A stretch of DNA of 64,000 bases from Candidatus Bathyarchaeia archaeon (GCA_038883775.1 JAVZLM010000004.1:113442-177441), one strand, 5' to 3'. Numbered from the stretch's first letter, positions 1 through 64,000 are shown. A program made the numbers and translations. Notes: generated from the letters alone by a model not told the origin.

Positions 1-264
1 TTTAGCGGCGGCGAAACCAGAATTGAGCTTTTAGAGCCTTTGGGTAGCGATAGCCCAGTTGCCAAGTTTCTTGATAGTCGAGGTGAAGGCATTCATCACA
101 TCGCTGTAAAAGTTGAGAATATTGAGGCTGTTTTGGATGATTTTAAGCGTAAAGGTGTGGTTTTAGTTGATGAGAAGCCAAGAATTGGAGCTGAAGGCGC
201 AAAAATTGCCTTTGTTCACCCGAAAAGCACAAAGGGAGTGCTTTTGGAGTTAATAATGAAGTAA
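1..264 (+). CDS. mce: methylmalonyl-CoA epimerase (VOC family), 5'-partial
   Basis: Frame is open from base 1 ([13 protein letters not shown]...). Contains GEGIHHIA and [14 protein letters not shown] motifs; lies next to mutase/carboxyltransferase genes. Confidence 0.9.
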
Positions 265-272
265 GTGATTGT

Positions 273-1391
273 TTGAATCAAACTAAAATTGCCCTTTCCA
301 TCCAATTCTTCCACTCCTTTGTCAGCGGCATTCTTGGAGTCGCCATACCCTTAATGATGAAAGAAAGGAATGTGGATGTTGTCGTTATAGGACTTATCTT
401 CGCGGCTATGCCCTTGATTATGCAGTTTGGGCGAATGTTTTTTGCAACACTTTCAGATTTTTTGGGCAGAAACCTCTTCTTTATTTCTAACGGGGTTTTA
501 GGCGTAATTTCAAGTCTAATCTACTATGTTGCGCGGACACCACTAGAATTCTTGTTCGGCAAACTAATGGAGGGAACCAAAGAGGGTTCAATTTGGGCTG
601 TGAACAGGGCTTTTCTTTTAGAGAGAGAAGGGGGTCACTGGAGAATTTTAGTTTACCTAAGAACGGTAGTTTATGTTGGCTTCGCCCTTGGAAGTCTGCT
701 TACTGGCTTTTTGGTTGCTTGGCTATTTTTTGATGGAACAATGTTGTTATGCGCTCTTCTTGGAGTTTTTGTATTCTCGTTGGCGCTGTTGCTGCCTAAA
801 GAAAGAAAAGAACAGTTTAGCATGGTGAAGGCTTTGCAGTTTCTAGATTTCAGAAAGAAAAAGAAAATTTTCAAAATCTTCCTCTTTCTGTTTTTTATAA
901 TAGGTCTTTCCTATGGGTTTCGAGGAAGCTTTGTCATACCACTTTTCTTGGACATGTATGGTTTCGACACCGAAATAATTGGACTAATTATAGGCTTACA
1001 GATCTTGTTTGCTGGCTTTTCTTCATACCTCTTTTCGAAAACCACTAAGTTAAGGCAGATGATTCTTCTACAAGGTATTCTCTTTTCCACAGTCTTCTTT
1101 TCGCTTGGCTTTTTAAGTTCTATAGTTGCCGGGGTTCTTTTGGTTGTTTATGGCTTTATTGAGGGAATGTCAGGCATCGGACAAGAGGGAATTTTGTCCA
1201 AAATCTGCGATAAAGAGTCTTATGGAACCGATATTGGCTTGCTAATGTTTGGGTTGCATGTTGGCGAAACCATGAGTTTGGCTTTATCAGGCTTTCTTAT
1301 TGAAAGATGGGGTTTCCTTGCTCCCTTCCTCTTGGCGGCTTCAACATACGCAATTTTCTACATACCCTCATACACTATTCTGAAAGAGTGA
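273..1391 (+). CDS. MFS transporter
   Basis: About 12 hydrophobic segments; LSDFLGR resembles MFS motif A. Confidence 0.8.
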   Translation: MNQTKIALSIQFFHSFVSGILGVAIPLMMKERNVDVVVIGLIFAAMPLIMQFGRMFFATLSDFLGRNLFFISNGVLGVISSLIYYVARTPLEFLFGKLMEGTKEGSIWAVNRAFLLEREGGHWRILVYLRTVVYVGFALGSLLTGFLVAWLFFDGTMLLCALLGVFVFSLALLLPKERKEQFSMVKALQFLDFRKKKKIFKIFLFLFFIIGLSYGFRGSFVIPLFLDMYGFDTEIIGLIIGLQILFAGFSSYLFSKTTKLRQMILLQGILFSTVFFSLGFLSSIVAGVLLVVYGFIEGMSGIGQEGILSKICDKESYGTDIGLLMFGLHVGETMSLALSGFLIERWGFLAPFLLAASTYAIFYIPSYTILKE

Positions 1392-1394
1392 ACA

Positions 1395-2186
1395 ATGTTG
1401 AAAATTGACAAAATTCAAGAAAAGCTTCAAACCAAAAAAATTGGTAAAAAAATACTATACTTGCACAAAACTGGCTCCACAAACGACATAGCCAAAAAAT
1501 TAGCTAATTATGGAGCCTATGAAGGAGCAATTGTTATAGCGGAAACCCAAACCGCCGGACGAGGAAGACTTGATAGAAAATGGTTTTCGCCAAAAGGCGG
1601 ACTATATTTTTCAATTATTCTAAAACCAAAAATAAAAGCAAAAGAATCCATTAAACTCGTGTTCTTGGCTGGTTTGGCTGTAGCAGAAGTTCTGCATGAA
1701 AAATATGGGTTGCATGTGGAAACTAAGTGGCCAAACGATGTTTTAGTGAGGGGACGTAAGATTTGCGGGATACTAAGTGAAATGAAGACAAGAGGCGAAA
1801 AGGTGGACTATGCAGTAATAGGCTTAGGTATAAATGCAAACGTTGATGTTAAAAAAGAGTTTCCGGAAGAGCTGAAAACTGTTGCAACATCCATTGAAAA
1901 TGAGTTAGGTAGAAAAGTTAAGCTGGAAGAACTGCTTAAAGTGTTGCTTGAGAAATTGGAAAATGTTTATGAACAGTTTACAAAGGAAGGATTCGCTCCA
2001 GTTTTGAGGAGATGGAAAGGATATGCGAGTTTTCTTGGCAAAAATGTGGAAGTCATAAATGATGTTGGAAAGATGTATGGTTTAGCCTTAGATGTTGACA
2101 ATGATGGAACATTGCTCGTTAGGCTTGAAGATGGAAGAGTAGAGCATGTGTTTGTTGGGGACGTTTCTCTGCAGATAAATAAATGA
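1395..2186 (+). CDS. birA: biotin--protein ligase (no N-terminal HTH)
   Basis: STND, QTAGRGRLDRKW, KWPND and KICGIL motifs. Confidence 0.95.
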   Translation: MLKIDKIQEKLQTKKIGKKILYLHKTGSTNDIAKKLANYGAYEGAIVIAETQTAGRGRLDRKWFSPKGGLYFSIILKPKIKAKESIKLVFLAGLAVAEVLHEKYGLHVETKWPNDVLVRGRKICGILSEMKTRGEKVDYAVIGLGINANVDVKKEFPEELKTVATSIENELGRKVKLEELLKVLLEKLENVYEQFTKEGFAPVLRRWKGYASFLGKNVEVINDVGKMYGLALDVDNDGTLLVRLEDGRVEHVFVGDVSLQINK

Positions 2187-2312
2187 ATCTTTCGTAACTT
2201 TCGTTTTCATGGATTTAAATCCTTAATTAAGCCAGAACCTAACCGTATCTTTAGCCTTTCCGTATATTCTAAATATTTGAGCTACATTACCTAAAAGCAA
2301 GAGGGATTTGAA

Positions 2313-3881
2313 ATGGCTTTGGCGAAAGAGCCTAGTGTTGAGGAAAAGATTAACCGTTTAAGGGAATTGAATGAGCAAGCTAAACTTGGCGGTGGACAAA
2401 AGCGCATTGAAGAGCAACATGCTAAAGGTAAGTTAACAGCCAGAGAACGTATTGAATTGTTGCTTGATCCTGGCAGTTTCAATGAGCTTGACCGTTTTGT
2501 GGTTCATCAATGCACAGAATTTGGCATGGCGGAACGCAAATATCTCGGCGACGGCGTTGTAACTGGCTACGGCACAATTGACGGCAGACTTGTCTACATT
2601 TTCAGTCAAGACTTCACTGTTTTTGGTGGTTCCTTGGGTGAAATGTTTGCAAAAAAAGTTTGTAAAATAATGGATTTAGCCATAAAAGCTGGAGCGCCAG
2701 TCATAGGCTTAAATGACAGCGGTGGTGCACGCATACAAGAGGGCGTGGCAAGCCTTGCTGGTTACGGAGATATTTTCTTCCGCAACGTCATAAGCTCAGG
2801 TGTAATTCCACAGATAAGCGCTATAATGGGTCCATGCGCTGGCGGAGCCGTCTATTCGCCCGCACTAACAGACTTCATAATTATGGTTGACAAGACAAGT
2901 CACATGTTTATCACTGGTCCAGATGTGGTTAAAGCTGCTTTGGGGCAGGAGGTTACGTTTGAAGAGTTGGGCGGCGCCATGGTGCATAGCACAACCAGCG
3001 GTGTAGCCCATTTTATAGCCCAAAGCGAAGAGCATTGTATGCAGATTATTAAGAAACTTTTGAGCTATTTGCCAAGCAATTATCTTGAAGACCCGCCAGC
3101 AGTAGAGCCCACAGATGACCCAGACCGTACCGATGAGGATTTGGCGAGAATTCTTCCAGATGACCCGGACAAGCCTTATGATGTTAAGGAGGTTATTACT
3201 CGTGTGGTTGATAATGGCGAATTCTTTGAGATTCAGCCCCTTTGGGCGCAGAACATTGTTATTGGTTTTGCAAGGTTGAATGGCAAAACAGTAGGCATAG
3301 TGGCTAACCAACCGTTGCATTATGCTGGAGCCCTAGACATAAACAGCAGCATGAAAGCGGGACGCTTCATACGCTTCTGCGACTGCTTCAACATCCCAAT
3401 AATAACATTCGTAGACGTGCCAGGATTCTTGCCAGGTCTTGAACAGGAACACGGCGGAATAATAAGGCATGGCTCAAAACTTTTATACGCTTATTGCGAA
3501 GCTACTGTGCCAAAAATCACCACTATACTGCGCAAAGCTTATGGTGGAGCATATGACGTTATGGGCTCCAAACATTCAGGGGCAGACATAAACTATGCTT
3601 GGCCAACAGCCGAAATAGCCGTTATGGGACCTCAAGGCGCCATAAACATAATTTTCCGAAAGGAAATAACTGAGGCTGAAAACCCAGAGCAAAAACGGAT
3701 GGAACTTGTAAGCGAATATCGCCAAAAATTTGCAAATCCATATGTGGCAGCCCAGAAGGGCTATATAGATGAGGTGATTGAACCAGCAGAAACAAGACCA
3801 AAACTCATCAGTGCATTAGAAAGCCTAATCATGAAAAGAGAGCCTAGACCATCCAGAAAACATGGAAATATACCATTATAG
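2313..3881 (+). CDS. acyl-CoA carboxyltransferase subunit (MmdA/PccB/transcarboxylase 12S family)
   Basis: [36 protein letters not shown] and C-terminal KHGNIPL. Confidence 0.95.
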
Positions 3882-3941
3882 ATTAATAGTAGCTCAGCCA
3901 TTCTTTCAAACTCTAAAAATACTAGAGGGGCTAGGCAATTT

Positions 3942-5483
3942 ATGGCTTCGAAACCAGTTAAAATCACCGACACCACATTTAGAGACGCTCATCAGTCGCT
4001 TATGGCTACAAGGATGCGCACTGATGCCATGCTTCCCATAGCTGAAAAAATTGACAAAGTTGGCTTTTTCTCTTTGGAAATGTGGGGAGGAGCCACATTC
4101 GACGTTTGCATACGCTATTTAGGCGAAGACCCGTGGGAAAGAATACGCCAACTAAAACGCCACATAAAAAGAACCCCGCTTCAAATGCTGTTGCGGGGAC
4201 AAAACATAGTTGGCTATCGCAATTATCCAGATGATGTTCTCATAAAATTTGTTGAGAAGGCGGCTGAAAATGGCATAGACATATTTCGAGTTTTTGACGC
4301 CTTAAACGACGTAAGAAACATGGAAGTGGCCATAAAAACCGTTAAAAAAATGGGCAAACACGCTCAAGGAACTATTTGCTACACTATAAGCCCAGTTCAC
4401 ACAATCCAATATTATGTTAAAGTTGCAAAAAAATTGACAGAACTCGATTGTGATTCTATATGCATAAAGGACATGGCTGGAATGCTTGCGCCTCAGCCAG
4501 CCTATGAGCTTATAACTGCCCTAAAAAAGGAGATAAGCCTACCCATACATTTGCACAGTCACAGCACAAGCGGCATGGTTATGATGACATACCTCCGAGC
4601 ATGCGAAGCTGGAGTAGACATAATAGACGCAGCCTTTTCACCTTTCGCATGGGGTACATCACAACCGCCAGTAGAATCCATCGTAGCTGCTTTAAAGGGA
4701 ACCCCGTACGACCCGGGACTTGACTTGGAATTTTTAAGCGAGATTGCAGATTACTTCCGAGAGTTACGAGAAAAATATTATGACCCTTTAAAGTTAATAG
4801 ATCAAAAAGCTGAACGGGTTGACACGTCCATCATTGTGCATCAGATTCCGGGCGGAATGTTCTCCAACCTTCTCGAACAATTAAGGGAACAAAAAGCGCT
4901 TGACAGGTTAAAGGAGGTTCTTGAAGAAGTTCCGAGGGTTAGAAAAGAGTTGGGTTATCCTCCTTTAGTAACGCCTACAAGTCAGCTTGTGGGTATACAA
5001 GCCGTTTTTAACGTTATTTCTGGTAAACGCTACAGCATAGTGCCAAAAGAGATAAAGGATTATGTGAAGGGCTTATATGGAAGACCGCCAGCCCCCATAG
5101 ACCCTAAAGTGAAAAAGAAGATAATAGGCGATGAAGAACCCATAACTTGTCGTCCAGCTGACCTTTTAGAAAGTGCCCTTGACAAAATTCCTGAAGAAGT
5201 AAAACCCTACATCGAAAGTGAAGAAGACAAGATAACTTATGCGCTTTTTCCCCAAGTAGCCCTAGAATTCTTTAAAAAGAGAAAAGCAAAAAAGGAAGAA
5301 GCCAAAGCTGAAATTCCAACAGAAAGAATCACAGAGCTGGAGGACGTTGCCGCAGTCTCTGTGGCTGTTGTTACCTACATTAAAAGTTTGGGAAAAGCCA
5401 AAGCATTAATACCCGTGCGACCAAAGGGAATAACATCTGCTTGGGTTTTAGCTGGACGAAAAAGCTTCGAACTTGGTGTTTAA
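3942..5483 (+). CDS. pyruvate/oxaloacetate carboxyltransferase (PycB/OadA/transcarboxylase 5S family), no biotinyl domain, epsilon/delta-like C-terminal tail
   Basis: RDAHQSL, WGGATFD, IKDMAG, HSH and LVTPTSQ; tail VAAVSVAV...SAWVLAGR. Confidence 0.92.
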   Translation: MASKPVKITDTTFRDAHQSLMATRMRTDAMLPIAEKIDKVGFFSLEMWGGATFDVCIRYLGEDPWERIRQLKRHIKRTPLQMLLRGQNIVGYRNYPDDVLIKFVEKAAENGIDIFRVFDALNDVRNMEVAIKTVKKMGKHAQGTICYTISPVHTIQYYVKVAKKLTELDCDSICIKDMAGMLAPQPAYELITALKKEISLPIHLHSHSTSGMVMMTYLRACEAGVDIIDAAFSPFAWGTSQPPVESIVAALKGTPYDPGLDLEFLSEIADYFRELREKYYDPLKLIDQKAERVDTSIIVHQIPGGMFSNLLEQLREQKALDRLKEVLEEVPRVRKELGYPPLVTPTSQLVGIQAVFNVISGKRYSIVPKEIKDYVKGLYGRPPAPIDPKVKKKIIGDEEPITCRPADLLESALDKIPEEVKPYIESEEDKITYALFPQVALEFFKKRKAKKEEAKAEIPTERITELEDVAAVSVAVVTYIKSLGKAKALIPVRPKGITSAWVLAGRKSFELGV

Positions 5484-5484
5484 A

Positions 5485-6039
5485 ATGCCAATTTACGAAG
5501 TCCTCATTGACGGCAAACCGAGAAAAATCGAGTTGACAAAGACTGGAGAGAACACTTTTTCAGTTATACTGGATGGAAAGCCTTTAAAGGTGGAGTTACC
5601 AGCTGAAAAGCTTACATTAGAAAAGGTTTTTTCAATAAAAATTGATGACAAAACATATCAAGTAAATTTGCCCGAACTAAAAAGGGAAGAGCCTTTTTCG
5701 GTCAAAGTTGAAGAGGCAGTTTTTAAGGCTGAAGTCAAAGCACCAACAAGAAAACCCATACCGACAACTTTTGAACCCACCACAGTAACGCCTACAATAA
5801 GACCGGTAGAAACAAAGCCAGCAGTGGAAGGAACTGTGACTGCGCCCATGACTGGAAAAATTCTTTCAATAAAAGTCAAGAAAGGCGAACAAGTGAAAGC
5901 CGGTCAGGTTCTCTGCATTCTTGAAGCAATGAAAATGGAAAACGAGATTGCAGCCCCAAAAAGCGGAACCATTCAAGAAATACTCGTTTCTGAGGGTTCT
6001 TCAGTCAACGAAGGAGAAGCCCTCTTCATTATCGTTTAG
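5485..6039 (+). CDS. biotin carboxyl carrier protein
   Basis: EAMKMEN biotinylation motif, APMTGKI and a Pro/Thr-rich linker; ATG at 5485. Confidence 0.95.
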
Positions 6040-7718
6040 AAAATGGAAGGTGGTTTATACTCGCCGAAAACTTCCCGCAGAGTGTCGCAAATTTCTCCTA
6101 TGGTTGCGTATTCTTTCACTGCTTGAATCATTAAGGGCATCAGATTCACATCTTCTTTCTCAGCAGCTAAGCGCAATTTATCCAAGGCTTCTTTAACTTT
6201 CGCCTGGTTTCTTTGCCGTTTTATTTGTTTTAAGCGTTCCACAAGCGTCTTTTCTATTTCTGGGTCTATCTGCAAAATTTTTATCGGCGTTTCCTCCTGC
6301 GTCACAAAATCGTTTACGCCAACAATTATGCGCTTCTTTGTTTCCACCTCTCTTTGGAAGCGATAAGCACTTTCCACGATTTCTCTTTGCATAAACCCTT
6401 TCTCGATGGCGGCAACAGCCCCTCCCATTTCATCAATTTTTTCAATGTATTTTGCCGCGCGTTCTTCTATCTCATTTGTCAAGTACTCCACATAATATGA
6501 GCCTGCAAGGGGGTCTATGGTTTCGGCTACTCCGCTTTCATAAGCTATTATCTGCTGGGTCCTAAGCGCAACCGTAACGGCTTGCTCGCTTGGCAAGGCA
6601 TAAGCTTCATCAAAAGAGTTTGTATGCAAAGACTGGGTTCCACCCAAAACTGCAGCCAAAGCTTGAATGGCAACTCTGATAATGTTATTGTAAGGTTGCT
6701 GCGCCGTTAAGGCAACACCAGAAGTTTGTGTGTGAAAACGCAACATCCAAGATGCAGGGTTTTTGGCTTTGAAATGTTCTCGCATTATTTTAGCCCACAG
6801 CCTTCTGGCAGCTCTAAATTTGGCTATTTCTTCGAAGAAGTTGTTGTGGGCTGCGAAAAAGAAGGATAATCTTCCCGCGAACCTATCCAAATCTAAGCCC
6901 TTTTCGATGGCTGCTTGCACATAGGCGATGGCGTTTGCCAATGTGAAGGCTACTTCTTGAACGGCTGTTGCTCCCGCCTCGCGGATGTGGTAACCGCTTA
7001 TGCTTATAGTATTCCATAGAGGCATGTGTTGAGAGCAATATTCGAATATGTCTGTGACTAAACGCATTGAGGGTTTAGGTGGAAAAATGTACATGCCCCT
7101 AGCTGCATACTCTTTCAAAATATCATTCTGCACTGTTCCCCCAAGCTGGGATGGTTCGGCGCCTTGTTTTTGTCCAACTGCTATGTACATGGCAAGCAAA
7201 ACGGTTGCTGGAGCATTAATGGTCATGGAAGTTGTAATTTCTTTTAAGGGAATTCCGTCGAAGACTATTTCCATATCCATTAAAGTGCTAACGCTTACGC
7301 CAGCCCTTCCAACTTCGCCTCGCGCCATGGGGTGGTCGCAGTCATAACCCACTTGTGTTGGAAAGTCAAAAGCCACGCTTAAGCCTCTTTGACCTTGTTG
7401 GAGCAAGTATTTGAAGCGCTGATTAGTTTGTTCAGCCGTTCCAAAACCAGCATACTGCCTCATAGTCCATAGTCTAGCCCTATACATGGTCGGATAAACG
7501 CCACGAGTAAAGGGATATTCTCCAGGAAAACCCAAATCTCCTAAATAGTCAAGTTTTTCAATGTCAACGGGCGTATAAACCCTACTTACTGGGATTTCTG
7601 AACTTGTTAAAAATTCGCCTTTTTCTGGAAGCCTTTCAAGACTTTTAGATACGGTTTCTTTCTCCCACTTTTCCCTACGTTGTTTAATTTCTTCCATCAT
7701 TTGCTTGTTAAACATCAT
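6036..7718 (-). CDS. mcmA: methylmalonyl-CoA mutase, large (substrate-binding) subunit
   Basis: [24 protein letters not shown] and SISGYH. Tyr (RQYAG) and Arg (YAARG) match the methylmalonyl-CoA specificity residues. No B12-binding domain (split mutase). Confidence 0.93.
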
Positions 7719-7855
7719 TGAAAACACCTAACGAGCCTGTTTAGGCATCTTCAATTGTTTCATATATTTAGACATTTTCTTAAGTGATGCGCTTATAAGA
7801 AGCTATTAGCGTCTAATAGTCTTCAACGTATTTTTCATCATAAATCCAATAGAAA

Positions 7856-8620
7856 TCATTTTTGCCCAACAACAAAAACGAAATTATCAATTTGTTTTAT
7901 CCAGTTGCCATACTTTCTCTTAACTCTATCTCGAAAAAATTTAAATCCTTTTTGAAAAGAATCTTCGCTGAGCAAGGTCAGGGTAGATATGTATTTGTTT
8001 TTAACTCTCTTCAAATACTCTTTTGTAGAAATGTATCCCCTATCATATCTAAGGATATGATAATGAACATCCTTGAAGTCGACCATTTTCATCATCCTCT
8101 TTAACGAAGGAATGGTTGGAAACCTTTTCAGGTCTATCGCTAACACTCCTGGGAAATAACGGAGAACATGCTTCTTAATTCGTGCATGTGAGTTCGTCAT
8201 AATTACACATTTTCCATTCTTCTTTAAGACGCGATGAATTTCTTGCAACGCCAGCTTTTTATCTTCTATGTGGTGAATAACTAGTGTCATGTAAACACAA
8301 TCAAAAACGCTGTCTCTGAAAGGTAATCTTTGTCCATCCCCTCGAATCCACAGAATACGTTTAGATTTATCTTTAGCTAAGGCTTGTTTAAGCATATCAA
8401 TCGAAAGGTCCAAAGCATAGAGCAAGCAGTTTTTAGCAACAAACAGAGATATTGAAAATCTACCCGTGCCGCATCCAACGTCCAAAACCGCGCATTTCTG
8501 TTCAATTTTTCCGTATTCAATAATTTTTGAAAGCCAATAGTCAACATCGCTCATTCTAAATCTATCATAATGTCTCGCAATTTTCGAATAATCAGTCTTC
8601 GGAATCCCAGAGTTATACAT
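7856..8620 (-). CDS. class I SAM-dependent methyltransferase
   Basis: VLDVGCGTG, LPFRDSVFD and VLKKNGK motifs. Confidence 0.9.
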   Translation of the reverse strand: MYNSGIPKTDYSKIARHYDRFRMSDVDYWLSKIIEYGKIEQKCAVLDVGCGTGRFSISLFVAKNCLLYALDLSIDMLKQALAKDKSKRILWIRGDGQRLPFRDSVFDCVYMTLVIHHIEDKKLALQEIHRVLKKNGKCVIMTNSHARIKKHVLRYFPGVLAIDLKRFPTIPSLKRMMKMVDFKDVHYHILRYDRGYISTKEYLKRVKNKYISTLTLLSEDSFQKGFKFFRDRVKRKYGNWIKQIDNFVFVVGQK

Positions 8621-8670
8621 CGTTCCTTCTAAGTTTCACTTTATTGTCGCTTATTATTTATTATTACTAT

Positions 8671-9102
8671 CTAATGCTCTTCCTTCATCATTCTTACAGC
8701 TTCTTTTAGAAACTTTTCAAAGAAGCTTCTTTTTAGTTTTGGTCCTTTGCCAATGTTTGGGCACTCATTTGTATATATAAATTTGAAACAGCCATTTTTA
8801 CTGCTTTCAAGTTGGAAGGGGTAGAACTTGCATATTAACGGTCTTATCCTATAAATGGAACATAGATTATCTTTAAGGAATACACATTTTCCCTCGGCAG
8901 TTTTTCTCATTTGATAAACGTAAGGCTGAAAGCCTTTAACCTTTTCAGCAAAATCTTCAACATTTTTAAAAGCTTCACTTGCTATGCGTTCAGCCTCCTT
9001 CTTTAAAAGAAGAATAGACCTAACCCTTTCTTTAGTGTCGCCGCAGCATATAGCGCATCTTTCGCATTTGAAATGAACATTTTTAGGATATTCAAAAATC
9101 AA
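8671..9102 (-). CDS. YkgJ-family Cys-cluster protein (CxxCxxCC)
   Basis: FKCERCAICC, CVFL, CSIYRIRPLICKFYPF. Confidence 0.88.
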   Translation of the reverse strand: MIFEYPKNVHFKCERCAICCGDTKERVRSILLLKKEAERIASEAFKNVEDFAEKVKGFQPYVYQMRKTAEGKCVFLKDNLCSIYRIRPLICKFYPFQLESSKNGCFKFIYTNECPNIGKGPKLKRSFFEKFLKEAVRMMKEEH

Positions 9103-9146
9103 GCGTTTTCTCTCTCAGAAACTTACGTTTATGTTTTTGCATGATA

Positions 9147-9677
9147 TTAGTATTTGCTTATTTCTTCTCCAACTTTATAGAAGAAGCCATCTTCTCCTAT
9201 CCACTTAAACAGCAAACCCTCATTCCACCTGTAACCTTTGCGAACATGAGCTGCAACCACTTCGCCTATAAACCAAACATGGTCGCCAACTTCCACCTCT
9301 TTAACAACCTTGCATTCAATGCTGACGGGGCTTTCTTTGATGAGTGGTGCGTTTACTTTACTTCCCTTTTCAGGAGTAAGCTTAGCCGTTTCAAATTTGT
9401 CTACTTCTCGCCCAGATTTTTCTCCACAAATTCGTGTAGCCTCAATAAGTTTTTCATCAACTGCATTAACCACATACTCTTTGCTTTGGCGGATTAGTTC
9501 ATAAGAGTATCTTGAAGGAGCTATGCCAACCCCAACAAGGGTTGGTTTTCCGGAGAAGAAGGCGAACATACCGATTGTTATGATGTTCTTTTTGCCTTTA
9601 TGTTCCATGGAAACCAAATAAACTGGTCTTACTGGAAATTGCCTTAACCCTTCGGAAACTGGAACCTCCTCTTTCAT
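9147..9677 (-). CDS. flavin reductase family protein
   Basis: PVYLVS, SGREVDKF, APLIKESPVSIEC and GDHVWFIGEV. Confidence 0.9.
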   Translation of the reverse strand: MKEEVPVSEGLRQFPVRPVYLVSMEHKGKKNIITIGMFAFFSGKPTLVGVGIAPSRYSYELIRQSKEYVVNAVDEKLIEATRICGEKSGREVDKFETAKLTPEKGSKVNAPLIKESPVSIECKVVKEVEVGDHVWFIGEVVAAHVRKGYRWNEGLLFKWIGEDGFFYKVGEEISKY

Positions 9678-9810
9678 TCATGCAAACTCCTTAATAGCGT
9701 GAAAATGTTAGCAGCACAACCCGATATTAATTTAGCGATTAAAATTGTGATAAATGATTATATTAATGAGTTTGAACCATGATATTATAGAAGCTTTCGA
9801 GGTTTCGCCA

Positions 9811-10101
9811 TTGAAGGTTAAAGTGGAATACTTCGGCCATGTAAGAAATATCATTAAAAGTGGTCGAGAAGAAGAGATTGAAATTCAGGATGACGCTTCC
9901 ATAGCAGACTTACTGCTTAAGCTTTCTGAAAAATACGGCGAACCCTTCCAAAAGGCTTTTTACGAACCAAAAGGCAAGGATGTAAAAACAAACTACATAA
10001 TCACAGTGAACGGCTACTTACTGAATCAGCTGGATGGCATAAAAACAAAACTTAAAAACGGAGACCATGTGGCGTTGCTTCCCATAGTCAGCGGCGGATA
10101 A
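9811..10101 (+). CDS. MoaD/ThiS/SAMP ubiquitin-like sulfur carrier
   Basis: C-terminal LLPIVSGG and beta-grasp pattern; probable TTG start at 9811. Confidence 0.9.
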   Translation: MKVKVEYFGHVRNIIKSGREEEIEIQDDASIADLLLKLSEKYGEPFQKAFYEPKGKDVKTNYIITVNGYLLNQLDGIKTKLKNGDHVALLPIVSGG

Positions 10102-10169
10102 AAGCCAACCCTTTTGCAAAAGATTTTAAACCAAACACTAATCTATGTTTGTTTCTGGAAGGTGAAAAA

Positions 10170-11243
10170 GTGGATAGGATAGAAGCTTTAAAACAGAAAG
10201 CTTTCGAACAAAAAGGCTTTGACGGATTTTTGATTGTAAATGAAATTAACGCTTTATACCTTTCGGGGTGCCCCGGATTAGCATGCTTGCTAATACCAAA
10301 AAATGGCGAGAATAAGGCATACGTTTACAATGTCAACTATGAGCAAGCGAAGGCCGAAGCCAAAGGTTTTAATGTTGAGTTGGTGAAGCGCAGCGAAAAT
10401 TTGATGGCAAAAGTTGCAGAGCAAGCGAAAGCTTTCAAAATAAAAAAGTTGGCCATAGACATGCTAAATGTTGAGAATTACCGCAAACTTGCAAAGGAGT
10501 TGAGGGGCAAAGTAAAGCTAAGCTTTAAAGGAAATCTTGTCTGGGAACTGCGCAAGGTTAAGGATGAAGAAGAGCTCGAATATATGCGAAAAGCTGGAAA
10601 AATAACAATGGAAGGAATGAAGGTAGCCTATGAAGTAATTAAGCCTGGCATAAAAGAGATTGAAGCTGCTGCGGAAATAGAATATGCCATGCGAAAGAGA
10701 GATTCTTGGGGAACAGCCTTCGACACCATACTGGCTTCTGGCGTGCGTTCAGCCTTCCCTCACGGAGGCTGCACAGACAAAGAAATTAAAAATGGCGACT
10801 TGGTTGTTGTTGACGTAGGAGCAGCTTACAAGTACTATCGCTCCGACATGACAAGAACCATTGTAGCTGGAAAACCATCAAATAAACAAATCAAACTTTA
10901 CGAGGTTGTTAAAGAGGCGCAGGAAAATGCCTTCCAAGCAGTAAAGCCAAAAGCGAAAGCAAAGGAAATAGATAATGCTGCCAGAAAAGTCATAGAGAAA
11001 GCGGGATATGGAGAATATTTTGTTCACGGATTAGGCCATGGCGTAGGCTTAGAAGTTCATGAACCACCAACGCTGAATCCGGAAAGCAAGGATAAACTAG
11101 CAATTGGAAATGTTGTTACGATAGAGCCTGGCATATATATTATTGGTTTTGGAGGCGTCCGCATTGAAGACACGGTTTTAGTTGGGAGGAGTAAGGCTGA
11201 AAAATTCACAGAAGGCTTCTACACTTTAGAGAGTGCGAAATGA
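10170..11243 (+). CDS. Xaa-Pro peptidase (M24B)
   Basis: DxG...SDMTRT, HGLGHGVGLEVHE, TIEPG and GGVRIED. Confidence 0.93.
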   Translation: MDRIEALKQKAFEQKGFDGFLIVNEINALYLSGCPGLACLLIPKNGENKAYVYNVNYEQAKAEAKGFNVELVKRSENLMAKVAEQAKAFKIKKLAIDMLNVENYRKLAKELRGKVKLSFKGNLVWELRKVKDEEELEYMRKAGKITMEGMKVAYEVIKPGIKEIEAAAEIEYAMRKRDSWGTAFDTILASGVRSAFPHGGCTDKEIKNGDLVVVDVGAAYKYYRSDMTRTIVAGKPSNKQIKLYEVVKEAQENAFQAVKPKAKAKEIDNAARKVIEKAGYGEYFVHGLGHGVGLEVHEPPTLNPESKDKLAIGNVVTIEPGIYIIGFGGVRIEDTVLVGRSKAEKFTEGFYTLESAK

Positions 11244-11253
11244 TTAGCTTAAA

Positions 11254-11269
11254 TATGACATAAGGCATA
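11254..11269. promoter_or_regulatory. candidate operator TATGAC-N4-GGCATA overlapping a TATA-like box
   Basis: TATGACATAAGGCATA; the same motif recurs at 13720 and 18575. Confidence 0.5.
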
Positions 11270-11295
11270 ATCAAAATTGTTAAAGGTGTCGCACT

Positions 11296-11862
11296 TTGAA
11301 TAAAAGTGCAGTAATAATAATCGATATGCTGAATGATTTTGTTACTGGAGACCTAAAATGTGAAAGAGCCAAACACATAATTCCAAACCTTAAAAGACTT
11401 GTAGAAACTGCCCGCAAATATGACGTTCCGGTCATTTACAGCAATGATGCTCACTACCCAAACGATCCAGAAGTCATCCATAAGTGGGGAAAACACGCCA
11501 TAAAAGGAACAAAAGGCGCAGAAGTTATTCCAGAGCTTAAGCCTAAAGAGAAGGATTTTATTGTTGAAAAAAGAACTTACAGCGGGTTCTATGAAACGGG
11601 TTTAGACCCGCTTCTTAGAAGCCTATACAACGGAGAAGGAGCAAAAACAGTGATTTTGGGCGGGTTGCACACACACATATGTGTAAGACACACGGCAGCA
11701 GACGCTTTCTTTAGAGGATACAAAATAATAATAGCGAAAGACGGAGTGGAATCTTTTACGCAAGAAGACCATGAGCAAGGATTGAAGTATTTGGAATATG
11801 TTTACAATGCAAAAATAATGACAGTTGATGAGATTATAAAGGAAATGGGCAAGAAAGCTTAA
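11296..11862 (+). CDS. isochorismatase-family cysteine hydrolase
   Basis: IIDMLNDF, EKRTYSGF and HTHICVRHT (Asp/Lys/Cys triad). Confidence 0.92.
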   Translation: MNKSAVIIIDMLNDFVTGDLKCERAKHIIPNLKRLVETARKYDVPVIYSNDAHYPNDPEVIHKWGKHAIKGTKGAEVIPELKPKEKDFIVEKRTYSGFYETGLDPLLRSLYNGEGAKTVILGGLHTHICVRHTAADAFFRGYKIIIAKDGVESFTQEDHEQGLKYLEYVYNAKIMTVDEIIKEMGKKA

Positions 11863-11874
11863 GCGTGAATCGCT

Positions 11875-12675
11875 ATGGAGAAAAATGTGAGAATTGAAAA
11901 TATTCAAGATTCAAACATAGAAGACCTCATTTACGTTTGCTCTTCTAAAAGGCTAGGAGACCCAATCCATCAGCAAGGCATGGCGCTGAAAAGACAATGG
12001 GTGCATAAGATGCTTAATACTTGGGGGTTATGCGCAAAAATTGCTTACTACAACGAAAAACCTGCCGCCCAAATACTCTATTATCCAGAAGAAGCTGACA
12101 TAACCAAAGGGTTTAGGCGGGAAGGCGTTCTAATAATAAACTGCATTTACAATCCCACTTCTGAAGCGCAGAAAATTGGAATAGGCACAAGATTATTGCG
12201 AGAAGTAATTTTGGATGTTAAAAGGAAGAGGTCATGTTTGGGCGATAAGTCATGCAAATTTATTTTGGCAAAAGCTTTTAGCACTGGCGAATTGCTTCCA
12301 ATGCCAGAATTTTATAAGAGAAATGGTTTTCTCCCAACCCCGGAAGGAGGCATGTTATACCTTCCAGTTGAGGGCAAATATGAACACGTTCCAAAAATGA
12401 AGTATGAGCCTTTAAAAGAGGATAGGGGTAAGGCAATAATATTTTATGGTCCAATATGTCAGTTTTCTTATCCCTTTGCAAAAAGAATAGAGCAAATTAT
12501 CAGAGAAGTTTTACCTAACATAAAAATTGAAATGATAAACGAATGGGAAAAACCTGAAGAATCAATAAAACGCAATTGGTGGCTAATAGTTAATGCCAAG
12601 CCAATACAAACTTTCTTTATGGACACAGAAAATTTCAAAAAAGAAATAAAAGAGGCTGCAAGCCAAAACCTCTAA
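11875..12675 (+). CDS. GNAT-fold protein with thioredoxin-like/YoaP-like C-terminal domain
   Basis: QKIGIGTRLL and FYKRNGF acetyl-CoA motifs; C-terminal PICQFS. Confidence 0.65.
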   Translation: MEKNVRIENIQDSNIEDLIYVCSSKRLGDPIHQQGMALKRQWVHKMLNTWGLCAKIAYYNEKPAAQILYYPEEADITKGFRREGVLIINCIYNPTSEAQKIGIGTRLLREVILDVKRKRSCLGDKSCKFILAKAFSTGELLPMPEFYKRNGFLPTPEGGMLYLPVEGKYEHVPKMKYEPLKEDRGKAIIFYGPICQFSYPFAKRIEQIIREVLPNIKIEMINEWEKPEESIKRNWWLIVNAKPIQTFFMDTENFKKEIKEAASQNL

Positions 12676-12712
12676 TTACCTACGAAATTATTAATGAATA
12701 GTTGTGACTGGC

Positions 12713-13156
12713 ATGGCTAAGTTTCTTATTCTTTATTATAGCCGAACTGGGAACACTGAGAAGATGGCTAAGGCTGTGACGGAAGGCGCCAAAGCTGTGC
12801 AAGGGGTTAGTGTGGAAATAGCTTATTATGTGGCTGTTGAAAATTTAACAAGTTTTGACGCTTTAGCCTTTGGGGTTCCAACTTATCATCATGACATGCC
12901 TTTGAATATGAAGAATCTTTTAGAAGAGGCAGCAGTTAAGAAAATCGCCTTAAAAGGAAAAATCGGAGCCGCATTTGGTTCTTATGGTTGGAGCGGTGAG
13001 GCGCCACGTTTGGTTCTTGAAATTTTGAAGAACAAGTTTGAAATAGAAGTTGTTGAGCCGCCACTTCTAATCAAGTACACACCAGACAGTGATGGTTTAG
13101 AAAAATGTAGAGTGTTTGGAAGGAAAGTTGCCGAAAGACTTATGCACCTAAGCTAA
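12713..13156 (+). CDS. flavodoxin-like protein
   Basis: YYSRTGNTEKMA, GVPTY and AFGSYGWSG. Confidence 0.92.
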   Translation: MAKFLILYYSRTGNTEKMAKAVTEGAKAVQGVSVEIAYYVAVENLTSFDALAFGVPTYHHDMPLNMKNLLEEAAVKKIALKGKIGAAFGSYGWSGEAPRLVLEILKNKFEIEVVEPPLLIKYTPDSDGLEKCRVFGRKVAERLMHLS

Positions 13157-13180
13157 CATGTTTTAGTGAAGGCGAATATT

Positions 13181-13660
13181 ATGAAAACGAAAAATGAATT
13201 GATCGAGTTTATGAAGAGGCAGATTAAGGTTGAAAATGAGATTGTGGACTCGCTGAACAATGCGTTAATTGACATTAAAAACCCGCCTGTAAAAGGAGTT
13301 TTGAAGGGCATATCCTTAGACTCTTTGAAGCATGCTGAAATGTATGCTGCAGCCACAGAATTATTGACAAGGGTTTCCCAGGCCATAACGCAAGAGCAAC
13401 TGGACAAGCAGAAAGCGGTTGTGGAAAAGCACATACGTATGGAAGCTGAGCTTATCAAGAAAATTAGTAACGTTTTGCCAACGGTTGAAGATGAGAAGGT
13501 TAGGCTTCTTTTGAGCGCCATTTTGGAGGATGAGAAGAGGCATCATGGACTGTTGAAAATGGTTTTGGAGATTCTTGTTCGCGGTGAAGCCATAACAGAG
13601 GCTGACTGGTGGGATTTGCTTTGGAAGAATGTTCCGTTTCATGGTGCTCCTGGAGGATAA
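13181..13660 (+). CDS. ferritin/rubrerythrin-like di-iron protein
   Basis: DSLKH and EDEKRHH (D/ExxH) motifs in a four-helix pattern. Confidence 0.75.
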   Translation: MKTKNELIEFMKRQIKVENEIVDSLNNALIDIKNPPVKGVLKGISLDSLKHAEMYAAATELLTRVSQAITQEQLDKQKAVVEKHIRMEAELIKKISNVLPTVEDEKVRLLLSAILEDEKRHHGLLKMVLEILVRGEAITEADWWDLLWKNVPFHGAPGG

Positions 13661-13719
13661 AACCACATTATTGACTAAAACGTGTACTCTTTTTCGGTTT
13701 TGTTAACCGATAAGCTTTT

Positions 13720-13735
13720 TATGACGTATGGCATA
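13720..13735. promoter_or_regulatory. candidate operator TATGAC-N4-GGCATA upstream of the Cu-ATPase
   Basis: TATGACGTATGGCATA overlapping the TATA-like TTTTTAT, ending about 30 bp before the ATG. Confidence 0.5.
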
Positions 13736-13764
13736 CTAACAATTGATGCTGATAAAGTGATAAA

Positions 13765-15885
13765 ATGCACCATCAACACCATGCCCACCACATCCAAGAA
13801 TTCAAAAACAAGTTCTGGATTTCCCTCATCCTGACAATACCAATTCTGCTTCTATCAGAAATGATACAAACATGGTTTCCAATTCTCCAAGCATTACAAA
13901 TGCCATTCAAAAAAGAAATCCTACTCTTCCTATCCCTAATCGTTTACGTCTATTGCGGATTACCGTTTCTAAAAGGATTAATGGATGAGATAAAGGCTCG
14001 CCAGCCAGGAATGATGACCCTCATAGGAACAGCCATAACAGTAGCCTTCACCTACTCTGCTGGAACAGTTTTCCTTCCATTAGGCATGGACTTCTTTTGG
14101 GAACTTGCCACGCTTATAGATGTTATGCTTTTGGGACATTGGATAGAAGCCAAAAGCGTCATGGGTGCTTCAATGGCGCTGGAAGAACTGGTTAGGATAA
14201 TGCCAACCACAGCCCACCGTATAAAAAACAGCGAAGTCGAAGACATCCCAGTTTCAGAGTTACGTGTCGGCGACAAGGTTCTTGTTCGTCCAGGCGAGAA
14301 AATACCATCAGACGGCATTGTTGTTGAAGGCGAATCCTCAGTCAACGAGGCGCTGTTAACTGGAGAATCCAAACCCATCCCAAAAAGCGTGAGAGACAAA
14401 GTTATTGGTGGCGCAATAAACGGCGAAGGCGTTTTGAAAGTGCGCATAGAAAAGACTGGGGAGGAAACCTACCTATCCCAAGTTATAAAGCTTGTTAGAC
14501 AAGCTCAAGAAAGCAAGTCGCGAACTCAGGATTTAGCGAATAGGGCTGCAGCCCTTCTCTTTTATGTGGCTCTTGGAGTTGCAATAATAACCTATACAGT
14601 TTGGTTTTTTCTGGGATTTAGCGACGTAGCCCTTGAAAGAACAGTCACAGTTTTGGTTATTGCATGTCCCCACGCCCTCGGTTTGGCAATTCCATTAGTT
14701 GTTGCCCTTTCAACTTCAATAACCGCCAAAAGTGGGATACTTATTCGTGACAGAAAAGCCTTTGAAATGGTTAAAGACGTAAATGCCATAGTCTTCGACA
14801 AGACTGGAACATTGACTTTGGGCAACTTCGGCGTCAGCGACATAGTTTCTTTTATTCCAAAAAATGAACTTTTAAAACTAACATCAAGCGTCGAATTGAA
14901 TTCGGAGCATACAATAGCCAAAGCCATCTTAGAATATGCAAAGGAAAATGGCATCCAAATTCCAAAAGCTAAAGAGTTTAAGGCATTACCTGGAAAAGGC
15001 GCTTATGGAAAAGTTGGAAAAAGCGAAGTTTACGTTGGAAGCGTAAACCTTCTCAATGAAATGAAAATAAACGTAAACGATGAAAGAATAAAGGAGCTGC
15101 AAGAACAGGGAAAAACTGTAGTTTTTACTGTGGTTGATGGGAAGCTTGCTGGTGCCTTGGCGCTTTCCGACAGAATAAGGGAAGAATCTTTCGAGGCTGT
15201 TAGAAAGCTTAGGGAGAAGGGATTAAAGGTTTACATGCTCACTGGGGATTCTGAAGATGTTGCCCGTTGGGTTGCGAAAGAGCTCGGCATAGATGATTAT
15301 TTCGCCCAAGTTTTGCCAGACAAAAAAGCAGAAAAAATAACATATCTAAAAGAAAACGGCTATAAAGTCGCAATGGTAGGCGACGGGATAAACGACGCTC
15401 CAGCCCTCGTCACAGCCGATGTGGGCATAGCCATAGGCGCCGGCACAGACGTAGCCATCGAGAGCGCAGACATAATTCTAGTAAGAAACGACCCAAGAGA
15501 CGTTCCAAAAGTCATAGACCTTTCCAAAAAGACATATTCCAAGATGGTTCAAAATTTATGGTGGGCAGCAGGCTACAACATAATCACTTTGCCTTTGGCG
15601 GCTAGTAGTGTAAATCTAAATCCGGCAATAGGAGCAATTGTTATGTCTTTAAGCACCATAATAGTGGCGTTTAATGCTCAAACCTTAAGAAAATATGAGC
15701 CGGCGGAGGTGAAGTTGATGGCGAAAAAGAAACAATTAGTCACAGACCCAGTTTGTGGAATGAAAATAGAACCAGAAATAGCCTACAGCAAAATTGAATA
15801 TGAAGGGCATATGGTTTATTTCTGTTCAAAACATTGTGAAGAAGAGTTTAAGAAGAATCCAAAGAAATACAAAACAAGAAAGTAG
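13765..15885 (+). CDS. copB: copper-translocating P1B-3 ATPase (CopB-like) with C-terminal YHS/TRASH domain
   Basis: His-rich N-terminus, TGES, CPHALG, DKTGT, GDGIND, YN and MSLS; C-terminal DPVCGM...YFCS. Confidence 0.9.
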   Translation: MHHQHHAHHIQEFKNKFWISLILTIPILLLSEMIQTWFPILQALQMPFKKEILLFLSLIVYVYCGLPFLKGLMDEIKARQPGMMTLIGTAITVAFTYSAGTVFLPLGMDFFWELATLIDVMLLGHWIEAKSVMGASMALEELVRIMPTTAHRIKNSEVEDIPVSELRVGDKVLVRPGEKIPSDGIVVEGESSVNEALLTGESKPIPKSVRDKVIGGAINGEGVLKVRIEKTGEETYLSQVIKLVRQAQESKSRTQDLANRAAALLFYVALGVAIITYTVWFFLGFSDVALERTVTVLVIACPHALGLAIPLVVALSTSITAKSGILIRDRKAFEMVKDVNAIVFDKTGTLTLGNFGVSDIVSFIPKNELLKLTSSVELNSEHTIAKAILEYAKENGIQIPKAKEFKALPGKGAYGKVGKSEVYVGSVNLLNEMKINVNDERIKELQEQGKTVVFTVVDGKLAGALALSDRIREESFEAVRKLREKGLKVYMLTGDSEDVARWVAKELGIDDYFAQVLPDKKAEKITYLKENGYKVAMVGDGINDAPALVTADVGIAIGAGTDVAIESADIILVRNDPRDVPKVIDLSKKTYSKMVQNLWWAAGYNIITLPLAASSVNLNPAIGAIVMSLSTIIVAFNAQTLRKYEPAEVKLMAKKKQLVTDPVCGMKIEPEIAYSKIEYEGHMVYFCSKHCEEEFKKNPKKYKTRK

Positions 15886-15930
15886 AAAGGTTTAATTGCG
15901 CCTGAAAGTTTATTCACACGGGTATAAAGT

Positions 15931-16122
15931 TTGGTTAAAATAGTAATTGATTATGCAAAATGCGTTGGAGACGCCGACAGAATCTGCGTTGAAATTTGTC
16001 CAGTTTACGTTTTCCGCGATGAAAAGACAAAGAAGCCAACTGTTGTAAACGAAGAAAATTGTATTTTGTGCAGAACATGCGAAGTCAACTGTCCAAGCCA
16101 AGCAATAAAAATTCAAACCTAA
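15931..16122 (+). CDS. small dicluster-type ferredoxin
   Basis: CVGDADRICVEICP and CILCRTCEVNCP. Confidence 0.88.
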   Translation: MVKIVIDYAKCVGDADRICVEICPVYVFRDEKTKKPTVVNEENCILCRTCEVNCPSQAIKIQT

Positions 16123-16133
16123 ACTCACAAAAC

Positions 16134-17546
16134 TCACAAAATTCTCAACAATTTGCCTTCCTTGCTTCTTATTTCAACCATCAATCTCTCATTAGCGTTT
16201 CTTGTGGCACATTTTATGCAGGGGTCGTAAGCCCTTATCACCATCTCAATCCTATTCAAGAGACCAGGCTTAATTTCGCCTTTTTGAATGAACTCCATTG
16301 CCGCATCTTTCACATTAACGTTTATAGCCGCATTATTCACTTGAGTTGGTATTATCAACTTCATATTTTTTAGACGTCCATTTCTGGAAATTTCATACTC
16401 GTGGGCGAGGGTTCCCCTTGGAGCCTCAACAACTCCTATGGCTTTTCCGCCTTTAGGTTTAACTTTAACTCTAGTGTTTGTTCGTGTTATGGTTTCGTCT
16501 TCTAAAAGTTCTTTTACCTTTTCGCATGCATAAATTAGGTCTATAAGGCGGGCATAATCAAATAGGAGAGTGGCATGGGCTGGAGTTCCAAATTTTCTTT
16601 TAAACTCTTCCAGTTCTTTTTTGGCGATGTTTGTTGTGGTTTTTTTGTTTATGTTCATTCTGGCTGTTGGTCCAACTTGAACTATGCCTTCTGGCAAGCC
16701 TAAGGTTTTTAGGTAGGCAAATTTTGCATAGGTCCATTTGTAACGTTTTTCTTCTATGTGTTGCATGTAATCTTGCGCTGGAAATTTGTATAAGGTTTCG
16801 CCTTGAGGATTAATGATGCATATTTCGCCATCATAAAATTCTAAGGCGTCATCCTTCGTCAAAGCCATGTAATGGGTTTTATAGTCTCCGGCTTTTTTAA
16901 AATCTTGCCAGTTTTTGTAGAAAAGTTCCTTTCCAAGCTCGAAAGCTTCCTTGGTGATTTCACATGCATCTCGTGCCTTTTTTAGAAGTTCTTCTCTTTC
17001 TCTTTCCTTTAGCGGGTTGATTAAGCCTCCTGGTATGGTTGAGATTATGTGAACTTCCCGTTTTCCGACAACGTCTAATATTTGTGCTCCAAAGCTTCTA
17101 AGCATGATGGCTTTTTTTCCTATTTCTAGTTTTTCCCGCATTATTTGGAAAACATTCCTCTTTGAAGGATTTTCTTCTGGAGAAAACCAAAAGTCTGGGA
17201 GTGTTAGGAAAAAGAAAACTAAAGAGTGGTTGCTTATTATTTGTCCCATGAGTAGGAGTTCGCGAAGTTTTTTGGCTGTTTCCGTTATTTCTGTTCCATA
17301 AATATTCTCTATGGTTTTAACAGAGGCAATAATGTGGGCTGTAGAGCAGACTCCGCATATTCTAGAAATTATGAATGGTAGCCTTTCCGCTTCCATTCCC
17401 TTTACGAAGTAGTCGAAGCCTCTGATTTCTGTGGCGTAAAAGTATGCGTCTGAAACGTTGCCGAACTCGTCAAGGATTATTGTTACTTTTCCATGACCCT
17501 CAATTCTTGTTGTTGGTGAAATTGTTATTTCTTTATGGCTGCTCAA
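16134..17546 (-). CDS. [NiFe] hydrogenase large subunit, group 3-like (MvhA/HydA family)
   Basis: TRIEGHG, RICGVC, APRG and DPCIKC, plus a C-terminal extension. Confidence 0.92.
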   Translation of the reverse strand: MSSHKEITISPTTRIEGHGKVTIILDEFGNVSDAYFYATEIRGFDYFVKGMEAERLPFIISRICGVCSTAHIIASVKTIENIYGTEITETAKKLRELLLMGQIISNHSLVFFFLTLPDFWFSPEENPSKRNVFQIMREKLEIGKKAIMLRSFGAQILDVVGKREVHIISTIPGGLINPLKEREREELLKKARDACEITKEAFELGKELFYKNWQDFKKAGDYKTHYMALTKDDALEFYDGEICIINPQGETLYKFPAQDYMQHIEEKRYKWTYAKFAYLKTLGLPEGIVQVGPTARMNINKKTTTNIAKKELEEFKRKFGTPAHATLLFDYARLIDLIYACEKVKELLEDETITRTNTRVKVKPKGGKAIGVVEAPRGTLAHEYEISRNGRLKNMKLIIPTQVNNAAINVNVKDAAMEFIQKGEIKPGLLNRIEMVIRAYDPCIKCATRNANERLMVEIRSKEGKLLRIL

Positions 17547-18406
17547 ATGATCCTCTCCCTTGCTTTGGAACGTGCGAATTTTGAGAAAATGAATGTGTGG
17601 AAAATGAAGGGGTTGCGGTAAAGCTCCTCTTTCACCTTCTCTTCTGGAATACTGGTTCTTTTTGAAATTACTTTGACGAGAAAAGCGTACATATCCCTCG
17701 ACCTATATAATAAGGAATCAGCGGGACCCCTACATCCGAAACATGTAAAACAAGCCCTTGGACATGGTGCTCCGCATCCGTCCCTTGTAAGAGAACCAAG
17801 GCATATGAAGCCTTGGCTTACTAGGCATAATTCTGGATTTGCTTCTTTCTCGTATATCCCATAAAGGCGGTCAAGTTTTGCTGGAATGATTTTTCTGTGG
17901 CATTCTGTGCAGACAACGCTTTGATGTCGAAGGGGTGCTTTTCCGCTTACTATGCTTTTTAAACTGTGGACTATTAGGAATGGCATGGGTGGGCATCCTG
18001 GAATATAATAGTCGACATCGACGAAATTACATATGGGATACATTAAATCCTTTGGTTCTGGAAGTGTGCTTGAAAGTTGGATAGAATATTCCTTTTCTAA
18101 AAGCTTCTTAACGGATAACAAATTGCCAAGGCTTGTTATTCCGCCGTGGGTTGCGCATATTCCTAAAGCCACGAGAATTTTGGATTTAGCCCGCACCTCT
18201 CTAATCAATTTTTCGTCATCGGTTGTCCGAACTCCACCTTCAACGATGGCTAAGTCAACTTCTGAAATTTCCTTCAAATCCATAAAAGTTGGGGAATAAA
18301 CTATCTCGAAATCTCCTAAAAGAATTTCGTATAAGGCGTCACCAGCGTTTAAGAAAGATGATATGCATCCGGCGCAGCATGTCAAAGAAATTATGTTAAC
18401 TTTCAC
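17543..18406 (-). CDS. [NiFe] hydrogenase small subunit (MvhG/HydD family)
   Basis: CAGC, EGGV, GICATHGG, PGCPP and a distal Cys cluster (CTEC...CLG...GCGAPCP...CFGCRG). Confidence 0.92.
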   Translation of the reverse strand: MKVNIISLTCCAGCISSFLNAGDALYEILLGDFEIVYSPTFMDLKEISEVDLAIVEGGVRTTDDEKLIREVRAKSKILVALGICATHGGITSLGNLLSVKKLLEKEYSIQLSSTLPEPKDLMYPICNFVDVDYYIPGCPPMPFLIVHSLKSIVSGKAPLRHQSVVCTECHRKIIPAKLDRLYGIYEKEANPELCLVSQGFICLGSLTRDGCGAPCPRACFTCFGCRGPADSLLYRSRDMYAFLVKVISKRTSIPEEKVKEELYRNPFIFHTFIFSKFARSKARERII

Positions 18407-18487
18407 TTGTGTATCACGCTCAATTTAGAATTATCGTTATGAGTTATGTTTTGAGATTCTTAAAATTTTTCTGCTTAAAGTTTTGGC

Positions 18488-18565
18488 GTATGCCACGACT
18501 TTTGAGGAGAAAGGAGAGTTTGGTTTAAAATTAGATTAGTTATTGTTTGGTTTGTCGTGGCATAC
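18488..18565. repeat. 12-bp perfect inverted repeat (GTATGCCACGAC / GTCGTGGCATAC) in a divergent promoter region
   Basis: 18488-18499 is the reverse complement of 18554-18565. Confidence 0.75.
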
Positions 18566-18574
18566 TTAAAGTGT

Positions 18575-18590
18575 TATGACATACGTCATG
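18575..18590. promoter_or_regulatory. candidate operator TATGAC-N4-GTCATG abutting a TATA box
   Basis: TATGACATACGTCATG immediately followed by CTTAAATA, upstream of the HTH regulator. Confidence 0.55.
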
Positions 18591-18634
18591 CTTAAATACT
18601 TTTCCCAACAAAATATCTGAGCGGTGCATAAAAC

Positions 18635-19024
18635 TTGATAATTCCATGCGAAATCGCTGTAAAATCCGTCATACCAGCAGTAAAGGCGTTAATAGCAATA
18701 CAACTCGTGGAAAAGCATGGTCTAAAACAGGAAAAGGTTGCAGAAATTTTGGGAATATCTCAAAGCGCCGTAAGCAAATATGCTCGAAAAGTTAGAGGTT
18801 ACGCAATAAAAATTGACAGCATAGAAGAAGTAGAACCCTTAATAGAGAAAATGGTGAATTTTCTTGAGAATGGGAATTATCAAAGAACGGAATTTCTGAA
18901 AGTTTTCTGTCAAACATGCATGGTTATAAGAAAAATGGGCATCATGTGCCAATTCTGTCAAAAAACGGAGCCAAAAACAATCATAAGAGAGTGTGATTTT
19001 TGTTTAGCGATAAAAACTTATTAG
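18635..19024 (+). CDS. HTH transcriptional regulator (COG2522-like) with Cys-rich C-terminus
   Basis: PCE...P start, HTH QEKVAEILGISQSAVSKY, then CxxC, CxxC and CxxC. Confidence 0.82.
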   Translation: MIIPCEIAVKSVIPAVKALIAIQLVEKHGLKQEKVAEILGISQSAVSKYARKVRGYAIKIDSIEEVEPLIEKMVNFLENGNYQRTEFLKVFCQTCMVIRKMGIMCQFCQKTEPKTIIRECDFCLAIKTY

Positions 19025-19057
19025 AATAAAAAATGAAAGGTTTAGAGGTGAAAGTGA

Positions 19058-19993
19058 TTGCCCAATTTTGATGAAGAAGCCTTTCTCGATATATTAGAGA
19101 AGGTGAGCAAAAGCGTCGTCAACATAAGCACAATAAAACTTGTCCACCACGTATTTTATCAAGTAGTTCCAGTAAAAGGGATGGGTTCTGGAACAATAAT
19201 AGACCCTAAAGGGTACATATTAACCAACAATCATGTGGTGGGAGGAGCAGAAAAAATCTCAGTAACCTTATGGAATGGCGAAATATTAGAAGGAAAATTG
19301 GTAGGCTCTTGCACCGTGCATGACATAGCAGTTGTAAAAGTTGATAGAGATTCACTTCTATCAGCTGAGCTTGGAGACTCGGACAAGCTTAGGGTTGGGC
19401 AGAGAGTCTATGCCATTGGAAACCCTTTTGGGTTGGCAGGAGGCCCAACTGTGACCACAGGTGTCATAAGCGCTGTAAACAGAACCATAGAGTCTGGAAA
19501 CGAGTTTTTGGAAAACCTTGTGCAGACTGATGCTGCCATAAACCCTGGAAATAGTGGCGGCCCCCTAGTGAATCTTGAAGGTAAGGTTGTGGCAATAAAC
19601 ACTGCTATAATCCCGTATGCTCAAGGAATTGGCTTTGCCATCCCAATAAACTCTGCTAAAAAATGCGCAAATGAAATAATTACAAATAGAATTTCCACAA
19701 GACCTTGGCTTGGAATAATAGGCTTAAGCATTACTGAAGAGATGGCTCGCTACTACGATTTACCGGTAGAACATGGTGTGCTTGTAACTAGGGTTGTGGA
19801 TGGAAGCCCAGCGGACCATGTTGGAATGACTGCTGGCGACATAATTTTGAGGATGGACGGAACAACCATTTACACTATTGAAGATTTGGTTAGGGAACTT
19901 CACAAGAGGAGAGTTGGAGACAGGGTGAGAATATTTGCTGTCAGCCAAGGTTTGGAACGGCGCTTTGAAGTAACTTTGAGCAAAATGCCTTGA
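19058..19993 (+). CDS. HtrA/DegQ-like serine protease with PDZ domain
   Basis: GSG, LTNNHVV, DIAVV, QTDAAINPGNSGGPL and a PDZ (WLGI...SPA). Confidence 0.95.
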   Translation: MPNFDEEAFLDILEKVSKSVVNISTIKLVHHVFYQVVPVKGMGSGTIIDPKGYILTNNHVVGGAEKISVTLWNGEILEGKLVGSCTVHDIAVVKVDRDSLLSAELGDSDKLRVGQRVYAIGNPFGLAGGPTVTTGVISAVNRTIESGNEFLENLVQTDAAINPGNSGGPLVNLEGKVVAINTAIIPYAQGIGFAIPINSAKKCANEIITNRISTRPWLGIIGLSITEEMARYYDLPVEHGVLVTRVVDGSPADHVGMTAGDIILRMDGTTIYTIEDLVRELHKRRVGDRVRIFAVSQGLERRFEVTLSKMP

Positions 19994-20009
19994 GCAAGTT
20001 TAGGGGTGC

Positions 20010-20603
20010 GTGCAGAAAATCTCTTCCGAAGAAATAGTGAAAACCAAACCTAACCTTTCCTTGTTAGCCCTTATTTCTTTTGTTACCGCTTTTGTGGTTG
20101 CAAGAATATTTACAAGCTTATATCCAAAGGTTTTTTGGGAAATCAGCGGGTTACACATTCACCATTTTTGGTATGGTTTAGCCATGCTTGCAATAGGTGG
20201 TTGGCTTGGCATAAGCTATGAAAGCGAACGAATAAACAGAGTGGCAGCGATTCTTTTTGGCGCTGGAGGCGGACTTATAGGAGATGAAGTTGGGCTTTTG
20301 CTAACTTTAGAAAGTGAGAATTATTGGGCTGGAATAACCTACACAATTATAATAACATTTCTTGCCCTTGCATCACTCCTCATTTTGTTAAATAGATATT
20401 CGAGGCTGATTCGCATGGAATTCACTCAATTTTTGCGCAGCAACGCAAGCCTATATTTTGGCGTTTTCCTTGCTGCAGTCTCCGTAGCATTCATCTTAGA
20501 AACAGAAAACATCATAATCATCACTGTATCAAGTGTCCTAACATTTGCAGCTTGCGTCATAATTTTGGCTTATTTTGCTCAAAAAATAAAAATAAGACAT
20601 TAA
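20010..20603 (+). CDS. integral membrane protein (HIHH motif)
   Basis: About 6 TM segments; LHIHHFWYG and GLIGDE. Confidence 0.7.
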   Translation: MQKISSEEIVKTKPNLSLLALISFVTAFVVARIFTSLYPKVFWEISGLHIHHFWYGLAMLAIGGWLGISYESERINRVAAILFGAGGGLIGDEVGLLLTLESENYWAGITYTIIITFLALASLLILLNRYSRLIRMEFTQFLRSNASLYFGVFLAAVSVAFILETENIIIITVSSVLTFAACVIILAYFAQKIKIRH

Positions 20604-20625
20604 ATAGCATAGGCAGCGTGTCTCA

Positions 20626-21510
20626 ATGCACAAAAACAGTTGCCCAACGAGAAGCGTGAAATACTTAAAAATAGCTTTAGGCATTACCCTATCATTCTTC
20701 ATTATTGAATTGGTTGGCGGAATCCTAACAAATAGTCTTGCCCTTCTAGCGGATGCTTGGCACATGTTAAATGATGCCGCAGCCCTAATTTTCGCGCTTA
20801 TGGCTGCATGGATTTCCGTTCGCCCAACCAACGTGAAAAAGACCTTTGGATATTATAGGGCTGAAATTTTGGCGGCTTTTTTGAATGGTGTCTTCTTATG
20901 GGGTATTGTCATTTTCATTTTTTACGAGGCAATCCAGCGATTTCAAAATCCAATTCAAGTGGAAAGTTTAAACATGCTCATCATAGCCTTCTCTGGTTTG
21001 GCAGCCAATGGATTGTCAGCCATCACCCTCTCCAAATCTAAAAGCGAAAGTTTAAACGTTAAAGGCGCTTTTCTCCATGTTTTAGCTGACGCTTTAGGCT
21101 CTATTGGAGCAATTTCCGCTGGAATAATAATGTATTTTACAGGGTGGTATCAAGCCGACACCATCATCAGCATGATGTTGGGCGCATTAATCTTTTACAG
21201 TTCTTGGAAACTCATCCGAGAATCCATAAACGTTCTCCTCGAAGGAGTCCCCTATGGCATTAACTTGAATGCTGTTGAGCGGAGGATTATGGAGCAAGAA
21301 GGCGTGAATGAAGTTCACGATCTCCATGTGTGGTGTATTACTCCTACTAAGATGTGTTGTGTGAGCTGTCATATTGTGGTGAAAAAGGATGCGGATAAGA
21401 GGAAACTTCTTTCGGATTTGATGAAAATTTTAAGTGAAGAGTTTGGGATAGACCACACAACCATTCAGTTAGAAGATGAGGGGTATCCGAAGGCAATTAG
21501 CGAGCATTGA
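20626..21510 (+). CDS. cation diffusion facilitator (CzcD-like)
   Basis: SLALLADAWHMLND, AFLHVLAD, VHDLHVW and HTTIQ. Confidence 0.93.
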   Translation: MHKNSCPTRSVKYLKIALGITLSFFIIELVGGILTNSLALLADAWHMLNDAAALIFALMAAWISVRPTNVKKTFGYYRAEILAAFLNGVFLWGIVIFIFYEAIQRFQNPIQVESLNMLIIAFSGLAANGLSAITLSKSKSESLNVKGAFLHVLADALGSIGAISAGIIMYFTGWYQADTIISMMLGALIFYSSWKLIRESINVLLEGVPYGINLNAVERRIMEQEGVNEVHDLHVWCITPTKMCCVSCHIVVKKDADKRKLLSDLMKILSEEFGIDHTTIQLEDEGYPKAISEH

Positions 21511-21578
21511 AAGGCGTAGCTTTGCAGAAAACTTTTACTCATCAATCCTTTAATAGAAGTGTTGTGAGGTGAAAGCGT

Positions 21579-21728
21579 TTGAAAGCGAAATTAATTGTGG
21601 ATGGCGAAGAAATAAGCCTTAACGAGTTTGTTGTAAAAATCTTAAGCGGAACCATTGTTGGAGCAGTAACTTCCCTTAAAGGGATAAAGAAGGACTGGAA
21701 AGAGATTGAAATAAAAGTCACAAGATAA
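21579..21728 (+). CDS. 49-aa small protein resembling the C-terminal domain of archaeal MobB proteins
   Basis: Not in the ORF track. GAGGTGA SD, TTG start; MKAKLIVDGEEISLNEFVVKILSGTIVGAVTSLKGIKKDWKEIEIKVTR. Confidence 0.7.
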   Translation: MKAKLIVDGEEISLNEFVVKILSGTIVGAVTSLKGIKKDWKEIEIKVTR

Positions 21729-21737
21729 ACGCAAGTG

Positions 21738-22271
21738 TTATCCGCTTAAAATTGTTGATATTTCTATGGGAGCAAACATTTCCCTCTTCGCCTTGCAGAT
21801 GGGACAAATGTAGGGTGGGTCTTCCCGAAAAACCACGTAACCGCACTGTTTGCAATACCAAAGTTTCAGCTTTATCTCAGAAGGCTTCTTAGCAACTACT
21901 GCAACAGCCTCAGAAGTTTCTTCGGCTTTTCCATAAGCCCTAGCTTGCTTTTCTAAAGGTCTACGTTCAGGAACAGGCATGAGTGGAGTTTTGCCTTCAT
22001 ACACATCTTTTCTAACATAAAGTGCGCAGTAGCAAGCCCCAAACTCTTCAACGTCTAAATCTCGATAATCGCATGGGCATATTATATCTCTATCCCACTC
22101 AAATTTTCCTGATGCTAATCTGCAAGGGCATGAGGGATACCCATAACGTTCCTCATTCCTTTTTAATCCTTCAAGTAAGTCTTTAAGGAAATCTGGGTTT
22201 GGGTTTAAATAGTAGCCGTGGGTTTTTGCGTCGCTTTCCACTCTTTGGCGAACTTTTTCAATTGTTATCAA
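21738..22271 (-). CDS. ferredoxin:thioredoxin (disulfide) reductase catalytic domain fused to a rubredoxin-like domain
   Basis: CPC, CPC and CYC motifs; C-terminal WYCKQCGY...CPIC. Confidence 0.92.
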   Translation of the reverse strand: MITIEKVRQRVESDAKTHGYYLNPNPDFLKDLLEGLKRNEERYGYPSCPCRLASGKFEWDRDIICPCDYRDLDVEEFGACYCALYVRKDVYEGKTPLMPVPERRPLEKQARAYGKAEETSEAVAVVAKKPSEIKLKLWYCKQCGYVVFREDPPYICPICKAKREMFAPIEISTILSG

Positions 22272-22552
22272 ATTTCTAAAATCTCCTTCAGTTTATCTTT
22301 GCGGAAACCATTAATCAGAATTTTATCGTCTATTATTATTGCTGGATAGCTAAGGCTTCCCTTCCTAGTCAAAATGTCTTTTCGAATTTTTTCTTTATCT
22401 TCATCACCGCTGAGGTCCACATCCACATACTCATATTCAATTTCGTTCTCTTTCAGAAACTGTTTTGTTAATTTGCACCATGCGCATGTGCTTAATGCAT
22501 AAACCAAAACCTTATGCTTTTTGTTTTTTCCTGGAACCTTAACGATGTTCAT
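22268..22552 (-). CDS. glutaredoxin/NrdH-like protein
   Basis: STCAWC, SYPAII and GF; overlaps the FTR start by 4 bp. Confidence 0.9.
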   Translation of the reverse strand: MNIVKVPGKNKKHKVLVYALSTCAWCKLTKQFLKENEIEYEYVDVDLSGDEDKEKIRKDILTRKGSLSYPAIIIDDKILINGFRKDKLKEILEI

Positions 22553-22667
22553 TTTCTCAGCTCACGCATTTCCTTTAGGTTTAGCGCATAATATAACTAT
22601 TTGCCGTGTGAGAGGCTTAAAAATTAGAAAAGCTAATATTTTTACGCTTTAACCTATGATTAGGTGA

Positions 22668-22988
<321 letters not shown>

Positions 22989-23073
22989 AGGCGAATCATT
23001 AACTTACTCTTCTTTTTCACACTTGATGTTACAGACTATTTGATGTCATTGTTTCGCTTAGGTTTACACATGC

Positions 23074-23688
23074 TTATTTTAGCGTTTCTTCTAAACGTTT
23101 GTTTACTTCTTCCCAGTTAACAATGTTCCAGAAGGCTTCAACAAATTTGGCTCTATCATTTTTATAATCTATGTAGTAGGCATGCTCGAAAACGTCCAAA
23201 ACCATGAGGATTCTAAACATTGGATAAACGTTTGCGTTGTGCTTTTCTATTTGCATTATTATTGGTCTGTTAGTTTGTTTGCAGAAGGTTAATGCTGCCC
23301 ATCCAGAACCTTCCACGCTAACAGCGGCTTGTGAAAATTCTTTCTTGAACCTTTCAAAACTTCCAAATTCTTCATTTAAGGCTTCCCCTAAAACTTCGCT
23401 GGGTTTTCCACCGCCCTTGCTTGGAGGCGCCAAGTTTCCCCAGAAAAGCGAATGAAGCAGATGTCCGCCTATGTTAAATGAAAGTTCTTTTAGGGTTGAT
23501 TTGATGTCTATTTCCGCATTTTCCTTTCTTGTCTTATCAAGCCTTTGAAGAATTGTGTTGGCGCCGTTAACGTAGGCTTGATGATGTTTACTATGGTGTA
23601 TTCTTAACTGTTCCTCAGACATGTAAGGCGCTAAATCCTTATAATCATAGGGCAATGGTGGTAAAACGTAAAATTTTGTTTTCTCCAA
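23074..23688 (-). CDS. sod: Fe/Mn superoxide dismutase
   Basis: [22 protein letters not shown] and DVFEHAYY. Confidence 0.96.
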
Positions 23689-23776
23689 CTTTCACACCTT
23701 TAGCTTTCTATATAGGCTTATGGAAGCTTTATATTTTGTCCTTGCACTTCATATTAGAAAATAAGCGGTGGATAAA

Positions 23777-23938
23777 TTGGATAAGTGGGAATGCACGGTT
23801 TGCGGTTACATTTACGATCCAGAAGTTGGAGACCCAGAACATAACATAAAGCCTGGAACCCCCTTTGAGGATTTACCAGAAGATTGGATTTGTCCAGTTT
23901 GTAATGCGCCTAAAAGCCAATTTGTTAAAAAGGAATAG
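23777..23938 (+). CDS. rubredoxin (53 aa)
   Basis: Not in the ORF track. [19 protein letters not shown]...[17 protein letters not shown]. Confidence 0.95.
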
Positions 23939-24000
23939 AAGACATTAATTTTCAAACTTTTTATATTATGATTTTGTTATTTTTGAAATGGTTACCTCTT

Positions 24001-26094
24001 ATGTCTATTGCGAAAATAAGGAAGAGAGACGGAAGAATTGTTGATTTCGATTCTTCAAAAATAAAAGATGCAATACATAGAGCGTTTATTGCTGTGGAGC
24101 TTGAGAATGGTGAAAGAGCGGAAAGTCTTACAAAGGATGTTGTTAGGCTTCTTGAAGAAAGATTTAAGGAAAAAATTCCGTCGGTTGAAGATGCCCAAGA
24201 CATTGTTATTGAAGTTTTGAAGAAAGGTGGTTATGGAAAAGTTGCAGAGGAATATGCGAGCTATAGGAAAAGGAAGGAGGAGATAAGAGAGCTAAAAGAG
24301 AAGTTGGGAATTGTAGAACCAAAATTAACTGTTAACGCTCTTGAAGTTTTGAATAGGCGATACCTCTTAAAAGATGAAACGGAAAGGATTATAGAAACTC
24401 CAGCGCAAATGTTTGAACGAATAGCCAAAGCCATAGCAAGTGTTGACAAATTATACGGCGAAGACCCACGTGAAAGCGCAAAAATTTTTTATAATATGAT
24501 GACACGGCTTGAGTTTATTCCAAACTCCCCAACCCTTTTCAATGCTGGAACAGAGCTTGGCCAGTTATCTGCATGTTTTGTTTTGCCAGTGGAAGATTCT
24601 TTAGAAAGCATCTTCTCAGCCGTCAAAAACATGGCTTTAATAGAAAAAAGCGGGGGAGGCGTAGGCTTCGACTTTTCAAAATTAAGACCAAACGGGGACA
24701 TTGTAAGATCAACGAAAGGCGTAGCCTCTGGTCCTGTAAGTTTCATGCGTGTTTTTGATACGGCTACTGAAGTGATAAAGGCTGGTGGGAAAAGGAGAGG
24801 CGCTATGATGGGAATTTTAAGAGTTGACCATCCCGACATTCTTGAATTCATAACCTCAAAGCAAAAGCCAGGTTTTCTTTCAAACTTTAACATTTCCGTC
24901 GCTGTGACAGATGATTTTATGAATACCTTGGAAGAAGACGGCGAGTATTGGCTAATAAATCCGAGAAATAAGGAAAGGGTGAGAAAGCTTAAAGCCCAAA
25001 ATGTTTGGAATATGATGATACAATCCGCTTGGATGAGTGGAGACCCTGGCGTTATCTTCATAGATGAGATTAATAGGCATAATCCGACGCCAGCGGTTGG
25101 AAGGATAGAGGCGACCAACCCTTGCGGTGAGCAGCCGCTTTTGCCTTATGAGTCTTGTAATTTGGGTTCAATAAATCTTTCAAGAATGGTTGAGGATGGA
25201 AAAATAGATTGGGAAAAATTGAGGGGAACGGTGAGGAATGCTGTTCACTTTCTTGACAACGTTATTGATGCTAACAAGTATCCCCTAAAAGAAATAGAAG
25301 TCATAACCAGAGCGAATAGGAAGATAGGCTTGGGGGTTATGGGTTTTGCTGACATGCTCATAAAACTTGGGATTCGCTACGACTCTGAAGAGGCTTTGGC
25401 TCTTGCTGAAAAACTTATGAAATTCATTGATGAAGAAGCACACAAGAAATCTATGGAAATAGGTGAAGAAAGGGGTTCATTTCCAAACTTTGAAAATAGC
25501 ATTTGGAAAGATAAATACAGGGCTATGCGAAACGCCACCGTAACGACTATAGCGCCGACTGGAAGCATAAGCATAATAGCCGGCTGCTCTTCAGGAATCG
25601 AACCCATATTCGCCATTTCCTTCATAAGAAATGTTTTAGGCGGAACAAGACTTTTCGAAACCAATCCATTGTTTGAGATGACAGCAAAGGAAAGGGGATT
25701 TTACAGCGCCAAACTTTTGGAGGAAATTGCCAAAACGGGTTCTGTTCAAAAAATCGATGAAGTGCCAGAAGACGTTAAGAAAGTTTTCGTCACAGCCTTG
25801 GACATAAAACCTGAATGGCATGTGCGGATGCAAGCTGCATTCCAAAAGTACACGGATAACGCGGTTTCAAAAACCGTTAATATGCCAACAGAAGCCACAG
25901 TAGACGATGTGAAAATGGTTTACGAGCTTGCTTGGAAACTAAAATGTAAGGGCGTAACCGTTTTCAGATATGGAAGCAAACCAGAACAAGTGCTATACAT
26001 AGGAGAGATAAAAACTAGGGAAAAACAGTTTGTTACGGCTGAATCTGAATATGCTGGTGGGTGTCCAACAAAAACATGCCCCTTCCCAGGCTAA
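24001..26094 (+). CDS. nrdJ: adenosylcobalamin-dependent (class II) ribonucleotide reductase with ATP cone
   Basis: KRDG ATP cone, [28 protein letters not shown] and a C-terminal Cys pair. No intein apparent. Confidence 0.93.
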
Positions 26095-26111
26095 AACACG
26101 TGAAATGGCGT

Positions 26112-26429
26112 TTACATTTCTTTTTGGATGATGATTTCTCTGCCTTCGAAAATGGCTCTTATGAGTTTTTCTCTTGCATTTTCAACCAATCGCCAAACAG
26201 TATTCCTTGAAACCATCATTCTTTCGCCAGCTTCTTCAAAAGACAATTTTTCCAAATCTATTAGCCTCAATGCTTCTATTTCGGCTTGTTCCAAGTAAAT
26301 GGGTTCTAAACTTTTTTTGGGTGTGGGTTCAAGTTTTTCTGTGGTTGGGTTTGTGGTTACTGCTATGGGTTTTGGTGGTCTTCCAACTCTGCCGTGTCTT
26401 CGTCTTTTGCGCCATTGCCATCCTGACAT
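26112..26429 (-). CDS. DUF134-family HTH protein
   Basis: GRPPK...EIEALRLIDLE..SFEEAGERMMVSRNTVWR...AR.KL. Confidence 0.88.
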   Translation of the reverse strand: MSGWQWRKRRRHGRVGRPPKPIAVTTNPTTEKLEPTPKKSLEPIYLEQAEIEALRLIDLEKLSFEEAGERMMVSRNTVWRLVENAREKLIRAIFEGREIIIQKEM

Positions 26430-26432
26430 GGT

Positions 26433-26496
26433 TTATGGGATATATCACAAAACTTAAATAGTTTATGCTCCAACTATTATGTGACATATCACAAAA
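26433..26496. promoter_or_regulatory. two 20-bp palindromic operator-like repeats flanking a TATA box
   Basis: TTATGGGATATATCACAAAA (26433-26452) and TTATGTGACATATCACAAAA (26477-26496), 18/20 identical; CTTAAATA lies between them. Confidence 0.65.
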
Positions 26497-26512
26497 TAGA
26501 GGCGAAACCAAA

Positions 26513-26725
26513 ATGAGAGGATGGCGCTACAGACCAAGAGGATGGTGGTGTCCAAGACATCCGTGGCCTCCACCTTGGGCTCAAAGTCAGTATTATCCTT
26601 ATCCAGCTGACCCAAACGAAGAACTGAAAGCCTTAGAGGATTTAAGAAAGAGCATAGAATTGGAACTTGCAGACTTAAATAAACGCATAGAAGAGCTTAG
26701 GACGCTGATTCAAGAGAAAAAGTGA
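26513..26725 (+). CDS. DUF5320-like small protein (Arg/Trp/Pro-rich N-terminus plus coiled coil)
   Basis: MRGWRYRPRGWW...EELKALE...LNKRIEEL; usual neighbour of DUF134/NifX genes. Confidence 0.65.
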   Translation: MRGWRYRPRGWWCPRHPWPPPWAQSQYYPYPADPNEELKALEDLRKSIELELADLNKRIEELRTLIQEKK

Positions 26726-26731
26726 AGCTTA

Positions 26732-27085
26732 ATGGCAGTACAGCCTAAGAGTTTAAAAGTTGCCATTGCAACGACAAGCGAAAAGGGACTTGAAGATACG
26801 GTTTCGCATGAATTTGGCCACGCAAAAACCTTCACAATTATAGACATAAAAGATAATAGCGTAAAAAATGTGGAGGTAATAGAGAATCCAGCTGCGTCGC
26901 TTAGTCATGGCAAAGGACCAGTCGTGGCAAAATATTTGGCAGACATGAAGGTGAACGTGGTCATTTCAGGGGAAGTTGGACCTGGTGCCACAACCATGCT
27001 TAACGAACTTAAAATAAAAATTTTAGCTGCCAAGTCTGGTGAGCAAGTGATAAACGTTTTAAGAAGTAATTCTCTGATTAAGTGA
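26732..27085 (+). CDS. NifB/NifX-family protein
   Basis: KVAIAT, VSHEFGHA, IENP, GKG and GEVGPGA. Confidence 0.88.
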   Translation: MAVQPKSLKVAIATTSEKGLEDTVSHEFGHAKTFTIIDIKDNSVKNVEVIENPAASLSHGKGPVVAKYLADMKVNVVISGEVGPGATTMLNELKIKILAAKSGEQVINVLRSNSLIK

Positions 27086-27110
27086 TGCGCATCTAAAACA
27101 AGAGTTGGTT

Positions 27111-27527
27111 TTAAGTCGTGGTTTTCATTTTGTAGCTTGTTTTGACTCCTGCTTTTTCGAAAAGTTTTCCAACTGGACAGTTTTCTAATGTTAGTTTGAA
27201 GATTCTTTGAATTCTATCTTCTGGAGCGTCAGCTTTGACTTGAATGTCAAAGTTAGCTTCTGTTATCGTGCCTTCTTCTTCTGATTTTACTGCTTCCAAT
27301 TTAACGTCTAAATCCTTCAGTGGAACACGCATTTTCTTGGCTGTCAAAGCGAAAATGGTTGCAAAGCATCCAGCATAACCCATCACAGCGCATTCCAAAG
27401 CCGTTGGTCCCATGTCTGAGCCGAGTTCTGGTGGAAGGTCAAGGCATATGCTGTGCGCCCTGCCATTGTCAACGGCTATCCTTAAATCCTTAACCAACTT
27501 TGCGTTTGCGTAAAGTTTTTGTGCCAA
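27111..27527 (-). CDS. OsmC-family protein
   Basis: GSDMGPTALE, AGC and NCPV; TTG start after a GGAGGTGA SD. Confidence 0.88.
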   Translation of the reverse strand: MAQKLYANAKLVKDLRIAVDNGRAHSICLDLPPELGSDMGPTALECAVMGYAGCFATIFALTAKKMRVPLKDLDVKLEAVKSEEEGTITEANFDIQVKADAPEDRIQRIFKLTLENCPVGKLFEKAGVKTSYKMKTTT

Positions 27528-27561
27528 ATTTTCACCTCCCTTTGAATTAAAAAAGAAGGGT

Positions 27562-28203
27562 TTAGGGGAGTTTCTTTTTGCATAGGAACCAGTCCACACA
27601 TTCGTAGCCTTCTTGCAAGCGTTTTTCTGCTGCATCCTGCGTGAGTGGCGGTGGAACGATAACTGCCTCGCCTGGACGCCAATTGGCTGGACAAGCAACT
27701 TTGTATTTGTCGGCTGTTTGTAAAGCGTCAACAACCCTCAGAATTTCGTCCATGTTTCTCCCAACATTTAATGGATAGTATATCATGGCTCTTAACGTCA
27801 TTTCTGGATCTATGAAAAAGACGGCACGAACGGCGGCGGTGGCGCTCATTCCTGGGTGAATCATGCCGAAAATTGTGGCAACTTTCATGTCTAAGTCGGC
27901 TATTACTGGAAAGGGAATTTCCACTCCTAACTTTTCCTTTATTCGCCTAACCCATGCTATGTGAGAGTAAACGCTGTCTATGCTCAAACCAATTAGCTGA
28001 ACATTCCGTTTCACAAGTTCATCGTGAATTTTTGCAAAGGCAACAAACTCTGTAGTGCAAACTGGTGTGAAATCTGCTGGATGAGAAAATAGAATTATCC
28101 ATTTTCCCTTGAAGTCTGAAAGCTTAATCTTTCCATGCGTAGTGACAGCTTCAAAATCTGGAACTGGTTCGCCTAATCTCAATAAAGGTCTTTTTTCTTC
28201 CAT
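27562..28203 (-). CDS. peroxiredoxin (Prx6/archaeal type)
   Basis: [28 protein letters not shown] and DWFLC. Confidence 0.95.
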
Positions 28204-28266
28204 TTTATCAACCTCCATTCGTTTTTAGGAACAAAAAACTTTTATCTCAGACTGTTTTATATATTT

Positions 28267-28308
28267 TTCGGATAAAAATAGACGAAATTCAGATAAAAAA
28301 ATACTGAA
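28267..28308. promoter_or_regulatory. tandem imperfect palindromes, candidate Lrp (Ptr2/LrpA) sites
   Basis: TTCGGATAAAAATAGACGAA and TTCAGATAAAAAAATACTGAA, just downstream of TTTTATATA. Confidence 0.45.
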
Positions 28309-28324
28309 ATAGGAATGAAAGCAT

Positions 28325-28759
28325 ATGTCAACGCTGGATAAAATTGACGAAAAAATCCTTCAAATATTAGAAGAAGATGGGCGAAAATCCTTCACAGAAA
28401 TAGCTGAAAAACTGAAAATAAACGAGTCAACAGTCAGAAAACGAGTTTCAGCCATGCAGAAGGAGGGGATAATAAAAAAGTTCACGGTTAAAGTTGACCC
28501 AAGAAAACTGGGAATAAACACTGTTGCCATAGTGGGATTAGAAACAGACCCCACGAAACTTTTAGAAGTAGCTCAAAAACTTTGCGAATTTTCAAAAATT
28601 AAATGTGTTGCGACATCTACTGGAGACCATATGATAATGACAGAAATCTGGACAAGAGATGGAAGGGAACTTACAAAACTTATATCAGAGAAAATTGGAA
28701 CCATTGAAGGAGTGAAAAGGATTTGTCCAGCAATAATTTTAGAAAAATTAAAAGAATAA
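28325..28759 (+). CDS. Lrp/AsnC regulator, Ptr2/LrpA-like
   Basis: HTH DGRKSFTEIA...ESTVRKRV; STGDHMIMTEIW and CPAIILEKLK, as in Ptr2/LrpA. Confidence 0.92.
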   Translation: MSTLDKIDEKILQILEEDGRKSFTEIAEKLKINESTVRKRVSAMQKEGIIKKFTVKVDPRKLGINTVAIVGLETDPTKLLEVAQKLCEFSKIKCVATSTGDHMIMTEIWTRDGRELTKLISEKIGTIEGVKRICPAIILEKLKE

Positions 28760-28778
28760 TGAGGAACGGTGAGCATAA

Positions 28779-29423
28779 GTGAGTTTAATACCTGAAGAAC
28801 ATAAAGAGCACATTAAAGCTGAGCTCCAAGAGAAAATGGAGAATCTAGTAAAAATCATTATGTTCACTCAAGAGGTTGAATGCCAATTTTGCGCCCAGAC
28901 AAGACAATTAATCAATGAGTTGGCAGCCTTAAATGATAAGATTAAGGTTGAAATTTACGATTTTATTGTCGACGCGGATAAGGCTAAAAGATATGGCGTC
29001 GACAAGGTTCCAGCATTAATCATTGTGGGCGAGAAGGATTATGGAATAAGGTTTTATGGACTGCCCTATGGCTATGAGTTTCAAACCCTTCTGGAAAGCA
29101 TAATAAACGTTTCTAGGGGAAGAACAGACCTTTCGGAAGAAACAAAAAACAGACTTAAAGAAATTAAAGCTCCAGTTCACATTCAAGTTTTTGTAACCTT
29201 AACATGTCCATACTGCCCAATGGTTGCAAGCACAGCCCAAAAGTTTGCTATAGAAAATGATTTGATAAGGGCTGATGTGATTGATATAAGCGAATTTCCC
29301 CATTTAGCCCTAAAATATGCGGTTATGGGAACGCCAAAGACCGTTATAAATGAGAAGGTAGAGTTTGTCGGAGCCTTCCCAGAAGATCTATTCTTGGAAC
29401 ACATATTGCTTGCCGCCACCTAG
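28779..29423 (+). CDS. protein disulfide oxidoreductase (PDO, two thioredoxin folds)
   Basis: CQFC and CPYC sites; GLPYGYEF. Confidence 0.92.
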   Translation: MSLIPEEHKEHIKAELQEKMENLVKIIMFTQEVECQFCAQTRQLINELAALNDKIKVEIYDFIVDADKAKRYGVDKVPALIIVGEKDYGIRFYGLPYGYEFQTLLESIINVSRGRTDLSEETKNRLKEIKAPVHIQVFVTLTCPYCPMVASTAQKFAIENDLIRADVIDISEFPHLALKYAVMGTPKTVINEKVEFVGAFPEDLFLEHILLAAT

Positions 29424-29432
29424 GTTTTAAAC

Positions 29433-30224
29433 TTGACAAACAAAGAAGCCTTAAACCTAATCTTCATTTACAGTGGAGAATTTGCAGAACGCGTAATAAG
29501 AAACTTGATAAACGACCCGAGCTTCTGCAAATCATGCGGGCTTTACTGTGATTCATGCAAATATAGCGTTTACAGTTTTGTCCGCAACATTCGAGCAGCA
29601 ATACAACTTCCAAATCCTACAGAACTGCCAGCTTTCATAGACAATCCAGAAGAGTATATGCCGAAGAAAATTCCAAGGGCTGATTTATGTATATCTTCTG
29701 GACTGCACAAAGACTTGCTTTTAGAACTCCCAAAACACATAAAGAATGCTGGAATTAAAGGGTTGATTGCGCCTATAGAAGATTTTAACGAAGTCCCATC
29801 AGGCTTAAAGAAGCAAATGGAAGAAAAATGTTTAGATTTGGGATTGGAATATGCTTTTCCGAAACCCTTTTGTTCTTTGGAACCATCGAAGGATAAGCCT
29901 ACAATTTCAAGGTTTATGAATGAAATGAAAGTTGGAAGACCATCATTGGAGATAACAATTGCGAAGAGGGGTAAACAAGAAGTTATAGACTCTGCAATGG
30001 TCAGGCGAAGCGCTCCATGCGGTTCCACATGGTACATAGCAAAAAAGCTTGTTGGAGTAGAATTGAAAAAGGAATTTCTTTATGATGCAATAGCAAAAGC
30101 CCACCACAGTTACCCTTGCACAGCAACAATGAACGTAGACCCTGAAACCAAAGAACCCATACTCCACATAGGCGGCTACATAATAAGAGAAGAAGTAGAG
30201 AAAGCTTTGAAACGGATAACTTAA
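29433..30224 (+). CDS. DUF166-family protein with N-terminal Cys cluster
   Basis: FIDNPEEY, PKPFCSL, RSAPCGST and HHSYPC; CKSCGLYCDSC. Confidence 0.75.
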   Translation: MTNKEALNLIFIYSGEFAERVIRNLINDPSFCKSCGLYCDSCKYSVYSFVRNIRAAIQLPNPTELPAFIDNPEEYMPKKIPRADLCISSGLHKDLLLELPKHIKNAGIKGLIAPIEDFNEVPSGLKKQMEEKCLDLGLEYAFPKPFCSLEPSKDKPTISRFMNEMKVGRPSLEITIAKRGKQEVIDSAMVRRSAPCGSTWYIAKKLVGVELKKEFLYDAIAKAHHSYPCTATMNVDPETKEPILHIGGYIIREEVEKALKRIT

Positions 30225-30249
30225 ATTAGGGACTTGAGAAGGCTTGTTT

Positions 30250-30648
30250 ATGCATGAATGGGCTTTGGCTGAAGCAATCATCATAACGGCATCGCAAATT
30301 GCAGAAAAGGAAGGATTAAGCGAAGTTACTGAAGTTAAAATAAAGGTTGGCGAACTGCAACAAGTTGAATCAGACATTTTAGAATTTGCGCTTTCGCAGT
30401 TGAAGTCTGGTAAGCTCAAAAAGGCAAAATTTCTAATAGAAGCTATGAAGGCAAAGCTGAAATGCAGAGTCTGCGGAAACCAATGGTTCTTTAGCAAAGA
30501 AAATTTGGACGAAAAAACAACAGAGGCCATACATTTTATTCCAGAAATCGCCCACACATATATCAAATGTCCAAAATGTGGAAGCCCAGACTTCGAAATA
30601 CTAGAAGGACGCGGAATCTGGCTTGAAAGCGTTAAGGGAGTGATATGA
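30250..30648 (+). CDS. hypA: hydrogenase nickel incorporation protein HypA
   Basis: MHEWALA, CRVC and CPKCGS. Confidence 0.95.
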   Translation: MHEWALAEAIIITASQIAEKEGLSEVTEVKIKVGELQQVESDILEFALSQLKSGKLKKAKFLIEAMKAKLKCRVCGNQWFFSKENLDEKTTEAIHFIPEIAHTYIKCPKCGSPDFEILEGRGIWLESVKGVI

Positions 30649-31376
30649 ACATGGCAGACCCGAGAATAAGTATAATAAACGAGCGTATAAAGGAAATTGG
30701 CAACATAATTGCTGTCTCAAGCGGAAAGGGCGGAGTTGGCAAAAGCTTAGTGGCATCAACCCTCGCACTAACACTAGCAAAGAAGGGTTATAGCGTGGGG
30801 CTTTTCGACTTGGATTTTACAAGTCCGTCAACACATGTAATATTGGGCATTGAGGGCGTACAGCCGAAGGAAGATAAGGGGTTGGTTCCGCCATTCGTGC
30901 ATGGTTTGAAGTATATGTCAATAGTTTATTACTCGGGTGAGTATGCATCCCCATTAAGAGGAGTAGATGTCTCAAATGCTTTAATCGAGTTACTTGCCAT
31001 TACAAAGTGGGGTAAGCTTGATTTTCTGGTTGTGGACATGCCGCCTGGCATTGGAGACGCAACCTTAGACTTGTTACGTTTAATTAAAAATGTAAAATTC
31101 CTAATCGTAACTACATCTTCTCTTTTAGCTTTTGAAACGGTCAGAAAACTCGTAAGCCTACTAAAGGCTTTGAATGTTCCAATTATCGGCGTTATTGAAA
31201 ACATGAAAATGAACAATTCTAAGACTATACAACAAAGAGTTCAAAGTTTAAGCGTACCATTCTTGAGCGAAATTCCCTTCGAAACCAAAATTGAAGAGTC
31301 CATAGGAAAAACCAACAAGCTTTTAAAAACAGCGTTCGCAGAAAAAGTGGGTGAAATAACCTCGAAAATTATTTAG
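30645..31376 (+). CDS. Mrp/MinD-family ATPase (probable ATP-type HypB partner of HypA)
   Basis: SGKGGVGKS, DMPPG and ENM; coupled to hypA as in Thermococcales; no CxxC after ENM. Confidence 0.85.
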   Translation: MNMADPRISIINERIKEIGNIIAVSSGKGGVGKSLVASTLALTLAKKGYSVGLFDLDFTSPSTHVILGIEGVQPKEDKGLVPPFVHGLKYMSIVYYSGEYASPLRGVDVSNALIELLAITKWGKLDFLVVDMPPGIGDATLDLLRLIKNVKFLIVTTSSLLAFETVRKLVSLLKALNVPIIGVIENMKMNNSKTIQQRVQSLSVPFLSEIPFETKIEESIGKTNKLLKTAFAEKVGEITSKII

Positions 31377-31762
31377 GCTTTCACCCTTTTTTTCTTAACC
31401 ACATTTTTCACAGGCTTGTCTTGCAACATAGCCTCTTCCAAAGAATTTGCCTTACGAAGCTCCTGCATATACCAACTTCTATCTCTTGAATAGTTTATGC
31501 CAGAAGCTATTCCAAAAACCATCAAAGATAAACCACAAATTATCATGGCTAATCCCAAGATTGCACCTGGATGCGCTTGTGCATAATATGGTATGAAGAT
31601 GAACCATTCTGGTTGTCCAGATAAAATTACTTTAGCCAAGCTTATGGTTTCTAACATTCCTCCAACAAAAAATACTACGCCAGCCACAAACATGAGGTAG
31701 GCTACAGACTCGTTGTGCCTTGATTCTTCAGCTTTCTCATGTAAATATTCTCTGAAGGACAT
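31373..31762 (-). CDS. hypothetical membrane protein (2 TM)
   Basis: Two hydrophobic segments and a charged tail. Confidence 0.7.
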   Translation of the reverse strand: MSFREYLHEKAEESRHNESVAYLMFVAGVVFFVGGMLETISLAKVILSGQPEWFIFIPYYAQAHPGAILGLAMIICGLSLMVFGIASGINYSRDRSWYMQELRKANSLEEAMLQDKPVKNVVKKKRVKA

Positions 31763-31853
31763 GAATGTTCAAATATGTCAAATTAGCGAACGTATACGTA
31801 AATATTATTATATGGAAATAAACATTGCAGAAATGAATTAGTAATAAACAAAA

Positions 31854-32618
31854 GTGAAATGGTGCATTGGCTTGTTGCCTATTAAAGCGATAATTTTCGA
31901 TTTCATCGGCACATTAACAAACGTTAAAAATTACAATTTAGAAAATTCAAAAATGAAGCTGTATAAGGCTTTAGTGGATGCAGGCTTTAATATTGGCATA
32001 GAAAGCTTTTTAGAGGCTTACACCCAAGCCCATGAGAAATACCGTGTCATAAGATACGAAAAATTGGTAGAAGTAACAAATTCCATTTGGATTTCAGAAG
32101 CCCTAAATAACCTTGGGTTTAAGGTAAACTCTGAAGATCCACGCATAAAAACAGCCGTAAATATATTCTTTGAAGATTATCTAAACTCGCTAGAACTTAG
32201 ACCATGCGCAAAAAAGCTCTTGGAAGAAGCCTCTATAGAATGCAAGTTAGGCTTAATTTCAAACTTTACATATGCACCCGTAATTTACGCTGGTCTCAGA
32301 AAATTGGGCATAAACCGCTTTTTCCATGCAATTTTGGTTTCTGAAGATGTGAGTTGGCGCAAACCTCACATAAAAATTTTCCAAGAAGCTTTACAAAGGC
32401 TTGGAGTGAAAGCAGAAGAAGTAGTTTATGTGGGAGACAGCCCAACAGAAGATATTATGGGAGCCAAAGCTGCCGGAATGAAAACAGTTTTTGTTCCATC
32501 ACAGTTTTACTCCTATGAAGAGTTGAAAAAAAACCAACAAAAACCAGACTTCATCGCAAAAAACCTCTGCACACTTTACAAGGTGTTTCCAAAAATTTTA
32601 AACAAAATAAACAATTAA
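31854..32618 (+). CDS. HAD-family hydrolase
   Basis: FDFIGTL, ISN, RKP and VGDSPTEDIMGA. Confidence 0.9.
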   Translation: MKWCIGLLPIKAIIFDFIGTLTNVKNYNLENSKMKLYKALVDAGFNIGIESFLEAYTQAHEKYRVIRYEKLVEVTNSIWISEALNNLGFKVNSEDPRIKTAVNIFFEDYLNSLELRPCAKKLLEEASIECKLGLISNFTYAPVIYAGLRKLGINRFFHAILVSEDVSWRKPHIKIFQEALQRLGVKAEEVVYVGDSPTEDIMGAKAAGMKTVFVPSQFYSYEELKKNQQKPDFIAKNLCTLYKVFPKILNKINN

Positions 32619-32819
32619 CCTTCGCTATTTTCCATACTTTTGGTTTAAAATCAAACCAATAGGAGGACCTACCTCTCCAGGTTTTTCTGCAAAACTTGCC
32701 GTATTTATGTGGTTTATTAATGCTTTTACAGTTTAAAGTGGTCTAAAACGGCTTTAACTAACGGAAAACATATAAATCGCTATAACGCTGTTCAATTGCA
32801 CAGTTGGAGCGAATACGAA

Positions 32820-33302
32820 GTGCCAAAATGGGGATACTCAATAACAGAAGAATTGGACCCAGAAAAAACCTTGAAGGCAAGCGAACGAGAAGTTAGGGTA
32901 TCCCATAAATCGGCACGGGAAGTATGCAGAACAATTAAGGGAATGAACCTTTCCCAAGCAAAACAATATTTGAGAGATGTCATCGCCAAAAAAAGAGCTG
33001 TGCCCTTTCGAAGGTTTAAAAAGAAGGCTGGACACCGTCATGGCTTGGAAAAGGCTTTTGCAGGCAGATATCCAGTGAAAGCTGCAAAACACATTCTTAA
33101 ACTATTAGAAGGTGCAGAAGCCACCGCTGAATATAAGGGCTTAGACACGGATAGAATGCGCATAATCCACGCTGCAGCCTATCCGGGAATGAAAATTAAA
33201 CGATACATGCCAAGGGCTCATGGAAGAGCCACACCAGATTTTGAAACTCTCTGCCACATAGAACTTGCCCTAGAAGAACAACCGGAAACAGGGGAAACTT
33301 GA
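32820..33302 (+). CDS. rpl22: 50S ribosomal protein L22
   Basis: VPFRRF, GRYPVKAA, PRAHGRA and CHIE. Confidence 0.96.
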   Translation: MPKWGYSITEELDPEKTLKASEREVRVSHKSAREVCRTIKGMNLSQAKQYLRDVIAKKRAVPFRRFKKKAGHRHGLEKAFAGRYPVKAAKHILKLLEGAEATAEYKGLDTDRMRIIHAAAYPGMKIKRYMPRAHGRATPDFETLCHIELALEEQPETGET

Positions 33303-33976
33303 TGGCATCCGTTCAACATTTTATAACAGAGTCGAAGAAAAGAACAGAGATCGACGAATTTCTGCAGAAAAAACTTGAAAAGGCAGGTTATGGCGGAGTA
33401 TCAATATCAAAAACCCCATTGGGAACACACATTGTAATTTACGCGATGCGTCCTGGACTGGTTATAGGACGCGGCGGAGAAACCATAAAGGAACTTGCAA
33501 ACATTTTAGAAGAGAAATTTAAGATTTCAAATCCGCAAATTTCTGTTTCAGAAATTGAAATTCCAGAACTGAACGCTTACGTTGTTGCCTCACGCGTTGC
33601 TTCAGCCCTTGAAAGAGGCGTGCATTTCAGGCGGGCTGGATTTTGGGCTTTAAACCAAGTTATGGAAGCAGGCGCCTTAGGCGCAGAAATAATCATAAGC
33701 GGCAAACTGCGAACCGAAAGGGCACGATTTGAAAAGTTTAGGGCTGGATACATGCCGAAATGTGGAGACCCAGCATTAAAATATATGCGCAAAGCTGAAG
33801 TTCACGTCCAACTAAAACCGGGAATTTTCGGCGTAAGAGTTAGGATAATGCCTCCAGACGCAGTTTTTCCAGACAAAATCCAAATAGCCGAAGCCCCACC
33901 ACCAGAAGAACCAGCAGAAACGGCAGAAGTGACTGCTGAAGAAAAAAGGGAAGAAGAAACGGAGGAAAGCGAGTAA
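33302..33976 (+). CDS. rps3: 30S ribosomal protein S3
   Basis: KH domain RPGLVIGRGG, GVHFRRA and ISGKL; acidic tail. Confidence 0.96.
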   Translation: MASVQHFITESKKRTEIDEFLQKKLEKAGYGGVSISKTPLGTHIVIYAMRPGLVIGRGGETIKELANILEEKFKISNPQISVSEIEIPELNAYVVASRVASALERGVHFRRAGFWALNQVMEAGALGAEIIISGKLRTERARFEKFRAGYMPKCGDPALKYMRKAEVHVQLKPGIFGVRVRIMPPDAVFPDKIQIAEAPPPEEPAETAEVTAEEKREEETEESE

Positions 33977-34213
33977 ATGCCCATAATGCGTCTTAAAGAA
34001 ATCCGTGATATGTCTTCAGAAGAGCGGATGAAAAAACTTACAGAACTTAAAACAGAACTCCAAAGACTAAAAACTATGGTCAAGGCAGGCGGCACCGTTG
34101 AAAATCCAGCGAGAATTAAGGAATTGCGTAAGACTATTGCCAGAATACTAACCATAGAAAGGGAACAAAAGATTGCCACCAAAAAAGTCGAGAAGGGGAA
34201 GAAAGAGAAATGA
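33977..34213 (+). CDS. rpl29: 50S ribosomal protein L29
   Basis: EIRDMS...ENPARIKELRKTIARILT. Confidence 0.95.
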   Translation: MPIMRLKEIRDMSSEERMKKLTELKTELQRLKTMVKAGGTVENPARIKELRKTIARILTIEREQKIATKKVEKGKKEK

Positions 34214-34491
34214 AAGTAACCCCAGACATAATCCGCAGCGAATTCATCGGAAAAGAAGCTAAAGTCGCTAAAAGTACGCATTCTGGTTATGTGGGATTAG
34301 CGGGCAAAATCATAGATGAAACTCGAAATACTTTCACAATTTTACATGAAGGGAAAAGGAAGAAGATTATAAAAGATTCAGCCATTTTCCATTTCAAATT
34401 TTCTGACGGAACGGTTGTTGAGATTGATGGTAAACTTCTTTTAGGAAGACCTGATGATCGCCTCAAAAAACGTGTTAAGAGGTTATGGTGA
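34210..34491 (+). CDS. rnp1: ribonuclease P protein component 1 (Rpp29/Pop4)
   Basis: EFIG, GKIIDETRNT and IDGKLLLGRPDDRLK; conserved position. Confidence 0.93.
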   Translation: MKVTPDIIRSEFIGKEAKVAKSTHSGYVGLAGKIIDETRNTFTILHEGKRKKIIKDSAIFHFKFSDGTVVEIDGKLLLGRPDDRLKKRVKRLW

Positions 34492-34808
34492 TGTCGCTCA
34501 CTTTTAAAAAACCCAGGAAAACTTGCAATGACAGGAATTGTCCCTTTCACGGAGAACTCCCAATAAGGGGTCGCATATTAGATGGTTACGTTGTCAGTGC
34601 GAAAATGGATAAAACTGTTATTGTTAAAAGGGATTATCTTCATTACGTTCCAAAGTTCATGAGATATGAAAGGCGACACAGCCGCATTCCATCCCACAAC
34701 CCGCCATGCATAGACGCAAAAGAAGGCGACCGAGTAATAATTGCTGAATGTCGACCCATAAGCAAAACCGTGTCCTTTGTTGTTGTAGAGAAGATGGAGG
34801 AGAAGTAA
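34485..34808 (+). CDS. rps17: 30S ribosomal protein S17
   Basis: [16 protein letters not shown] and ECRPISKT. Confidence 0.96.
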
Positions 34809-34810
34809 AA

Positions 34811-35251
34811 ATGGCGGCAAAGGCAAAACAGAGAGCTTTAGTTGCTAAGGGAATGATTGGATTTGGACCAAAAATTTCAAGGGGACTTCCAGTCGGCTCA
34901 ATCTTAAGGTGCGCTGATAATACTGGCGCAAGAGAACTGAGATTGGTTCAAGTTATGGGATATAAGGGAAGACTGCGCCGTTATCCAGCTGCAGCCGTTG
35001 GCGACAGAATAGTGGTCTCTGTTAGACATGGAACGCCCGACATGAGAAAGAAAATTTTTCAAGCCGTGGTTGTAAGGCAAAGAAAACCTTTCAGAAGGAA
35101 CGATGGCGTTTGGGTTCAATTTGAAGATAATGCAGCAGTAATAATAACCCCAGATGGAGAAATGAAGGGTTCAGAAATTCGTGGACCAGTGGCAAAGGAG
35201 GCTGCTGAAAGATGGCCAAGAATAGCAAGCGCCGCGAGCATAATAATTTAG
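34811..35251 (+). CDS. rpl14: 50S ribosomal protein L14
   Basis: CADNTGA, FEDNAAV and GPVAKE. Confidence 0.96.
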
Positions 35252-35261
35252 GTGAAGGCAT

Positions 35262-35876
35262 ATGCAAACAGTAAAGGCTGTAACAAAACCAACAAAACAA
35301 AGAAAAAGGCTATTTCAAGCCCCAGACCACATACGCTACAAGCTCTTTGCCGCTCCGCTTTCGCCAGAACTTAGGAAATCCCATGGGGTTAAAACCATTC
35401 CAGTAAGGAGCGGCGATACTGTGCGAATCATGCGGGGAGACCACAAGGGCTTTGAGGGAAAAATCACCAAGGTTGACCGGGAAAAGTATAGGATTTATGT
35501 TGAAGGTTTAACAAGGGAAAAGGTTGATGGAACCACAACCTTCGTTCCAATACATCCGTCAAAAGTTATGATTACCCGCTTAAATCTTGATGATAAATGG
35601 CGAAAGAAAATTTTGGCAAGAAAGAAAGAGGCGAGAAAGAAAATAGAAGAGGCTGCAGCAAAAAAGGTTCCAGAAAAAATTGAAGAAGTCAAAGAGGAAG
35701 TTATTGAAGAAAAAGTTGTGGAGGAAGAAAAACCGAAAAGAAGAAGACGAAGGCAAAAAGCACCAAGAAAATCAGTTAAAAAAGCTGAAGAATTTAAAGA
35801 AGAAGAGAAACCGAAAACGAGGAAAAGGAGAGCCAAACGCAAAACTGCTACAAAGAAAACTGAAGGAGGAAAATAG
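35262..35876 (+). CDS. rpl24: 50S ribosomal protein L24 with long charged C-terminal tail
   Basis: KQRK, GDTVRIMRG and PIHPSKV; tail of about 80 aa. Confidence 0.95.
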   Translation: MQTVKAVTKPTKQRKRLFQAPDHIRYKLFAAPLSPELRKSHGVKTIPVRSGDTVRIMRGDHKGFEGKITKVDREKYRIYVEGLTREKVDGTTTFVPIHPSKVMITRLNLDDKWRKKILARKKEARKKIEEAAAKKVPEKIEEVKEEVIEEKVVEEEKPKRRRRRQKAPRKSVKKAEEFKEEEKPKTRKRRAKRKTATKKTEGGK

Positions 35877-35878
35877 TT

Positions 35879-36637
35879 TTGGGCAAAAAAGGAGAATCAA
35901 CAGGGCTGAAGCGCAAACCAGCTCCGAGATTTTGGCCAATCCACAGAAAAGAATTTGTTTGGGTAGTTAAACCATCGCCTGGACCACATTCTCTTGAAAC
36001 TTGTTTGCCGCTAACCATAATTTTGCGGGATATTTTGGGTTTCGCCAAAACAAGGAAAGAGGCTAAAACCATAGTTTCTGAAGGAAAAGTTTATGTAGAT
36101 GGGAAGATTAGGCGTGAAGATGATTTTCCAACGGGTTTGATGGATGTTATTTCCATATTAGATGTGGATAAACACTTTCGCTTATTACCATCCAAGAAGG
36201 GCTTAATCCTTCATCCCATCAACAAGGATGAGATTAGCTTTAAGCTTTGTAGAATAGAAAACAAGACAACTGTAAAAAATGGGCATGTGCAGCTTAATCT
36301 TCATGACGGCTCAAACATTTTAGTGAAAGTTGCAGATCCAAAGAACTCACAAGAAGACGTCTACGAAACCCTTGACACATTAAAGATAAGTCTTCCAGAA
36401 AGGCAAATTCTCGAACACATAAAATTGAAGGAAAACAGTTTCGCCATAATAACCGGTGGAAAAAACATTGGAAAATATGGCAAAATAGTGGAAATTGAAA
36501 GTGCAAAGGGGAAGAAGCGGCGAAATACCCTTGCAGTAATAGAAGATGAGAAAGGCAACCGTTACCAAACAATTTTGAACTTCGTTTTTGCAATCGGCGA
36601 AAAACAACCACTAATATCGCTTCCGGAGGCGGCTTAA
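35879..36637 (+). CDS. rps4e: 30S ribosomal protein S4e
   Basis: LKR..AP, PSPGPH, GLMDVI and LNLHDG. Confidence 0.96.
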   Translation: MGKKGESTGLKRKPAPRFWPIHRKEFVWVVKPSPGPHSLETCLPLTIILRDILGFAKTRKEAKTIVSEGKVYVDGKIRREDDFPTGLMDVISILDVDKHFRLLPSKKGLILHPINKDEISFKLCRIENKTTVKNGHVQLNLHDGSNILVKVADPKNSQEDVYETLDTLKISLPERQILEHIKLKENSFAIITGGKNIGKYGKIVEIESAKGKKRRNTLAVIEDEKGNRYQTILNFVFAIGEKQPLISLPEAA

Positions 36638-37177
36638 TTGTCTGAAGATGAAATTCGTAAAATCTGGGAAGAAAACCCAACACTTAAACCAAAAATTGAA
36701 AAGGTTGTTGTAAACATTAGCGTCGGAAAATCTGGAGAACCATTAGAAAAAGCCTCAAAAGTATTAAAACAGTTAACAGGTCAAACTCCGTGCAAAAGGA
36801 AGGCAAAGAAAACCATAAGAGATTTTGGAATAAGAAAGGGCGAACCGATAGCTTGCATAGTAACCCTCAGAAAACAAAGGGCGATAGAGTTTTTAAAGAA
36901 AGTCTTGCCAGTGATTGACAACAAAATTTCAAAAGAACGTTTTGACGAACATGGCAATTTCTCCTTTGGAATAAAAGAGCATATCGAAATTTCAGGCGTA
37001 AAATACGACCCAGAAATAGGCATATTTGGCATGGACGTCTGCGTTTCGCTCTGCCGTCCAGGATATCGCGTGAAAAATCGCCGAAAAAGGAAAGCACAAA
37101 TTGGTTCAAAACACATTCTAACGCCCGAAGAAGCCATAGTCTTCGTTAAGGACAATTTGGGAGTTGAAATAGTATAA
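36638..37177 (+). CDS. rpl5: 50S ribosomal protein L5
   Basis: [18 protein letters not shown] and [11 protein letters not shown]. Confidence 0.96.
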
Positions 37178-37191
37178 AAGAGGAGAGCGGC

Positions 37192-37356
37192 ATGGGTAAA
37201 CAGAAACCTAAAAAGGAAAGAAAATATGGAAAGGGAGCGAGACCATGCAGCCGATGCGGTTCCTATGGTCCAGTGATTCGACGCTACAATTTATATTTAT
37301 GTCGCCATTGTTTTAGGGAAGTAGCCAAAAAACTCGGCTTCAAAAAATATGAGTGA
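37192..37356 (+). CDS. rps14: 30S ribosomal protein S14 (zinc type)
   Basis: Not in the ORF track. MGKQKP...CSRCG...[19 protein letters not shown]. Confidence 0.96.
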
Positions 37357-37745
37357 TGGCGATGGACACTTTGGCAAATGGTTTAATAACAATCATGAAC
37401 AACGAACTGCGCAATAAACGCGAATGCGTAATTAGCCCTGCCTCTAAACTTTTGGGAAGGGTTTTAAGGATTATGCAGTTGAACGGTTACATTGGAGAAT
37501 TTGAATTTGTGGATGATGGGCGTTCTGGAAAATTCAAAGTTCAGCTTTTAGGAAGAATAAACAAGTGCGGAGCCATCAAACCCCGCTTCGCAGTTAAAGC
37601 TGACGAAATTGAAGAGTGGGAGAAAAAATTCCTTCCATCAAGAGATGTTGGCATATTGATAATTTCAACACCAAAGGGAGTGCTATCCCATAAGGAGGCA
37701 AAAGAAAAACACTTTGGGGGCAGGCTAACAGCATTCGTTTACTAA
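37356..37745 (+). CDS. rps8: 30S ribosomal protein S8
   Basis: DTLANGL, GYIGEFE, GRINKCG and STPKG. Confidence 0.96.
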
Positions 37746-37760
37746 AGGAGGGCATTTAAG

Positions 37761-38309
37761 ATGCGTGCCATTGAAATCTCCAGAACCATTCAAATTCCAG
37801 AAGACGTAGAAGTAACCCTTCAAGGAAGGAAAATAACAGTTAAAGGCGCCAAAGGAACATTAACCCGCGACTTTTCCTCCGCCCCCGTATCAATACAGTT
37901 AGATGGCAAAATCCTTCGCATATGGGCTGAATGGCCACGGAAAAAGGAAGCAGCCATCGTAGGCACAATTTTTTCGCATATCCAGAATATGATTACTGGA
38001 GTTAGGAAAGGTTTTACATGCAAGCTTAAGATAGTTTTCTCCCATTTTCCAATATCAGTTAAAATAAAAGATAAGACTGTTTTAATTGAAAATTTCACGG
38101 GCGAACGCAACCCAAGAAAGGCGAAAATAATAGGCGATGTGCAAGTTAAAGTTCAAAGCGAAGACATAATCGTTCAAGGAATAAACTTGGAAGATGTGAG
38201 CCAAACCGCCGCAAACATTGAACAAGCCACTAAAGTGAAAAGAAAAGACCCCAGAGTCTTTCTTGATGGCATATACGTTTATGAAAAAGTTGAGGGAATG
38301 CAAATATGA
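37761..38309 (+). CDS. rpl6: 50S ribosomal protein L6
   Basis: NMITGV, SHFPI and DPRVFLDGIY. Confidence 0.96.
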   Translation: MRAIEISRTIQIPEDVEVTLQGRKITVKGAKGTLTRDFSSAPVSIQLDGKILRIWAEWPRKKEAAIVGTIFSHIQNMITGVRKGFTCKLKIVFSHFPISVKIKDKTVLIENFTGERNPRKAKIIGDVQVKVQSEDIIVQGINLEDVSQTAANIEQATKVKRKDPRVFLDGIYVYEKVEGMQI

Positions 38310-38827
38310 CAGAGCCGTCAACTACAGAAAAGGCATTAAAACTGAGGGCGCAAGTGAAGAAGCGAAAGCCAAAATTTGTCAGACAAGAAAGTTGGCGATA
38401 CAAACGCTTGAAAGAAAACTGGCGCAGACCAAAGGGCATAGACAACAAAATGCGAAGAAAAATAAAGGGTTGGCCACTCACAGTAAATGTTGGATATAGA
38501 GGACCAAAAGTTGCCAGAGGACTTCATCCATCGGGTTACAAAGAAGTTTTAGTACATAATGCTGAAGAGCTAAAGAAAATTGACCCGAAAACCCAAGCAG
38601 TGCGGATTGCCCACACTGTTGGAAAAAGGGAAAGAATCAAAATCCTCACCGAATCGAGAAAGAGGAAGATAACTGTTCTGAATGTTAAAGAAATTAAGGA
38701 AACTGTTGAAGAAAAGGAAGAGGAGAGACCTGAAAAAAAGGAAGAGATTGAAGAGAAGGAAAAACCAAAACCAAAGCGAAGGAGAAAAAAGAAACCTAAA
38801 GAAGAAGGGAGCGCGGAAAAGCAATGA
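38306..38827 (+). CDS. rpl32e: 50S ribosomal protein L32e with charged tail
   Basis: FVRQES, WRRPKGIDNK and RGLHPSG. Confidence 0.96.
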   Translation: MTEPSTTEKALKLRAQVKKRKPKFVRQESWRYKRLKENWRRPKGIDNKMRRKIKGWPLTVNVGYRGPKVARGLHPSGYKEVLVHNAEELKKIDPKTQAVRIAHTVGKRERIKILTESRKRKITVLNVKEIKETVEEKEEERPEKKEEIEEKEKPKPKRRRKKKPKEEGSAEKQ

Positions 38828-39279
38828 CGAGCCTTAAAAGTCAGCGGCGCATTGCAGCAAAAATATTGAAGGTTGGACAAAACCGTGTATGGATAGATCC
38901 AAATAGAATGGAAGATGCCGAAACAGCAATAACAAGGGAAGAAATCAGAAAATTAATTCACGAAGGCGTAATAAAGCCTCTTCCCATAAAGGGCATAAGC
39001 CATTCGAGAGCAAGAATTTTGCATGAGAAGAAAAAGAAGGGTAGAAGGCGTGGTGTTGGCTCCAGAAGTGGTGCAGCCCACGCAAAAATTTCTAAGAAAG
39101 ATGTTTGGATGAGCAGGATTAGGGCTTTAAGAAAGAGACTTCGCGAATTAAAAGCCAACAAAACCATCACGGAAAGTACGTACCGAAAATTATACAGGAT
39201 GGCAAGCAGCGGAAGATTCAGTTCTGTCGCTGACTTAGAGCGTTATCTCAAAGCCCATGAACTCTGGAGGAAACGTTAA
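38824..39279 (+). CDS. rpl19e: 50S ribosomal protein L19e
   Basis: [19 protein letters not shown] and WMSRIRALR. Confidence 0.96.
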
Positions 39280-39893
39280 TGGCTAAAAGCTCACGCTACT
39301 GTGTCCCATTTCGGAGGAGAAGGGAGGGGAAAACAAATTATAAATCAAGAAGGGCATTGGTGCTTTCTGGAAAACCTCGCTTAGTAACTCGCATCACACT
39401 CAAAAATGTAATAGCCCAAATAATAACGGCAAAACCCCATGGAGACGAAGTTTTAGTATCAGCCCACAGCAGAGAACTGACAAAAACCTATGGATGGAAA
39501 GCCTCCAAGAAAAATCTTCCAGCCGCCTATTTGACTGGGTTTCTTTGTGGATTAAAAGCCAAAGCAAAAGGAATAAAAGAAGCAATTTTAGACATTGGAC
39601 TGCATTCACCTTCTAAAGGAGCAAAGGTTTTCGCCGTCTTAAAGGGAGTGTTAGATGCTGGAATAGATGTGCCCTATGGCGAGGAAAAACTACCAGACGA
39701 GAAAAGAATAAGGGGTGAACACATTGTGCAATATGCGCAAAGTTTAGCCTCCTCTAACCCTGAACAGTACCAGATTAGATTTTCACAGTATTTGAAACAA
39801 AAATTCCCTCCAGAAAACATCAGCGAACACTTTGCGAAGGTCAAAGCAGAAATTGTTTCCGCATTCAAGAAGGAAGGAGGTAGAAAGAAGTGA
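39279..39893 (+). CDS. rpl18: 50S ribosomal protein L18
   Basis: [19 protein letters not shown] and LDIGL. Confidence 0.96.
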
Positions 39894-40534
39894 CAGCAAG
39901 AGAAAAATCACCATCAGAAAGTTTGGAACATTGGGTTCCAAGAACCCGCCTCGGAAAAATGATTCAAGAAGGCAGAATCACATCCATAGAAGAAGTTTTT
40001 ATGGGCGGATTACAAATCCGCGAACCCCAAATTGTGGATGCTTTGCTTCCAGACATACAAGAAGAGGTTATAAACATAAACTTGGTTCAAAAACAGACAG
40101 ACGCAGGAGAAAAATCAAGGTTTAAGGCTATAGTGGCTGTTGGAAACAGAGATGGCTACTTAGGATTAGGCTCTGGGAAAGCAAGCCAAGTGCGAACAGC
40201 CATAGAAAAGGCAGCTGCAAATGCCCGCCTAAACCTTATTCCCGTAAGGCGGGGATGCGGAAGCTGGGAATGTGGTTGTGGAAAACCCCATTCGGTGCCC
40301 TTTCAAATTGAAGGAAAAACTGGAGGAGTAAGGATAGTGATTGTTCCGGGACCGAGGGGCTTAGGTCTTGTGGCAAGCGAAACTGCGAAGGTGATTTTGG
40401 GTCTTGCTGGAATAAAGGATTGTTGGACGAGAAGTTATGGTTCAACAAGGACTATTCCATCCTTCTCATATGCCATTTTTGATGCTTTAAAGAAAACATA
40501 CAGCCTCATAACTCCAATGGATTGGGTGAGATAG
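39890..40534 (+). CDS. rps5: 30S ribosomal protein S5
   Basis: [16 protein letters not shown] and GCGSWEC. Confidence 0.96.
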
Positions 40535-41023
40535 GTGAGCGAAGAGAAGCAACAACGCAAGTGCTTGGCGGTTGTGAGGGTTCGGGGAACAATAAGCGCT
40601 CCCCGCCATGTGAGAGAAACATTGCAAATGCTTAATCTAACAAGAAATAATTATGCTGTGCTTATTGATGACCGTCCATCTTTTCTCGGGATGTTAAAGA
40701 CAGCGCAAAACTTTGTTACTTGGGGTGAAGTCACAAAAGAAACCGTTAATGAACTCATAAGCGAAAGAGGAAGGCTTGCTGGAAATAAGAAGTTAACAGA
40801 CGAATACGCACAAAAGATTGGTTTTAAATCGTTAGAGGAGCTTGCAGAAGCAGTTTTTAATTGTAAAATTGAGTATTGGAAACTGCCAAAGGTGCAGCCA
40901 AAATTTAGGTTGCATCCGCCGACAAAAGGATTTAAAGGAAAAATTAAGAAGGGTTATGGTGTCGGCGGCGAATTAGGATATAGAGGCGAAAAAATCAACG
41001 AATTAATAAGGCGGATGATTTAG
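40535..41023 (+). CDS. rpl30: 50S ribosomal protein L30
   Basis: AVVRVRG, VTWGE, FRLHPP and GELGYRG. Confidence 0.96.
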   Translation: MSEEKQQRKCLAVVRVRGTISAPRHVRETLQMLNLTRNNYAVLIDDRPSFLGMLKTAQNFVTWGEVTKETVNELISERGRLAGNKKLTDEYAQKIGFKSLEELAEAVFNCKIEYWKLPKVQPKFRLHPPTKGFKGKIKKGYGVGGELGYRGEKINELIRRMI

Positions 41024-41094
41024 GCTTTTAAATTTTTTGCGATATGTTTTATAACCGCTTTTGAAATGCCATTGTATCTGAGGAGAAGGAGAAT

Positions 41095-41550
41095 TTGAGC
41101 GTTAAATGGCGGAGAAATAAAAAAGTTTCAAAAAAATTCAAAATAATTGACACCATAAATAGGGGTAAAAGCAAAAAAACTCCCCGAATATTTTCGATAA
41201 AAAAGTCGCGAATTAGAAAATGGAAGGTTCTTCCCAAAATTGAGTTTCAACAGATTTACAATGGAAGAAAATGGAGGGCGCTCGAGCCCTTAATTGATGT
41301 TTTAGAAGAAAAGGATGAAATAGTAATCGTTGCAGAAGCTAAAGGAGTTAACAAGGAAAATTTGAAAATTCAAATAGAAAATCAAAGGTTAACTTTGGCT
41401 GCTGAGGCTTTAGAGCACAGATATCGTAAAAGTTTAAATCTTCCCGCAAGAGTCATTCCAAACACTATGCGTACAAGATATAAGAATGGTGTGCTTGAAA
41501 TAAGGTTAAAAAAGGCTGTTGAAGATGTCACCGAAAGAGTAGCTGATTAA
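41095..41550 (+). CDS. Hsp20/alpha-crystallin-domain protein with very basic N-terminus
   Basis: EPLIDVLEEKDEIVIVAE..GV.KE and YKNGVLEIRLKK; AGGAG SD. Confidence 0.8.
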   Translation: MSVKWRRNKKVSKKFKIIDTINRGKSKKTPRIFSIKKSRIRKWKVLPKIEFQQIYNGRKWRALEPLIDVLEEKDEIVIVAEAKGVNKENLKIQIENQRLTLAAEALEHRYRKSLNLPARVIPNTMRTRYKNGVLEIRLKKAVEDVTERVAD

Positions 41551-41551
41551 A

Positions 41552-41989
41552 ATGCCGCATAAACTGAGAAAAATCAGAAAGAAACGCGGTTCCAGAACGG
41601 TAGGTTACGGAAGGGTGGGTCAACATAGAAAGTCAGGGTCAAAAGGAGAGCGAAAGGCTGGAAGACATAAACACTTATGGTCTTACGTTTTAAGGTATGA
41701 GCCAGAATATTTCGGCAAAAGAGGATTCACTTCGCCGAAAAGCCTCAAACAAAAACAAAAGGTCATAAACATCGGAAAACTCGAAGAGTTAGTTAAAGCC
41801 ACATCAGAAGAAAAAGAGGGCAAAATTTTCATAGACTTAGAAAGTTTGGGCTATACTAAACTTTTGGGCACGGGAAAAGTTACAAAACCGTTAATTGTGA
41901 AGGTAGCGTCATGCTCCAAATCTGCGGCTGAAAAGATAAAAGAAGCAGGCGGACAAGTTTTGATGGAAACTCAAGAAGAGGGAGAGTAA
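41552..41989 (+). CDS. rpl15: 50S ribosomal protein L15
   Basis: RGSRTVGYG, FGKRGF, KLLGTG and SAAEKIKEAGG. Confidence 0.96.
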   Translation: MPHKLRKIRKKRGSRTVGYGRVGQHRKSGSKGERKAGRHKHLWSYVLRYEPEYFGKRGFTSPKSLKQKQKVINIGKLEELVKATSEEKEGKIFIDLESLGYTKLLGTGKVTKPLIVKVASCSKSAAEKIKEAGGQVLMETQEEGE

Positions 41990-41999
41990 AGGTTAAGCC

Positions 42000-43409
42000 A
42001 TGGCTGGAAGATTCCTAAACCTTTTCAAACCTATTGCAAGAGTCGTACCGGAAATAAAGGCTCCAGAACGCAGAGTCCGATTTAACGAGAAAATCTTCTG
42101 GACAGCCATTGTATTAATAATTTATCTCATAATGTCAGAAGTCCCATTATACGGAATCCCAGCTGCAACCCAAGAAAGCTTCAGCGCCTTAAGGATAATT
42201 TGGGCATCTCACCGCGGCACCCTCATGGAGCTTGGAATAGGTCCCATAGTCACGGCGGGATTAATACTCCAGCTTCTGGTCGGCTCAGGCATGATAGAAT
42301 GCAACATGTCAAACCCAGAAGATAGAGCTCTATTCACGACAGCAAGCAAAGTTTTTTCCATAATCCTAACAGGAGTTCAAGCCTTCGCTTATATGGTTAG
42401 CGGAATGTATAGTGTTCCTTCCGCCGCAATTGCCATAATCGTTTTCCTTCAGCTTCTAGCCTCTGGAATAATTATTCTGCTTATGGATGAGCTCATTCAG
42501 AAAGGTTGGGGATTAGGAAGTGGAATAAGCCTTTTCATCATGGCTGGTGTCGCACAACAAATCGTATGGCAATGCTTTAACCCACCCACAGGCCTTTTTG
42601 TTGGCGCTTTAACGCTAGTATTAACGGGCCAGCATGATTTATCTTCGTGGATTGTGGGGAGCGGCGCATATCCATCCTTAATTGGTTTCATAGCTACAAT
42701 TTTTGCGTTTCTCGTAATAATTTATATGGAAGGCGTAAGAGTTGAACTGCCAATTTCATATGCAGGTTACAAGGGTTACCGCAGCCGATACCCAATAAAA
42801 TTGCTCTATGTTTCAAACCTTCCGGTAATTTTTGCTTCAGCTTTATTCGCTAACGTTTATCTTTTTTCACAATTATTTTGGAGCATGAACGGTCAACCTC
42901 AGCCAGGACGTAACTTTTGGCTTGACCTTTTAGGTCAATTTCGATGGAGTGAAGATCAAAGTGTTCTTGAACCAGTCGGTGGACTCGTGTATTATGTTAC
43001 AGCCCCTCATAGTCTCACGGATGCATTAGCACATCCAGATAGGGCTTTGGGTTATATGGCGATCCTTATCATTTTCTGCGTTATTTTTTCGCTTACTTGG
43101 CTTGAGGTAGGCGGATTGGGTCCATCAACAGTGGCTAAACAGCTTGTTGATGCTGGAATGCAGATTCCCGGATATAGACGTTCTGGAAAAGCTGTGGAAT
43201 CCATCCTTAAACGTTACATCCCAACAGTAACCGTTTTAGGCGGAATAATTGTGGGGTTGATTGCTGCGGTTTCAGATTTCTTTGGAGTTTTTGGTTCAGG
43301 AATGGGTATTTTGCTTTCTGTGGGAATTATTTATCAGTATTATGAGTTGTTAATGCAGGAAAGGGCAGCTGAGATGTATCCAGCTTTTAGGCGTCTATTG
43401 GGAGGCTAA
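42000..43409 (+). CDS. secY: preprotein translocase subunit SecY
   Basis: GTLMELGIGPIVT, GSGISLFI, YPIKLLYVSNLP and IPGYR. Confidence 0.97.
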   Translation: MAGRFLNLFKPIARVVPEIKAPERRVRFNEKIFWTAIVLIIYLIMSEVPLYGIPAATQESFSALRIIWASHRGTLMELGIGPIVTAGLILQLLVGSGMIECNMSNPEDRALFTTASKVFSIILTGVQAFAYMVSGMYSVPSAAIAIIVFLQLLASGIIILLMDELIQKGWGLGSGISLFIMAGVAQQIVWQCFNPPTGLFVGALTLVLTGQHDLSSWIVGSGAYPSLIGFIATIFAFLVIIYMEGVRVELPISYAGYKGYRSRYPIKLLYVSNLPVIFASALFANVYLFSQLFWSMNGQPQPGRNFWLDLLGQFRWSEDQSVLEPVGGLVYYVTAPHSLTDALAHPDRALGYMAILIIFCVIFSLTWLEVGGLGPSTVAKQLVDAGMQIPGYRRSGKAVESILKRYIPTVTVLGGIIVGLIAAVSDFFGVFGSGMGILLSVGIIYQYYELLMQERAAEMYPAFRRLLGG

Positions 43410-43503
43410 AAGGCAAATTCATAAATATTTTGAAATAATTTGTGAAAATAGTTATTAATGCGAAAATAAACAAAGAAACAATTAAAATGTTTGAGGAGAG
43501 ATT

Positions 43504-43977
43504 ATGGACTTAATCGAATTGTTGATGAAGCCAGAACCGCCTGGAGCCACTATAACAATAATGCTAATCTGTTTCGCTATTTCATTCTTAAACTCCGCAC
43601 TTAACCGTCTTTTAATTCACCGCTTTGTTGGATGGTCCCAATATAAAGAAATGCAGAAAGAAATTGCCGAATACCGTGCCCAATTGTTCCAGGCGCAGCG
43701 TACACAGGATAGGAAGCTTCTTGAGAAATTGAAAAAGAAAGAAACCCAAATTTTTAATATGCAGAAAAAAATGGCAAAACCCCAATGGATCCTTATGGGA
43801 ATTACCTCCAGCTATATTTTAATATGGTTTTTTGTGTTAGGACCCTTTTATGGTGCGCACATTGTGGCGTACATTCCTGGAATTGGACCGCAATACATAT
43901 TCATATGGTATCTTATCTGCTCCTTTCTTTTCGGGTGGACTGCATCCCGCGTGTTAGGTATTATGCCAATAGAATAA
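43504..43977 (+). CDS. EMC3/TMCO1 (DUF106, Oxa1 superfamily) membrane protein
   Basis: TM-coiled coil-TM layout, WYLICSF; position after secY. Confidence 0.85.
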   Translation: MDLIELLMKPEPPGATITIMLICFAISFLNSALNRLLIHRFVGWSQYKEMQKEIAEYRAQLFQAQRTQDRKLLEKLKKKETQIFNMQKKMAKPQWILMGITSSYILIWFFVLGPFYGAHIVAYIPGIGPQYIFIWYLICSFLFGWTASRVLGIMPIE

Positions 43978-43990
43978 AGGGAGTGAAAGA

Positions 43991-44260
43991 ATGCCGCAAC
44001 CTCACTTGCGTACAAGAAGCCGAAAACGCTTAAAAACTAAACTGCCAGGCGGAAGAGGTCAAATTCATTATAAAAAGGAAAAGACAATAGCGCCTTCATG
44101 CTTCATTTGTGGCCAACCCTTAGCTGGAACTCCACGATGTGGGTCTACGGAAATACGTAAACTTAATCGAACCAAAAGAAGAATTTGGCGTCCCTTTGGC
44201 GGACAAGTATGCCACAACTGCCTAAAAATAGCTTTAAAACAGGCTGCAAGAATAATCTAA
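43991..44260 (+). CDS. rpl34e: 50S ribosomal protein L34e
   Basis: LPGG, CFICG and RPFGGQVCHNC. Confidence 0.93.
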   Translation: MPQPHLRTRSRKRLKTKLPGGRGQIHYKKEKTIAPSCFICGQPLAGTPRCGSTEIRKLNRTKRRIWRPFGGQVCHNCLKIALKQAARII

Positions 44261-44280
44261 GCCTAAATTGAGGAAAACAG

Positions 44281-44874
44281 ATGAGCAAAAGAAAAAAGTC
44301 CATAGTCATCTGCATATGTGGAATGGCTGGAAGCGGAAAAAGCACACTAGCAAAAAAGCTTGCAGAAAAATATGGATTAAAATATTATTCTGGCGGAGAC
44401 GCACTAAAAGCCCTCGCCATCCAAGAAGGCCATAAGCCATCCCAAAGCGGATGGTGGGAAAGCGAAGAAGGAAAACGTTTTCTACAAAAGAGAGGGAAAG
44501 ACCCAAAATTTGACAAGGCTGTCGACAAAAAACTTTTGGAACTTGCAAAAAAGGGAAACGCAGTTTTGGACAGTTGGACAATGCCATGGCTTCTAAAAGA
44601 GGGCTTCAAAGTTTGGTTAGAGGCTTCTCCAGAAAAGAGGGCAAAGCGAATAGCAGTTAGAGATGGAATGGATGTTAAAGAAGCGTTTAACGCTTTAAAA
44701 AACAAGGAGGAGCGGACAAAAGTCATATACAAAAAGCTGTATGGTTTCAGTTTGGGAGAAGATTTTTCCCCCTTTCACTTGATTTTGGACACTAACTTTT
44801 TAGAGGCTGATGAAGTTTTCCAAGTTTTATGCATGGTAATCGACAATCTAATCCTCCATTCCCAGAATTATTAG
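44281..44874 (+). CDS. cmk: cytidylate kinase
   Basis: GMAGSGKST P-loop and RAKRIAVRD; position after rpl34e. Confidence 0.9.
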   Translation: MSKRKKSIVICICGMAGSGKSTLAKKLAEKYGLKYYSGGDALKALAIQEGHKPSQSGWWESEEGKRFLQKRGKDPKFDKAVDKKLLELAKKGNAVLDSWTMPWLLKEGFKVWLEASPEKRAKRIAVRDGMDVKEAFNALKNKEERTKVIYKKLYGFSLGEDFSPFHLILDTNFLEADEVFQVLCMVIDNLILHSQNY

Positions 44875-44991
44875 AACCCTCACTATGCATAAAATTATCT
44901 TAATTAAGTACACGGGTTTTTGCGCAAAATTTAAAACTATTCAGAATTATCTTCTAGATTGCTTTTCTATAATTAACCTCTAAAAACTTTA

Positions 44992-45408
44992 GTGAGGCTT
45001 GGAGAAATGGAGAAAAGCGGATGGAGAATTGATCATTTAATTTTTGGATTGCTCATCGGGACAGCGTTTTCTTCCTTGCCCCTATATTTTTTACATATTC
45101 CTTTAGAGCCCTTGGTCACGCTTATGCTTTTTAATTTCCTCTTCTCTTCTCTAATTTTTCCATTAAACGGAGCTCTCCCAAAGAAAGTATTCATCCTCGT
45201 TATTGGCGATGTTATGGGTTTAGTTTGGAATTATCTTTTTTATTTGTTTGCTTATACGGCAGCTGACACTCTGGGAAATCTTTTCAGCATTCCCTACATA
45301 ATTTTAAGTCCTTTCCTAAACCTTGTGTGGGTTGTCTCCTTTTGGGCTGTTATCCTAACATGGTTAACAACTTCTAAAGAAAAGTCGAGGGTAAAATTTG
45401 ATAGCTGA
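44992..45408 (+). CDS. hypothetical membrane protein (4 TM)
   Basis: Hydrophobic throughout; overlaps the GT2 start. Confidence 0.65.
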   Translation: MRLGEMEKSGWRIDHLIFGLLIGTAFSSLPLYFLHIPLEPLVTLMLFNFLFSSLIFPLNGALPKKVFILVIGDVMGLVWNYLFYLFAYTAADTLGNLFSIPYIILSPFLNLVWVVSFWAVILTWLTTSKEKSRVKFDS

Positions 45409-46681
45409 ACTTTTAGAAGCCCTGCTACTATTTTTAACAGTTTTGATAACTGCATACCTAATCCGCCATTACATGTTCACTTTAACAGTTCTCAAAAATC
45501 ACAAAAAGAAAAATGCCAATGGAATGGAAAATGTAGCTTATCAACCAACAGTTTCTATCCTAATTCCAGCACACAACGAAGAACAGGTGATTGGAAGAAT
45601 CCTTCAAGGAATGACTAAACTAACCTATCCCAAAGACAAGTTGCAAATAATAGTTATTGATGATGCCTCAACGGATAAAACGGGAGAAATAAGCGAGGAA
45701 TATTCGAAGTATTCTTACATCAAAGTTATACACCGAGACCCAAAAGAAGGGAAAAGGGGGAAAGCTTCAGCCTTAAACGCTGGATTTAAACATGCCAACG
45801 GAGAAATAATCCTCTGTTTTGATGCAGACTATTACCCACAAAGAGATATTGTAGAAAAACTTGTGAAGGAATTTGTGGACCCAAAAGTTGGTGCAGTGCA
45901 AGGCAGAGTTGTCGTTTTAAACGAGCCTCAAAACTTGGTGACAAGACTTGTTGCTTTAGAGAGAATAGGTGGATACTGCGTTGACCAACGAGCAAGAAAT
46001 ACTTTAGGATTAATTACACAGTTCGGCGGAACTGTTGGAGGTTTTAGGCGTGAATTGTTAGAAAACCTTGGAGGATGGGATGAATCAATTCTTGCAGAAG
46101 ACACGGACTTAACTTTTCGCGTATACCTTGCTGGTTATAAGATTAGTTATGTGAATGATGCAGAATGTTATGAAGAGGCTGTGGAGAGTTGGCGAGCCTA
46201 TTGGAGGCAAAGATATAGATGGGCTAAGGGGCACATGCAATGCGCCATAAAACATTCCTTTAAAGTTTTGAAAAGTAAAAATTTAAGTTTAAAACAGAAA
46301 ATTGACGGCTTGTTTTTATTAAACCTGTATTTCATGCCAGTTTTGGTTTTGTTTTCATGGATTATTGGAGTTTCACTGTTTTTCCTAAACTCTTCCTCAT
46401 GGCTTGGCTTATTTTGGAAATCCATCCCAATTTCCTTTTCTCTTTACAGTTTCGTTGGAAATTTCGCGCCCTTTTTTGAGGTTGGGATAGGCGCATATTT
46501 AGATGGTAGAACAAGGGCGCAGTGTCTAATCCCATTTCTAATATTTACATTTCTATACAACATACCAATTTGCACCAAAGCCCTCACAGATTTGCTTATA
46601 TCAAAAATTTTCAGAAAAAATTGCAATAATTGGACAAAAACTGTTCACTCTGGAAATGGAAACTGTTATATTTCCAGTTGA
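45398..46681 (+). CDS. processive GT2 glycosyltransferase (cellulose/glucan synthase-like)
   Basis: PAHNEE, DDASTD, GKASALN, FDAD, AEDTD and QRYRW (QxxRW), with TM segments. Confidence 0.9.
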   Translation: MIAELLEALLLFLTVLITAYLIRHYMFTLTVLKNHKKKNANGMENVAYQPTVSILIPAHNEEQVIGRILQGMTKLTYPKDKLQIIVIDDASTDKTGEISEEYSKYSYIKVIHRDPKEGKRGKASALNAGFKHANGEIILCFDADYYPQRDIVEKLVKEFVDPKVGAVQGRVVVLNEPQNLVTRLVALERIGGYCVDQRARNTLGLITQFGGTVGGFRRELLENLGGWDESILAEDTDLTFRVYLAGYKISYVNDAECYEEAVESWRAYWRQRYRWAKGHMQCAIKHSFKVLKSKNLSLKQKIDGLFLLNLYFMPVLVLFSWIIGVSLFFLNSSSWLGLFWKSIPISFSLYSFVGNFAPFFEVGIGAYLDGRTRAQCLIPFLIFTFLYNIPICTKALTDLLISKIFRKNCNNWTKTVHSGNGNCYISS

Positions 46682-46706
46682 TAGATAAATTCCAAAAAGA
46701 TAAGGT

Positions 46707-46976
46707 ATGATTCCGAATCCGACTCCAACAACGCTTATCCTGCTAACCATGGGAATTTCAACATTCATCCTCATCATGTTTTTACCCGCACTTCTCGAAC
46801 TGAAAAAGCCTAAAGACGCCGGACCCAGAATCATAATTGATAATGTCTCTGAAATGCAAACGTTATGGAAAGAACCCATACCAATAGTAGATATAGAAGA
46901 AGAGCATATTTTAGATAAGATGCTTATTAAGAAAATATTGGACGTTATCTCTGTTTTACCAAACTTAGAGGTTTAA
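46707..46976 (+). CDS. small membrane-anchored hypothetical protein
   Basis: One TM followed by FLPALLELKKPKDAGP; AAGG SD. Confidence 0.6.
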   Translation: MIPNPTPTTLILLTMGISTFILIMFLPALLELKKPKDAGPRIIIDNVSEMQTLWKEPIPIVDIEEEHILDKMLIKKILDVISVLPNLEV

Positions 46977-48018
46977 GAGGCTTTTTTCTTAAGAAAAGTC
47001 TGGCGCTTCTCCATTTTTCTCTGGCTATTTCCAAATTGCCAACCACACTGCCATGAATGGAATAAACAATATAGCAGAGATATATACACTTAGAACATTC
47101 ACTGTAAATTTTACGTAAAGCATTAAAATTCTCGCTGTTCCAGACCTCTGGCAAATCAAAAATTGACGCTATAGGTGGGTTGAGATGGCAGCTAGCAACC
47201 CGCCCTAAATGGTCTATTATGAAGAAGTTTCGGAGGGCACGACACTTCCATATTCTGTTACCATTCAAGTAAAGATTTTTTACCGCCCTTAAAGTTTTAG
47301 TTGTTATGAGGACATTACTGTTTTTCCTTTCCATATCCATAAGCGTATCACAAAGTTCAACCATAGCCTTATTATCAGCGATTAAAAACTCGTCATTTTT
47401 TCTGCCAATTTTGAAAAGCTGATCTGACTCGTCAGAGGGGTCATAAGAGTATAGGCAATACCAAATAGGAATTTCCTTTTCTAAGAAGTGTTTGGTGAAA
47501 TCCACCATTTCGTAAAGGTTGAATTGAGAGATTGTTGGCGACACGCCAACACGAATTCCATTTGCATGAAGTTTTTCGATGGTTTCCATAGCTTTTTTCC
47601 ATGATCCCTTAACGCCCTTCACGTAATCATTTTTCCTTGAATCCAAGCTGTCTAGGGAAATAGCAACAAAATCCACCGTGCGTAAAGCATCAATTTTCTC
47701 TGCTGCCATACTGCCATTATCATAAACAGTTGTTATAAAAAAGCGTGAAGCATAATCTAAAATTTCGCCTATATCCTCTCTTAAAAGCGGATTTCCCCCT
47801 GAAAAAACTATTTCAACAACGCCAAGTTGCCTAAGAATATCCAATCCTTTGAGGATTTCTTGTGTGGATAATTCTTTCTCGTCTTGTTCTTGCCAAACAT
47901 TGCATCCTCTGCAGCGATAGTTACATTTTCTTGTTATCATCCACTGCACGTGATAAGGCTTATTTGGAGCCATTGAATATCTGGCAATTCGTGCAGCCTT
48001 TTGTAGCGTTAACCCCAA
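46945..48018 (-). CDS. radical SAM protein with SPASM/twitch-like C-terminus
   Basis: CNYRCRGC, SGGNPLLR, ISLD and a C-terminal Cys set (CRA...SC...CSKC...C). Confidence 0.9.
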   Translation of the reverse strand: MGLTLQKAARIARYSMAPNKPYHVQWMITRKCNYRCRGCNVWQEQDEKELSTQEILKGLDILRQLGVVEIVFSGGNPLLREDIGEILDYASRFFITTVYDNGSMAAEKIDALRTVDFVAISLDSLDSRKNDYVKGVKGSWKKAMETIEKLHANGIRVGVSPTISQFNLYEMVDFTKHFLEKEIPIWYCLYSYDPSDESDQLFKIGRKNDEFLIADNKAMVELCDTLMDMERKNSNVLITTKTLRAVKNLYLNGNRIWKCRALRNFFIIDHLGRVASCHLNPPIASIFDLPEVWNSENFNALRKIYSECSKCIYLCYIVYSIHGSVVGNLEIAREKWRSARLFLRKKPLKPLSLVKQR

Positions 48019-48079
48019 GGAGTTTCACTTCACATTTTAGAATTTTATTGTGGATATTTTAAGTTAGCGCAAAGAAAAG

Positions 48080-48701
48080 CTAACTTTTTAGGGCAAGCCA
48101 AAGATGGTCTGAAACAGGCCTTAGCAAAGTTTGAATTTTTCCATCTTTTAGCATAATCCTATGCTCCCGCTTATTTTCCAAGAATTCACCAATAATTGAG
48201 GCATTAATATTGTTCCGTTTTAACTCTTCAATTATTTTTTTCTGCAAATTCCGGCTCCACCGAAATTAGTAAAGCTCCAGAGCTGATGAGCTGTAGTGGG
48301 TCAATTTTAAAGTATTCGCATATTTTTCTGGTTTCGAGTTGTATGGGAATTTTTTCTTCACAAACTTGAAAGCCTACCTTTGAAGCTTCTGCCATTTCGT
48401 GAATCCCACCACTTATACCCCCTTCAGTTGGATCGTGCATAGCATGGACTCCACCAGTTTTTACAGCTATTAGCGCGTCTTTAACAACGCTTATCTTGTT
48501 ATAGAATTTTTTAGCACTTTGCAGTAGGGTTGGTTCTAAGGCTCTTTTTAGTTCATCCTTTTCGGTTGCAAGGATGGCTGTCCCTTCTATTCCTACATGT
48601 TTAGTCAATATAATTTTGTCTCCGGGTTTGGCATATCCTAAATGCTTAAAAACTACCTTCTCCAAAATGTCAACTGGAATTTTCCCAAAGGGCAACTTCA
48701 T
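48080..48701 (-). pseudogene. AIR-synthase-related (HypE/PurM-like) pseudogene: internal deletion plus frameshift
   Basis: N-terminal MKLPFGKIP...FKHLG joins directly to the C-terminal domain (AKPGDKIILTK, AMHDPTEGG, DPLQLISSG). An A7 run at 48235-48241 shifts the frame; the alternate frame continues IIEELK...ASIIGEF...RPVSDHLWLALKS*. Confidence 0.82.
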
Positions 48702-48878
48702 TTTTGATTCTCCATTAAGTTAAATCATTTAATTTTAGATTTATTTATTGCATAAACTTGGCTCTTAATTTTATAATGAATCTTTCGCATTGCAACATTT
48801 GAAAGTTTAAAAGGCAAAACTAAAAGTATTTGACTAAAATAAAGACAGACAATACCACAATTAATGGAAGCTTGTTAA

Positions 48879-49991
48879 ATGTTAATCTATATAGTTACTG
48901 CTTCAATAAATCAGCTACAAAACCTGAAAACCATTAATAATGTATCCGTCAATCCTCACGAAATTAAGATCTTAGTAATAGATGAAGGCAACAATCAAAT
49001 TCGCAAAGAGAACAATAAGCTTTTATCTCATATTCCGCATGAGTTTTATGGACCTATTGAAAGAAAACAATGGTTTAAAAAGAGATTTGGACGAGCTTTC
49101 AAGAAGTATTTAAATTTGATTCCACAAAAATGTCATGCTGAGACTTCTTTTGGCTTTCTAAAAGCCTATGAAGAACACGCAACGGTTGTGCTAGAAATTG
49201 ATGATGACGTGTATGTTTCAGAGAACTTCTTAAATGAACACATAAACAATCTGTTTAGTGAAAAAGGAATAACGGTGAAATCTCAAGTAAAATGGTACAA
49301 TACTACCCAAAATCTTCATCTCAGTGCAGATCAGAAAATTTTTCCAAGAGGACATCCTTACACCTCTCCATGTAGAGATGAAGATTACGTCTGGCTTGAT
49401 GAGGGGGGAAAGTGCGTTTTGAATATGGGTTTGTGGAGTGGTCAGCCAGATTTAGATGCGTTAACTATTCTTTATCACGGCGGCTTGGATGGAAGGTGCA
49501 AAATAGAAAGTAAAGGGTGTAAAAAAGAAAAAATTGTTTTGGGGAAAGACACATATTTTGCCCTTTGCAGTATGAATACAGCATTTTTAACCAAAATTAT
49601 TCCCGCTTTTTACCAACTCTACATGAACTTCATGGGCATAGACAGGTTTGATGATATTTGGTCGGGAATATTTCTTAAAAAAATAGCAGATCGCATTGGA
49701 GATAAATTATGCCTTGGCAAACCTGTAGGTTTGCATCTTAAAAGAGCACGCAATATATTCAAAGATTTAAAAAGTGAAATTAACGGACTTGACATTAACG
49801 AGTATATTTGGAGAATATGCGATGAAGTTGAGTTCTCTGCAAAAACTTACTCCGACTGCTATGTTGAGTTGGCTGATAAAATAAAAGATAACCTTCCCAA
49901 GAAAGTGAAAGACTATAGGCAGATTAAATTTTGGGATGTGCAGACAGAAAAAATGAGAATATGGGTTGAGGTTTTAGACAAAATATCGTAG
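48879..49991 (+). CDS. reversibly glycosylated polypeptide / UDP-arabinopyranose mutase-like (GT75-like) protein
   Basis: SFGFL, EIDDD, PRGHPY, LNMGLW...PDLDA, CSMNTAF and RFDDIWSG. Confidence 0.75.
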   Translation: MLIYIVTASINQLQNLKTINNVSVNPHEIKILVIDEGNNQIRKENNKLLSHIPHEFYGPIERKQWFKKRFGRAFKKYLNLIPQKCHAETSFGFLKAYEEHATVVLEIDDDVYVSENFLNEHINNLFSEKGITVKSQVKWYNTTQNLHLSADQKIFPRGHPYTSPCRDEDYVWLDEGGKCVLNMGLWSGQPDLDALTILYHGGLDGRCKIESKGCKKEKIVLGKDTYFALCSMNTAFLTKIIPAFYQLYMNFMGIDRFDDIWSGIFLKKIADRIGDKLCLGKPVGLHLKRARNIFKDLKSEINGLDINEYIWRICDEVEFSAKTYSDCYVELADKIKDNLPKKVKDYRQIKFWDVQTEKMRIWVEVLDKIS

Positions 49992-50018
49992 TCTTATTCA
50001 GGGTTAGAGGTATCTGAG

Positions 50019-51032
50019 TTGAGACAAAAAATGCCTAAAGTTTCCGTAATCATAATCAATTTTAAAGGGACACAACAGCTCGAAAAATGTCTGAATTCTC
50101 TTAAGCAAACTAATTATCCAAATTTTGAAGTAGTTGTTGTAGACTGCCTCACAGATAATTTGCTGATGTGGATGAAAATTTTCTTTCCAAAAGTTAAAGT
50201 TATCCATTACGATAATGATATTGGTCCTTCAGCATCCCATAACGTAGGAAAATATGTCGTAGACATTCACAGCAAGTATCTCGCCTTTCTCGATAATGAC
50301 GCTTATGTAACCGAAAACTGGCTTACAGAATTGTTAAAGGTTATGGAGAAAGACGAAAAAATTGGAATGGCTCAAGCAAAGCTAGTTTTATTGAAAAATC
50401 CTAGATTGTTAGACCATAGTGGAATGGCAATTGATGCCTTGGGCACATGGTATACAACTAGAGGGTTAGAAGCGGATAAATTCAAGGAAGTTTCTGAAAT
50501 TTTTGCATCATCATCAGCTGCATGCCTTGTTCGACGCGAAGTTTTCGATGAGGCTGGCGGCTTTGATTCGGATTATTTTATCTACGATGATGACACGGAC
50601 TTCTCTTTTAGACTAAGACTGTTAGGATACAAGATAGTTTATGTTCCATCAGCCGTCGTATTCCATGAGGGAGAAGCTGCTCGTTCATTCAACCCCCAGA
50701 AAATGTATCACGGAATTAAGAATAGAATGTGTACTATGCTTAAGAATTACGAATTGCAAAATGTTTGGTGGCGATTCTGTTTATGTATTACCTTGACATT
50801 TTTTGCAGGAATAGGTTTAGCTTTAGCGAAAAGAGTTAATGAAGCTAAGGCAATTTTTAAGGCTGCCGCTTATCCAATAGTAAATATTAGAAAAATATGG
50901 ATTAAACGAATTTTGATACAACATAAAAGACGTACTGATGATCAAGAGTTATTCAGTAAAGGTTTCTTAAAAAATGATATTCGCCCGACTTTACTTGATC
51001 TTATGTCAAAACTTCAATATTTTGGAAAATAA
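50019..51032 (+). CDS. GT2 glycosyltransferase
   Basis: VSVIIINF, LAFLDND, GGFDSDYFIYDDDTD and SAVVFH. Confidence 0.9.
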   Translation: MRQKMPKVSVIIINFKGTQQLEKCLNSLKQTNYPNFEVVVVDCLTDNLLMWMKIFFPKVKVIHYDNDIGPSASHNVGKYVVDIHSKYLAFLDNDAYVTENWLTELLKVMEKDEKIGMAQAKLVLLKNPRLLDHSGMAIDALGTWYTTRGLEADKFKEVSEIFASSSAACLVRREVFDEAGGFDSDYFIYDDDTDFSFRLRLLGYKIVYVPSAVVFHEGEAARSFNPQKMYHGIKNRMCTMLKNYELQNVWWRFCLCITLTFFAGIGLALAKRVNEAKAIFKAAAYPIVNIRKIWIKRILIQHKRRTDDQELFSKGFLKNDIRPTLLDLMSKLQYFGK

Positions 51033-51180
51033 ACGGCTCAAAATCTTTAATGATTATTTGCACCAAAATCATATGGCACTCTTATGAAGTTCCATAAACT
51101 ATAACTACTAATTGCTTTAAAAACAAAACCAAGATATTACCAACCAAACATTAGAATATTAGCAGCTAAGTGGGAAAAAC

Positions 51181-52161
51181 ATGCCCTCAGCATACTCTTC
51201 TCAAAGGATCTTTATAACAGGGGGAGCAGGCTTCATAGGAAGCCACATTGTTGATCGATTAGGCCAAAAGCGGAAAGAAGTAATTGTCTTCGACAATTTT
51301 AGCTCTGGAAAACTTGAAAACATTAAGCAGTGGCTTAAAAACTCAAACTTCACCCTTGTACGCGAAGATCTCTTAAAACCAGCAAGCATTCTAAAACCCT
51401 TATCTGAATGTGAAACTGTTTTCCATTTGGCTGCAAATCCAGAGGTTAGAGTTGGAACTGCTGATCCTAAAACGCATTATAAGCATAATGTAACTGCAAC
51501 TTTCAACCTTCTGGAAGCGGTTCGTAAGGTTGGCTGCGTTAAGAATTTTGTTTTTACATCTTCATCAACCGTTTATGGCGAAGCAGAGAAAATTCCAACA
51601 CCGGAGGATTATGCGCCCCTAAAACCAATCTCTATTTATGGCGCTTCTAAGCTTGCTTCTGAGGCTTTGATAACAGCATATGCTTATACTTATGGATTCA
51701 ATGCTATAATTTATAGACTAGCAAATATCATAGGCCCCAGGGCGCAGCACGGCGTCATACACGATTTCGTAAACAAACTTTCTAGGGATTCGAAAAAGTT
51801 GGAAATTCTCGGCGATGGGACTCAAAGAAAATCTTACTTATACATCGATGATTGCATAGATGCTATGCTTATGGGCGTTAGTCATTTGCATAATCGAGTG
51901 GAAATTTACAATGTGGGTTCAGAAGATCAAATAAATGTAAAAGAAATAGCTGACATGGTCTGCCAAGAGATGGGTTTGAGAAATGTTGAGTATATTTATA
52001 CTGGCGGTGTTGATGGTGGAAGGGGTTGGAAGGGAGACGTGAAACTCATGCTTTTAAAAATTGAAAAAATTAAAAGCCTCGGATGGAAACCCAAACTAAA
52101 TAGTCGTCAAGCAGTGCGAAAAACTGTAAAAGCAATTTTGCATGAAAGAAAATTAATTTAA
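51181..52161 (+). CDS. NAD-dependent nucleotide-sugar epimerase/dehydratase (GalE-like)
   Basis: TGGAGFIGSH, HLAA, SSSTVYG and YGASK. Confidence 0.93.
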   Translation: MPSAYSSQRIFITGGAGFIGSHIVDRLGQKRKEVIVFDNFSSGKLENIKQWLKNSNFTLVREDLLKPASILKPLSECETVFHLAANPEVRVGTADPKTHYKHNVTATFNLLEAVRKVGCVKNFVFTSSSTVYGEAEKIPTPEDYAPLKPISIYGASKLASEALITAYAYTYGFNAIIYRLANIIGPRAQHGVIHDFVNKLSRDSKKLEILGDGTQRKSYLYIDDCIDAMLMGVSHLHNRVEIYNVGSEDQINVKEIADMVCQEMGLRNVEYIYTGGVDGGRGWKGDVKLMLLKIEKIKSLGWKPKLNSRQAVRKTVKAILHERKLI

Positions 52162-53195
52162 TGAAGGCAAGGCCCTTGCATGGGAAAGATGCATATTACC
52201 CGAAAGTTTCAGTAATAGTTCCCGTCAAAAATGGAGCTGCATACATAAGAGAGCTTCTTGATTCTCTTATGCAAGTTGACTATGATAGGGATAAGTTGGA
52301 AATTATCGTAGTGGATGGAAATTCCACAGACAACACAAGAGAAATAGTTTCGCAGTATCCTGTCAAACTTTTGTTGGAAGAAAGACCGGGATTGAACGCG
52401 GCGAGAAATACTGGTGTAAGAAATAGTGATGGCGAAATTGTTGCCTTCACGGATGCTGATTGCATCATACCAAAAGACTGGTTAAGTAGGATAGTTGAAA
52501 ATTTTAGAGATTTTCAAGTGGGTTGTGTGGGAGGAAGCGTGGTGGGGTATTATGATAGTTTTTTGTCCCGTTATTCTGATGAAAGCTTCATTCCAGTCAT
52601 GAGAATTTTCAGAAAAAAGGAAGCGTTAAGCTCGGTTAAGCTCCCCCAAAAATATCCGGCTGGCTGCAACATGGCTGTGCGGCGAGATGCGCTAAACAAG
52701 GTTGGACTGTTTGATGAAGGCATTAAGTATGGTTTTGACGAGGACGAGCTTGTTGAGAGAATCTGCAGAAGAGGCTACAAAATGGTTTTAGACCCAGAGG
52801 TTTTAGTGAAGCATAAGCATAGGCCAGCGCTGAAGGAACTTTTAAAACAAAATTTCAGTTACGGGCGAGGTTTGGGTTTAATGTTAAGAAAGATGGGGAC
52901 AAAAAGCGCATTTCCGAAATGGATTCTTCTCTGCATAATCGGTTTTCTCATATGGAGCTCAGCAATATTAGCGTTGATAATACACGCCTTTTTGACCAGC
53001 TCATTTACATCTCTAATAATTCTATTAATGATGCTGCTGCTTCCGTTTTTTGGGCTTATGATTTTTTATGGATATCAAACCATTAAGAAAGGAGACAAAA
53101 AATACCAAAGAATAATCCTCTATCCACCAATAGACATTGCAAGAGCCTTAGCCTTCATTTTTGGAGGAATATACCAATTAATTAAAAAGTCATAG
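52161..53195 (+). CDS. GT2 glycosyltransferase with C-terminal TM segments
   Basis: VSVIVP, DGNSTD, ARNTG, FTDADC and GCNMA. Confidence 0.9.
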   Translation: MKARPLHGKDAYYPKVSVIVPVKNGAAYIRELLDSLMQVDYDRDKLEIIVVDGNSTDNTREIVSQYPVKLLLEERPGLNAARNTGVRNSDGEIVAFTDADCIIPKDWLSRIVENFRDFQVGCVGGSVVGYYDSFLSRYSDESFIPVMRIFRKKEALSSVKLPQKYPAGCNMAVRRDALNKVGLFDEGIKYGFDEDELVERICRRGYKMVLDPEVLVKHKHRPALKELLKQNFSYGRGLGLMLRKMGTKSAFPKWILLCIIGFLIWSSAILALIIHAFLTSSFTSLIILLMMLLLPFFGLMIFYGYQTIKKGDKKYQRIILYPPIDIARALAFIFGGIYQLIKKS

Positions 53196-53198
53196 GAT

Positions 53199-54110
53199 TT
53201 AACGGAACCAAGGCAATGTTCTTTCAACAATCTTAACTATTGGTAATCCTACGGCTATTGAAATTCCAGCTTGAAGGAAAAGGTCTTGAATGAAGGAGAT
53301 TACGGCAACGGGATAACCTTTAATGAATATGTTGACGAAAAAGTAGGTTGCAGCCATAAGAAAGCCGCCTATTATGCATGCAATCAATTGTAACACAAAA
53401 TTTTTCTTCTTTGTAAATCCTGGTATAACGCCTTCCAGCCCATGCGCAATGATTGAGACATACCAACGAGGATAAGCAAGGTAAAAATCTGCTACGACCG
53501 CGCCCACAACTCCAACGAGTCCTCCTACTTTTACCCCAAAAAGTAAAGCAACTAGGAACACAACAAAGTCTCCGAAATGTAGGAAACCTCCAGTTGGTGA
53601 TGGAACAGGGTATATTTGAAATGTAAGAACTATTAACACAGCGTACAAAGCCGAAAACAAAGCCACAACAGCAACTTCTACGCTTGTTAAAAGTGGTCCC
53701 TTCAACGCTGTTGATGGCATAGTGAAAGCAATTACTGCACTGGTTCCCATAAAAATCATGCTAATTATCATGCCAACCAGAAAGATGCTAGATTGAACCG
53801 ATCCAAACATGTTTGGGGTTATAAGCCCAAGTAATGCTGAGATAGCTCCTGCAAAACTTGAGATAGAGCTAGCCTTTGTATGCCCTTTGCGCATAAAATA
53901 AATACTTGTCAACTCGAGAATAGCGCTAAATAAGCCAAAGAAAATTAGAAGGCTGATGAATATTTTTTGGGGATCTGTTAGGCTTATTTTCTCAAATATC
54001 ACAAACCCCATATCAGATAAGATGGTGAAAACTTCTAGAATTGAAATTGCCGCTGCTAAAAATCCGCCTATGCCTGAAAATGCTTTTACTGCTACTTGCT
54101 TGTTCATCAA
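53199..54110 (-). CDS. ECF transporter S component (HmpT/PdxU/PanT-like) with extra N-terminal 4-TM domain
   Basis: VALFSAL, PTGGFLHFGD, GAVVAD and HGLEG in the C-terminal ~165 aa. Confidence 0.8.
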   Translation of the reverse strand: MMNKQVAVKAFSGIGGFLAAAISILEVFTILSDMGFVIFEKISLTDPQKIFISLLIFFGLFSAILELTSIYFMRKGHTKASSISSFAGAISALLGLITPNMFGSVQSSIFLVGMIISMIFMGTSAVIAFTMPSTALKGPLLTSVEVAVVALFSALYAVLIVLTFQIYPVPSPTGGFLHFGDFVVFLVALLFGVKVGGLVGVVGAVVADFYLAYPRWYVSIIAHGLEGVIPGFTKKKNFVLQLIACIIGGFLMAATYFFVNIFIKGYPVAVISFIQDLFLQAGISIAVGLPIVKIVERTLPWFR

Positions 54111-54131
54111 TAAACACCATTCAAGAGAAGA

Positions 54132-54155
54132 ATAGTATAGTTATAACTATACTAT
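54132..54155. promoter_or_regulatory. perfect 24-bp palindrome centred on TTATAA (candidate operator over the TATA box)
   Basis: ATAGTATAGTTATAACTATACTAT is its own reverse complement and lies 22-45 bp upstream of the ECF gene start. Confidence 0.75.
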
Positions 54156-54169
54156 ATTAGCTTTTCGAC

Positions 54170-55570
54170 TTAAAAGAGAAGTTTCAAATCATCCATCGCT
54201 TGTAAAGCTTTTCTGCCGCGCTCCGTTATTTTAAAGAATCTTTTCCCATTTTTTGTATAGCTTATTATCAGACCTTTCTCTGAAAGTTCGTTTAGGTGTT
54301 GGTATATCGCGGCGCGTGTCATTGTTTTTGCGAGTTTTTTCCATAAATCGTAACCATAAGTATCCTTTTCGTTTAGGATTCGTAGTATTTTCTCTTTTGT
54401 GCTTAGTTCTAAGCCTACTTTTGCTGTTTTTTGTTTTTTGGTTAAGGCGTGGAGCACATCTGTGGCTTTTAGTCCGCTTCCACTGATTAAGCAGACAACA
54501 CTATTGCTTTTATCAATTTTTTCAGTTTCAATAAGCTTTTTTAGGGCTGCGACTGTTGCTGAGCTTGCTGGTTCGGCGAACATTCCTTCGAGTTTGGCTA
54601 TTTGAAGTTCTGCTGAGAAGATTTCTTGGTCAGAAACTGTTAAGGCTAAGCCCTCTGATTCTTTTATGGCTTTTATGGCAAGCTCACCCTGGAGCGGTTG
54701 GGATACTAAAACGGCTAAGGCATGGGTGGACGGCTTAGAGATTTTCAGCATTTTTGTTTGTCCTTCTAAAAATGTTTTGACTATGGATGAGCTTCCTTCT
54801 GGTTGAACACCAACCATTTTTGGCAGCGAATCTGCTATTTTGAGCTGTTTAAGTTCTTTAAAGCCTTTCCAGATGGAATAGATCGTTCCCCCGCTTCCCA
54901 TGGGAACTATGAAATAGTCTGGAACACCCAACTGTTCATAAACTTCATAAGAAATTGTTTTCTGAGCCTCAATTGCCAAGGGGTTTAATTCGGCTGTGGC
55001 TTGATACCAACCCATTTCCTTTGCCAAGGTTTCAGCTTTGCGTATGGAGTCGTCTAAAATTTCTCCAAACTCTTCTATTGTTGCGTCATAAACCAGCATC
55101 TGCGCCAATTTTCCAATATCCACAAGTTTTGGCACGATCAAGTGGCAGTTTAGTCCAGCTTTAGCGCAATATGCAGCCAAAGAGGCGCCCAAATTTCCAT
55201 TTGATGCACAAACCAAAGTGTCATGGTTAAGTTCAATAGCATTTGATACATAAAGCGCGGCAGCTCTATCCCTATAAGAGTTTGTGGGGCTTCTGGTTTC
55301 ATCTTTCAAATACAATTTTTGCAAACCCAAACTTTTGGCAAGTCGGGAGGCTTCGTGAAGGGGTGTACCGCCTTCGCCTAAGCTGATTTGATGGCGTACT
55401 TGCGGAAGTAGAATCTTATATCTCCAAAAACTGAATCGCCCAGAAAACTTGATTTTGCGTTTTTTTGGCAACACCAAATCGTATTCAAGTGTTCCGCCAC
55501 AATTTCCACATCTGCCAAGTAATGGTGAATATGGGAATTTTGATTCGCATTTAACACATTTAAGAGTCAT
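54170..55570 (-). CDS. threonine-synthase-fold protein with Lys-to-Arg at the PLP site, fused to a C-terminal PadR-like winged helix
   Basis: N-terminal CxxC..CxxC, SLGEGGTPL, SPTNSYRDR, ASNGNLG, PMGSGG, EPASS and SGSGLK; C-terminal KILRIL..KDTYGYDL...RAAIYQHLNELSEKGLI...KITERGR. Confidence 0.88.
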   Translation of the reverse strand: MTLKCVKCESKFPYSPLLGRCGNCGGTLEYDLVLPKKRKIKFSGRFSFWRYKILLPQVRHQISLGEGGTPLHEASRLAKSLGLQKLYLKDETRSPTNSYRDRAAALYVSNAIELNHDTLVCASNGNLGASLAAYCAKAGLNCHLIVPKLVDIGKLAQMLVYDATIEEFGEILDDSIRKAETLAKEMGWYQATAELNPLAIEAQKTISYEVYEQLGVPDYFIVPMGSGGTIYSIWKGFKELKQLKIADSLPKMVGVQPEGSSSIVKTFLEGQTKMLKISKPSTHALAVLVSQPLQGELAIKAIKESEGLALTVSDQEIFSAELQIAKLEGMFAEPASSATVAALKKLIETEKIDKSNSVVCLISGSGLKATDVLHALTKKQKTAKVGLELSTKEKILRILNEKDTYGYDLWKKLAKTMTRAAIYQHLNELSEKGLIISYTKNGKRFFKITERGRKALQAMDDLKLLF

Positions 55571-55587
55571 GACAGAGTTTCAGCCTT

Positions 55588-56316
55588 TCATTTATTTTTG
55601 TCGAATAATTTTTGGAAGTTTTCGTAGAAAATTTTTCTCCTAGTTTTGTGCGAAATTTCTGCAGCCTCAACAATTGCTATTTGAGTTGGATAACGATAAT
55701 AGGGAATATCAGAGCCAAACAATATTCGATTCTCGTCTATGTCAACTGAAAGTTCAATGAAGTCTGGCAAGGTGCCTGAGGTTTCAACATAAACGTTTTC
55801 GCATTCTCTTAAGGCGTTAACAGACGCCTCTCTCAAATGTGCAAGAATTATTGGAAGCTTTGGATATTTCTTAGCAATTTTTAGGATAAGCCCGGGAGAG
55901 GAAAATCCGTCTCCGGAATGGAAAAGTATTGGAAGGTTTAGGGCGTTAGTTTTCTTGAAAAATTTGTTAAAGAAGGGATGGTCTGGTCTGAAACATTCCA
56001 CCATTGGATGCAACTTAATTCCACTTAAGCCCAGACCGTTTTTTATGCGCGTTAACTCTTTTATGGCATCTTCCCTTCTCGGGTCTACACGCCCAAACCC
56101 TATCAGCCTCTTTGGATATTTCTTAACTGATTTTGCCATGTAATCGTTCATTTTTGGATATTCATCGCCAACATTTGGGTTTGGAAAAACTATTGCCCGT
56201 TCAACATTATACTTGTCAAATAGACGAATAAGCTCATCCAAATAAATTGTGGGATTTATGTATGGTTGCCAAGGTCCAGACTTTCCCAAATGCACGTGAG
56301 CATCGCAAATTTTCAT
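55588..56316 (-). CDS. amidohydrolase (Amidohydro_2 family)
   Basis: DAHVH, GIKLHP, LFHSG, LAH and LFGSDIP. Confidence 0.9.
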   Translation of the reverse strand: MKICDAHVHLGKSGPWQPYINPTIYLDELIRLFDKYNVERAIVFPNPNVGDEYPKMNDYMAKSVKKYPKRLIGFGRVDPRREDAIKELTRIKNGLGLSGIKLHPMVECFRPDHPFFNKFFKKTNALNLPILFHSGDGFSSPGLILKIAKKYPKLPIILAHLREASVNALRECENVYVETSGTLPDFIELSVDIDENRILFGSDIPYYRYPTQIAIVEAAEISHKTRRKIFYENFQKLFDKNK

Positions 56317-56440
56317 GCAGTTCCCCTTCAGCCAATTTTTAACATCTACAATTATATTAGAATTGTTTAAATGCGTAAAATGGGAAAACCCTAAATGGAA
56401 GTATTATGCTCATAAATAGCAAAATGCGAGTTGAGCATTT

Positions 56441-56821
56441 ATGAGCGAAAAAGTTAAGGAAGACCCGGTTAAACTGCACAAGGATGCAAATACGCTTTAT
56501 GAAACTGGCAAATACAAAGAAGCCATGGAAAAATTTCTGCAAGCTTCAGAATTATACCGTAAAGCTAACAACTTCTTTGACGCCACATCCATGCTTTTTA
56601 AGGCTGGAGAATGCGCCTACATGCTCAAAGACCATGAAAAGGCTGTGGAAAATTTCCTCAAATCCGCAGAGCTATCCTTCAACAAAGGCTTTGACAGGTT
56701 CGGGGTAAGCGCCTTAGAATATGCCAGAGACTGCTACATCGCATTAAAAGATAAGGAAAAGGTTGACGAACTGGAGAAGAAAATAAAGGAAGTTAAGGAA
56801 AAACTGGAAGCCTCATTCTAA
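56441..56821 (+). CDS. TPR/SNAP-like helical repeat protein
   Basis: Repeats such as GKYKEAMEKFLQASELY and KAGECAY...EKAVENFLKSAEL. Confidence 0.7.
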   Translation: MSEKVKEDPVKLHKDANTLYETGKYKEAMEKFLQASELYRKANNFFDATSMLFKAGECAYMLKDHEKAVENFLKSAELSFNKGFDRFGVSALEYARDCYIALKDKEKVDELEKKIKEVKEKLEASF

Positions 56822-56902
56822 ACAATTCTTTCCCCTTTTTGTCCTAAAAGAACGTTTATCTCTATAATCTATTATTGAAAATTCGAGAAAAGGTTAACCC
56901 TT

Positions 56903-58597
56903 ATGCAAACTTCTTTCAAAGCCTTAGCTGAACTTTGTGAAAAACTGGAAGCCACAACTAAACGACTCCAAATGATAAGCCTTGTCGCCGAATTCCTTAG
57001 AAATTTAGATGATGGTGAGGTTGAGCCAGCTGTCTACATGATTCTTGGAAGACCATTCCCAAAATGGAGCAAACAGACGCTTGATGTTAGTTGGGCAACC
57101 CTAAGCGAAATAATAAAAAAGATAACAAAGGTTGAATGGAAAGCCTTCATAGACGCCTTCAGCAAAACTGGCGACATAGGCTCAGCCACAAAAACTGTTT
57201 TTGAAGAAAGCAAAATCAAAAGGCAAACCACACTCTTTGAAAAACCATTAACAATAACCGAAGTTAGACGCCAATTGGAGGCTATAGCAGAAGCCACGGG
57301 ATACGGCTCTAGGGAAAAGAAGGAACGCCTAGTAGAAGCCCTAATAAGCGCTGCTTCGCCCTTAGAAGCCAAATATTTGGTCAAAATTTTCATAGGCGAA
57401 ATGCGAACAGGCTTCCATGAAGGCTTAATGGAACAAGCCATTTCAAAAGCCTTCCAAATTCCACTGAAAGAGGTGCAGAAGGCAAGCATGACCTTAGGCG
57501 ACATTGGAGAAGTTGCCGTCATAGCCAAAAAAGAAGGCAAAGAAAGCCTACTAAAAGTTGGCTTCAAAGTTTTTAGACCTGTAAGGCTTATGCTAGCTCA
57601 AATGGCAAACGATATCGCAGAAGCCCTAAAAGAACATGGAGGAAAAACAGCCCTCGAATACAAGTTGGACGGAGCCAGAATCCAAATTCACAAACTCGGC
57701 GATAAAATTAGAATTTTCAGCAGAAGACTTACAGATGTAACTCAGAGCTTGCCAGAAATTGTTGAAAAAGCCAGAGAAAATGTTAGAGCAAAAGAAGCAA
57801 TTTTTGAAGGGGAAGTAATAGCAGTAGATAATCGCGGCTATCCAATCCCATTTCAGCACCTAATGCGAAGATTCAAAAGAGTCCACGCAATAGAAGAATT
57901 GGCTGAAAAAATTCCCGTGCAGCTTTACCTCTTCGACATCCTATACCTAAACGGTGAAAGCCTGATTACGCTTCCATATTGGCATAGAAGAAAAATCTTG
58001 GCTGAAAATGCTGGAGAAATACCCCTAACAAAACAAATAATTACAGACAAGCCAGAAGAAGCAGAACAATTTTTGAAAGAGGCCATAGACGCTGGACATG
58101 AGGGGTTGATGGCAAAAAGAATTGACAGCCCATATACGCCCGGAATCCGAGGAAAACATTGGCTCAAAATAAAACCCATCCTCGAACCCTTAGACTTAGT
58201 TATTGTCGCAGCCGAATACGGTTATGGACGAAGGCATAATTGGCTTTCAGACTATTATTTGGCGGCACGGGACGCTGAAACGGGAGAATATCTAACTGTT
58301 GGCAAAACATTCAAGGGGTTAACAGACGCTGAAATCATTGAAATGACGAAACGCCTTAAAGAGTTAACTATAAAAGAAGAGCCAAGAAGAGTTGTTGTGA
58401 TTCCAAAAATAGTTGTTGAAGTAACCTATAACGAAATTCAGAAAAGCCCAAAATACAAGTGTGGAATGGCTCTGCGTTTCGCGCGAATAAACCGCATAAG
58501 AGAAGACAAAACTCCCGAGGAGGCAGACACAATACAGCATGTTAGAGAAATTTATGAAAAACAGTTTTTGAAAAAGGGTAGATATAAAACCAGTTAA
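56903..58597 (+). CDS. lig: ATP-dependent DNA ligase
   Basis: EYKLDGAR, EGE, LFDILY, EGLMAK, WLKIK and ALRFAR. Confidence 0.96.
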   Translation: MQTSFKALAELCEKLEATTKRLQMISLVAEFLRNLDDGEVEPAVYMILGRPFPKWSKQTLDVSWATLSEIIKKITKVEWKAFIDAFSKTGDIGSATKTVFEESKIKRQTTLFEKPLTITEVRRQLEAIAEATGYGSREKKERLVEALISAASPLEAKYLVKIFIGEMRTGFHEGLMEQAISKAFQIPLKEVQKASMTLGDIGEVAVIAKKEGKESLLKVGFKVFRPVRLMLAQMANDIAEALKEHGGKTALEYKLDGARIQIHKLGDKIRIFSRRLTDVTQSLPEIVEKARENVRAKEAIFEGEVIAVDNRGYPIPFQHLMRRFKRVHAIEELAEKIPVQLYLFDILYLNGESLITLPYWHRRKILAENAGEIPLTKQIITDKPEEAEQFLKEAIDAGHEGLMAKRIDSPYTPGIRGKHWLKIKPILEPLDLVIVAAEYGYGRRHNWLSDYYLAARDAETGEYLTVGKTFKGLTDAEIIEMTKRLKELTIKEEPRRVVVIPKIVVEVTYNEIQKSPKYKCGMALRFARINRIREDKTPEEADTIQHVREIYEKQFLKKGRYKTS

Positions 58598-58621
58598 ACA
58601 TTATAAATGAGAGGAAGGCAA

Positions 58622-59656
58622 ATGCCAAAGAAAAAACCCATTTACGAAGAATTTTACAGTCGCCAAATAATCCTAAAAGAGCTAGGCAAAGAAGGACAGG
58701 AAAAACTTTCAAAATCCAAAGTCGCCATAGTAGGACTTGGAGGACTAGGCACAGCATCAGCTCTTTATTTGGCTCTTGCTGGAGTTGGACACCTACGCCT
58801 AATAGACCAAGACACTGTGGAAATACACAACCTTCACAGACAAGTCCTATACACACCAGAAGACTTACACTATCCAAAAGTTGAGGTCTCAGCAAAAAGG
58901 TTAACCAAAATTAATCCACTAGTGAAGGTGGAACCCGTCCCAGAAAACCTGAACACAAACAATGTTGAAAAGCTAATTTCTGGAGTGGACTGTGTTGTGG
59001 ATGGCTTAGACAACATGCGAACCCGCTACTTGGTTAATAGAGTATGCGCAAAGCTTCAAATCCCATACGTTTTTGGAGCAGCCATAGGAATTGAAGGAAA
59101 TCTCTCCGTCTTCGCCCCGCCAGAAACCCCATGTTTAGAATGTATCCTTCCAAATATCGATGACAGCAACCTATTAACGTGCGATGTGCGCGGCGTATTG
59201 GGAGTAACTCCAGGCATTATTGGGACAATGCAAGCTATGGAAACCGTAAAAGTTCTTACGGATATGGGTTCTACTTTGAAGGGAAAACTCATGATCTGCG
59301 ACTTCAGCGACATGTACTTTACAACCATAGACATCTTTAAGAGAGAAAACTGTCCAGCATGCCGAGGCACAATAACCCCTACAGAAAAAAGAGAAAAACT
59401 TGTCTGGCTATGCGGACGAAACACAGTCAACGTAAACCCAGAAAAACCCCTAAAACTAAACCTTAACCAAATATACGAAAAAATAAAACAAAACTTCAAA
59501 ATCCAAATAAAATCCCAACTCGCCATAATCTTCAATTATAAAGGCTTTGAAATAACCCTCTTCCAAAACGGACGCATGCTAATAAAAAACATAAAAAACA
59601 TAAAAGAAGCTCAAAAAATCTACAATAAAATTGCCAAAAACCTCGGAACAGCCTAA
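58622..59656 (+). CDS. MoeB/ThiF/UbaA E1-like adenylyltransferase
   Basis: YSRQ, GLGGLG, NLHRQ, DGLDN, PCLEC and CPAC; C-terminal extension (LCGRN...LFQNGR). Confidence 0.92.
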   Translation: MPKKKPIYEEFYSRQIILKELGKEGQEKLSKSKVAIVGLGGLGTASALYLALAGVGHLRLIDQDTVEIHNLHRQVLYTPEDLHYPKVEVSAKRLTKINPLVKVEPVPENLNTNNVEKLISGVDCVVDGLDNMRTRYLVNRVCAKLQIPYVFGAAIGIEGNLSVFAPPETPCLECILPNIDDSNLLTCDVRGVLGVTPGIIGTMQAMETVKVLTDMGSTLKGKLMICDFSDMYFTTIDIFKRENCPACRGTITPTEKREKLVWLCGRNTVNVNPEKPLKLNLNQIYEKIKQNFKIQIKSQLAIIFNYKGFEITLFQNGRMLIKNIKNIKEAQKIYNKIAKNLGTA

Positions 59657-59692
59657 ATACATTTTTATTAAACCTCAAAAATAATCATAATT

Positions 59693-59765
59693 GCCGGGGT
59701 GGCCGAACGGTTCAGGCGGCTGCCTGCAGAGCAGCTATATGTGGGTTCAACTCCCACCCCCGGCT
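59693..59765 (+). tRNA. tRNA-Cys (GCA), intron-less, CCA not encoded
   Basis: Acceptor GCCGGGG/CCCCGGC, anticodon arm GCTGC-CTGCAGA-GCAGC, T arm GTGGG-TTCAACT-CCCAC, discriminator U. Confidence 0.95.
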
Positions 59766-59951
59766 TTTATGCGCCATCCACGGCATAAGCTCCTGGCAAA
59801 CTCCCCTTTTTCTGTTTATGATTCTTTTTGGTGGTTTTCGTGCAAATTAAAGCTTGCTCCGAGGTTTCCGAGTTTCTTTCCATTTTGAAGCGTGGAACGC
59901 GTAATGTTTATCGTCGTGGTTTGGCGGTTTTTCAGCAGTTTTACCTAAGCC

Positions 59952-59984
59952 TTGGCTTGAGTAAAAGTTGGCTTGAGTTAAAAG
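59952..59984. repeat. short tandem duplication TTGGCTTGAGT(T)AAAAG x2
   Basis: 59952-59967 and 59968-59984. Confidence 0.6.
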
Positions 59985-60029
59985 CATTGCTTTCATAACA
60001 TTCCTAGGTACAATTCTCTATCTTTTGCT

Positions 60030-60290
60030 TCAACTTGCTAACTTTTCTTTTCTGCTAATTATGACTTTTAGTCCTAGTCCCTTCTCTCGCTTTTTCATGT
60101 ATCTTGTTTCCATTCTGATAATTTCAATGTCTTTTCTTTTGTTTAGATATGCAAGGAGTTCATTTTTTACGGTTCCTAGTGCCATTAAGGTGACGCTTTC
60201 ATTGGTTTTTAGACGTCTTTCAAGCTCTAGTTTCCACAAGCCATCTCTTGCGCATAGTATTGGTCCCTTACTTTTTGATCTTGTCTGCAT
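60030..60290 (-). CDS. small basic protein, possibly Alba-like
   Basis: ESVTLMALG, IEIIRMETR and GLKVIISRK resemble the Alba strand pattern. Confidence 0.5.
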   Translation of the reverse strand: MQTRSKSKGPILCARDGLWKLELERRLKTNESVTLMALGTVKNELLAYLNKRKDIEIIRMETRYMKKREKGLGLKVIISRKEKLAS

Positions 60291-60939
60291 ACTTCAAACA
60301 CCTTTTGTTTAGGATTTGTCGTGTTATTCTTTTTATGTCTATTATTAATGATGTTGAGAACAAGAATAAGAATATGATATGTGGTGGAATTAATGCAATT
60401 GGGACTTCTAGGGGGAAGGCTAAGAATGTTGGCAAAAGTACTGTGAATGTTGGTATGGCGAGAATTAAATTGGAGTTGTGGGGTTCAAAAAATGTTCGGA
60501 TATCTTTAGATCTAAAAATTATTGTTGCAGCAACAAGAAAAGTTAGCCATTCTAAAGTTATGTTTATCGGGCTTTTAATATCTACATTAAGTCCATAGCG
60601 TTTTTGAGTTAATGGCAAGAAAATTTGCACGTACCCTCCAGCAATATAATCTCCGACCAGCGAATGCTGAATTAAAGCTACAAAATATGGAACAGCTTTT
60701 CTATGGTATAAGGCGAACAGCGGGATAAAAATTATCGTCGCCACTACTATTGAGTGTGATGGCCCGCGATGCTGAACATATGGGATTAATATGTCAATGT
60801 CTGGAATTACAGAAAGCATTAAAACTATTGGGATGTTTAATTCTGCTTTCACTTTTATGGCATTAGCGGTTGATTTGCTAAACATATATCCGAGAGCGAA
60901 GTGACCTACTGCAAACGATTTGCTTTCCTCCTTTCTCAA
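60268..60939 (-). CDS. membrane-bound metal-dependent hydrolase (YdjM-like)
   Basis: GH, PDID, HRGPSHS and HSLVGD motifs with TM segments. Confidence 0.85.
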   Translation of the reverse strand: MRKEESKSFAVGHFALGYMFSKSTANAIKVKAELNIPIVLMLSVIPDIDILIPYVQHRGPSHSIVVATIIFIPLFALYHRKAVPYFVALIQHSLVGDYIAGGYVQIFLPLTQKRYGLNVDIKSPINITLEWLTFLVAATIIFRSKDIRTFFEPHNSNLILAIPTFTVLLPTFLAFPLEVPIALIPPHIIFLFLFSTSLIIDIKRITRQILNKRCLKYADKIKK

Positions 60940-61033
60940 TAACGAAAAGCGAAGCCATTAATATAGTGTACCTTAAGTGTTGAGCAGCTGCCAGACTTTT
61001 GCTGGCGTGAATGGCTGCCAACATTTTAAGAAA

Positions 61034-61186
61034 TCAGAGTTTTGGCGTGGGTCTGCTAATTAAAGGGCAAACCAAGTGAATGTTCCCTTTGTAAAATATT
61101 CTTCTCGGGTTGGCTTGGAATACGTAGATACAACATAGCGGGCGTACATTTGTTTCATAGCTGTTGCAGTCAGTGCAAGTCTTCAT
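61034..61186 (-). CDS. possible 50-aa Cys-containing small protein
   Basis: MKTCTDCNSYETNVRPLCCIYVF...HLVCPL; fills an otherwise empty gap. Confidence 0.3.
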   Translation of the reverse strand: MKTCTDCNSYETNVRPLCCIYVFQANPRRIFYKGNIHLVCPLISRPTPKL

Positions 61187-61339
61187 GGCATTTGAAACCT
61201 GTTCTACAAAAATTTAGCTTTAATCTTTATTTCAATTATGAATCGAGCTCTTTTGATGTTTTATAATGTGTATTTTTGTTGTTTAGGTAGACAGCAATGT
61301 TTATTAAGACTTACTATATCCGACTAGACTGGTGATGAG

Positions 61340-61795
61340 TTGACGGCACAAAGGTTTCACATGGCAGTAGTTTTAGTTATTGGTACTGTAGGGCTTGTGA
61401 TGATCGTATTGGCTACAACTCTGTTAAGTGCCTACCAACAAATTCCAAATTACGGAGTGGTGAAAACGGTTAAAGTAGGCGTATACGAGGATTTTGAGTG
61501 CAGTGCAAACGTTACTGCAATTAATTGGGGTACTTTGGAACCTGGAGCAGTAACAAACTTTACTGTTTATGTAAGAAACGAAGGAAACATCCCGTTAGTA
61601 CTTAATATGACAACAGCCAATTGGAATCCTGAAAGCGCGTCGAAATACATAACTCTCGAGTGGAATCTTGAGGGCTACATAATTAATCCTTCAAGTGTTG
61701 CTCCAGCAAACCTAACGCTTTTAGTGTCACAAGATATTGAGGGCATTACCAATTTCCACTTTGAGATTTTCATCATCGGTACAGAGGCTCAATGA
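61340..61795 (+). CDS. secreted/membrane-anchored beta-sandwich surface protein
   Basis: N-terminal TM/signal; INWGTLEPG, VYVRNEGN and NWNP; several NxT/S sequons. Confidence 0.7.
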   Translation: MTAQRFHMAVVLVIGTVGLVMIVLATTLLSAYQQIPNYGVVKTVKVGVYEDFECSANVTAINWGTLEPGAVTNFTVYVRNEGNIPLVLNMTTANWNPESASKYITLEWNLEGYIINPSSVAPANLTLLVSQDIEGITNFHFEIFIIGTEAQ

Positions 61796-61818
61796 AATAC
61801 TTTTGCGCTTTTCCTCGT

Positions 61819-63390
61819 TTATCTACTTTTTAAGAGCTTTTGTTGATATATAAGGATTAGTTTAGAAATTAATGCTAGAAGTTTGGTTTTTCTGATAACA
61901 TTTGTCGCTTTTTCAAGTTCAGGCAACGTTATTGTTCTGGTAATGGGTGTCAGAGTTATGTATGAGAATATGTATAAAATTCCGCTTAGCGCACCGGTTA
62001 AGAACATGGGGAAGCGCCCAAGTTGGAGCACAATAAGTGCAGGTATACTAGATATTGCAGAGTTTAAGTAAATTTTTAGTGCTGCGTGGGTTTCAACGGA
62101 TATATGGAATTTTTTTCTTGCGATGTATAAGCCGTAGGTTGTGGCTAAACTATTCGCTATTAGAAAAGCTACAATTAAACCTTGTACGCTATAGGCTTTT
62201 GTAAGTAGGGGAGATAAAAAAACAAGCACCCCAAAGTTGACTAGGCTCATTTTTAGGGTTATTTTTGTTTCGCCTAGGCCATTATAAAGACTTGGAAGGA
62301 CAAGATATCCAAACCCGACCAAGAAATATAGCAGGCAATATGTTGCTAGGAACATAGGAGCTGCTTGGTATGCGTTGCCGTATATTATTTCAACTATTTC
62401 TTTTGATAGTATTATTATAAGGAAAGTTAGTGGAATTATAATGATGGCCGTGTATTTGTTTGCGAGTTTGTAAAACGTTTTCACTTTTTTCTGCGTTAAA
62501 GAGTTCAATTTTGAGAAGGCAGGTAGAAGGGCTGTTGCGATTGGAATCGCGATGATATGCATAAGTGATATGAAGTTTACGGCAGCCTTGTAATTTCCTA
62601 TATCCGCATCTGTTGTGAAAAACGCTAAGACAACGTTCTGATAAATTGGAATGAATCCCGCCAACAACGTAGATATATACAATGGAATGCCATAGCTCAA
62701 AATGGTCTTTAAATCGCTAGTTGTTCTGTAGTCTTCCAGTTTTGAATCATCGTTGTTTCCACGGGTTTTAATTAAAATAGCTAAGCTGGGAATTGCAGCT
62801 ATAGCGTAGCTTGCCACATAGCCTGTTACTGCGCCTACTATACCGAATCCTAAAATGACTAGAGTTAATGAAATTATTGCTTTAGAAAATGCTTGCAGAT
62901 TTGAGGCCATGGCGTTATATTCAGCTTTATCTAGGCCTACAAAGGCTGAAGTTATTGCGGTGAATATTGCTTGAAAAAGCACAGTTGCTGCGGCAATTCT
63001 AATATAGATAGCGAGTTCTGGTCTTTGAAGGAGAACTGTTGCAAAAAAATCCGCTAATAAATAGTTTAGTAGGAATATTAGGGTTCCAGCTGTTGCTCGG
63101 AGTATTAGCCCATATTTTATTAATCTTTTTATGCGTCGGCTCTCATTTTTTCCACGATAAGTAGCCGTGAATTTGATGATCCCTTGGTTTATGCCGAGAT
63201 CTGTGAATAATAAAAGAAGTTGAGGCGTAACCAGTGCTAAAGTGTATTGCCCATATAATTCTGGGCCCAGAAGCCTTGCTATAATTATTGAGGCTATAGC
63301 CATGATTATCGTTGCTGAGGCAGTTCCTGTAATTAGGTAAAATCCGCCCCGTGCGGCTTCTTCCGCAACTCTTGTTAGCTCATCTGCCAT
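61819..63390 (-). CDS. oligosaccharide flippase (Wzx/PST, MOP superfamily)
   Basis: ARLLGPELYGQY, DLGI, IGNYKAA and LLPAFS; about 14 TM. Confidence 0.88.
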   Translation of the reverse strand: MADELTRVAEEAARGGFYLITGTASATIIMAIASIIIARLLGPELYGQYTLALVTPQLLLLFTDLGINQGIIKFTATYRGKNESRRIKRLIKYGLILRATAGTLIFLLNYLLADFFATVLLQRPELAIYIRIAAATVLFQAIFTAITSAFVGLDKAEYNAMASNLQAFSKAIISLTLVILGFGIVGAVTGYVASYAIAAIPSLAILIKTRGNNDDSKLEDYRTTSDLKTILSYGIPLYISTLLAGFIPIYQNVVLAFFTTDADIGNYKAAVNFISLMHIIAIPIATALLPAFSKLNSLTQKKVKTFYKLANKYTAIIIIPLTFLIIILSKEIVEIIYGNAYQAAPMFLATYCLLYFLVGFGYLVLPSLYNGLGETKITLKMSLVNFGVLVFLSPLLTKAYSVQGLIVAFLIANSLATTYGLYIARKKFHISVETHAALKIYLNSAISSIPALIVLQLGRFPMFLTGALSGILYIFSYITLTPITRTITLPELEKATNVIRKTKLLALISKLILIYQQKLLKSR

Positions 63391-63421
63391 TAGCTTTTCA
63401 CTCTAGCTTCAGTTGTTAGTT

Positions 63422-64000
63422 TTAACAAGTTTTATATTCTCTTATTAATGCGGCTGTGGCAAAGGTTACGGTTAGTGCGAGTAGGCTTAAAACTATGGCA
63501 GCTAGCCTTATTCCCCAAGGAGTGTAGTTTAGAAGTAAGCCAACTATTGGAACTAATGCTAAACTCATTCCTATGCTTAGGGCTATTCGCTCAATTATGT
63601 CTAGATTTTTTTCGGATTTTTTCGATTCCATTCTTTTAGGAAAAAGCGCTTTTATGAAGGTGTAGCCTGGCAGCCAAAGAACGAATATTGAGCCCAGAAT
63701 ATATCTTATGTAAACCAATGGGTAGAAATCTTCCGGAATGCCAAAAGCTACGAAAGCTGTTGCTATTGCCATAAAGAGTGTTATCCAGTACCAATAGGTT
63801 TGTTCTGTTTTTAAGTAAGCGGCAAAGTTTTGTGGAATATATGACTGCTTTTTGAAACTTATTTTTCCATCGCTTTGCAATTTTAGAACTAGTTCAAGTG
63901 CCTCTTGCTCAGAGATTTGAAGTTCTTCCTTGACGAAAATTATTAACTGCTCTACATTTTGAGGTTTTTTCGCATTTATAATTTGAGTAATCTTCTGAAG
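63422..64000 (-). CDS. DUF1616-like membrane protein, 5'-partial
   Basis: LPGY..IKALFP, IERIALSIGMSLA and LNYTPWGI; frame is open to the window end. Confidence 0.8.
   Translation of the reverse strand, partial: LQKITQIINAKKPQNVEQLIIFVKEELQISEQEALELVLKLQSDGKISFKKQSYIPQNFAAYLKTEQTYWYWITLFMAIATAFVAFGIPEDFYPLVYIRYILGSIFVLWLPGYTFIKALFPKRMESKKSEKNLDIIERIALSIGMSLALVPIVGLLLNYTPWGIRLAAIVLSLLALTVTFATAALIREYKTC

Follow-up and report, generated by a model that had tools for sequence, protein, structure and literature searches.

The window, a stretch of 64,000 nucleotides (GCA_038883775.1 JAVZLM010000004.1:113442-177441), begins with a gene cluster encoding two carboxyltransferases and one biotin carrier, and the question raised by this locus is which reaction these proteins would carry out together. 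The host is a hot-spring Bathyarchaeia archaeon, a class assignment taken from the names of near-identical proteins and loci. The first-pass annotation had proposed a transcarboxylase built from the three-subunit set of Propionibacterium, which would link methylmalonyl-CoA with pyruvate independently of ATP and Na+. Transcarboxylase is the classic ATP-free coupling of C3 carboxylation to C4 decarboxylation; to our knowledge, work on it has been confined almost entirely to Propionibacterium and some syntrophic bacteria.

Gene content and family assignments

ORF calling, Pfam and NCBIfam recovered, within positions 1-7727, all of the genes that had been named for this cluster: the carboxyltransferase (CT), the stand-alone 5S-like protein, the carrier, birA, the epimerase and the Tyr/Arg mutase. 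The features are as follows.

1..264, + strand: methylmalonyl-CoA epimerase, C-terminal 87 aa (TIGR03081, 119 bits, cut-off 115)
273..1391, + strand: MFS transporter (PF07690, 91 bits)
1395..2186, + strand: BirA, biotin-protein ligase without repressor domain (TIGR00121, 236 bits, cut-off 83)
2313..3881, + strand: acyl-CoA carboxyltransferase (CT; 12S / PccB / MmdA type), 522 aa (PF01039, 699.5 bits)
3942..5483, + strand: keto-acid (pyruvate/oxaloacetate) carboxyltransferase, 5S / PycB / OadA type, 513 aa (PF00682 and PF02436)
5337..5480, + strand: 5S C-terminal tail, aa 466-513, putative docking tail (alignment, hhalign)
5473..6039, + strand: ORF of the biotin carrier, 184 aa from the likely start at 5485 (PF00364; AMKM motif)
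5485..5742, + strand: predicted N-terminal eight-stranded barrel of the biotin carrier, BT-like (AF2 model, Foldseek, VIA-align)
5824..6039, + strand: biotinyl domain of the biotin carrier (PF00364, 84 bits)
6036..7727, - strand: methylmalonyl-CoA mutase large subunit, predicted Tyr/Arg type, 563 aa (TIGR00641, 841 bits)

The epimerase gene is split by the window edge; the complete 133-aa gene (C4:113304-113705) starts 138 nt before the window. The likely start codon of the carrier is the ATG at 5485, a single base past the 5S stop codon. The MFS transporter, which the first-pass annotation did not list, is an optional cluster member: among the fetched loci it was found in G004, G010, G023, L063 and L064, whereas G002 had only a 71-aa remnant of it and G001 and others lacked it.

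The CT is the sole CT gene in the genome (a single PF01039 match). It scored 877 bits against TIGR01117, short of the NCBIfam cut-off of 999, and the best CT model was mmdA. Upon comparison with solved chains, PccB (1vrg, 762 bits) ranked above the 12S subunit (1on3, 624 bits, matching residues 8-521). The 5S-like protein contains HMGL-like and PYC_OADA domains, is encoded by the only PYC_OADA gene in the genome, and carries no biotinyl domain (no PF00364 match in Pfam). Its score against the OadA model NF008985 was 744 bits (cut-off 718), whereas it failed the NCBIfam 5S equivalog NF008984 (575 bits versus a cut-off of 827), with the OadA and PycB models scoring higher. The motifs DTTFRDAHQS, IKDMAG and HLHSHS were aligned with those of solved PycB (5ks8), OadA (2nx9) and 5S (1rqb); they correspond to D-x-x-x-R-D-x-x-Q, KDMAG and H-x-H, which we take to be the metal-site motifs of 5S.

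The comparison with the transcarboxylase of Propionibacterium freudenreichii subsp. shermanii (EC 2.1.3.1) therefore has two sides. The same three parts are encoded by separate genes without biotin carboxylase (BC) or pump, and the 12S (1on3), 5S (1rqb, 479 bits) and 1.3S (1dcz, 57.5 bits) chains all matched window proteins. In this respect the proposed Propionibacterium-type set stood. Its members, however, are no close orthologues of the Propionibacterium subunits: the CT was nearer to PccB, the 5S-like protein was nearer to PycB (5ks8, 567 bits), its best solved match, and the 5S equivalog cut-off was missed.

The mutase large subunit carries TMRQYAGF and AARGMYI (RQY and ARG), and a paralogue on contig C3 has RMF and AQK, corresponding to Phe/Gln. 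Tyr and Arg presumably occupy the two substrate-carboxylate positions that differ between methylmalonyl-CoA mutase and isobutyryl-CoA mutase, and with these assumed roles the window mutase is predicted to be of the methylmalonyl-CoA type. The B12 small subunit was located elsewhere (C3:121821-122207, with a partial copy at C27:3-221). Directly upstream of the cluster we found a TfrAB-like fumarate reductase and an AMP-forming acyl-CoA synthetase, and the remainder of the genome contained succinyl-CoA synthetase, class I fumarase, an MDH/LDH-family gene and MeaB in addition to the small subunit. These predicted surroundings fit the methylmalonyl-CoA pathway. A malic enzyme gene was also present; it offers an alternative C3-C4 link and counts against the transcarboxylase reading.

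The biotin carrier and the 5S tail

No biotinyl domain other than that of the carrier was found in the genome, as the second PF00364 match is a lipoyl E2. The biotin site of the carrier is the Lys of the AMKM motif (residue 150), and a disordered, Pro/Thr-rich linker (aa 87-113) precedes the biotinyl domain, the predicted model of which showed a pLDDT of >90 and matched 2d5d_A with a Z-score of 15.2. The AF2 model of the N-domain (pLDDT 84.7) revealed a barrel of approximately 86 aa without a central helix in its own chain. The top Foldseek match of this barrel was human propionyl-CoA carboxylase (PCC) alpha (7ybu_A; TMq 0.78, rmsd 1.9 Å over 83 columns), and the top VIA-align match was the BT domain of yeast ACC (5csa_B; rmsd 2.9 Å over 81 aa), the sole chain with a Z-score of at least 5 among 48,161 chains; the Pfam PCC_BT model matched with an E-value of 0.005. 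On these matches, which are modest (E 1e-3 in Foldseek, Z 6.8 in VIA-align), the modelled N-domain is assigned the BT (BC-CT interaction) fold, as in PCC alpha. Because the genome encodes one CT, one PYC_OADA protein and one biotinyl protein, the carrier has only CT and 5S to serve, and it may serve both.

The 5S tail consists of an acidic run, an Ala/Val-rich stretch, 'ALIPxR' and then 'SxWVLAGR'. It was retained in all 18 of the 5S proteins examined from clusters of this order and in G144, and its Trp501 was invariant in 30 of 30 sequences. It was absent from the three OadB-linked 5S proteins examined, all of which end in a different motif. Comparison with the C-terminal tail of the BC of related genomes by hhalign gave 97.5% and an E-value of 7e-12, and by this alignment the two tails are judged homologous.

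For a BT-like domain formed in trans there is a precedent in the two-subunit pyruvate carboxylase of Methylobacillus flagellatus (5ks8; PMC5059739), where an Ala-rich C-terminal helix lies inside an eight-stranded barrel; BC contributes this helix, and the CT is fused to the barrel and BCCP. In contrast, the tail in the window is on the CT-type 5S protein, a free carrier provides the barrel, and no BC was found. Similar correspondences were present with the alpha6beta6 PCC (7ybu, 3n6r, 6ybp): the window CT was most like PccB, the carrier corresponds to the BT and BCCP part of the alpha subunit, and BC, a second carrier and CT of related genomes would together equal a split PCC. The window genome differs from PCC in having no detected BC domain, and we propose that the tailed 5S-type transferase takes the BC position.

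The Propionibacterium 1.3S subunit has a short N-terminal peptide instead of a barrel, and the textbook enzyme is a 1.3S-peptide assembly. The window carrier, in contrast, is 184 aa long and includes the BT-like barrel, and the window 5S has a BC-type tail, whereas the Propionibacterium 5S ends differently in the alignment. The carrier and the 5S tail thus point to a PCC-like assembly and not to a 1.3S-peptide assembly.

Biotin carboxylase and OadB in the genome and its relatives

The assembly is a MAG of 1.69 Mb in 28 contigs, with 91.4% completeness and 5.1% contamination. The first-pass annotation had noted neither BC nor OadB in the window, and none was found there. The same held for the whole 91.4% complete assembly, including the region just upstream of base 1, which gave no PF02785 (BC) or PF03977 (OadB) match and no BC in tblastn with BC proteins of three relatives. 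Three ATP-grasp genes (on C25, C6 and C8) were generic, reaching 41-45 bits on BC models with cut-offs of about 600-770. Given the completeness and contamination of the MAG, these absences are to be read as 'not found' and not as proof.

Within the genus, none of the 5 genomes yielded BC or OadB; of 41 relatives, 11 had BC and 1 had OadB, so neither partner consistently co-occurs with the cluster; such co-occurrence had been named as evidence that would speak against a transcarboxylase. We collected 37 distinct 5S-positive Bathyarchaeia genomes (from 23 of the 41 relatives and 19 of a class sample of 201): 14 had neither BC nor OadB, 12 had an intact BC, one had a frameshifted BC and 10 had OadB. 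Eight of the 14 genomes without both partners were at least 93% complete, including two scored at 100% and two at 97-98%. In five BC-bearing relatives (G012, G023, G030, L063, L064), BC and a second carrier adjoin the same cluster. In the genus, this pair is missing between the conserved flanks TfrA and epimerase, and the slot contained no BC in G000, G001, G002 and G004; in G048, BC and its carrier were both frameshifted.

In the 5S tree, BC-less genomes were nested at no fewer than four places among BC-bearing ones, which suggests that BC disappeared on four or more occasions while CT, 5S and the carrier were kept. The cluster ORFs were intact in all genus members examined, and at a dS of about 0.4-0.7 the dN/dS values in the BC-less genus were about 0.03 (CT), 0.06-0.07 (5S) and 0.10-0.16 (carrier). 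These ratios indicate strong purifying selection on the three genes.

A candidate transcarboxylase and its alternatives

CT, 5S and the carrier probably form a transcarboxylase that is built like PCC, with 5S replacing BC. As no BC and no sodium pump were found, CO2 is most likely passed directly between methylmalonyl-CoA and pyruvate; the carboxyl transfer proposed by the first-pass annotation, independent of ATP and Na+, is thus supported at the level of gene content. We infer the following for catalysis, complex architecture and direction. The swinging biotin of the carrier would take CO2 from (S)-methylmalonyl-CoA on CT to pyruvate on 5S, or the reverse, without ATP and without an ion pump. 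CT would form the core of a PCC-like complex on which the carrier docks via its BT-like barrel; 5S would fill the BC position, held by its BC-homologous C-terminal tail, which probably provides the hydrophobic helix lacking in the carrier barrel. The enzyme would join the epimerase, mutase, fumarate reductase, succinyl-CoA synthetase, fumarase and MDH/LDH-family gene into a succinate-propionate route. We lean slightly towards reductive propionate formation as its direction, and assimilation or oxidation of propionyl-CoA or propionate is a serious possibility.

Several alternatives were weighed against this transcarboxylase. The cluster may be a decarboxylase acting on methylmalonyl-CoA and/or oxaloacetate; it would then either depend on a membrane partner that escaped recognition or be soluble and conserve no energy. 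The OadA call for the 5S-like protein (744 versus 718) and the mmdA call for CT favour this reading, as do other Bathyarchaeia families (f17, f31, f35), in which 9 of the 14 genomes that were searched have CT and 5S next to OadB in one cluster; both transferase families are likewise common to the Na+-translocating MmdABCD and OadABG enzymes. However, no beta subunit was found in the window genome, OadB was nearly absent from the relatives, and the OadB-linked 5S proteins, which are 54-57% identical to the window 5S, lack the tail and end in another motif. In Na+-pump decarboxylases, carboxybiotin decarboxylation is performed by the beta subunit, so the only outlet for a beta-less enzyme would be the second transferase, and we regard the decarboxylase as unlikely. 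An ordinary ATP-dependent propionyl-CoA and/or pyruvate carboxylase, the BC of which was missed in incomplete assemblies, is quite unlikely. The 91% completeness of the assembly and the BC and second carrier that adjoin the cluster in five relatives favour it; moreover, CT and 5S share 83-93% identity across BC-bearing and BC-less genomes, with 93% for CT and 85% for 5S between BC-bearing G012 and the window, so that both would suit a BC-dependent carboxylase as well. Against it stand the lack of BC in all five genus members, the negative tblastn with lineage-specific BC proteins, the BC-free slot in four genomes, the 14 5S-positive genomes without BC, two of them scored 100% complete, and the frameshifts in G048.

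Another enzyme, such as an unrelated ATP-grasp protein, might carboxylate the carrier and thereby form a non-canonical carboxylase, and three ATP-grasp genes are indeed present; however, these match RimK/MptN/CPS-like models, score far below the BC cut-offs, and lie away from the cluster, and none has Biotin_carb_C, making this very improbable. That the cluster is a decaying remnant is barely credible: several lineages have evidently lost the BC module, but all genus members examined have intact ORFs, dN/dS stays at 0.03-0.16 with a dS of about 0.5, and the tail and biotin motif are conserved.

A proposed transcarboxylase has a precedent in archaea. In 2020, Imachi et al. already inferred transcarboxylase and propionate fermentation for Asgard archaea from SdhA, a transcarboxylase-associated biotin ligase and BCCP, likewise reasoning from gene content, in a different archaeal class; the passages of that paper that were consulted do not describe a tail, a BT-like carrier or BC-bearing sister clusters (PMC7015854). 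The Thor- and Hermod-type loci L043 and L046 contained the tailed 5S together with CT and a carrier; in L047, L049 and L050, 5S and carrier alone were found. Tentatively, Bathyarchaeia and some Asgard and bacterial lineages may possess a modular chassis, in which a PccB-type CT core takes swappable 'alpha' modules, each a catalytic subunit bearing the shared tail with its own BT-barrel carrier: BC and carrier 2 would give a carboxylase, and 5S and carrier 1 a transcarboxylase, the latter having evolved from a PCC-like enzyme by exchange of BC for a keto-acid transferase. If so, the BC-bearing relatives would have machines with both activities, carboxylase and transcarboxylase, and mere loss of the BC module would repeatedly turn these into a pure transcarboxylase.

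In combination with the BT-barrel carrier, the putative docking tail that BC and 5S have in common offers a concrete hypothesis for the exchange of catalytic modules among biotin enzymes. If the transcarboxylase reading is true, abundant sediment and hot-spring archaea would run a succinate-propionate route via transcarboxylase, and the modelling of their fermentation balance and CO2 handling would change, because the names now assigned automatically ('oxaloacetate decarboxylase alpha' and 'methylmalonyl-CoA decarboxylase alpha') imply a sodium pump, and none was found.

Gene content of the cluster and its closest known enzymes

Analysis of open reading frames with Pfam and NCBIfam bore out the gene list of the first-pass annotation, from which a single gene (MFS transporter, 273-1391) had been omitted. 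The cluster comprises the following genes:

1-264, + strand: 3' part of the methylmalonyl-CoA epimerase gene (ORF and Pfam/NCBIfam)
273-1391, + strand: MFS transporter (ORF and Pfam/NCBIfam)
1395-2186, + strand: BirA (ORF and Pfam/NCBIfam)
2313-3881, + strand: acyl-CoA carboxyltransferase (CT), 522 aa (ORF and Pfam/NCBIfam)
3942-5483, + strand: 5S-like keto-acid carboxyltransferase (5S), 513 aa, with HMGL-like and PYC_OADA domains and without a biotinyl domain
5485-6039, + strand: biotin carrier (ORF and Pfam/NCBIfam)
6036-7727, - strand: methylmalonyl-CoA mutase large subunit, 563 aa (ORF and Pfam/NCBIfam)

The carrier most likely starts at the ATG at 5485, 1 base past the 5S stop codon; the carriers of relatives open with the same 'MPxYE'. 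As evident from NG86 comparisons of this genome with three congeners (dS ~0.4-0.9), dN/dS was 0.03 for CT, 0.06-0.07 for 5S, 0.10-0.16 for the carrier and 0.05 for the mutase. In the mutase, the RQY motif provides a Tyr and AARGMYI an Arg, and a paralogue on contig C3 that is 68% identical contains Phe and Gln at those two positions, which we take to be markers of mutase type (Phe/Gln being isobutyryl-CoA-mutase-like). The window mutase has no adjoining small subunit. The paralogue lies in a second acyl-CoA mutase operon (C3:120843-123918; L029:3843-6918), in which the Phe/Gln large subunit is accompanied by the B12 small subunit and MeaB and adjoined by a methionine-gamma-lyase-like gene; a partial second B12 small-subunit gene was present at the edge of contig C27.

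Upon comparison with known enzymes, CT scored 762 bits against PccB (1vrg) and 624 bits against the Propionibacterium 12S subunit (1on3), while the 5S-like protein scored 567 bits against PycB (5ks8), 531 bits against OadA (2nx9) and 479 bits against Propionibacterium 5S (1rqb). In sequence, PccB and PycB/OadA were thus the nearer relatives of the subunits and the Propionibacterium enzyme the more distant one, and the 5S-like protein fell below the cut-off of the NCBI 5S equivalog model. The window set probably works like a transcarboxylase, yet by sequence it is not an orthologue set of the textbook enzyme. The enzyme class is known and has already been inferred in other archaea; passages in Imachi et al. 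(2020; PMC7015854) describe an inferred propionate fermentation in Asgard archaea. Within the literature covered, including passages of PMC13248872, PMC8164749 and PMC7565565, we found nothing that ties Bathyarchaeia to this enzyme.

Biotin carboxylase and OadB in Bathyarchaeia

Proteins and loci nearly identical to those of this genome bear Bathyarchaeia names, and the top match is labelled 'Bathycorpusculaceae'. A profile search of the assembly (1.69 Mb, 28 contigs, 91.4% complete, 5.1% contamination) with Biotin_carb_C, which was positive in 13 of 14 reference genomes used as a control, revealed no match in this genome. OAD_beta likewise gave no match, and no match was obtained by tblastn with biotin carboxylase (BC) proteins from three relatives. 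Three weak ATP-grasp matches were rejected as BC candidates, as they were RimK/MptN/CPS-like and scored 41-45 bits on BC models with cut-offs of ~600-770. The genome contained one CT, one PYC_OADA gene and one biotinyl protein; the other Biotin_lipoyl match was a lipoyl-bearing dihydrolipoamide acyltransferase (E2) gene (C4:17945-19033; L028:1446-2534), although the archaeon seems anaerobic in other respects. The cluster was present in all five genomes of the genus, and neither BC nor the membrane decarboxylase subunit OadB was found in any of the five. The searches proposed in the first-pass annotation thus found neither partner in this 91.4%-complete genome, and this pattern supports its interpretation of ATP- and Na+-independent carboxyl transfer.

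Among 41 related genomes, this one counted in, the 5S gene was found in 23 and BC in 11, all of them 5S-positive, while OadB was found only in G005, beside a second, divergent 5S copy. An even sample of 201 genomes of the class contained 19 with 5S, 14 of which were new with respect to the relatives' set. These 14 included one with an intact BC, one with a frameshift-broken BC (G048) and nine with OadB, all nine from families f17, f31 and f35. Across the 37 5S-positive genomes, BC was intact in 12 and broken in one, OadB was present in 10, and neither was found in 14, whose completeness ranged from 64% to 100% (at least 93% in eight).

The gene order shows where the BC module lies in relatives. 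In five relatives' loci or genomes (G012, G023, G030, L063 and L064), BC and a second carrier of ~180 aa, which has the same domain plan as the window carrier and 31-34% identity to it, directly adjoin epimerase-(MFS)-BirA-CT-5S-carrier-mutase. The genus retains the same flanks (TfrB, TfrA) without the BC pair: the epimerase directly follows TfrA in G001, an acyl-CoA synthetase lies between them in the genome studied here, and a 634-aa ORF lies between them in G004. In G048 (L033, C4; 10640-12538), frameshifts were found in BC and in the adjoining second carrier, while the neighboring CT, 5S and first carrier were intact; either the BC module is decaying in this genome or the assembly is in error. 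A FastTree phylogeny of the 5S core, with the C-terminal tail excluded (102 sequences), placed the sequences of the order in one clade of 22 with support of 1.0. The basal branches of this clade were BC-bearing genomes, BC-less genomes were nested at no fewer than four places, and G048 was sister to a BC-bearing genome. Because the tree follows a single gene, the number of BC losses is an estimate.

In other families, the CT and 5S proteins encoded in OadB-linked clusters were just 54-60% identical to those of the window. In L034 (G045:C1), L039 (G090:C1) and L035/L036 (G144), CT and 5S lie together with two short carriers and a membrane subunit of OadB type, and G144 and G194 each carried a tail-bearing CT-5S-carrier cluster plus a separate BirA-CT-OadB-carrier cluster. 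Genes inserted in the relatives' clusters were miscellaneous (among them a NAT-family acetyltransferase, sensor kinase, AlkZ-like protein, MFS transporter and CysRS) and were rejected as parts of the system. An Antibiotic_NAT-family acetyltransferase gene was located between CT and 5S in G004 (L018:6509-7336) and G010 (L022:7033-7854), and a 273-aa ORF occupied the same gap in L064 (7119-7940); the window has no such insert.

Predicted carrier fold and the C-terminal tail of 5S

The carrier model revealed an eight-stranded all-beta N-terminal domain (aa 3-85), which a disordered Pro/Thr linker joins to a biotinyl domain; predicted alone, the N-terminal domain had a pLDDT of 84.7. The best Foldseek matches of this domain were the BT domains, which mediate BC-CT interaction, of the alpha chains of propionyl-CoA carboxylase (PCC), glycolyl-CoA carboxylase, ACC and MCC, with 7ybu_A as the top match (TMq 0.78, rmsd 1.9 Å, 83 columns, E 1e-3). 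VIA-align, which is independent of Foldseek, gave the yeast ACC BT domain as the top match (Z 6.8, rmsd 2.9 Å, 81 aa), the sole match with Z ≥ 5 among 48,161 chains. Pfam PCC_BT matched the carrier weakly (E 0.005), over model positions 34-115 of 126, the barrel part alone. [quoted passage not shown]

The C-terminus of 5S is ELEDVAAVSVAVVTYIKSLGKAKALIPVRPKGITSAWVLAGRKSFELGV. This tail pattern was found in 18 of 18 5S proteins examined from the order's clusters, BC-bearing and BC-less, and in G144; 116 of 120 near homologues had it as well, its Trp501 was invariant in 30 of 30 sequences, and it was absent from all three OadB-linked 5S proteins examined. The BC proteins of relatives end in a tail of the same kind, and the profiles of the 5S and BC tails aligned with an hhalign probability of 97.5% (E 7e-12, 49 columns, 31% identity). 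Searches with the tail itself revealed no Pfam match, chance-level rows alone in a PDB sequence search, and one near-identical protein in a word-based homology search.

Beyond the class, we scanned species genomes using a tail-bearing homologue of 61% identity as query and scored the tail by a motif test. The tail was found in 10 of 80 loci (four Thorarchaeota, one 'Hermod' archaeon, one Chloroflexia and four Bathyarchaeia), with OadB nearby in none of the 10 and BC nearby in three; L045 and L048 contained degenerate versions. The 'Hermod' locus had the order mutase-epimerase-BirA-CT-5S-carrier-mutase-B12 subunit-MeaB. All 5S forms with a C-terminally fused BCCP motif lacked the tail, and most lay beside BC or OadB. 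Neither the collected proteins nor six long forms of 5S included a natural fusion of tail, barrel and BCCP in one chain. The tree did not resolve the tail-bearing 5S proteins as a single group: they fell into two clades, with support of 1.0 and of 0.79, and support at the deep nodes was weak (0.63-0.78).

Proposed assembly and metabolic context

Choi et al. (2016; PMC5059739) showed that in two-subunit pyruvate carboxylase a BT-like domain is assembled in trans: a hydrophobic, Ala-rich C-terminal helix of BC lies within an eight-stranded barrel contributed by its partner subunit, and deletion of the helix abolished the holoenzyme. By analogy, 5S and its carrier would be the structural counterpart of BC and the second carrier, that is, of a split PCC alpha chain in which 5S replaces BC. 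This 5S-carrier unit would be mounted on a PccB-like CT core, which would place one swinging biotin between two transferase sites. We consider it probable that CT, 5S and the carrier transfer carboxyl groups independently of ATP and Na+.

The direction of the pathway was weighed from the surrounding genes. Upstream on C4 we found an aldehyde:ferredoxin oxidoreductase, a TfrB-like gene (2Fe-2S, 4Fe-4S and two CCG domains) with a TfrA-like fumarate reductase gene, and, a few kb from the TfrAB-like genes, an HdrA/MvhD/HdrBC-like set with a [NiFe] hydrogenase (C4:94001-101378; L026:502-7879; 1022-aa HdrA-like protein, MvhD, HdrC/B-like proteins, small and large hydrogenase subunits). This proximity is suggestive of thiol/fumarate electron flow driven by H2 in an organism that is not a methanogen. 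Elsewhere in the genome were succinyl-CoA synthetase, class I fumarase, MDH/LDH-family genes, several ADP-forming acyl-CoA synthetases and malic enzyme, which was present in four of the five genomes of the genus. As other C3-C4 enzymes, archaeal PEPC, PEPCK-GTP and PEPCK-ATP were searched for and not found, and bacterial PEPC was found in none of the five genomes. Propionate formation, to which we give slightly better than an even chance, is favored by the ADP-forming synthetases and by the location of a thiol-type (Tfr-like) fumarate reductase near Hdr/Mvh-like genes. Use of propionate, or of propionyl-CoA derived from amino acids, is favored by the methionine-gamma-lyase-like gene that adjoins the second mutase and by the AMP-forming acyl-CoA synthetase immediately 5' of the epimerase, and has a little less than an even chance. 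This synthetase passed the AcsA model (786 versus a cut-off of 725) and scored 583 on the PrpE model, below the cut-off of 827.

Several other features of the window were recorded. The large and small subunits of a second [NiFe] hydrogenase are encoded at 16134-18406 (- strand), and 30244-31376 contains HypA and a maturation gene of ParA/NUBPL type. The region 21738-28218 encodes oxidative-stress proteins (Fe/Mn superoxide dismutase, peroxiredoxin, an OsmC-like protein and a ferredoxin:thioredoxin-reductase-like/rubredoxin fusion) as well as a class II-like ribonucleotide reductase, in a genome that is otherwise anaerobe-like. A SAMP-like small modifier protein of MoaD/ThiS type is encoded at 9754-10101, and a ThiF/E1-like gene lies far from it, at 58607-59656. 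Sequencing runs containing the stretch are labelled hot-spring metagenomes, and no RNA run was listed as containing it; four hot-spring runs have contigs over it, and the two of these that bear a metatranscriptomic label carry the mark 'probably DNA'.

The proposed PCC-like build and a tail common to BC and 5S, together with the occurrence in a single class of three module states (BC present, OadB present, neither present), provide a testable view of the assembly and evolution of such enzymes.

What the first reader, a model, noticed from the sequence alone, without database searches (positions are those of the whole stretch)
53199..56316. Candidate new one-component regulator: threonine-synthase fold lacking the Schiff-base lysine, fused to a winged helix, beside a perfect palindrome and a vitamin-type ECF S component
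Seen in sequence: the ORF at 54170-55570 keeps the fold-type II PLP-enzyme motifs (GEGGTPL, ASNGN, phosphate loop PMGSGG, EPAS, SGSGLK). Its catalytic motif reads SPTNSYRDR rather than NPTGSFKDR (codon AGG), and it ends in a ~75-aa PadR-like wHTH. It is co-oriented between an amidohydrolase and an ECF S component. Established: that lysine forms the PLP aldimine; MocR/PdxR regulators couple an HTH to a fold-type I PLP domain; some GGxxxxGD-type S components (HmpT/PdxU) carry B6 or HMP. Inference: this is a catalytically dead ligand sensor (B6 vitamer, PLP adduct or phospho-amino acid) controlling an uptake/salvage module, i.e. a fold-type II analogue of MocR.
Basis: partly seen in the sequence, partly recalled or inferred. 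Interest (0 to 1): 0.88.

Follow-up and report, generated by a model that had tools for sequence, protein, structure and literature searches.

The report
Archaeal vitamin-sensing regulator built from threonine synthase
A gene annotated as threonine synthase is most likely a DNA-binding switch, made from a disabled enzyme, that controls a vitamin (probably B6) uptake gene in many archaea.

Summary
Window 54170-55570(-) encodes a 466-aa protein: zinc ribbon, threonine-synthase (fold-type II PLP) domain and a C-terminal PadR-type winged helix. The Schiff-base lysine is arginine (AGG). This is no error: 120 of 120 close homologues have Arg, through five Arg codons.

A perfect 24-bp palindrome (54132-54155) lies over the TATA-like box of the downstream ECF S-component gene. 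In 27 of 27 related loci that hold an ECF-S gene, a match lies upstream of that gene, even where it sits 650-1260 nt from the regulator. It is therefore an operator, not a terminator.

The fusion is a large archaeal family. Of 73 diverse fused members, 71 lack the lysine; of 69 unfused relatives, 66 keep it. The PLP-binding motifs stay conserved. A sister clade sits divergently beside pdxS-pdxT (5 of 5 loci in one Bathyarchaeia family) or beside ECF-S genes (20 of 28). The S component matches only HmpT/PdxU2 in the PDB. The genome shows no PdxS, and thiamine-precursor salvage has its own TPP riboswitch.

Best reading: a B6-responsive repressor, an archaeal fold-type II analogue of MocR/PdxR. 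Caveats: Lys is retained in some orthologues, nothing was tested experimentally, and two associated enzymes are unexplained. NCBIfam names the family 'threonine synthase'.

The parts
55588..56316 (-). Amidohydro_2 (metal-dependent TIM-barrel hydrolase) gene. It ends 17 nt upstream of the regulator gene and is probably co-transcribed with it. Its reaction is unknown.
   Evidence: ORF. Pfam PF04909, E 2.4e-27. No NCBIfam family. Homologous genes lie beside the module in L014, L016 and L081, on C14, and beside clade-A fusions in L178 and L181.
54170..55570 (-). One-component regulator of 466 aa: N-terminal zinc ribbon, threonine-synthase-fold sensor domain without the Schiff-base lysine, a disordered linker, and a C-terminal PadR-type winged helix.
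   Evidence: AlphaFold model with mean pLDDT 91.5, and below 50 only at residues 379-388. Best Foldseek PDB hits are threonine synthases, target-normalised TM 0.85-0.88.
55490..55558 (-). Zinc-ribbon-like CxxC...CxxC (residues 5-27).
   Evidence: C5, C8 and C24 are at least 90% conserved in the 32-sequence alignment A1. The model shows short strands here.
54479..55387 (-). Fold-type II PLP-enzyme (ThrC-like) domain, residues 62-364. The cofactor-site motifs are kept: GN of ASNGN, the glycine loop PMGSGG, FAEPAS and SGSGLK.
   Evidence: Pfam PALP, E 5e-76. Invariant or near-invariant columns across fusions: N94, P95, T96, S98, D101, R102, G125, N126, G225, G227, E328, E333, T363, G366, L367, K368.
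55271..55273 (-). Codon AGG = Arg100, at the place of the PLP Schiff-base lysine.
   Evidence: Alignments to 2ZSJ and 2D1F. Sequence. Arg in 120 of 120 close homologues, with five different Arg codons among 30 loci.
54173..54400 (-). PadR-type winged helix-turn-helix with a C-terminal helix (residues 391-466).
   Evidence: Pfam PF03551, 39.6 bits against a cut-off of 27. Modelled as H391-401, H406-412, H419-431, strands 435-440 and 443-448, H450-465. Y423, Q424 and H425 of the third helix are at least 90% conserved or invariant in A1.
54132..54155 (.). Perfect 24-bp palindrome ATAGTATAGTTATAACTATACTAT: the predicted operator of the ECF-S promoter.
   Evidence: One of only two sites in the 1.69-Mb assembly at up to 5 mismatches. 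A match lies upstream of the ECF-S gene in 27 of 27 related loci that hold one, and within 36 nt of the predicted start in 24 of them.
54153..54167 (-). Purine-rich BRE-like stretch (CGAAAAG) and TATA-like box (CTAATATA) of the ECF-S gene. The box overlaps the palindrome by 3 nt. This part is inferred.
   Evidence: Read. Related loci show TTTAATA/AAAATA-type boxes in the same place. The promoter tool does not cover archaeal promoters.
53199..54110 (-). ECF-transporter S component of the HmpT/PdxU2 type (303 aa), with about 140 extra N-terminal membrane residues. It is the predicted target gene.
   Evidence: Pfam PF07155 at residues 144-296, E 3e-21. Its only PDB sequence match is 4HZU chain S, E 3.6e-9. 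An EcfT gene lies elsewhere in the genome.
48228..48701 (-). Remnant (157 aa) of the PurM-superfamily (AIRS-like) gene that follows the ECF-S gene in related loci. Its N-terminal domain is deleted, and glycosyltransferase and epimerase genes lie between it and the ECF-S gene.
   Evidence: 61% identical over 145 aa to the intact C14 copy.

Best explanation
The 466-aa protein is a one-component transcription factor, not a threonine synthase. Its threonine-synthase-fold domain still has a PLP-type cofactor pocket. It has lost the lysine that would bind PLP covalently and drive catalysis (Arg here). It therefore most likely binds a vitamin B6 form (PLP, or PMP/PNP) reversibly and reports the cellular B6 level. 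The C-terminal PadR-type winged helix, presumably acting as a dimer, binds the 22-24-bp palindrome. That palindrome overlaps the TATA-like box and the expected transcription start of the next gene. When the ligand is bound, access of TBP/TFB/RNA polymerase is blocked and the ECF S component, a HmpT/PdxU2-type vitamin B6 importer, is shut off. When B6 is scarce the site is freed and uptake is induced. The organism appears unable to make PLP de novo and so depends on this uptake. Shown computationally: the architecture, the loss of Lys, conservation of the cofactor motifs, conservation and position of the operator, the synteny, and the pdxST link of the sister clade. Inferred: DNA binding itself, repression rather than activation, the identity of the ligand and of the transported substrate, and the roles of the associated Amidohydro_2 and PurM-like enzymes.
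For: Architecture and Lys-to-Arg.

Arg is under selection: 120 of 120 close homologues, five Arg codons among 30 loci.

Loss of Lys goes with the fusion: 71 of 73 fused against 3 of 69 unfused representatives. On a tree of the enzyme core alone, the fusions form two supported clades (96 and 99) apart from 73 Lys-bearing unfused enzymes.

The cofactor-site motifs remain invariant or near-invariant across 32 diverse fusions. At the position of the Arg that I recall as binding the substrate phosphate in ThrC, the six commonest residues among 73 fusions are F, L, S, T, Y and I, while Arg is the commonest among unfused enzymes (19 of 66).

Operator: a perfect palindrome with 0 chance matches. Only two sites in the assembly, both directly upstream of ECF-S genes that follow a regulator gene. 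In 29 related loci the only matches at up to 5 mismatches lie upstream of the ECF-S gene in 27 of the 27 loci that hold one. This includes four loci where that gene is 646-1258 nt from the regulator. Variation is not compensatory, for example in L016. No Rfam family matches.

Synteny: ECF-S lies next to the regulator in 27 of 29 Bathyarchaeia loci. The same holds in Desulfurococcales, Nitrososphaerota and Asgard loci and in 20 of 28 clade-A loci across the phylum.

B6 link: clade-A fusions lie divergently beside pdxS-pdxT in 5 of 5 loci of one family. These share a composite intergenic motif with the ECF-S-linked ones. The only PDB match of both S components is HmpT/PdxU2, for which pyridoxamine is the reported substrate (PMC4860826, abstract and passages). 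PdxS was not found in this genome (91% complete) and was found in only 33 of 301 genomes of the class. Thiamine-precursor salvage is separately encoded behind a TPP riboswitch, as NCS1 permease, ThiD/ThiN and ThiW. Of 101 genomes with a close orthologue, 35 have ThiC and only 7 have PdxS.

Separate Lys-bearing ThrC genes pass curated cut-offs.
Against: There is no experimental datum; ligand, DNA binding and the sign of regulation are all inferred.

Orthologues with the same wHTH and ECF-S synteny keep Lys in Bathyarchaeia family f19 (6 of 6 loci), in Asgard loci L100-L103 and in 2 of 65 Thermococcales homologues. 'Catalytically dead' therefore does not describe the whole clade, and those members could still be enzymes.

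The protein exceeds the curated cut-off of the general thrC model TIGR00260 (205 against 167 bits).

ThiC was also not found in this genome. HmpT was first thought to carry the thiamine pyrimidine, which resembles B6, so HMP or HMP-P is not excluded.

The phyletic contrast with PdxS is weak: 7 of 101 against 26 of 200, and the genomes are related.

Two conserved partner enzymes, PurM-like and Amidohydro_2, have no place in known B6 salvage.

The clade-A motif is TATA-like and may simply be two promoters.

The pdxST adjacency was seen in one family only; five PdxS loci of another family (f12) lacked it.
Confidence: 0.6

Rival explanations
1. Same architecture and the same operator-promoter logic, but the effector and the transported compound are not vitamin B6. 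Candidates are the thiamine pyrimidine (HMP or HMP-P, a structural look-alike of pyridoxine or PNP), a phospho-amino acid such as O-phosphohomoserine or phosphothreonine, and an unknown amide-containing precursor that the Amidohydro_2 and PurM-like enzymes process after import.
For: ThiC was not found in this genome. HmpT/PdxU2 was originally assigned to HMP (PMC4860826, introduction passages). The PurM-like gene's best family scores are HypE (123 bits) and ThiL (97 bits), both below cut-off. It and an Amidohydro_2 gene recur with the module in both clades, yet no known B6 salvage step needs them. The ancestral ThrC pocket binds a phospho-amino acid.
Against: The genome already has a TPP-riboswitch operon with an NCS1 permease, ThiD/ThiN and ThiW for thiamine precursors, and a true ThiL elsewhere (270 bits). 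35 of 101 genomes with the regulator have ThiC, including 14 of 16 in family f2. Sister-clade regulators sit beside pdxST, not beside thiamine or threonine genes. The position I recall as the substrate-phosphate Arg of ThrC is not Arg among the commonest residues of the fusions, whereas the cofactor-site motifs are conserved.
Confidence: 0.27
2. The protein is what it is annotated as: a working threonine synthase or other PLP enzyme. The C-terminal winged helix has some other role, and the palindrome is a terminator or an unrelated hairpin.
For: It scores above the curated cut-off of TIGR00260 thrC. NCBIfam NF004170 names the fused form an equivalog of threonine synthase, and sources annotate it so. 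The fold is that of solved threonine synthases. A few clade members keep Lys.
Against: The Schiff-base Lys is absent here, in 120 of 120 close homologues and in 71 of 73 diverse fusions. The assembly has other Lys-bearing ThrC genes that pass curated cut-offs. The palindrome stays with the ECF-S start even when that gene is up to 1258 nt from the regulator's stop codon. Its sequence, not merely its pairing, is conserved.
Confidence: 0.04
3. A regulator as described, but one that works as a ligand-dependent activator, or that uses PLP only as a co-ligand. In the second case the true signal is an amino compound forming an external aldimine with non-covalently held PLP, as GABA does in GabR.
For: MocR-type regulators include activators and the PLP-plus-amine mode (my recollection; PMC5320631 passages describe PLP, GABA and taurine regulons). 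Without Lys, bound PLP has a free aldehyde that could capture an amine. The K/R alternation within the clade shows that the site tolerates both states.
Against: The operator overlaps the TATA-like box and ends about 20 nt before the start codon. In archaea that position usually means repression (general knowledge). No amino-compound pathway is conserved around the locus apart from the two unexplained enzymes.
Confidence: 0.09

Closest known systems
MocR/PdxR regulators of Bacteria (GntR-type wHTH fused to a fold-type I aminotransferase-like PLP domain)
   Same: Both are one-component regulators whose sensor is a whole PLP-enzyme fold. Both control B6 synthesis (pdxST) and uptake (pdxU) genes, often from a divergent position. 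Both bind repeats in the target promoter (PMC5320631, passages).
   Different: Here the sensor is fold-type II (threonine synthase), not fold-type I. The DNA-binding domain is PadR-type and C-terminal, not GntR-type and N-terminal. The Schiff-base Lys is mostly lost. The family is archaeal, whereas that paper states that MocR is not present in Archaea. There is no sequence relationship, so this is an analogue and not a member.
Threonine synthase, as in NCBIfam NF004170 (PRK05638), NF006050 and TIGR00260
   Same: Same fold and the same N-terminal zinc ribbon as the archaeal ThrC group. 34-37% identity to solved enzymes. NF004170 covers the whole fused protein.
   Different: No catalytic Lys. 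A C-terminal wHTH is added. The gene neighbours a vitamin-type transporter rather than threonine pathway genes. NF004170 itself is centred on Lys-less Thermococcales fusions, which score 804 and 800 bits, so its name is probably wrong.
PadR-family transcription regulators
   Same: A winged helix above Pfam's cut-off followed by a C-terminal helix, and a palindromic target next to the regulated gene.
   Different: Classical PadR proteins are about 110-180 aa with no enzyme-like sensor domain (my recollection). Here the wHTH is an appendage of a 380-aa enzyme fold.
Enzyme-derived vitamin regulators of Archaea: ThiR (thiamine, ThiN-like sensor) and RbkR (riboflavin kinase fused to wHTH). These are recalled from the literature and were not retrieved here; search did not list them.
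   Same: The same design principle: a wHTH fused to a domain taken from an enzyme of the same cofactor's metabolism, controlling synthesis and transporter genes through palindromes that overlap promoters.
   Different: A different cofactor, a different sensor fold, and a different wHTH family and position.
HmpT/PdxU2 ECF S component (PDB 4HZU chain S)
   Same: It is the only PDB sequence match of the target gene's product (E 3.6e-9 for the window copy; 9.5e-5 for the C14 copy). The C14-copy alignment puts an acidic residue (Asp) opposite Glu41 and a Trp opposite Trp76. By my own reading of the translation, the window copy has Asp in HFGD and His in IAHG (opposite His84).
   Different: Low identity. 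The window copy has about 140 extra N-terminal residues. Gln87 and other pocket residues differ, and in the C14 copy His84 is Arg. The substrate is untested.

Membership tests
Threonine synthase (catalytically active ThrC) | Fold-type II PLP fold and a family HMM score above the curated cut-off | tested here: met
   TIGR00260: 205.4 bits against a cut-off of 167.1. NF004170: 395.4 bits, below its cut-off of 421. Foldseek target-normalised TM 0.85-0.88 to solved ThrC.
Threonine synthase (catalytically active ThrC) | Schiff-base lysine in the NPTGSFKDR motif | tested here: not met
   SPTNSYRDR with Arg100. Arg in 120 of 120 close homologues.
Threonine synthase (catalytically active ThrC) | Residues that bind the phosphate of O-phosphohomoserine (the Asn/Ser/Arg of the NSxNPxR stretch; the assignment is recalled from the Thermus structure papers and was not retrieved) | tested here: not met
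   The query has AELNPLA where 2ZSJ has NSVNPYR. Among 73 fusions the six commonest residues at the Arg position are F, L, S, T, Y and I.
Threonine synthase (catalytically active ThrC) | It is the organism's threonine synthase (no other candidate gene) | tested here: not met
   Other Lys-bearing ThrC-family genes in the assembly pass curated cut-offs: NF006050 503 against 303, NF005035 446 against 301, TIGR00260 213 against 167.
PadR-family wHTH regulators | PadR winged-helix domain | tested here: met
   PF03551, E 5.4e-10, 39.6 bits against 27, residues 395-457. Modelled as a three-helix bundle, a beta-hairpin wing and a C-terminal helix, with 10-residue block mean pLDDT of 83-94 over residues 391-460.
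PadR-family wHTH regulators | Dimer that binds an inverted repeat at the regulated promoter | tested here: inconclusive
   A conserved palindrome lies at the ECF-S promoter. Binding and dimerisation were not measured.
MocR/PdxR | N-terminal GntR-type wHTH plus a fold-type I aminotransferase-like domain | tested here: not met
   The Pfam hits are PALP (fold-type II) and a C-terminal PadR domain. No GntR or aminotransferase family was reported.
MocR/PdxR | Control of B6 synthesis or uptake genes in response to PLP | not testable with these tools
   There is only genomic association: ECF-S of HmpT/PdxU2 type and pdxST beside sister-clade members.
ECF transporter S component, HmpT/PdxU2 group | S-component fold/family, and an energising ECF module in the genome | tested here: met
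   PF07155, 76.5 bits against 26.7. 4HZU_S is the only PDB match. An EcfT (CbiQ family) gene lies at C1:111718-112326. EcfA was not searched.
ECF transporter S component, HmpT/PdxU2 group | Binds or transports a B6 vitamer | not testable with these tools
   The pocket residues named in PMC4860826 are only partly conserved. The C14-copy alignment shows Asp for Glu41, Trp76 kept, Arg for His84 and Met for Gln87. For the window copy, Asp, His and Glu at these positions are my own reading of the translation.

The most novel reading that the evidence does not exclude
A pan-archaeal family of fold-type II PLP-sensor transcription factors, found in Thermoproteota including Bathyarchaeia, in Asgard archaea and in Thermococcales, is the missing archaeal counterpart of PdxR. 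It governs both de novo PLP synthase (pdxST) and a previously unrecognised B6 salvage route. That route consists of a PdxU2-like ECF S component, a PurM-superfamily ATP-dependent enzyme acting as a new kind of vitamer-activating enzyme or kinase, and an Amidohydro_2 hydrolase. The alternation of Lys, Arg and hydrophobic residues at the Schiff-base site tunes the sensor between covalent and reversible cofactor binding.
Probability: 0.3. Interest if true: 0.9.

Novelty: new variant of a known kind. Interest (0 to 1): 0.8.

Why it matters
No B6-responsive regulator is known to me in Archaea, and the one paper I read on this states that MocR/PdxR is absent there (PMC5320631). This family would fill that gap. 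It would also be an independent second case of a whole PLP-enzyme fold recruited as a transcriptional sensor.

It has an annotation consequence. NCBIfam NF004170 and many public records call these proteins threonine synthase, which inflates threonine-pathway calls in archaeal metabolic reconstructions.

It bears on ecology. Only 33 of 301 sampled Bathyarchaeia genomes show PdxS. The regulated importer may therefore be how a very abundant sediment lineage obtains an essential cofactor.

It points to two enzymes of unknown function, PurM-like and Amidohydro_2, as candidates for a new salvage chemistry.

Cultured Pyrococcus and Thermococcus species carry Lys-less members, so the hypothesis is directly testable.

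Tried and rejected
Palindrome as a terminator or RNA hairpin of the regulator gene: rejected. The site follows the ECF-S gene when the two genes are separated, its changes are not compensatory, and Rfam finds nothing in 52900-56700 at E up to 1.

Sequencing error or private mutation at the Lys codon: rejected.

AIRS-like gene as ThiL: rejected. A true ThiL scores 270 bits elsewhere, while the AIRS-like gene scores 96.5 bits against a cut-off of 184.

Two paralogous regulators in one genome: I first read the C14 copy this way. But C14 repeats the window's neighbourhood (DNA ligase 76%, ThiF-like 73%, TPR-like 79% identity). In the listed rows, no other genome shows two strong full-length matches. 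C14 is therefore more likely a co-binned relative (bin contamination 5.1%).

Phyletic anticorrelation with PdxS: too weak to carry weight (7 of 101 against 26 of 200).

ESM Atlas look-ups for the AIRS-like and amidohydrolase proteins returned only generic family names.

The homodimer job on the wHTH (residues 386-466, two copies) gave no verdict (score 0.30, mark 0.42). It says nothing either way.

Literature: four searches found no paper on a ThrC-wHTH regulator or an archaeal B6 regulator. They were 'threonine synthase'+PadR; threonine synthase+helix-turn-helix+archaea+fused; threonine synthase+winged helix+inactivated; and Archaea+vitamin B6+transcriptional regulator+ECF+regulon+pyridoxal. 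Bathyarchae+pyridox+ECF gave nothing. A search for ThiR was swamped by the word 'third', so ThiR and RbkR are cited from memory. Subscription journals are not covered, and supplements were closed and not consulted.

The sigma-70 promoter scan was not used, because it does not cover archaeal promoters.

Full report
WHAT IS THERE. Three co-oriented genes lie on the minus strand of the window.
- An Amidohydro_2 hydrolase at 56316..55588 (PF04909, E 2e-27).
- A 466-aa protein at 55570..54170. It has a PALP domain at residues 62-364 (E 5e-76) and a PadR winged helix at 395-457 (39.6 bits against a cut-off of 27).
- An ECF-transporter S component at 54110..53199 (PF07155, E 3e-21).

Alignments to solved threonine synthases put the query's SPTNSYRDR opposite NPTGSFKDR, so Arg100 (codon AGG, 55271-55273) replaces the Schiff-base lysine. 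Between the regulator's stop codon and the S-component start lies a perfect 24-bp palindrome at 54132-54155. Its 22-nt core has one match in the window at up to 3 mismatches and none in 100 shuffles. An AlphaFold model (mean pLDDT 91.5) shows four parts: a zinc-ribbon-like N-terminus, a threonine-synthase core, a disordered linker at 379-388, and a three-helix, beta-wing and C-terminal-helix domain at 391-465. Its best PDB fold matches are threonine synthases.

NOT AN ERROR, NOT A ONE-OFF. The organism is a member of the Bathyarchaeia, judging from the names attached to its closest homologues. All 120 closest homologues (72-100% identity) carry Arg at this site. In 30 related loci it is encoded by AGG (13), AGA (11), CGA (2), CGC (2) or CGT (2), which shows selection for Arg.

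I then examined 150 representatives drawn from 1.84 billion clusters. Of the 73 that have the roughly 75-aa C-terminal extension, 71 lack lysine: R 15, L 18, I 15, V 6, T 5, M 4, F 3, and S, Y, N, A, H once each. Of the 69 without the extension, 66 have lysine, and two of the three exceptions are fragments of 247 and 227 aa. Six longer Lys-bearing proteins and two rows with a gap at the site were set aside.

A FastTree tree of the enzyme core alone, with the wHTH columns excluded, was built on 149 rows of at least 340 aa. It gives two supported fusion clades.
- Clade A has 50 rows with a hydrophobic residue at the site (support 96).
- Clade B has 25 rows with R, K, S, Y, H, F or T at the site (support 99) and contains the query.
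Both are separate from 73 unfused Lys enzymes.

Across 32 diverse fusions the cofactor-site motifs remain invariant or nearly so: NPT.S..DR, GN, the glycine loop, FAEPAS and TGSGLK. The stretch that I recall as binding the substrate phosphate in ThrC (NSxNPxR) has changed. The query reads AELNPLA, and Arg is not among the six commonest residues at that position in the fusions. A pocket that keeps its cofactor contacts but loses both the catalytic lysine and the substrate contacts is what a cofactor sensor should look like.

The assembly also holds other Lys-bearing threonine-synthase-family genes that pass curated cut-offs, so threonine synthesis does not need this protein.

THE PALINDROME IS AN OPERATOR OF THE TRANSPORTER GENE. 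In 29 related loci taken from a 301-genome sample of the class, an ECF-S gene follows the regulator in 27; the other two are a contig end and one locus without it. Searching each 4.4-kb locus for the 22-mer at up to 5 mismatches gives one site, or two adjacent sites, per locus and no others. In all 27 loci with an ECF-S gene the site is upstream of that gene, and in 24 it lies within 36 nt of the predicted start. In four loci where the ECF-S gene is 646-1258 nt away from the regulator, the site stays with the ECF-S gene. In the whole 1.69-Mb assembly only two sites exist at up to 5 mismatches, and each lies between a regulator gene and an ECF-S gene.

Sequence rather than pairing is conserved. 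For example, L016 changes one arm only. No Rfam family matches the region.

Read on the coding strand, the site is preceded by CGAAAAG-CTAATATA, which looks like a BRE plus TATA box and overlaps the palindrome by 3 nt. It ends about 21 nt before the start codon, with a GGTG in between. A protein bound there would occlude the core promoter. That is why I favour repression, but this is inference.

Lys-type orthologues in family f19 keep the core TATAGTT-N2-3-AACTATA. The third helix of the wHTH (YQH) is at least 90% conserved or invariant across the family.

WHICH LIGAND. Several lines point to vitamin B6.
(i) The sensor is a PLP fold with its cofactor contacts intact.
(ii) Both S components in the assembly match only one PDB sequence, 4HZU chain S, which is HmpT/PdxU2 (E 3.6e-9 and 9.5e-5). 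For this protein, pyridoxamine was identified as substrate by mass spectrometry and simulation (PMC4860826, abstract and passages). The aligned position of Glu41 is Asp and Trp76 is kept. His84 in the window copy is my own reading of the translation.
(iii) In Bathyarchaeia family f21, clade-A fusions (Leu or Met at the site) are transcribed divergently from pdxS-pdxT in 5 of 5 loci with enough flank. Five PdxS loci of family f12 and nine others examined showed no adjacent fusion.
(iv) Across the phylum, 20 of 28 clade-A fusion loci have a divergent ECF-S gene, 1 has pdxST and 7 have neither within 1.5 kb. Thorarchaeota and Nitrososphaerota loci show the same arrangement. The pdxS-linked and ECF-S-linked intergenic regions share a composite motif, ATATATAAG-N7-CCTATATATAGG. 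Of 21 regions, 11 match the 12-mer at up to 2 mismatches, and six of the 21 were too short because of ORF over-calling. This motif may be operators, or back-to-back TATA boxes, or both.
(v) PdxS was not found in this genome (91% complete). It was found in only 33 of 301 genomes of the class and 3 of 48 genomes of the family.
(vi) The obvious alternative, the thiamine pyrimidine, is already served. A TPP riboswitch (78 bits) precedes an NCS1 permease, ThiD/ThiN and ThiW on contig 8. Also, 35 of the 101 genomes with a close orthologue of the regulator have ThiC, while only 7 have PdxS. These genomes are related, so the counts are descriptive only.

WHAT DOES NOT FIT, OR IS OPEN.
- Orthologues that share the wHTH, the PTNS/SNGN signature and the ECF-S neighbour keep lysine in family f19 (6 of 6 loci), in four Asgard loci and in 2 of 65 Thermococcales homologues. 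On the tree these K forms are nested among R forms.
- ThiC was also not found in this genome, so HMP is not excluded.
- Two further genes travel with the module. A PurM-superfamily protein (HypE 123 bits and ThiL 97 bits, both below cut-off) follows the ECF-S gene in 16 of 29 loci despite the short flanks. It also appears beside clade-A fusions in L129, L184 and L185. Amidohydro_2 genes appear in the window, on C14, and in L014, L016, L081, L178 and L181. Known B6 salvage has no step for either.
- In the window itself the PurM-like gene is a 157-aa remnant at 48228-48701. Glycosyltransferase genes are inserted between it and the ECF-S gene.
- The second regulator locus, on contig C14, probably belongs to a co-binned relative, because the contig duplicates the window's housekeeping neighbours at 66-79% identity.

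COMPARISON WITH WHAT IS KNOWN. Functionally the closest system is bacterial MocR/PdxR. It too has a PLP-enzyme fold as sensor, control of pdxST and pdxU, and a divergent gene arrangement (PMC5320631, passages). It is not a relative: MocR uses a fold-type I domain and an N-terminal GntR wHTH, and that paper states that MocR is not present in Archaea.

The design also parallels the archaeal ThiR and RbkR regulators. These are recalled and were not retrieved.

As a sequence family it is already catalogued. NCBIfam NF004170 (PRK05638, 'threonine synthase', an equivalog model) spans the wHTH and is centred on Arg-type Thermococcales proteins, which score 804 and 800 bits against a cut-off of 421. 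Public records for Pyrococcus abyssi, P. horikoshii, Thermococcus onnurineus and others call it threonine synthase or 'pyridoxal-phosphate dependent enzyme'. Five literature searches found no description of it as a regulator. Subscription journals and supplements were not covered.

VERDICT.
- I put about 0.85 on 'a transcription factor acting at the ECF-S promoter'.
- I put about 0.6 on the full statement including B6 as the signal.
- It is a new variant of a known kind (an enzyme-fold one-component vitamin regulator), independent of MocR, widespread in archaea, and currently annotated under a name that is probably wrong.
- Interest: 0.8.

Noticed in passing
window 48228-48701 (-): A 157-aa remnant of the PurM-superfamily (AIRS-like) gene. 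Its first ~23 residues join directly to the C-terminal domain, so the N-terminal AIRS domain is deleted. Glycosyltransferase and NAD-epimerase genes (about 50019-53195, + strand) lie between it and the ECF-S gene. This suggests an insertion that broke up the ancestral regulator / ECF-S / AIRS order.
   Followed up: partly
G000 contig C14 (L161:1-13913): This 13.9-kb contig repeats the window's neighbourhood: ThiF-like 73%, ATP-dependent DNA ligase 76%, TPR-like 79%, radical-SAM 66%, epimerase 70% and regulator 64% identity. It is probably from a second, related organism in the bin (contamination estimate 5.1%). It carries an intact regulator / palindrome / ECF-S / Amidohydro_2 / AIRS-like array.
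   Followed up: partly
window 53691-54110 (-), the N-terminal ~140 residues of the ECF-S protein: An extra hydrophobic N-terminal region precedes the S-component fold, which begins near residue 144. It is shared at high similarity only with the orthologue in L016 (E 4e-132). Other orthologues are 165-260 aa long.
   Followed up: no
G000:C8:82653-85993: A TPP riboswitch (RF00059, 78 bits against 54) is followed by an NCS1 permease (PF02133), a ThiD/ThiN fusion and ThiW. This is a riboswitch-controlled thiamine-precursor salvage operon in an archaeon where ThiC was not found.
   Followed up: yes
NCBIfam NF004170 (PRK05638); L107:5998-7335, P0142: The 'threonine synthase' equivalog model is centred on Thermococcales fusions that lack the catalytic lysine (804 and 800 bits against a cut-off of 421). 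Of 65 Thermococcales homologues, 62 have Arg and 2 have Lys. This is a probable systematic misannotation.
   Followed up: partly
L061-L065 (pdxS side), L108, L110, L105, L168-L191 (ECF-S side): The divergent intergenic regions next to clade-A fusions share ATATATAAG-N7-CCTATATATAGG, and the second element is itself a palindrome. It could be the clade-A operator, two back-to-back TATA boxes, or both.
   Followed up: partly
L107 and L112 (Thermococcus MAGs), just downstream of the regulator gene: The palindrome CCTAAACT-A-AGTTTAGG precedes a 107-aa predicted membrane protein, followed by a ribose-5-phosphate-isomerase-like gene (my own reading of the sequence; no family search was run). No ECF-S gene is present, so the Thermococcales regulon may differ.
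   Followed up: no
L051, L053, L060, L085, L089-L091 (order-level relatives): A canonical Lys-bearing ThrC gene (ASTGN, PVGNAG, about 420 aa, no wHTH) lies upstream of the Arg-type regulator on the opposite strand, adjacent or one to two ORFs away. This may be a trace of origin by duplication of thrC.
   Followed up: no
G000 contigs C2:164272-165537 and C18:6722-7975: Two nearly identical ThrC-family genes lie on different contigs (tree branch lengths 0.015 and 0.075). This is another sign of redundancy or strain mixture in the bin.
   Followed up: no
L021, L022, L025, L026, L030: A third, tandem copy of the right half-site (GCAACTATACTA) follows the palindrome by about 5 nt. This suggests binding of more than one dimer in some lineages.
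   Followed up: no
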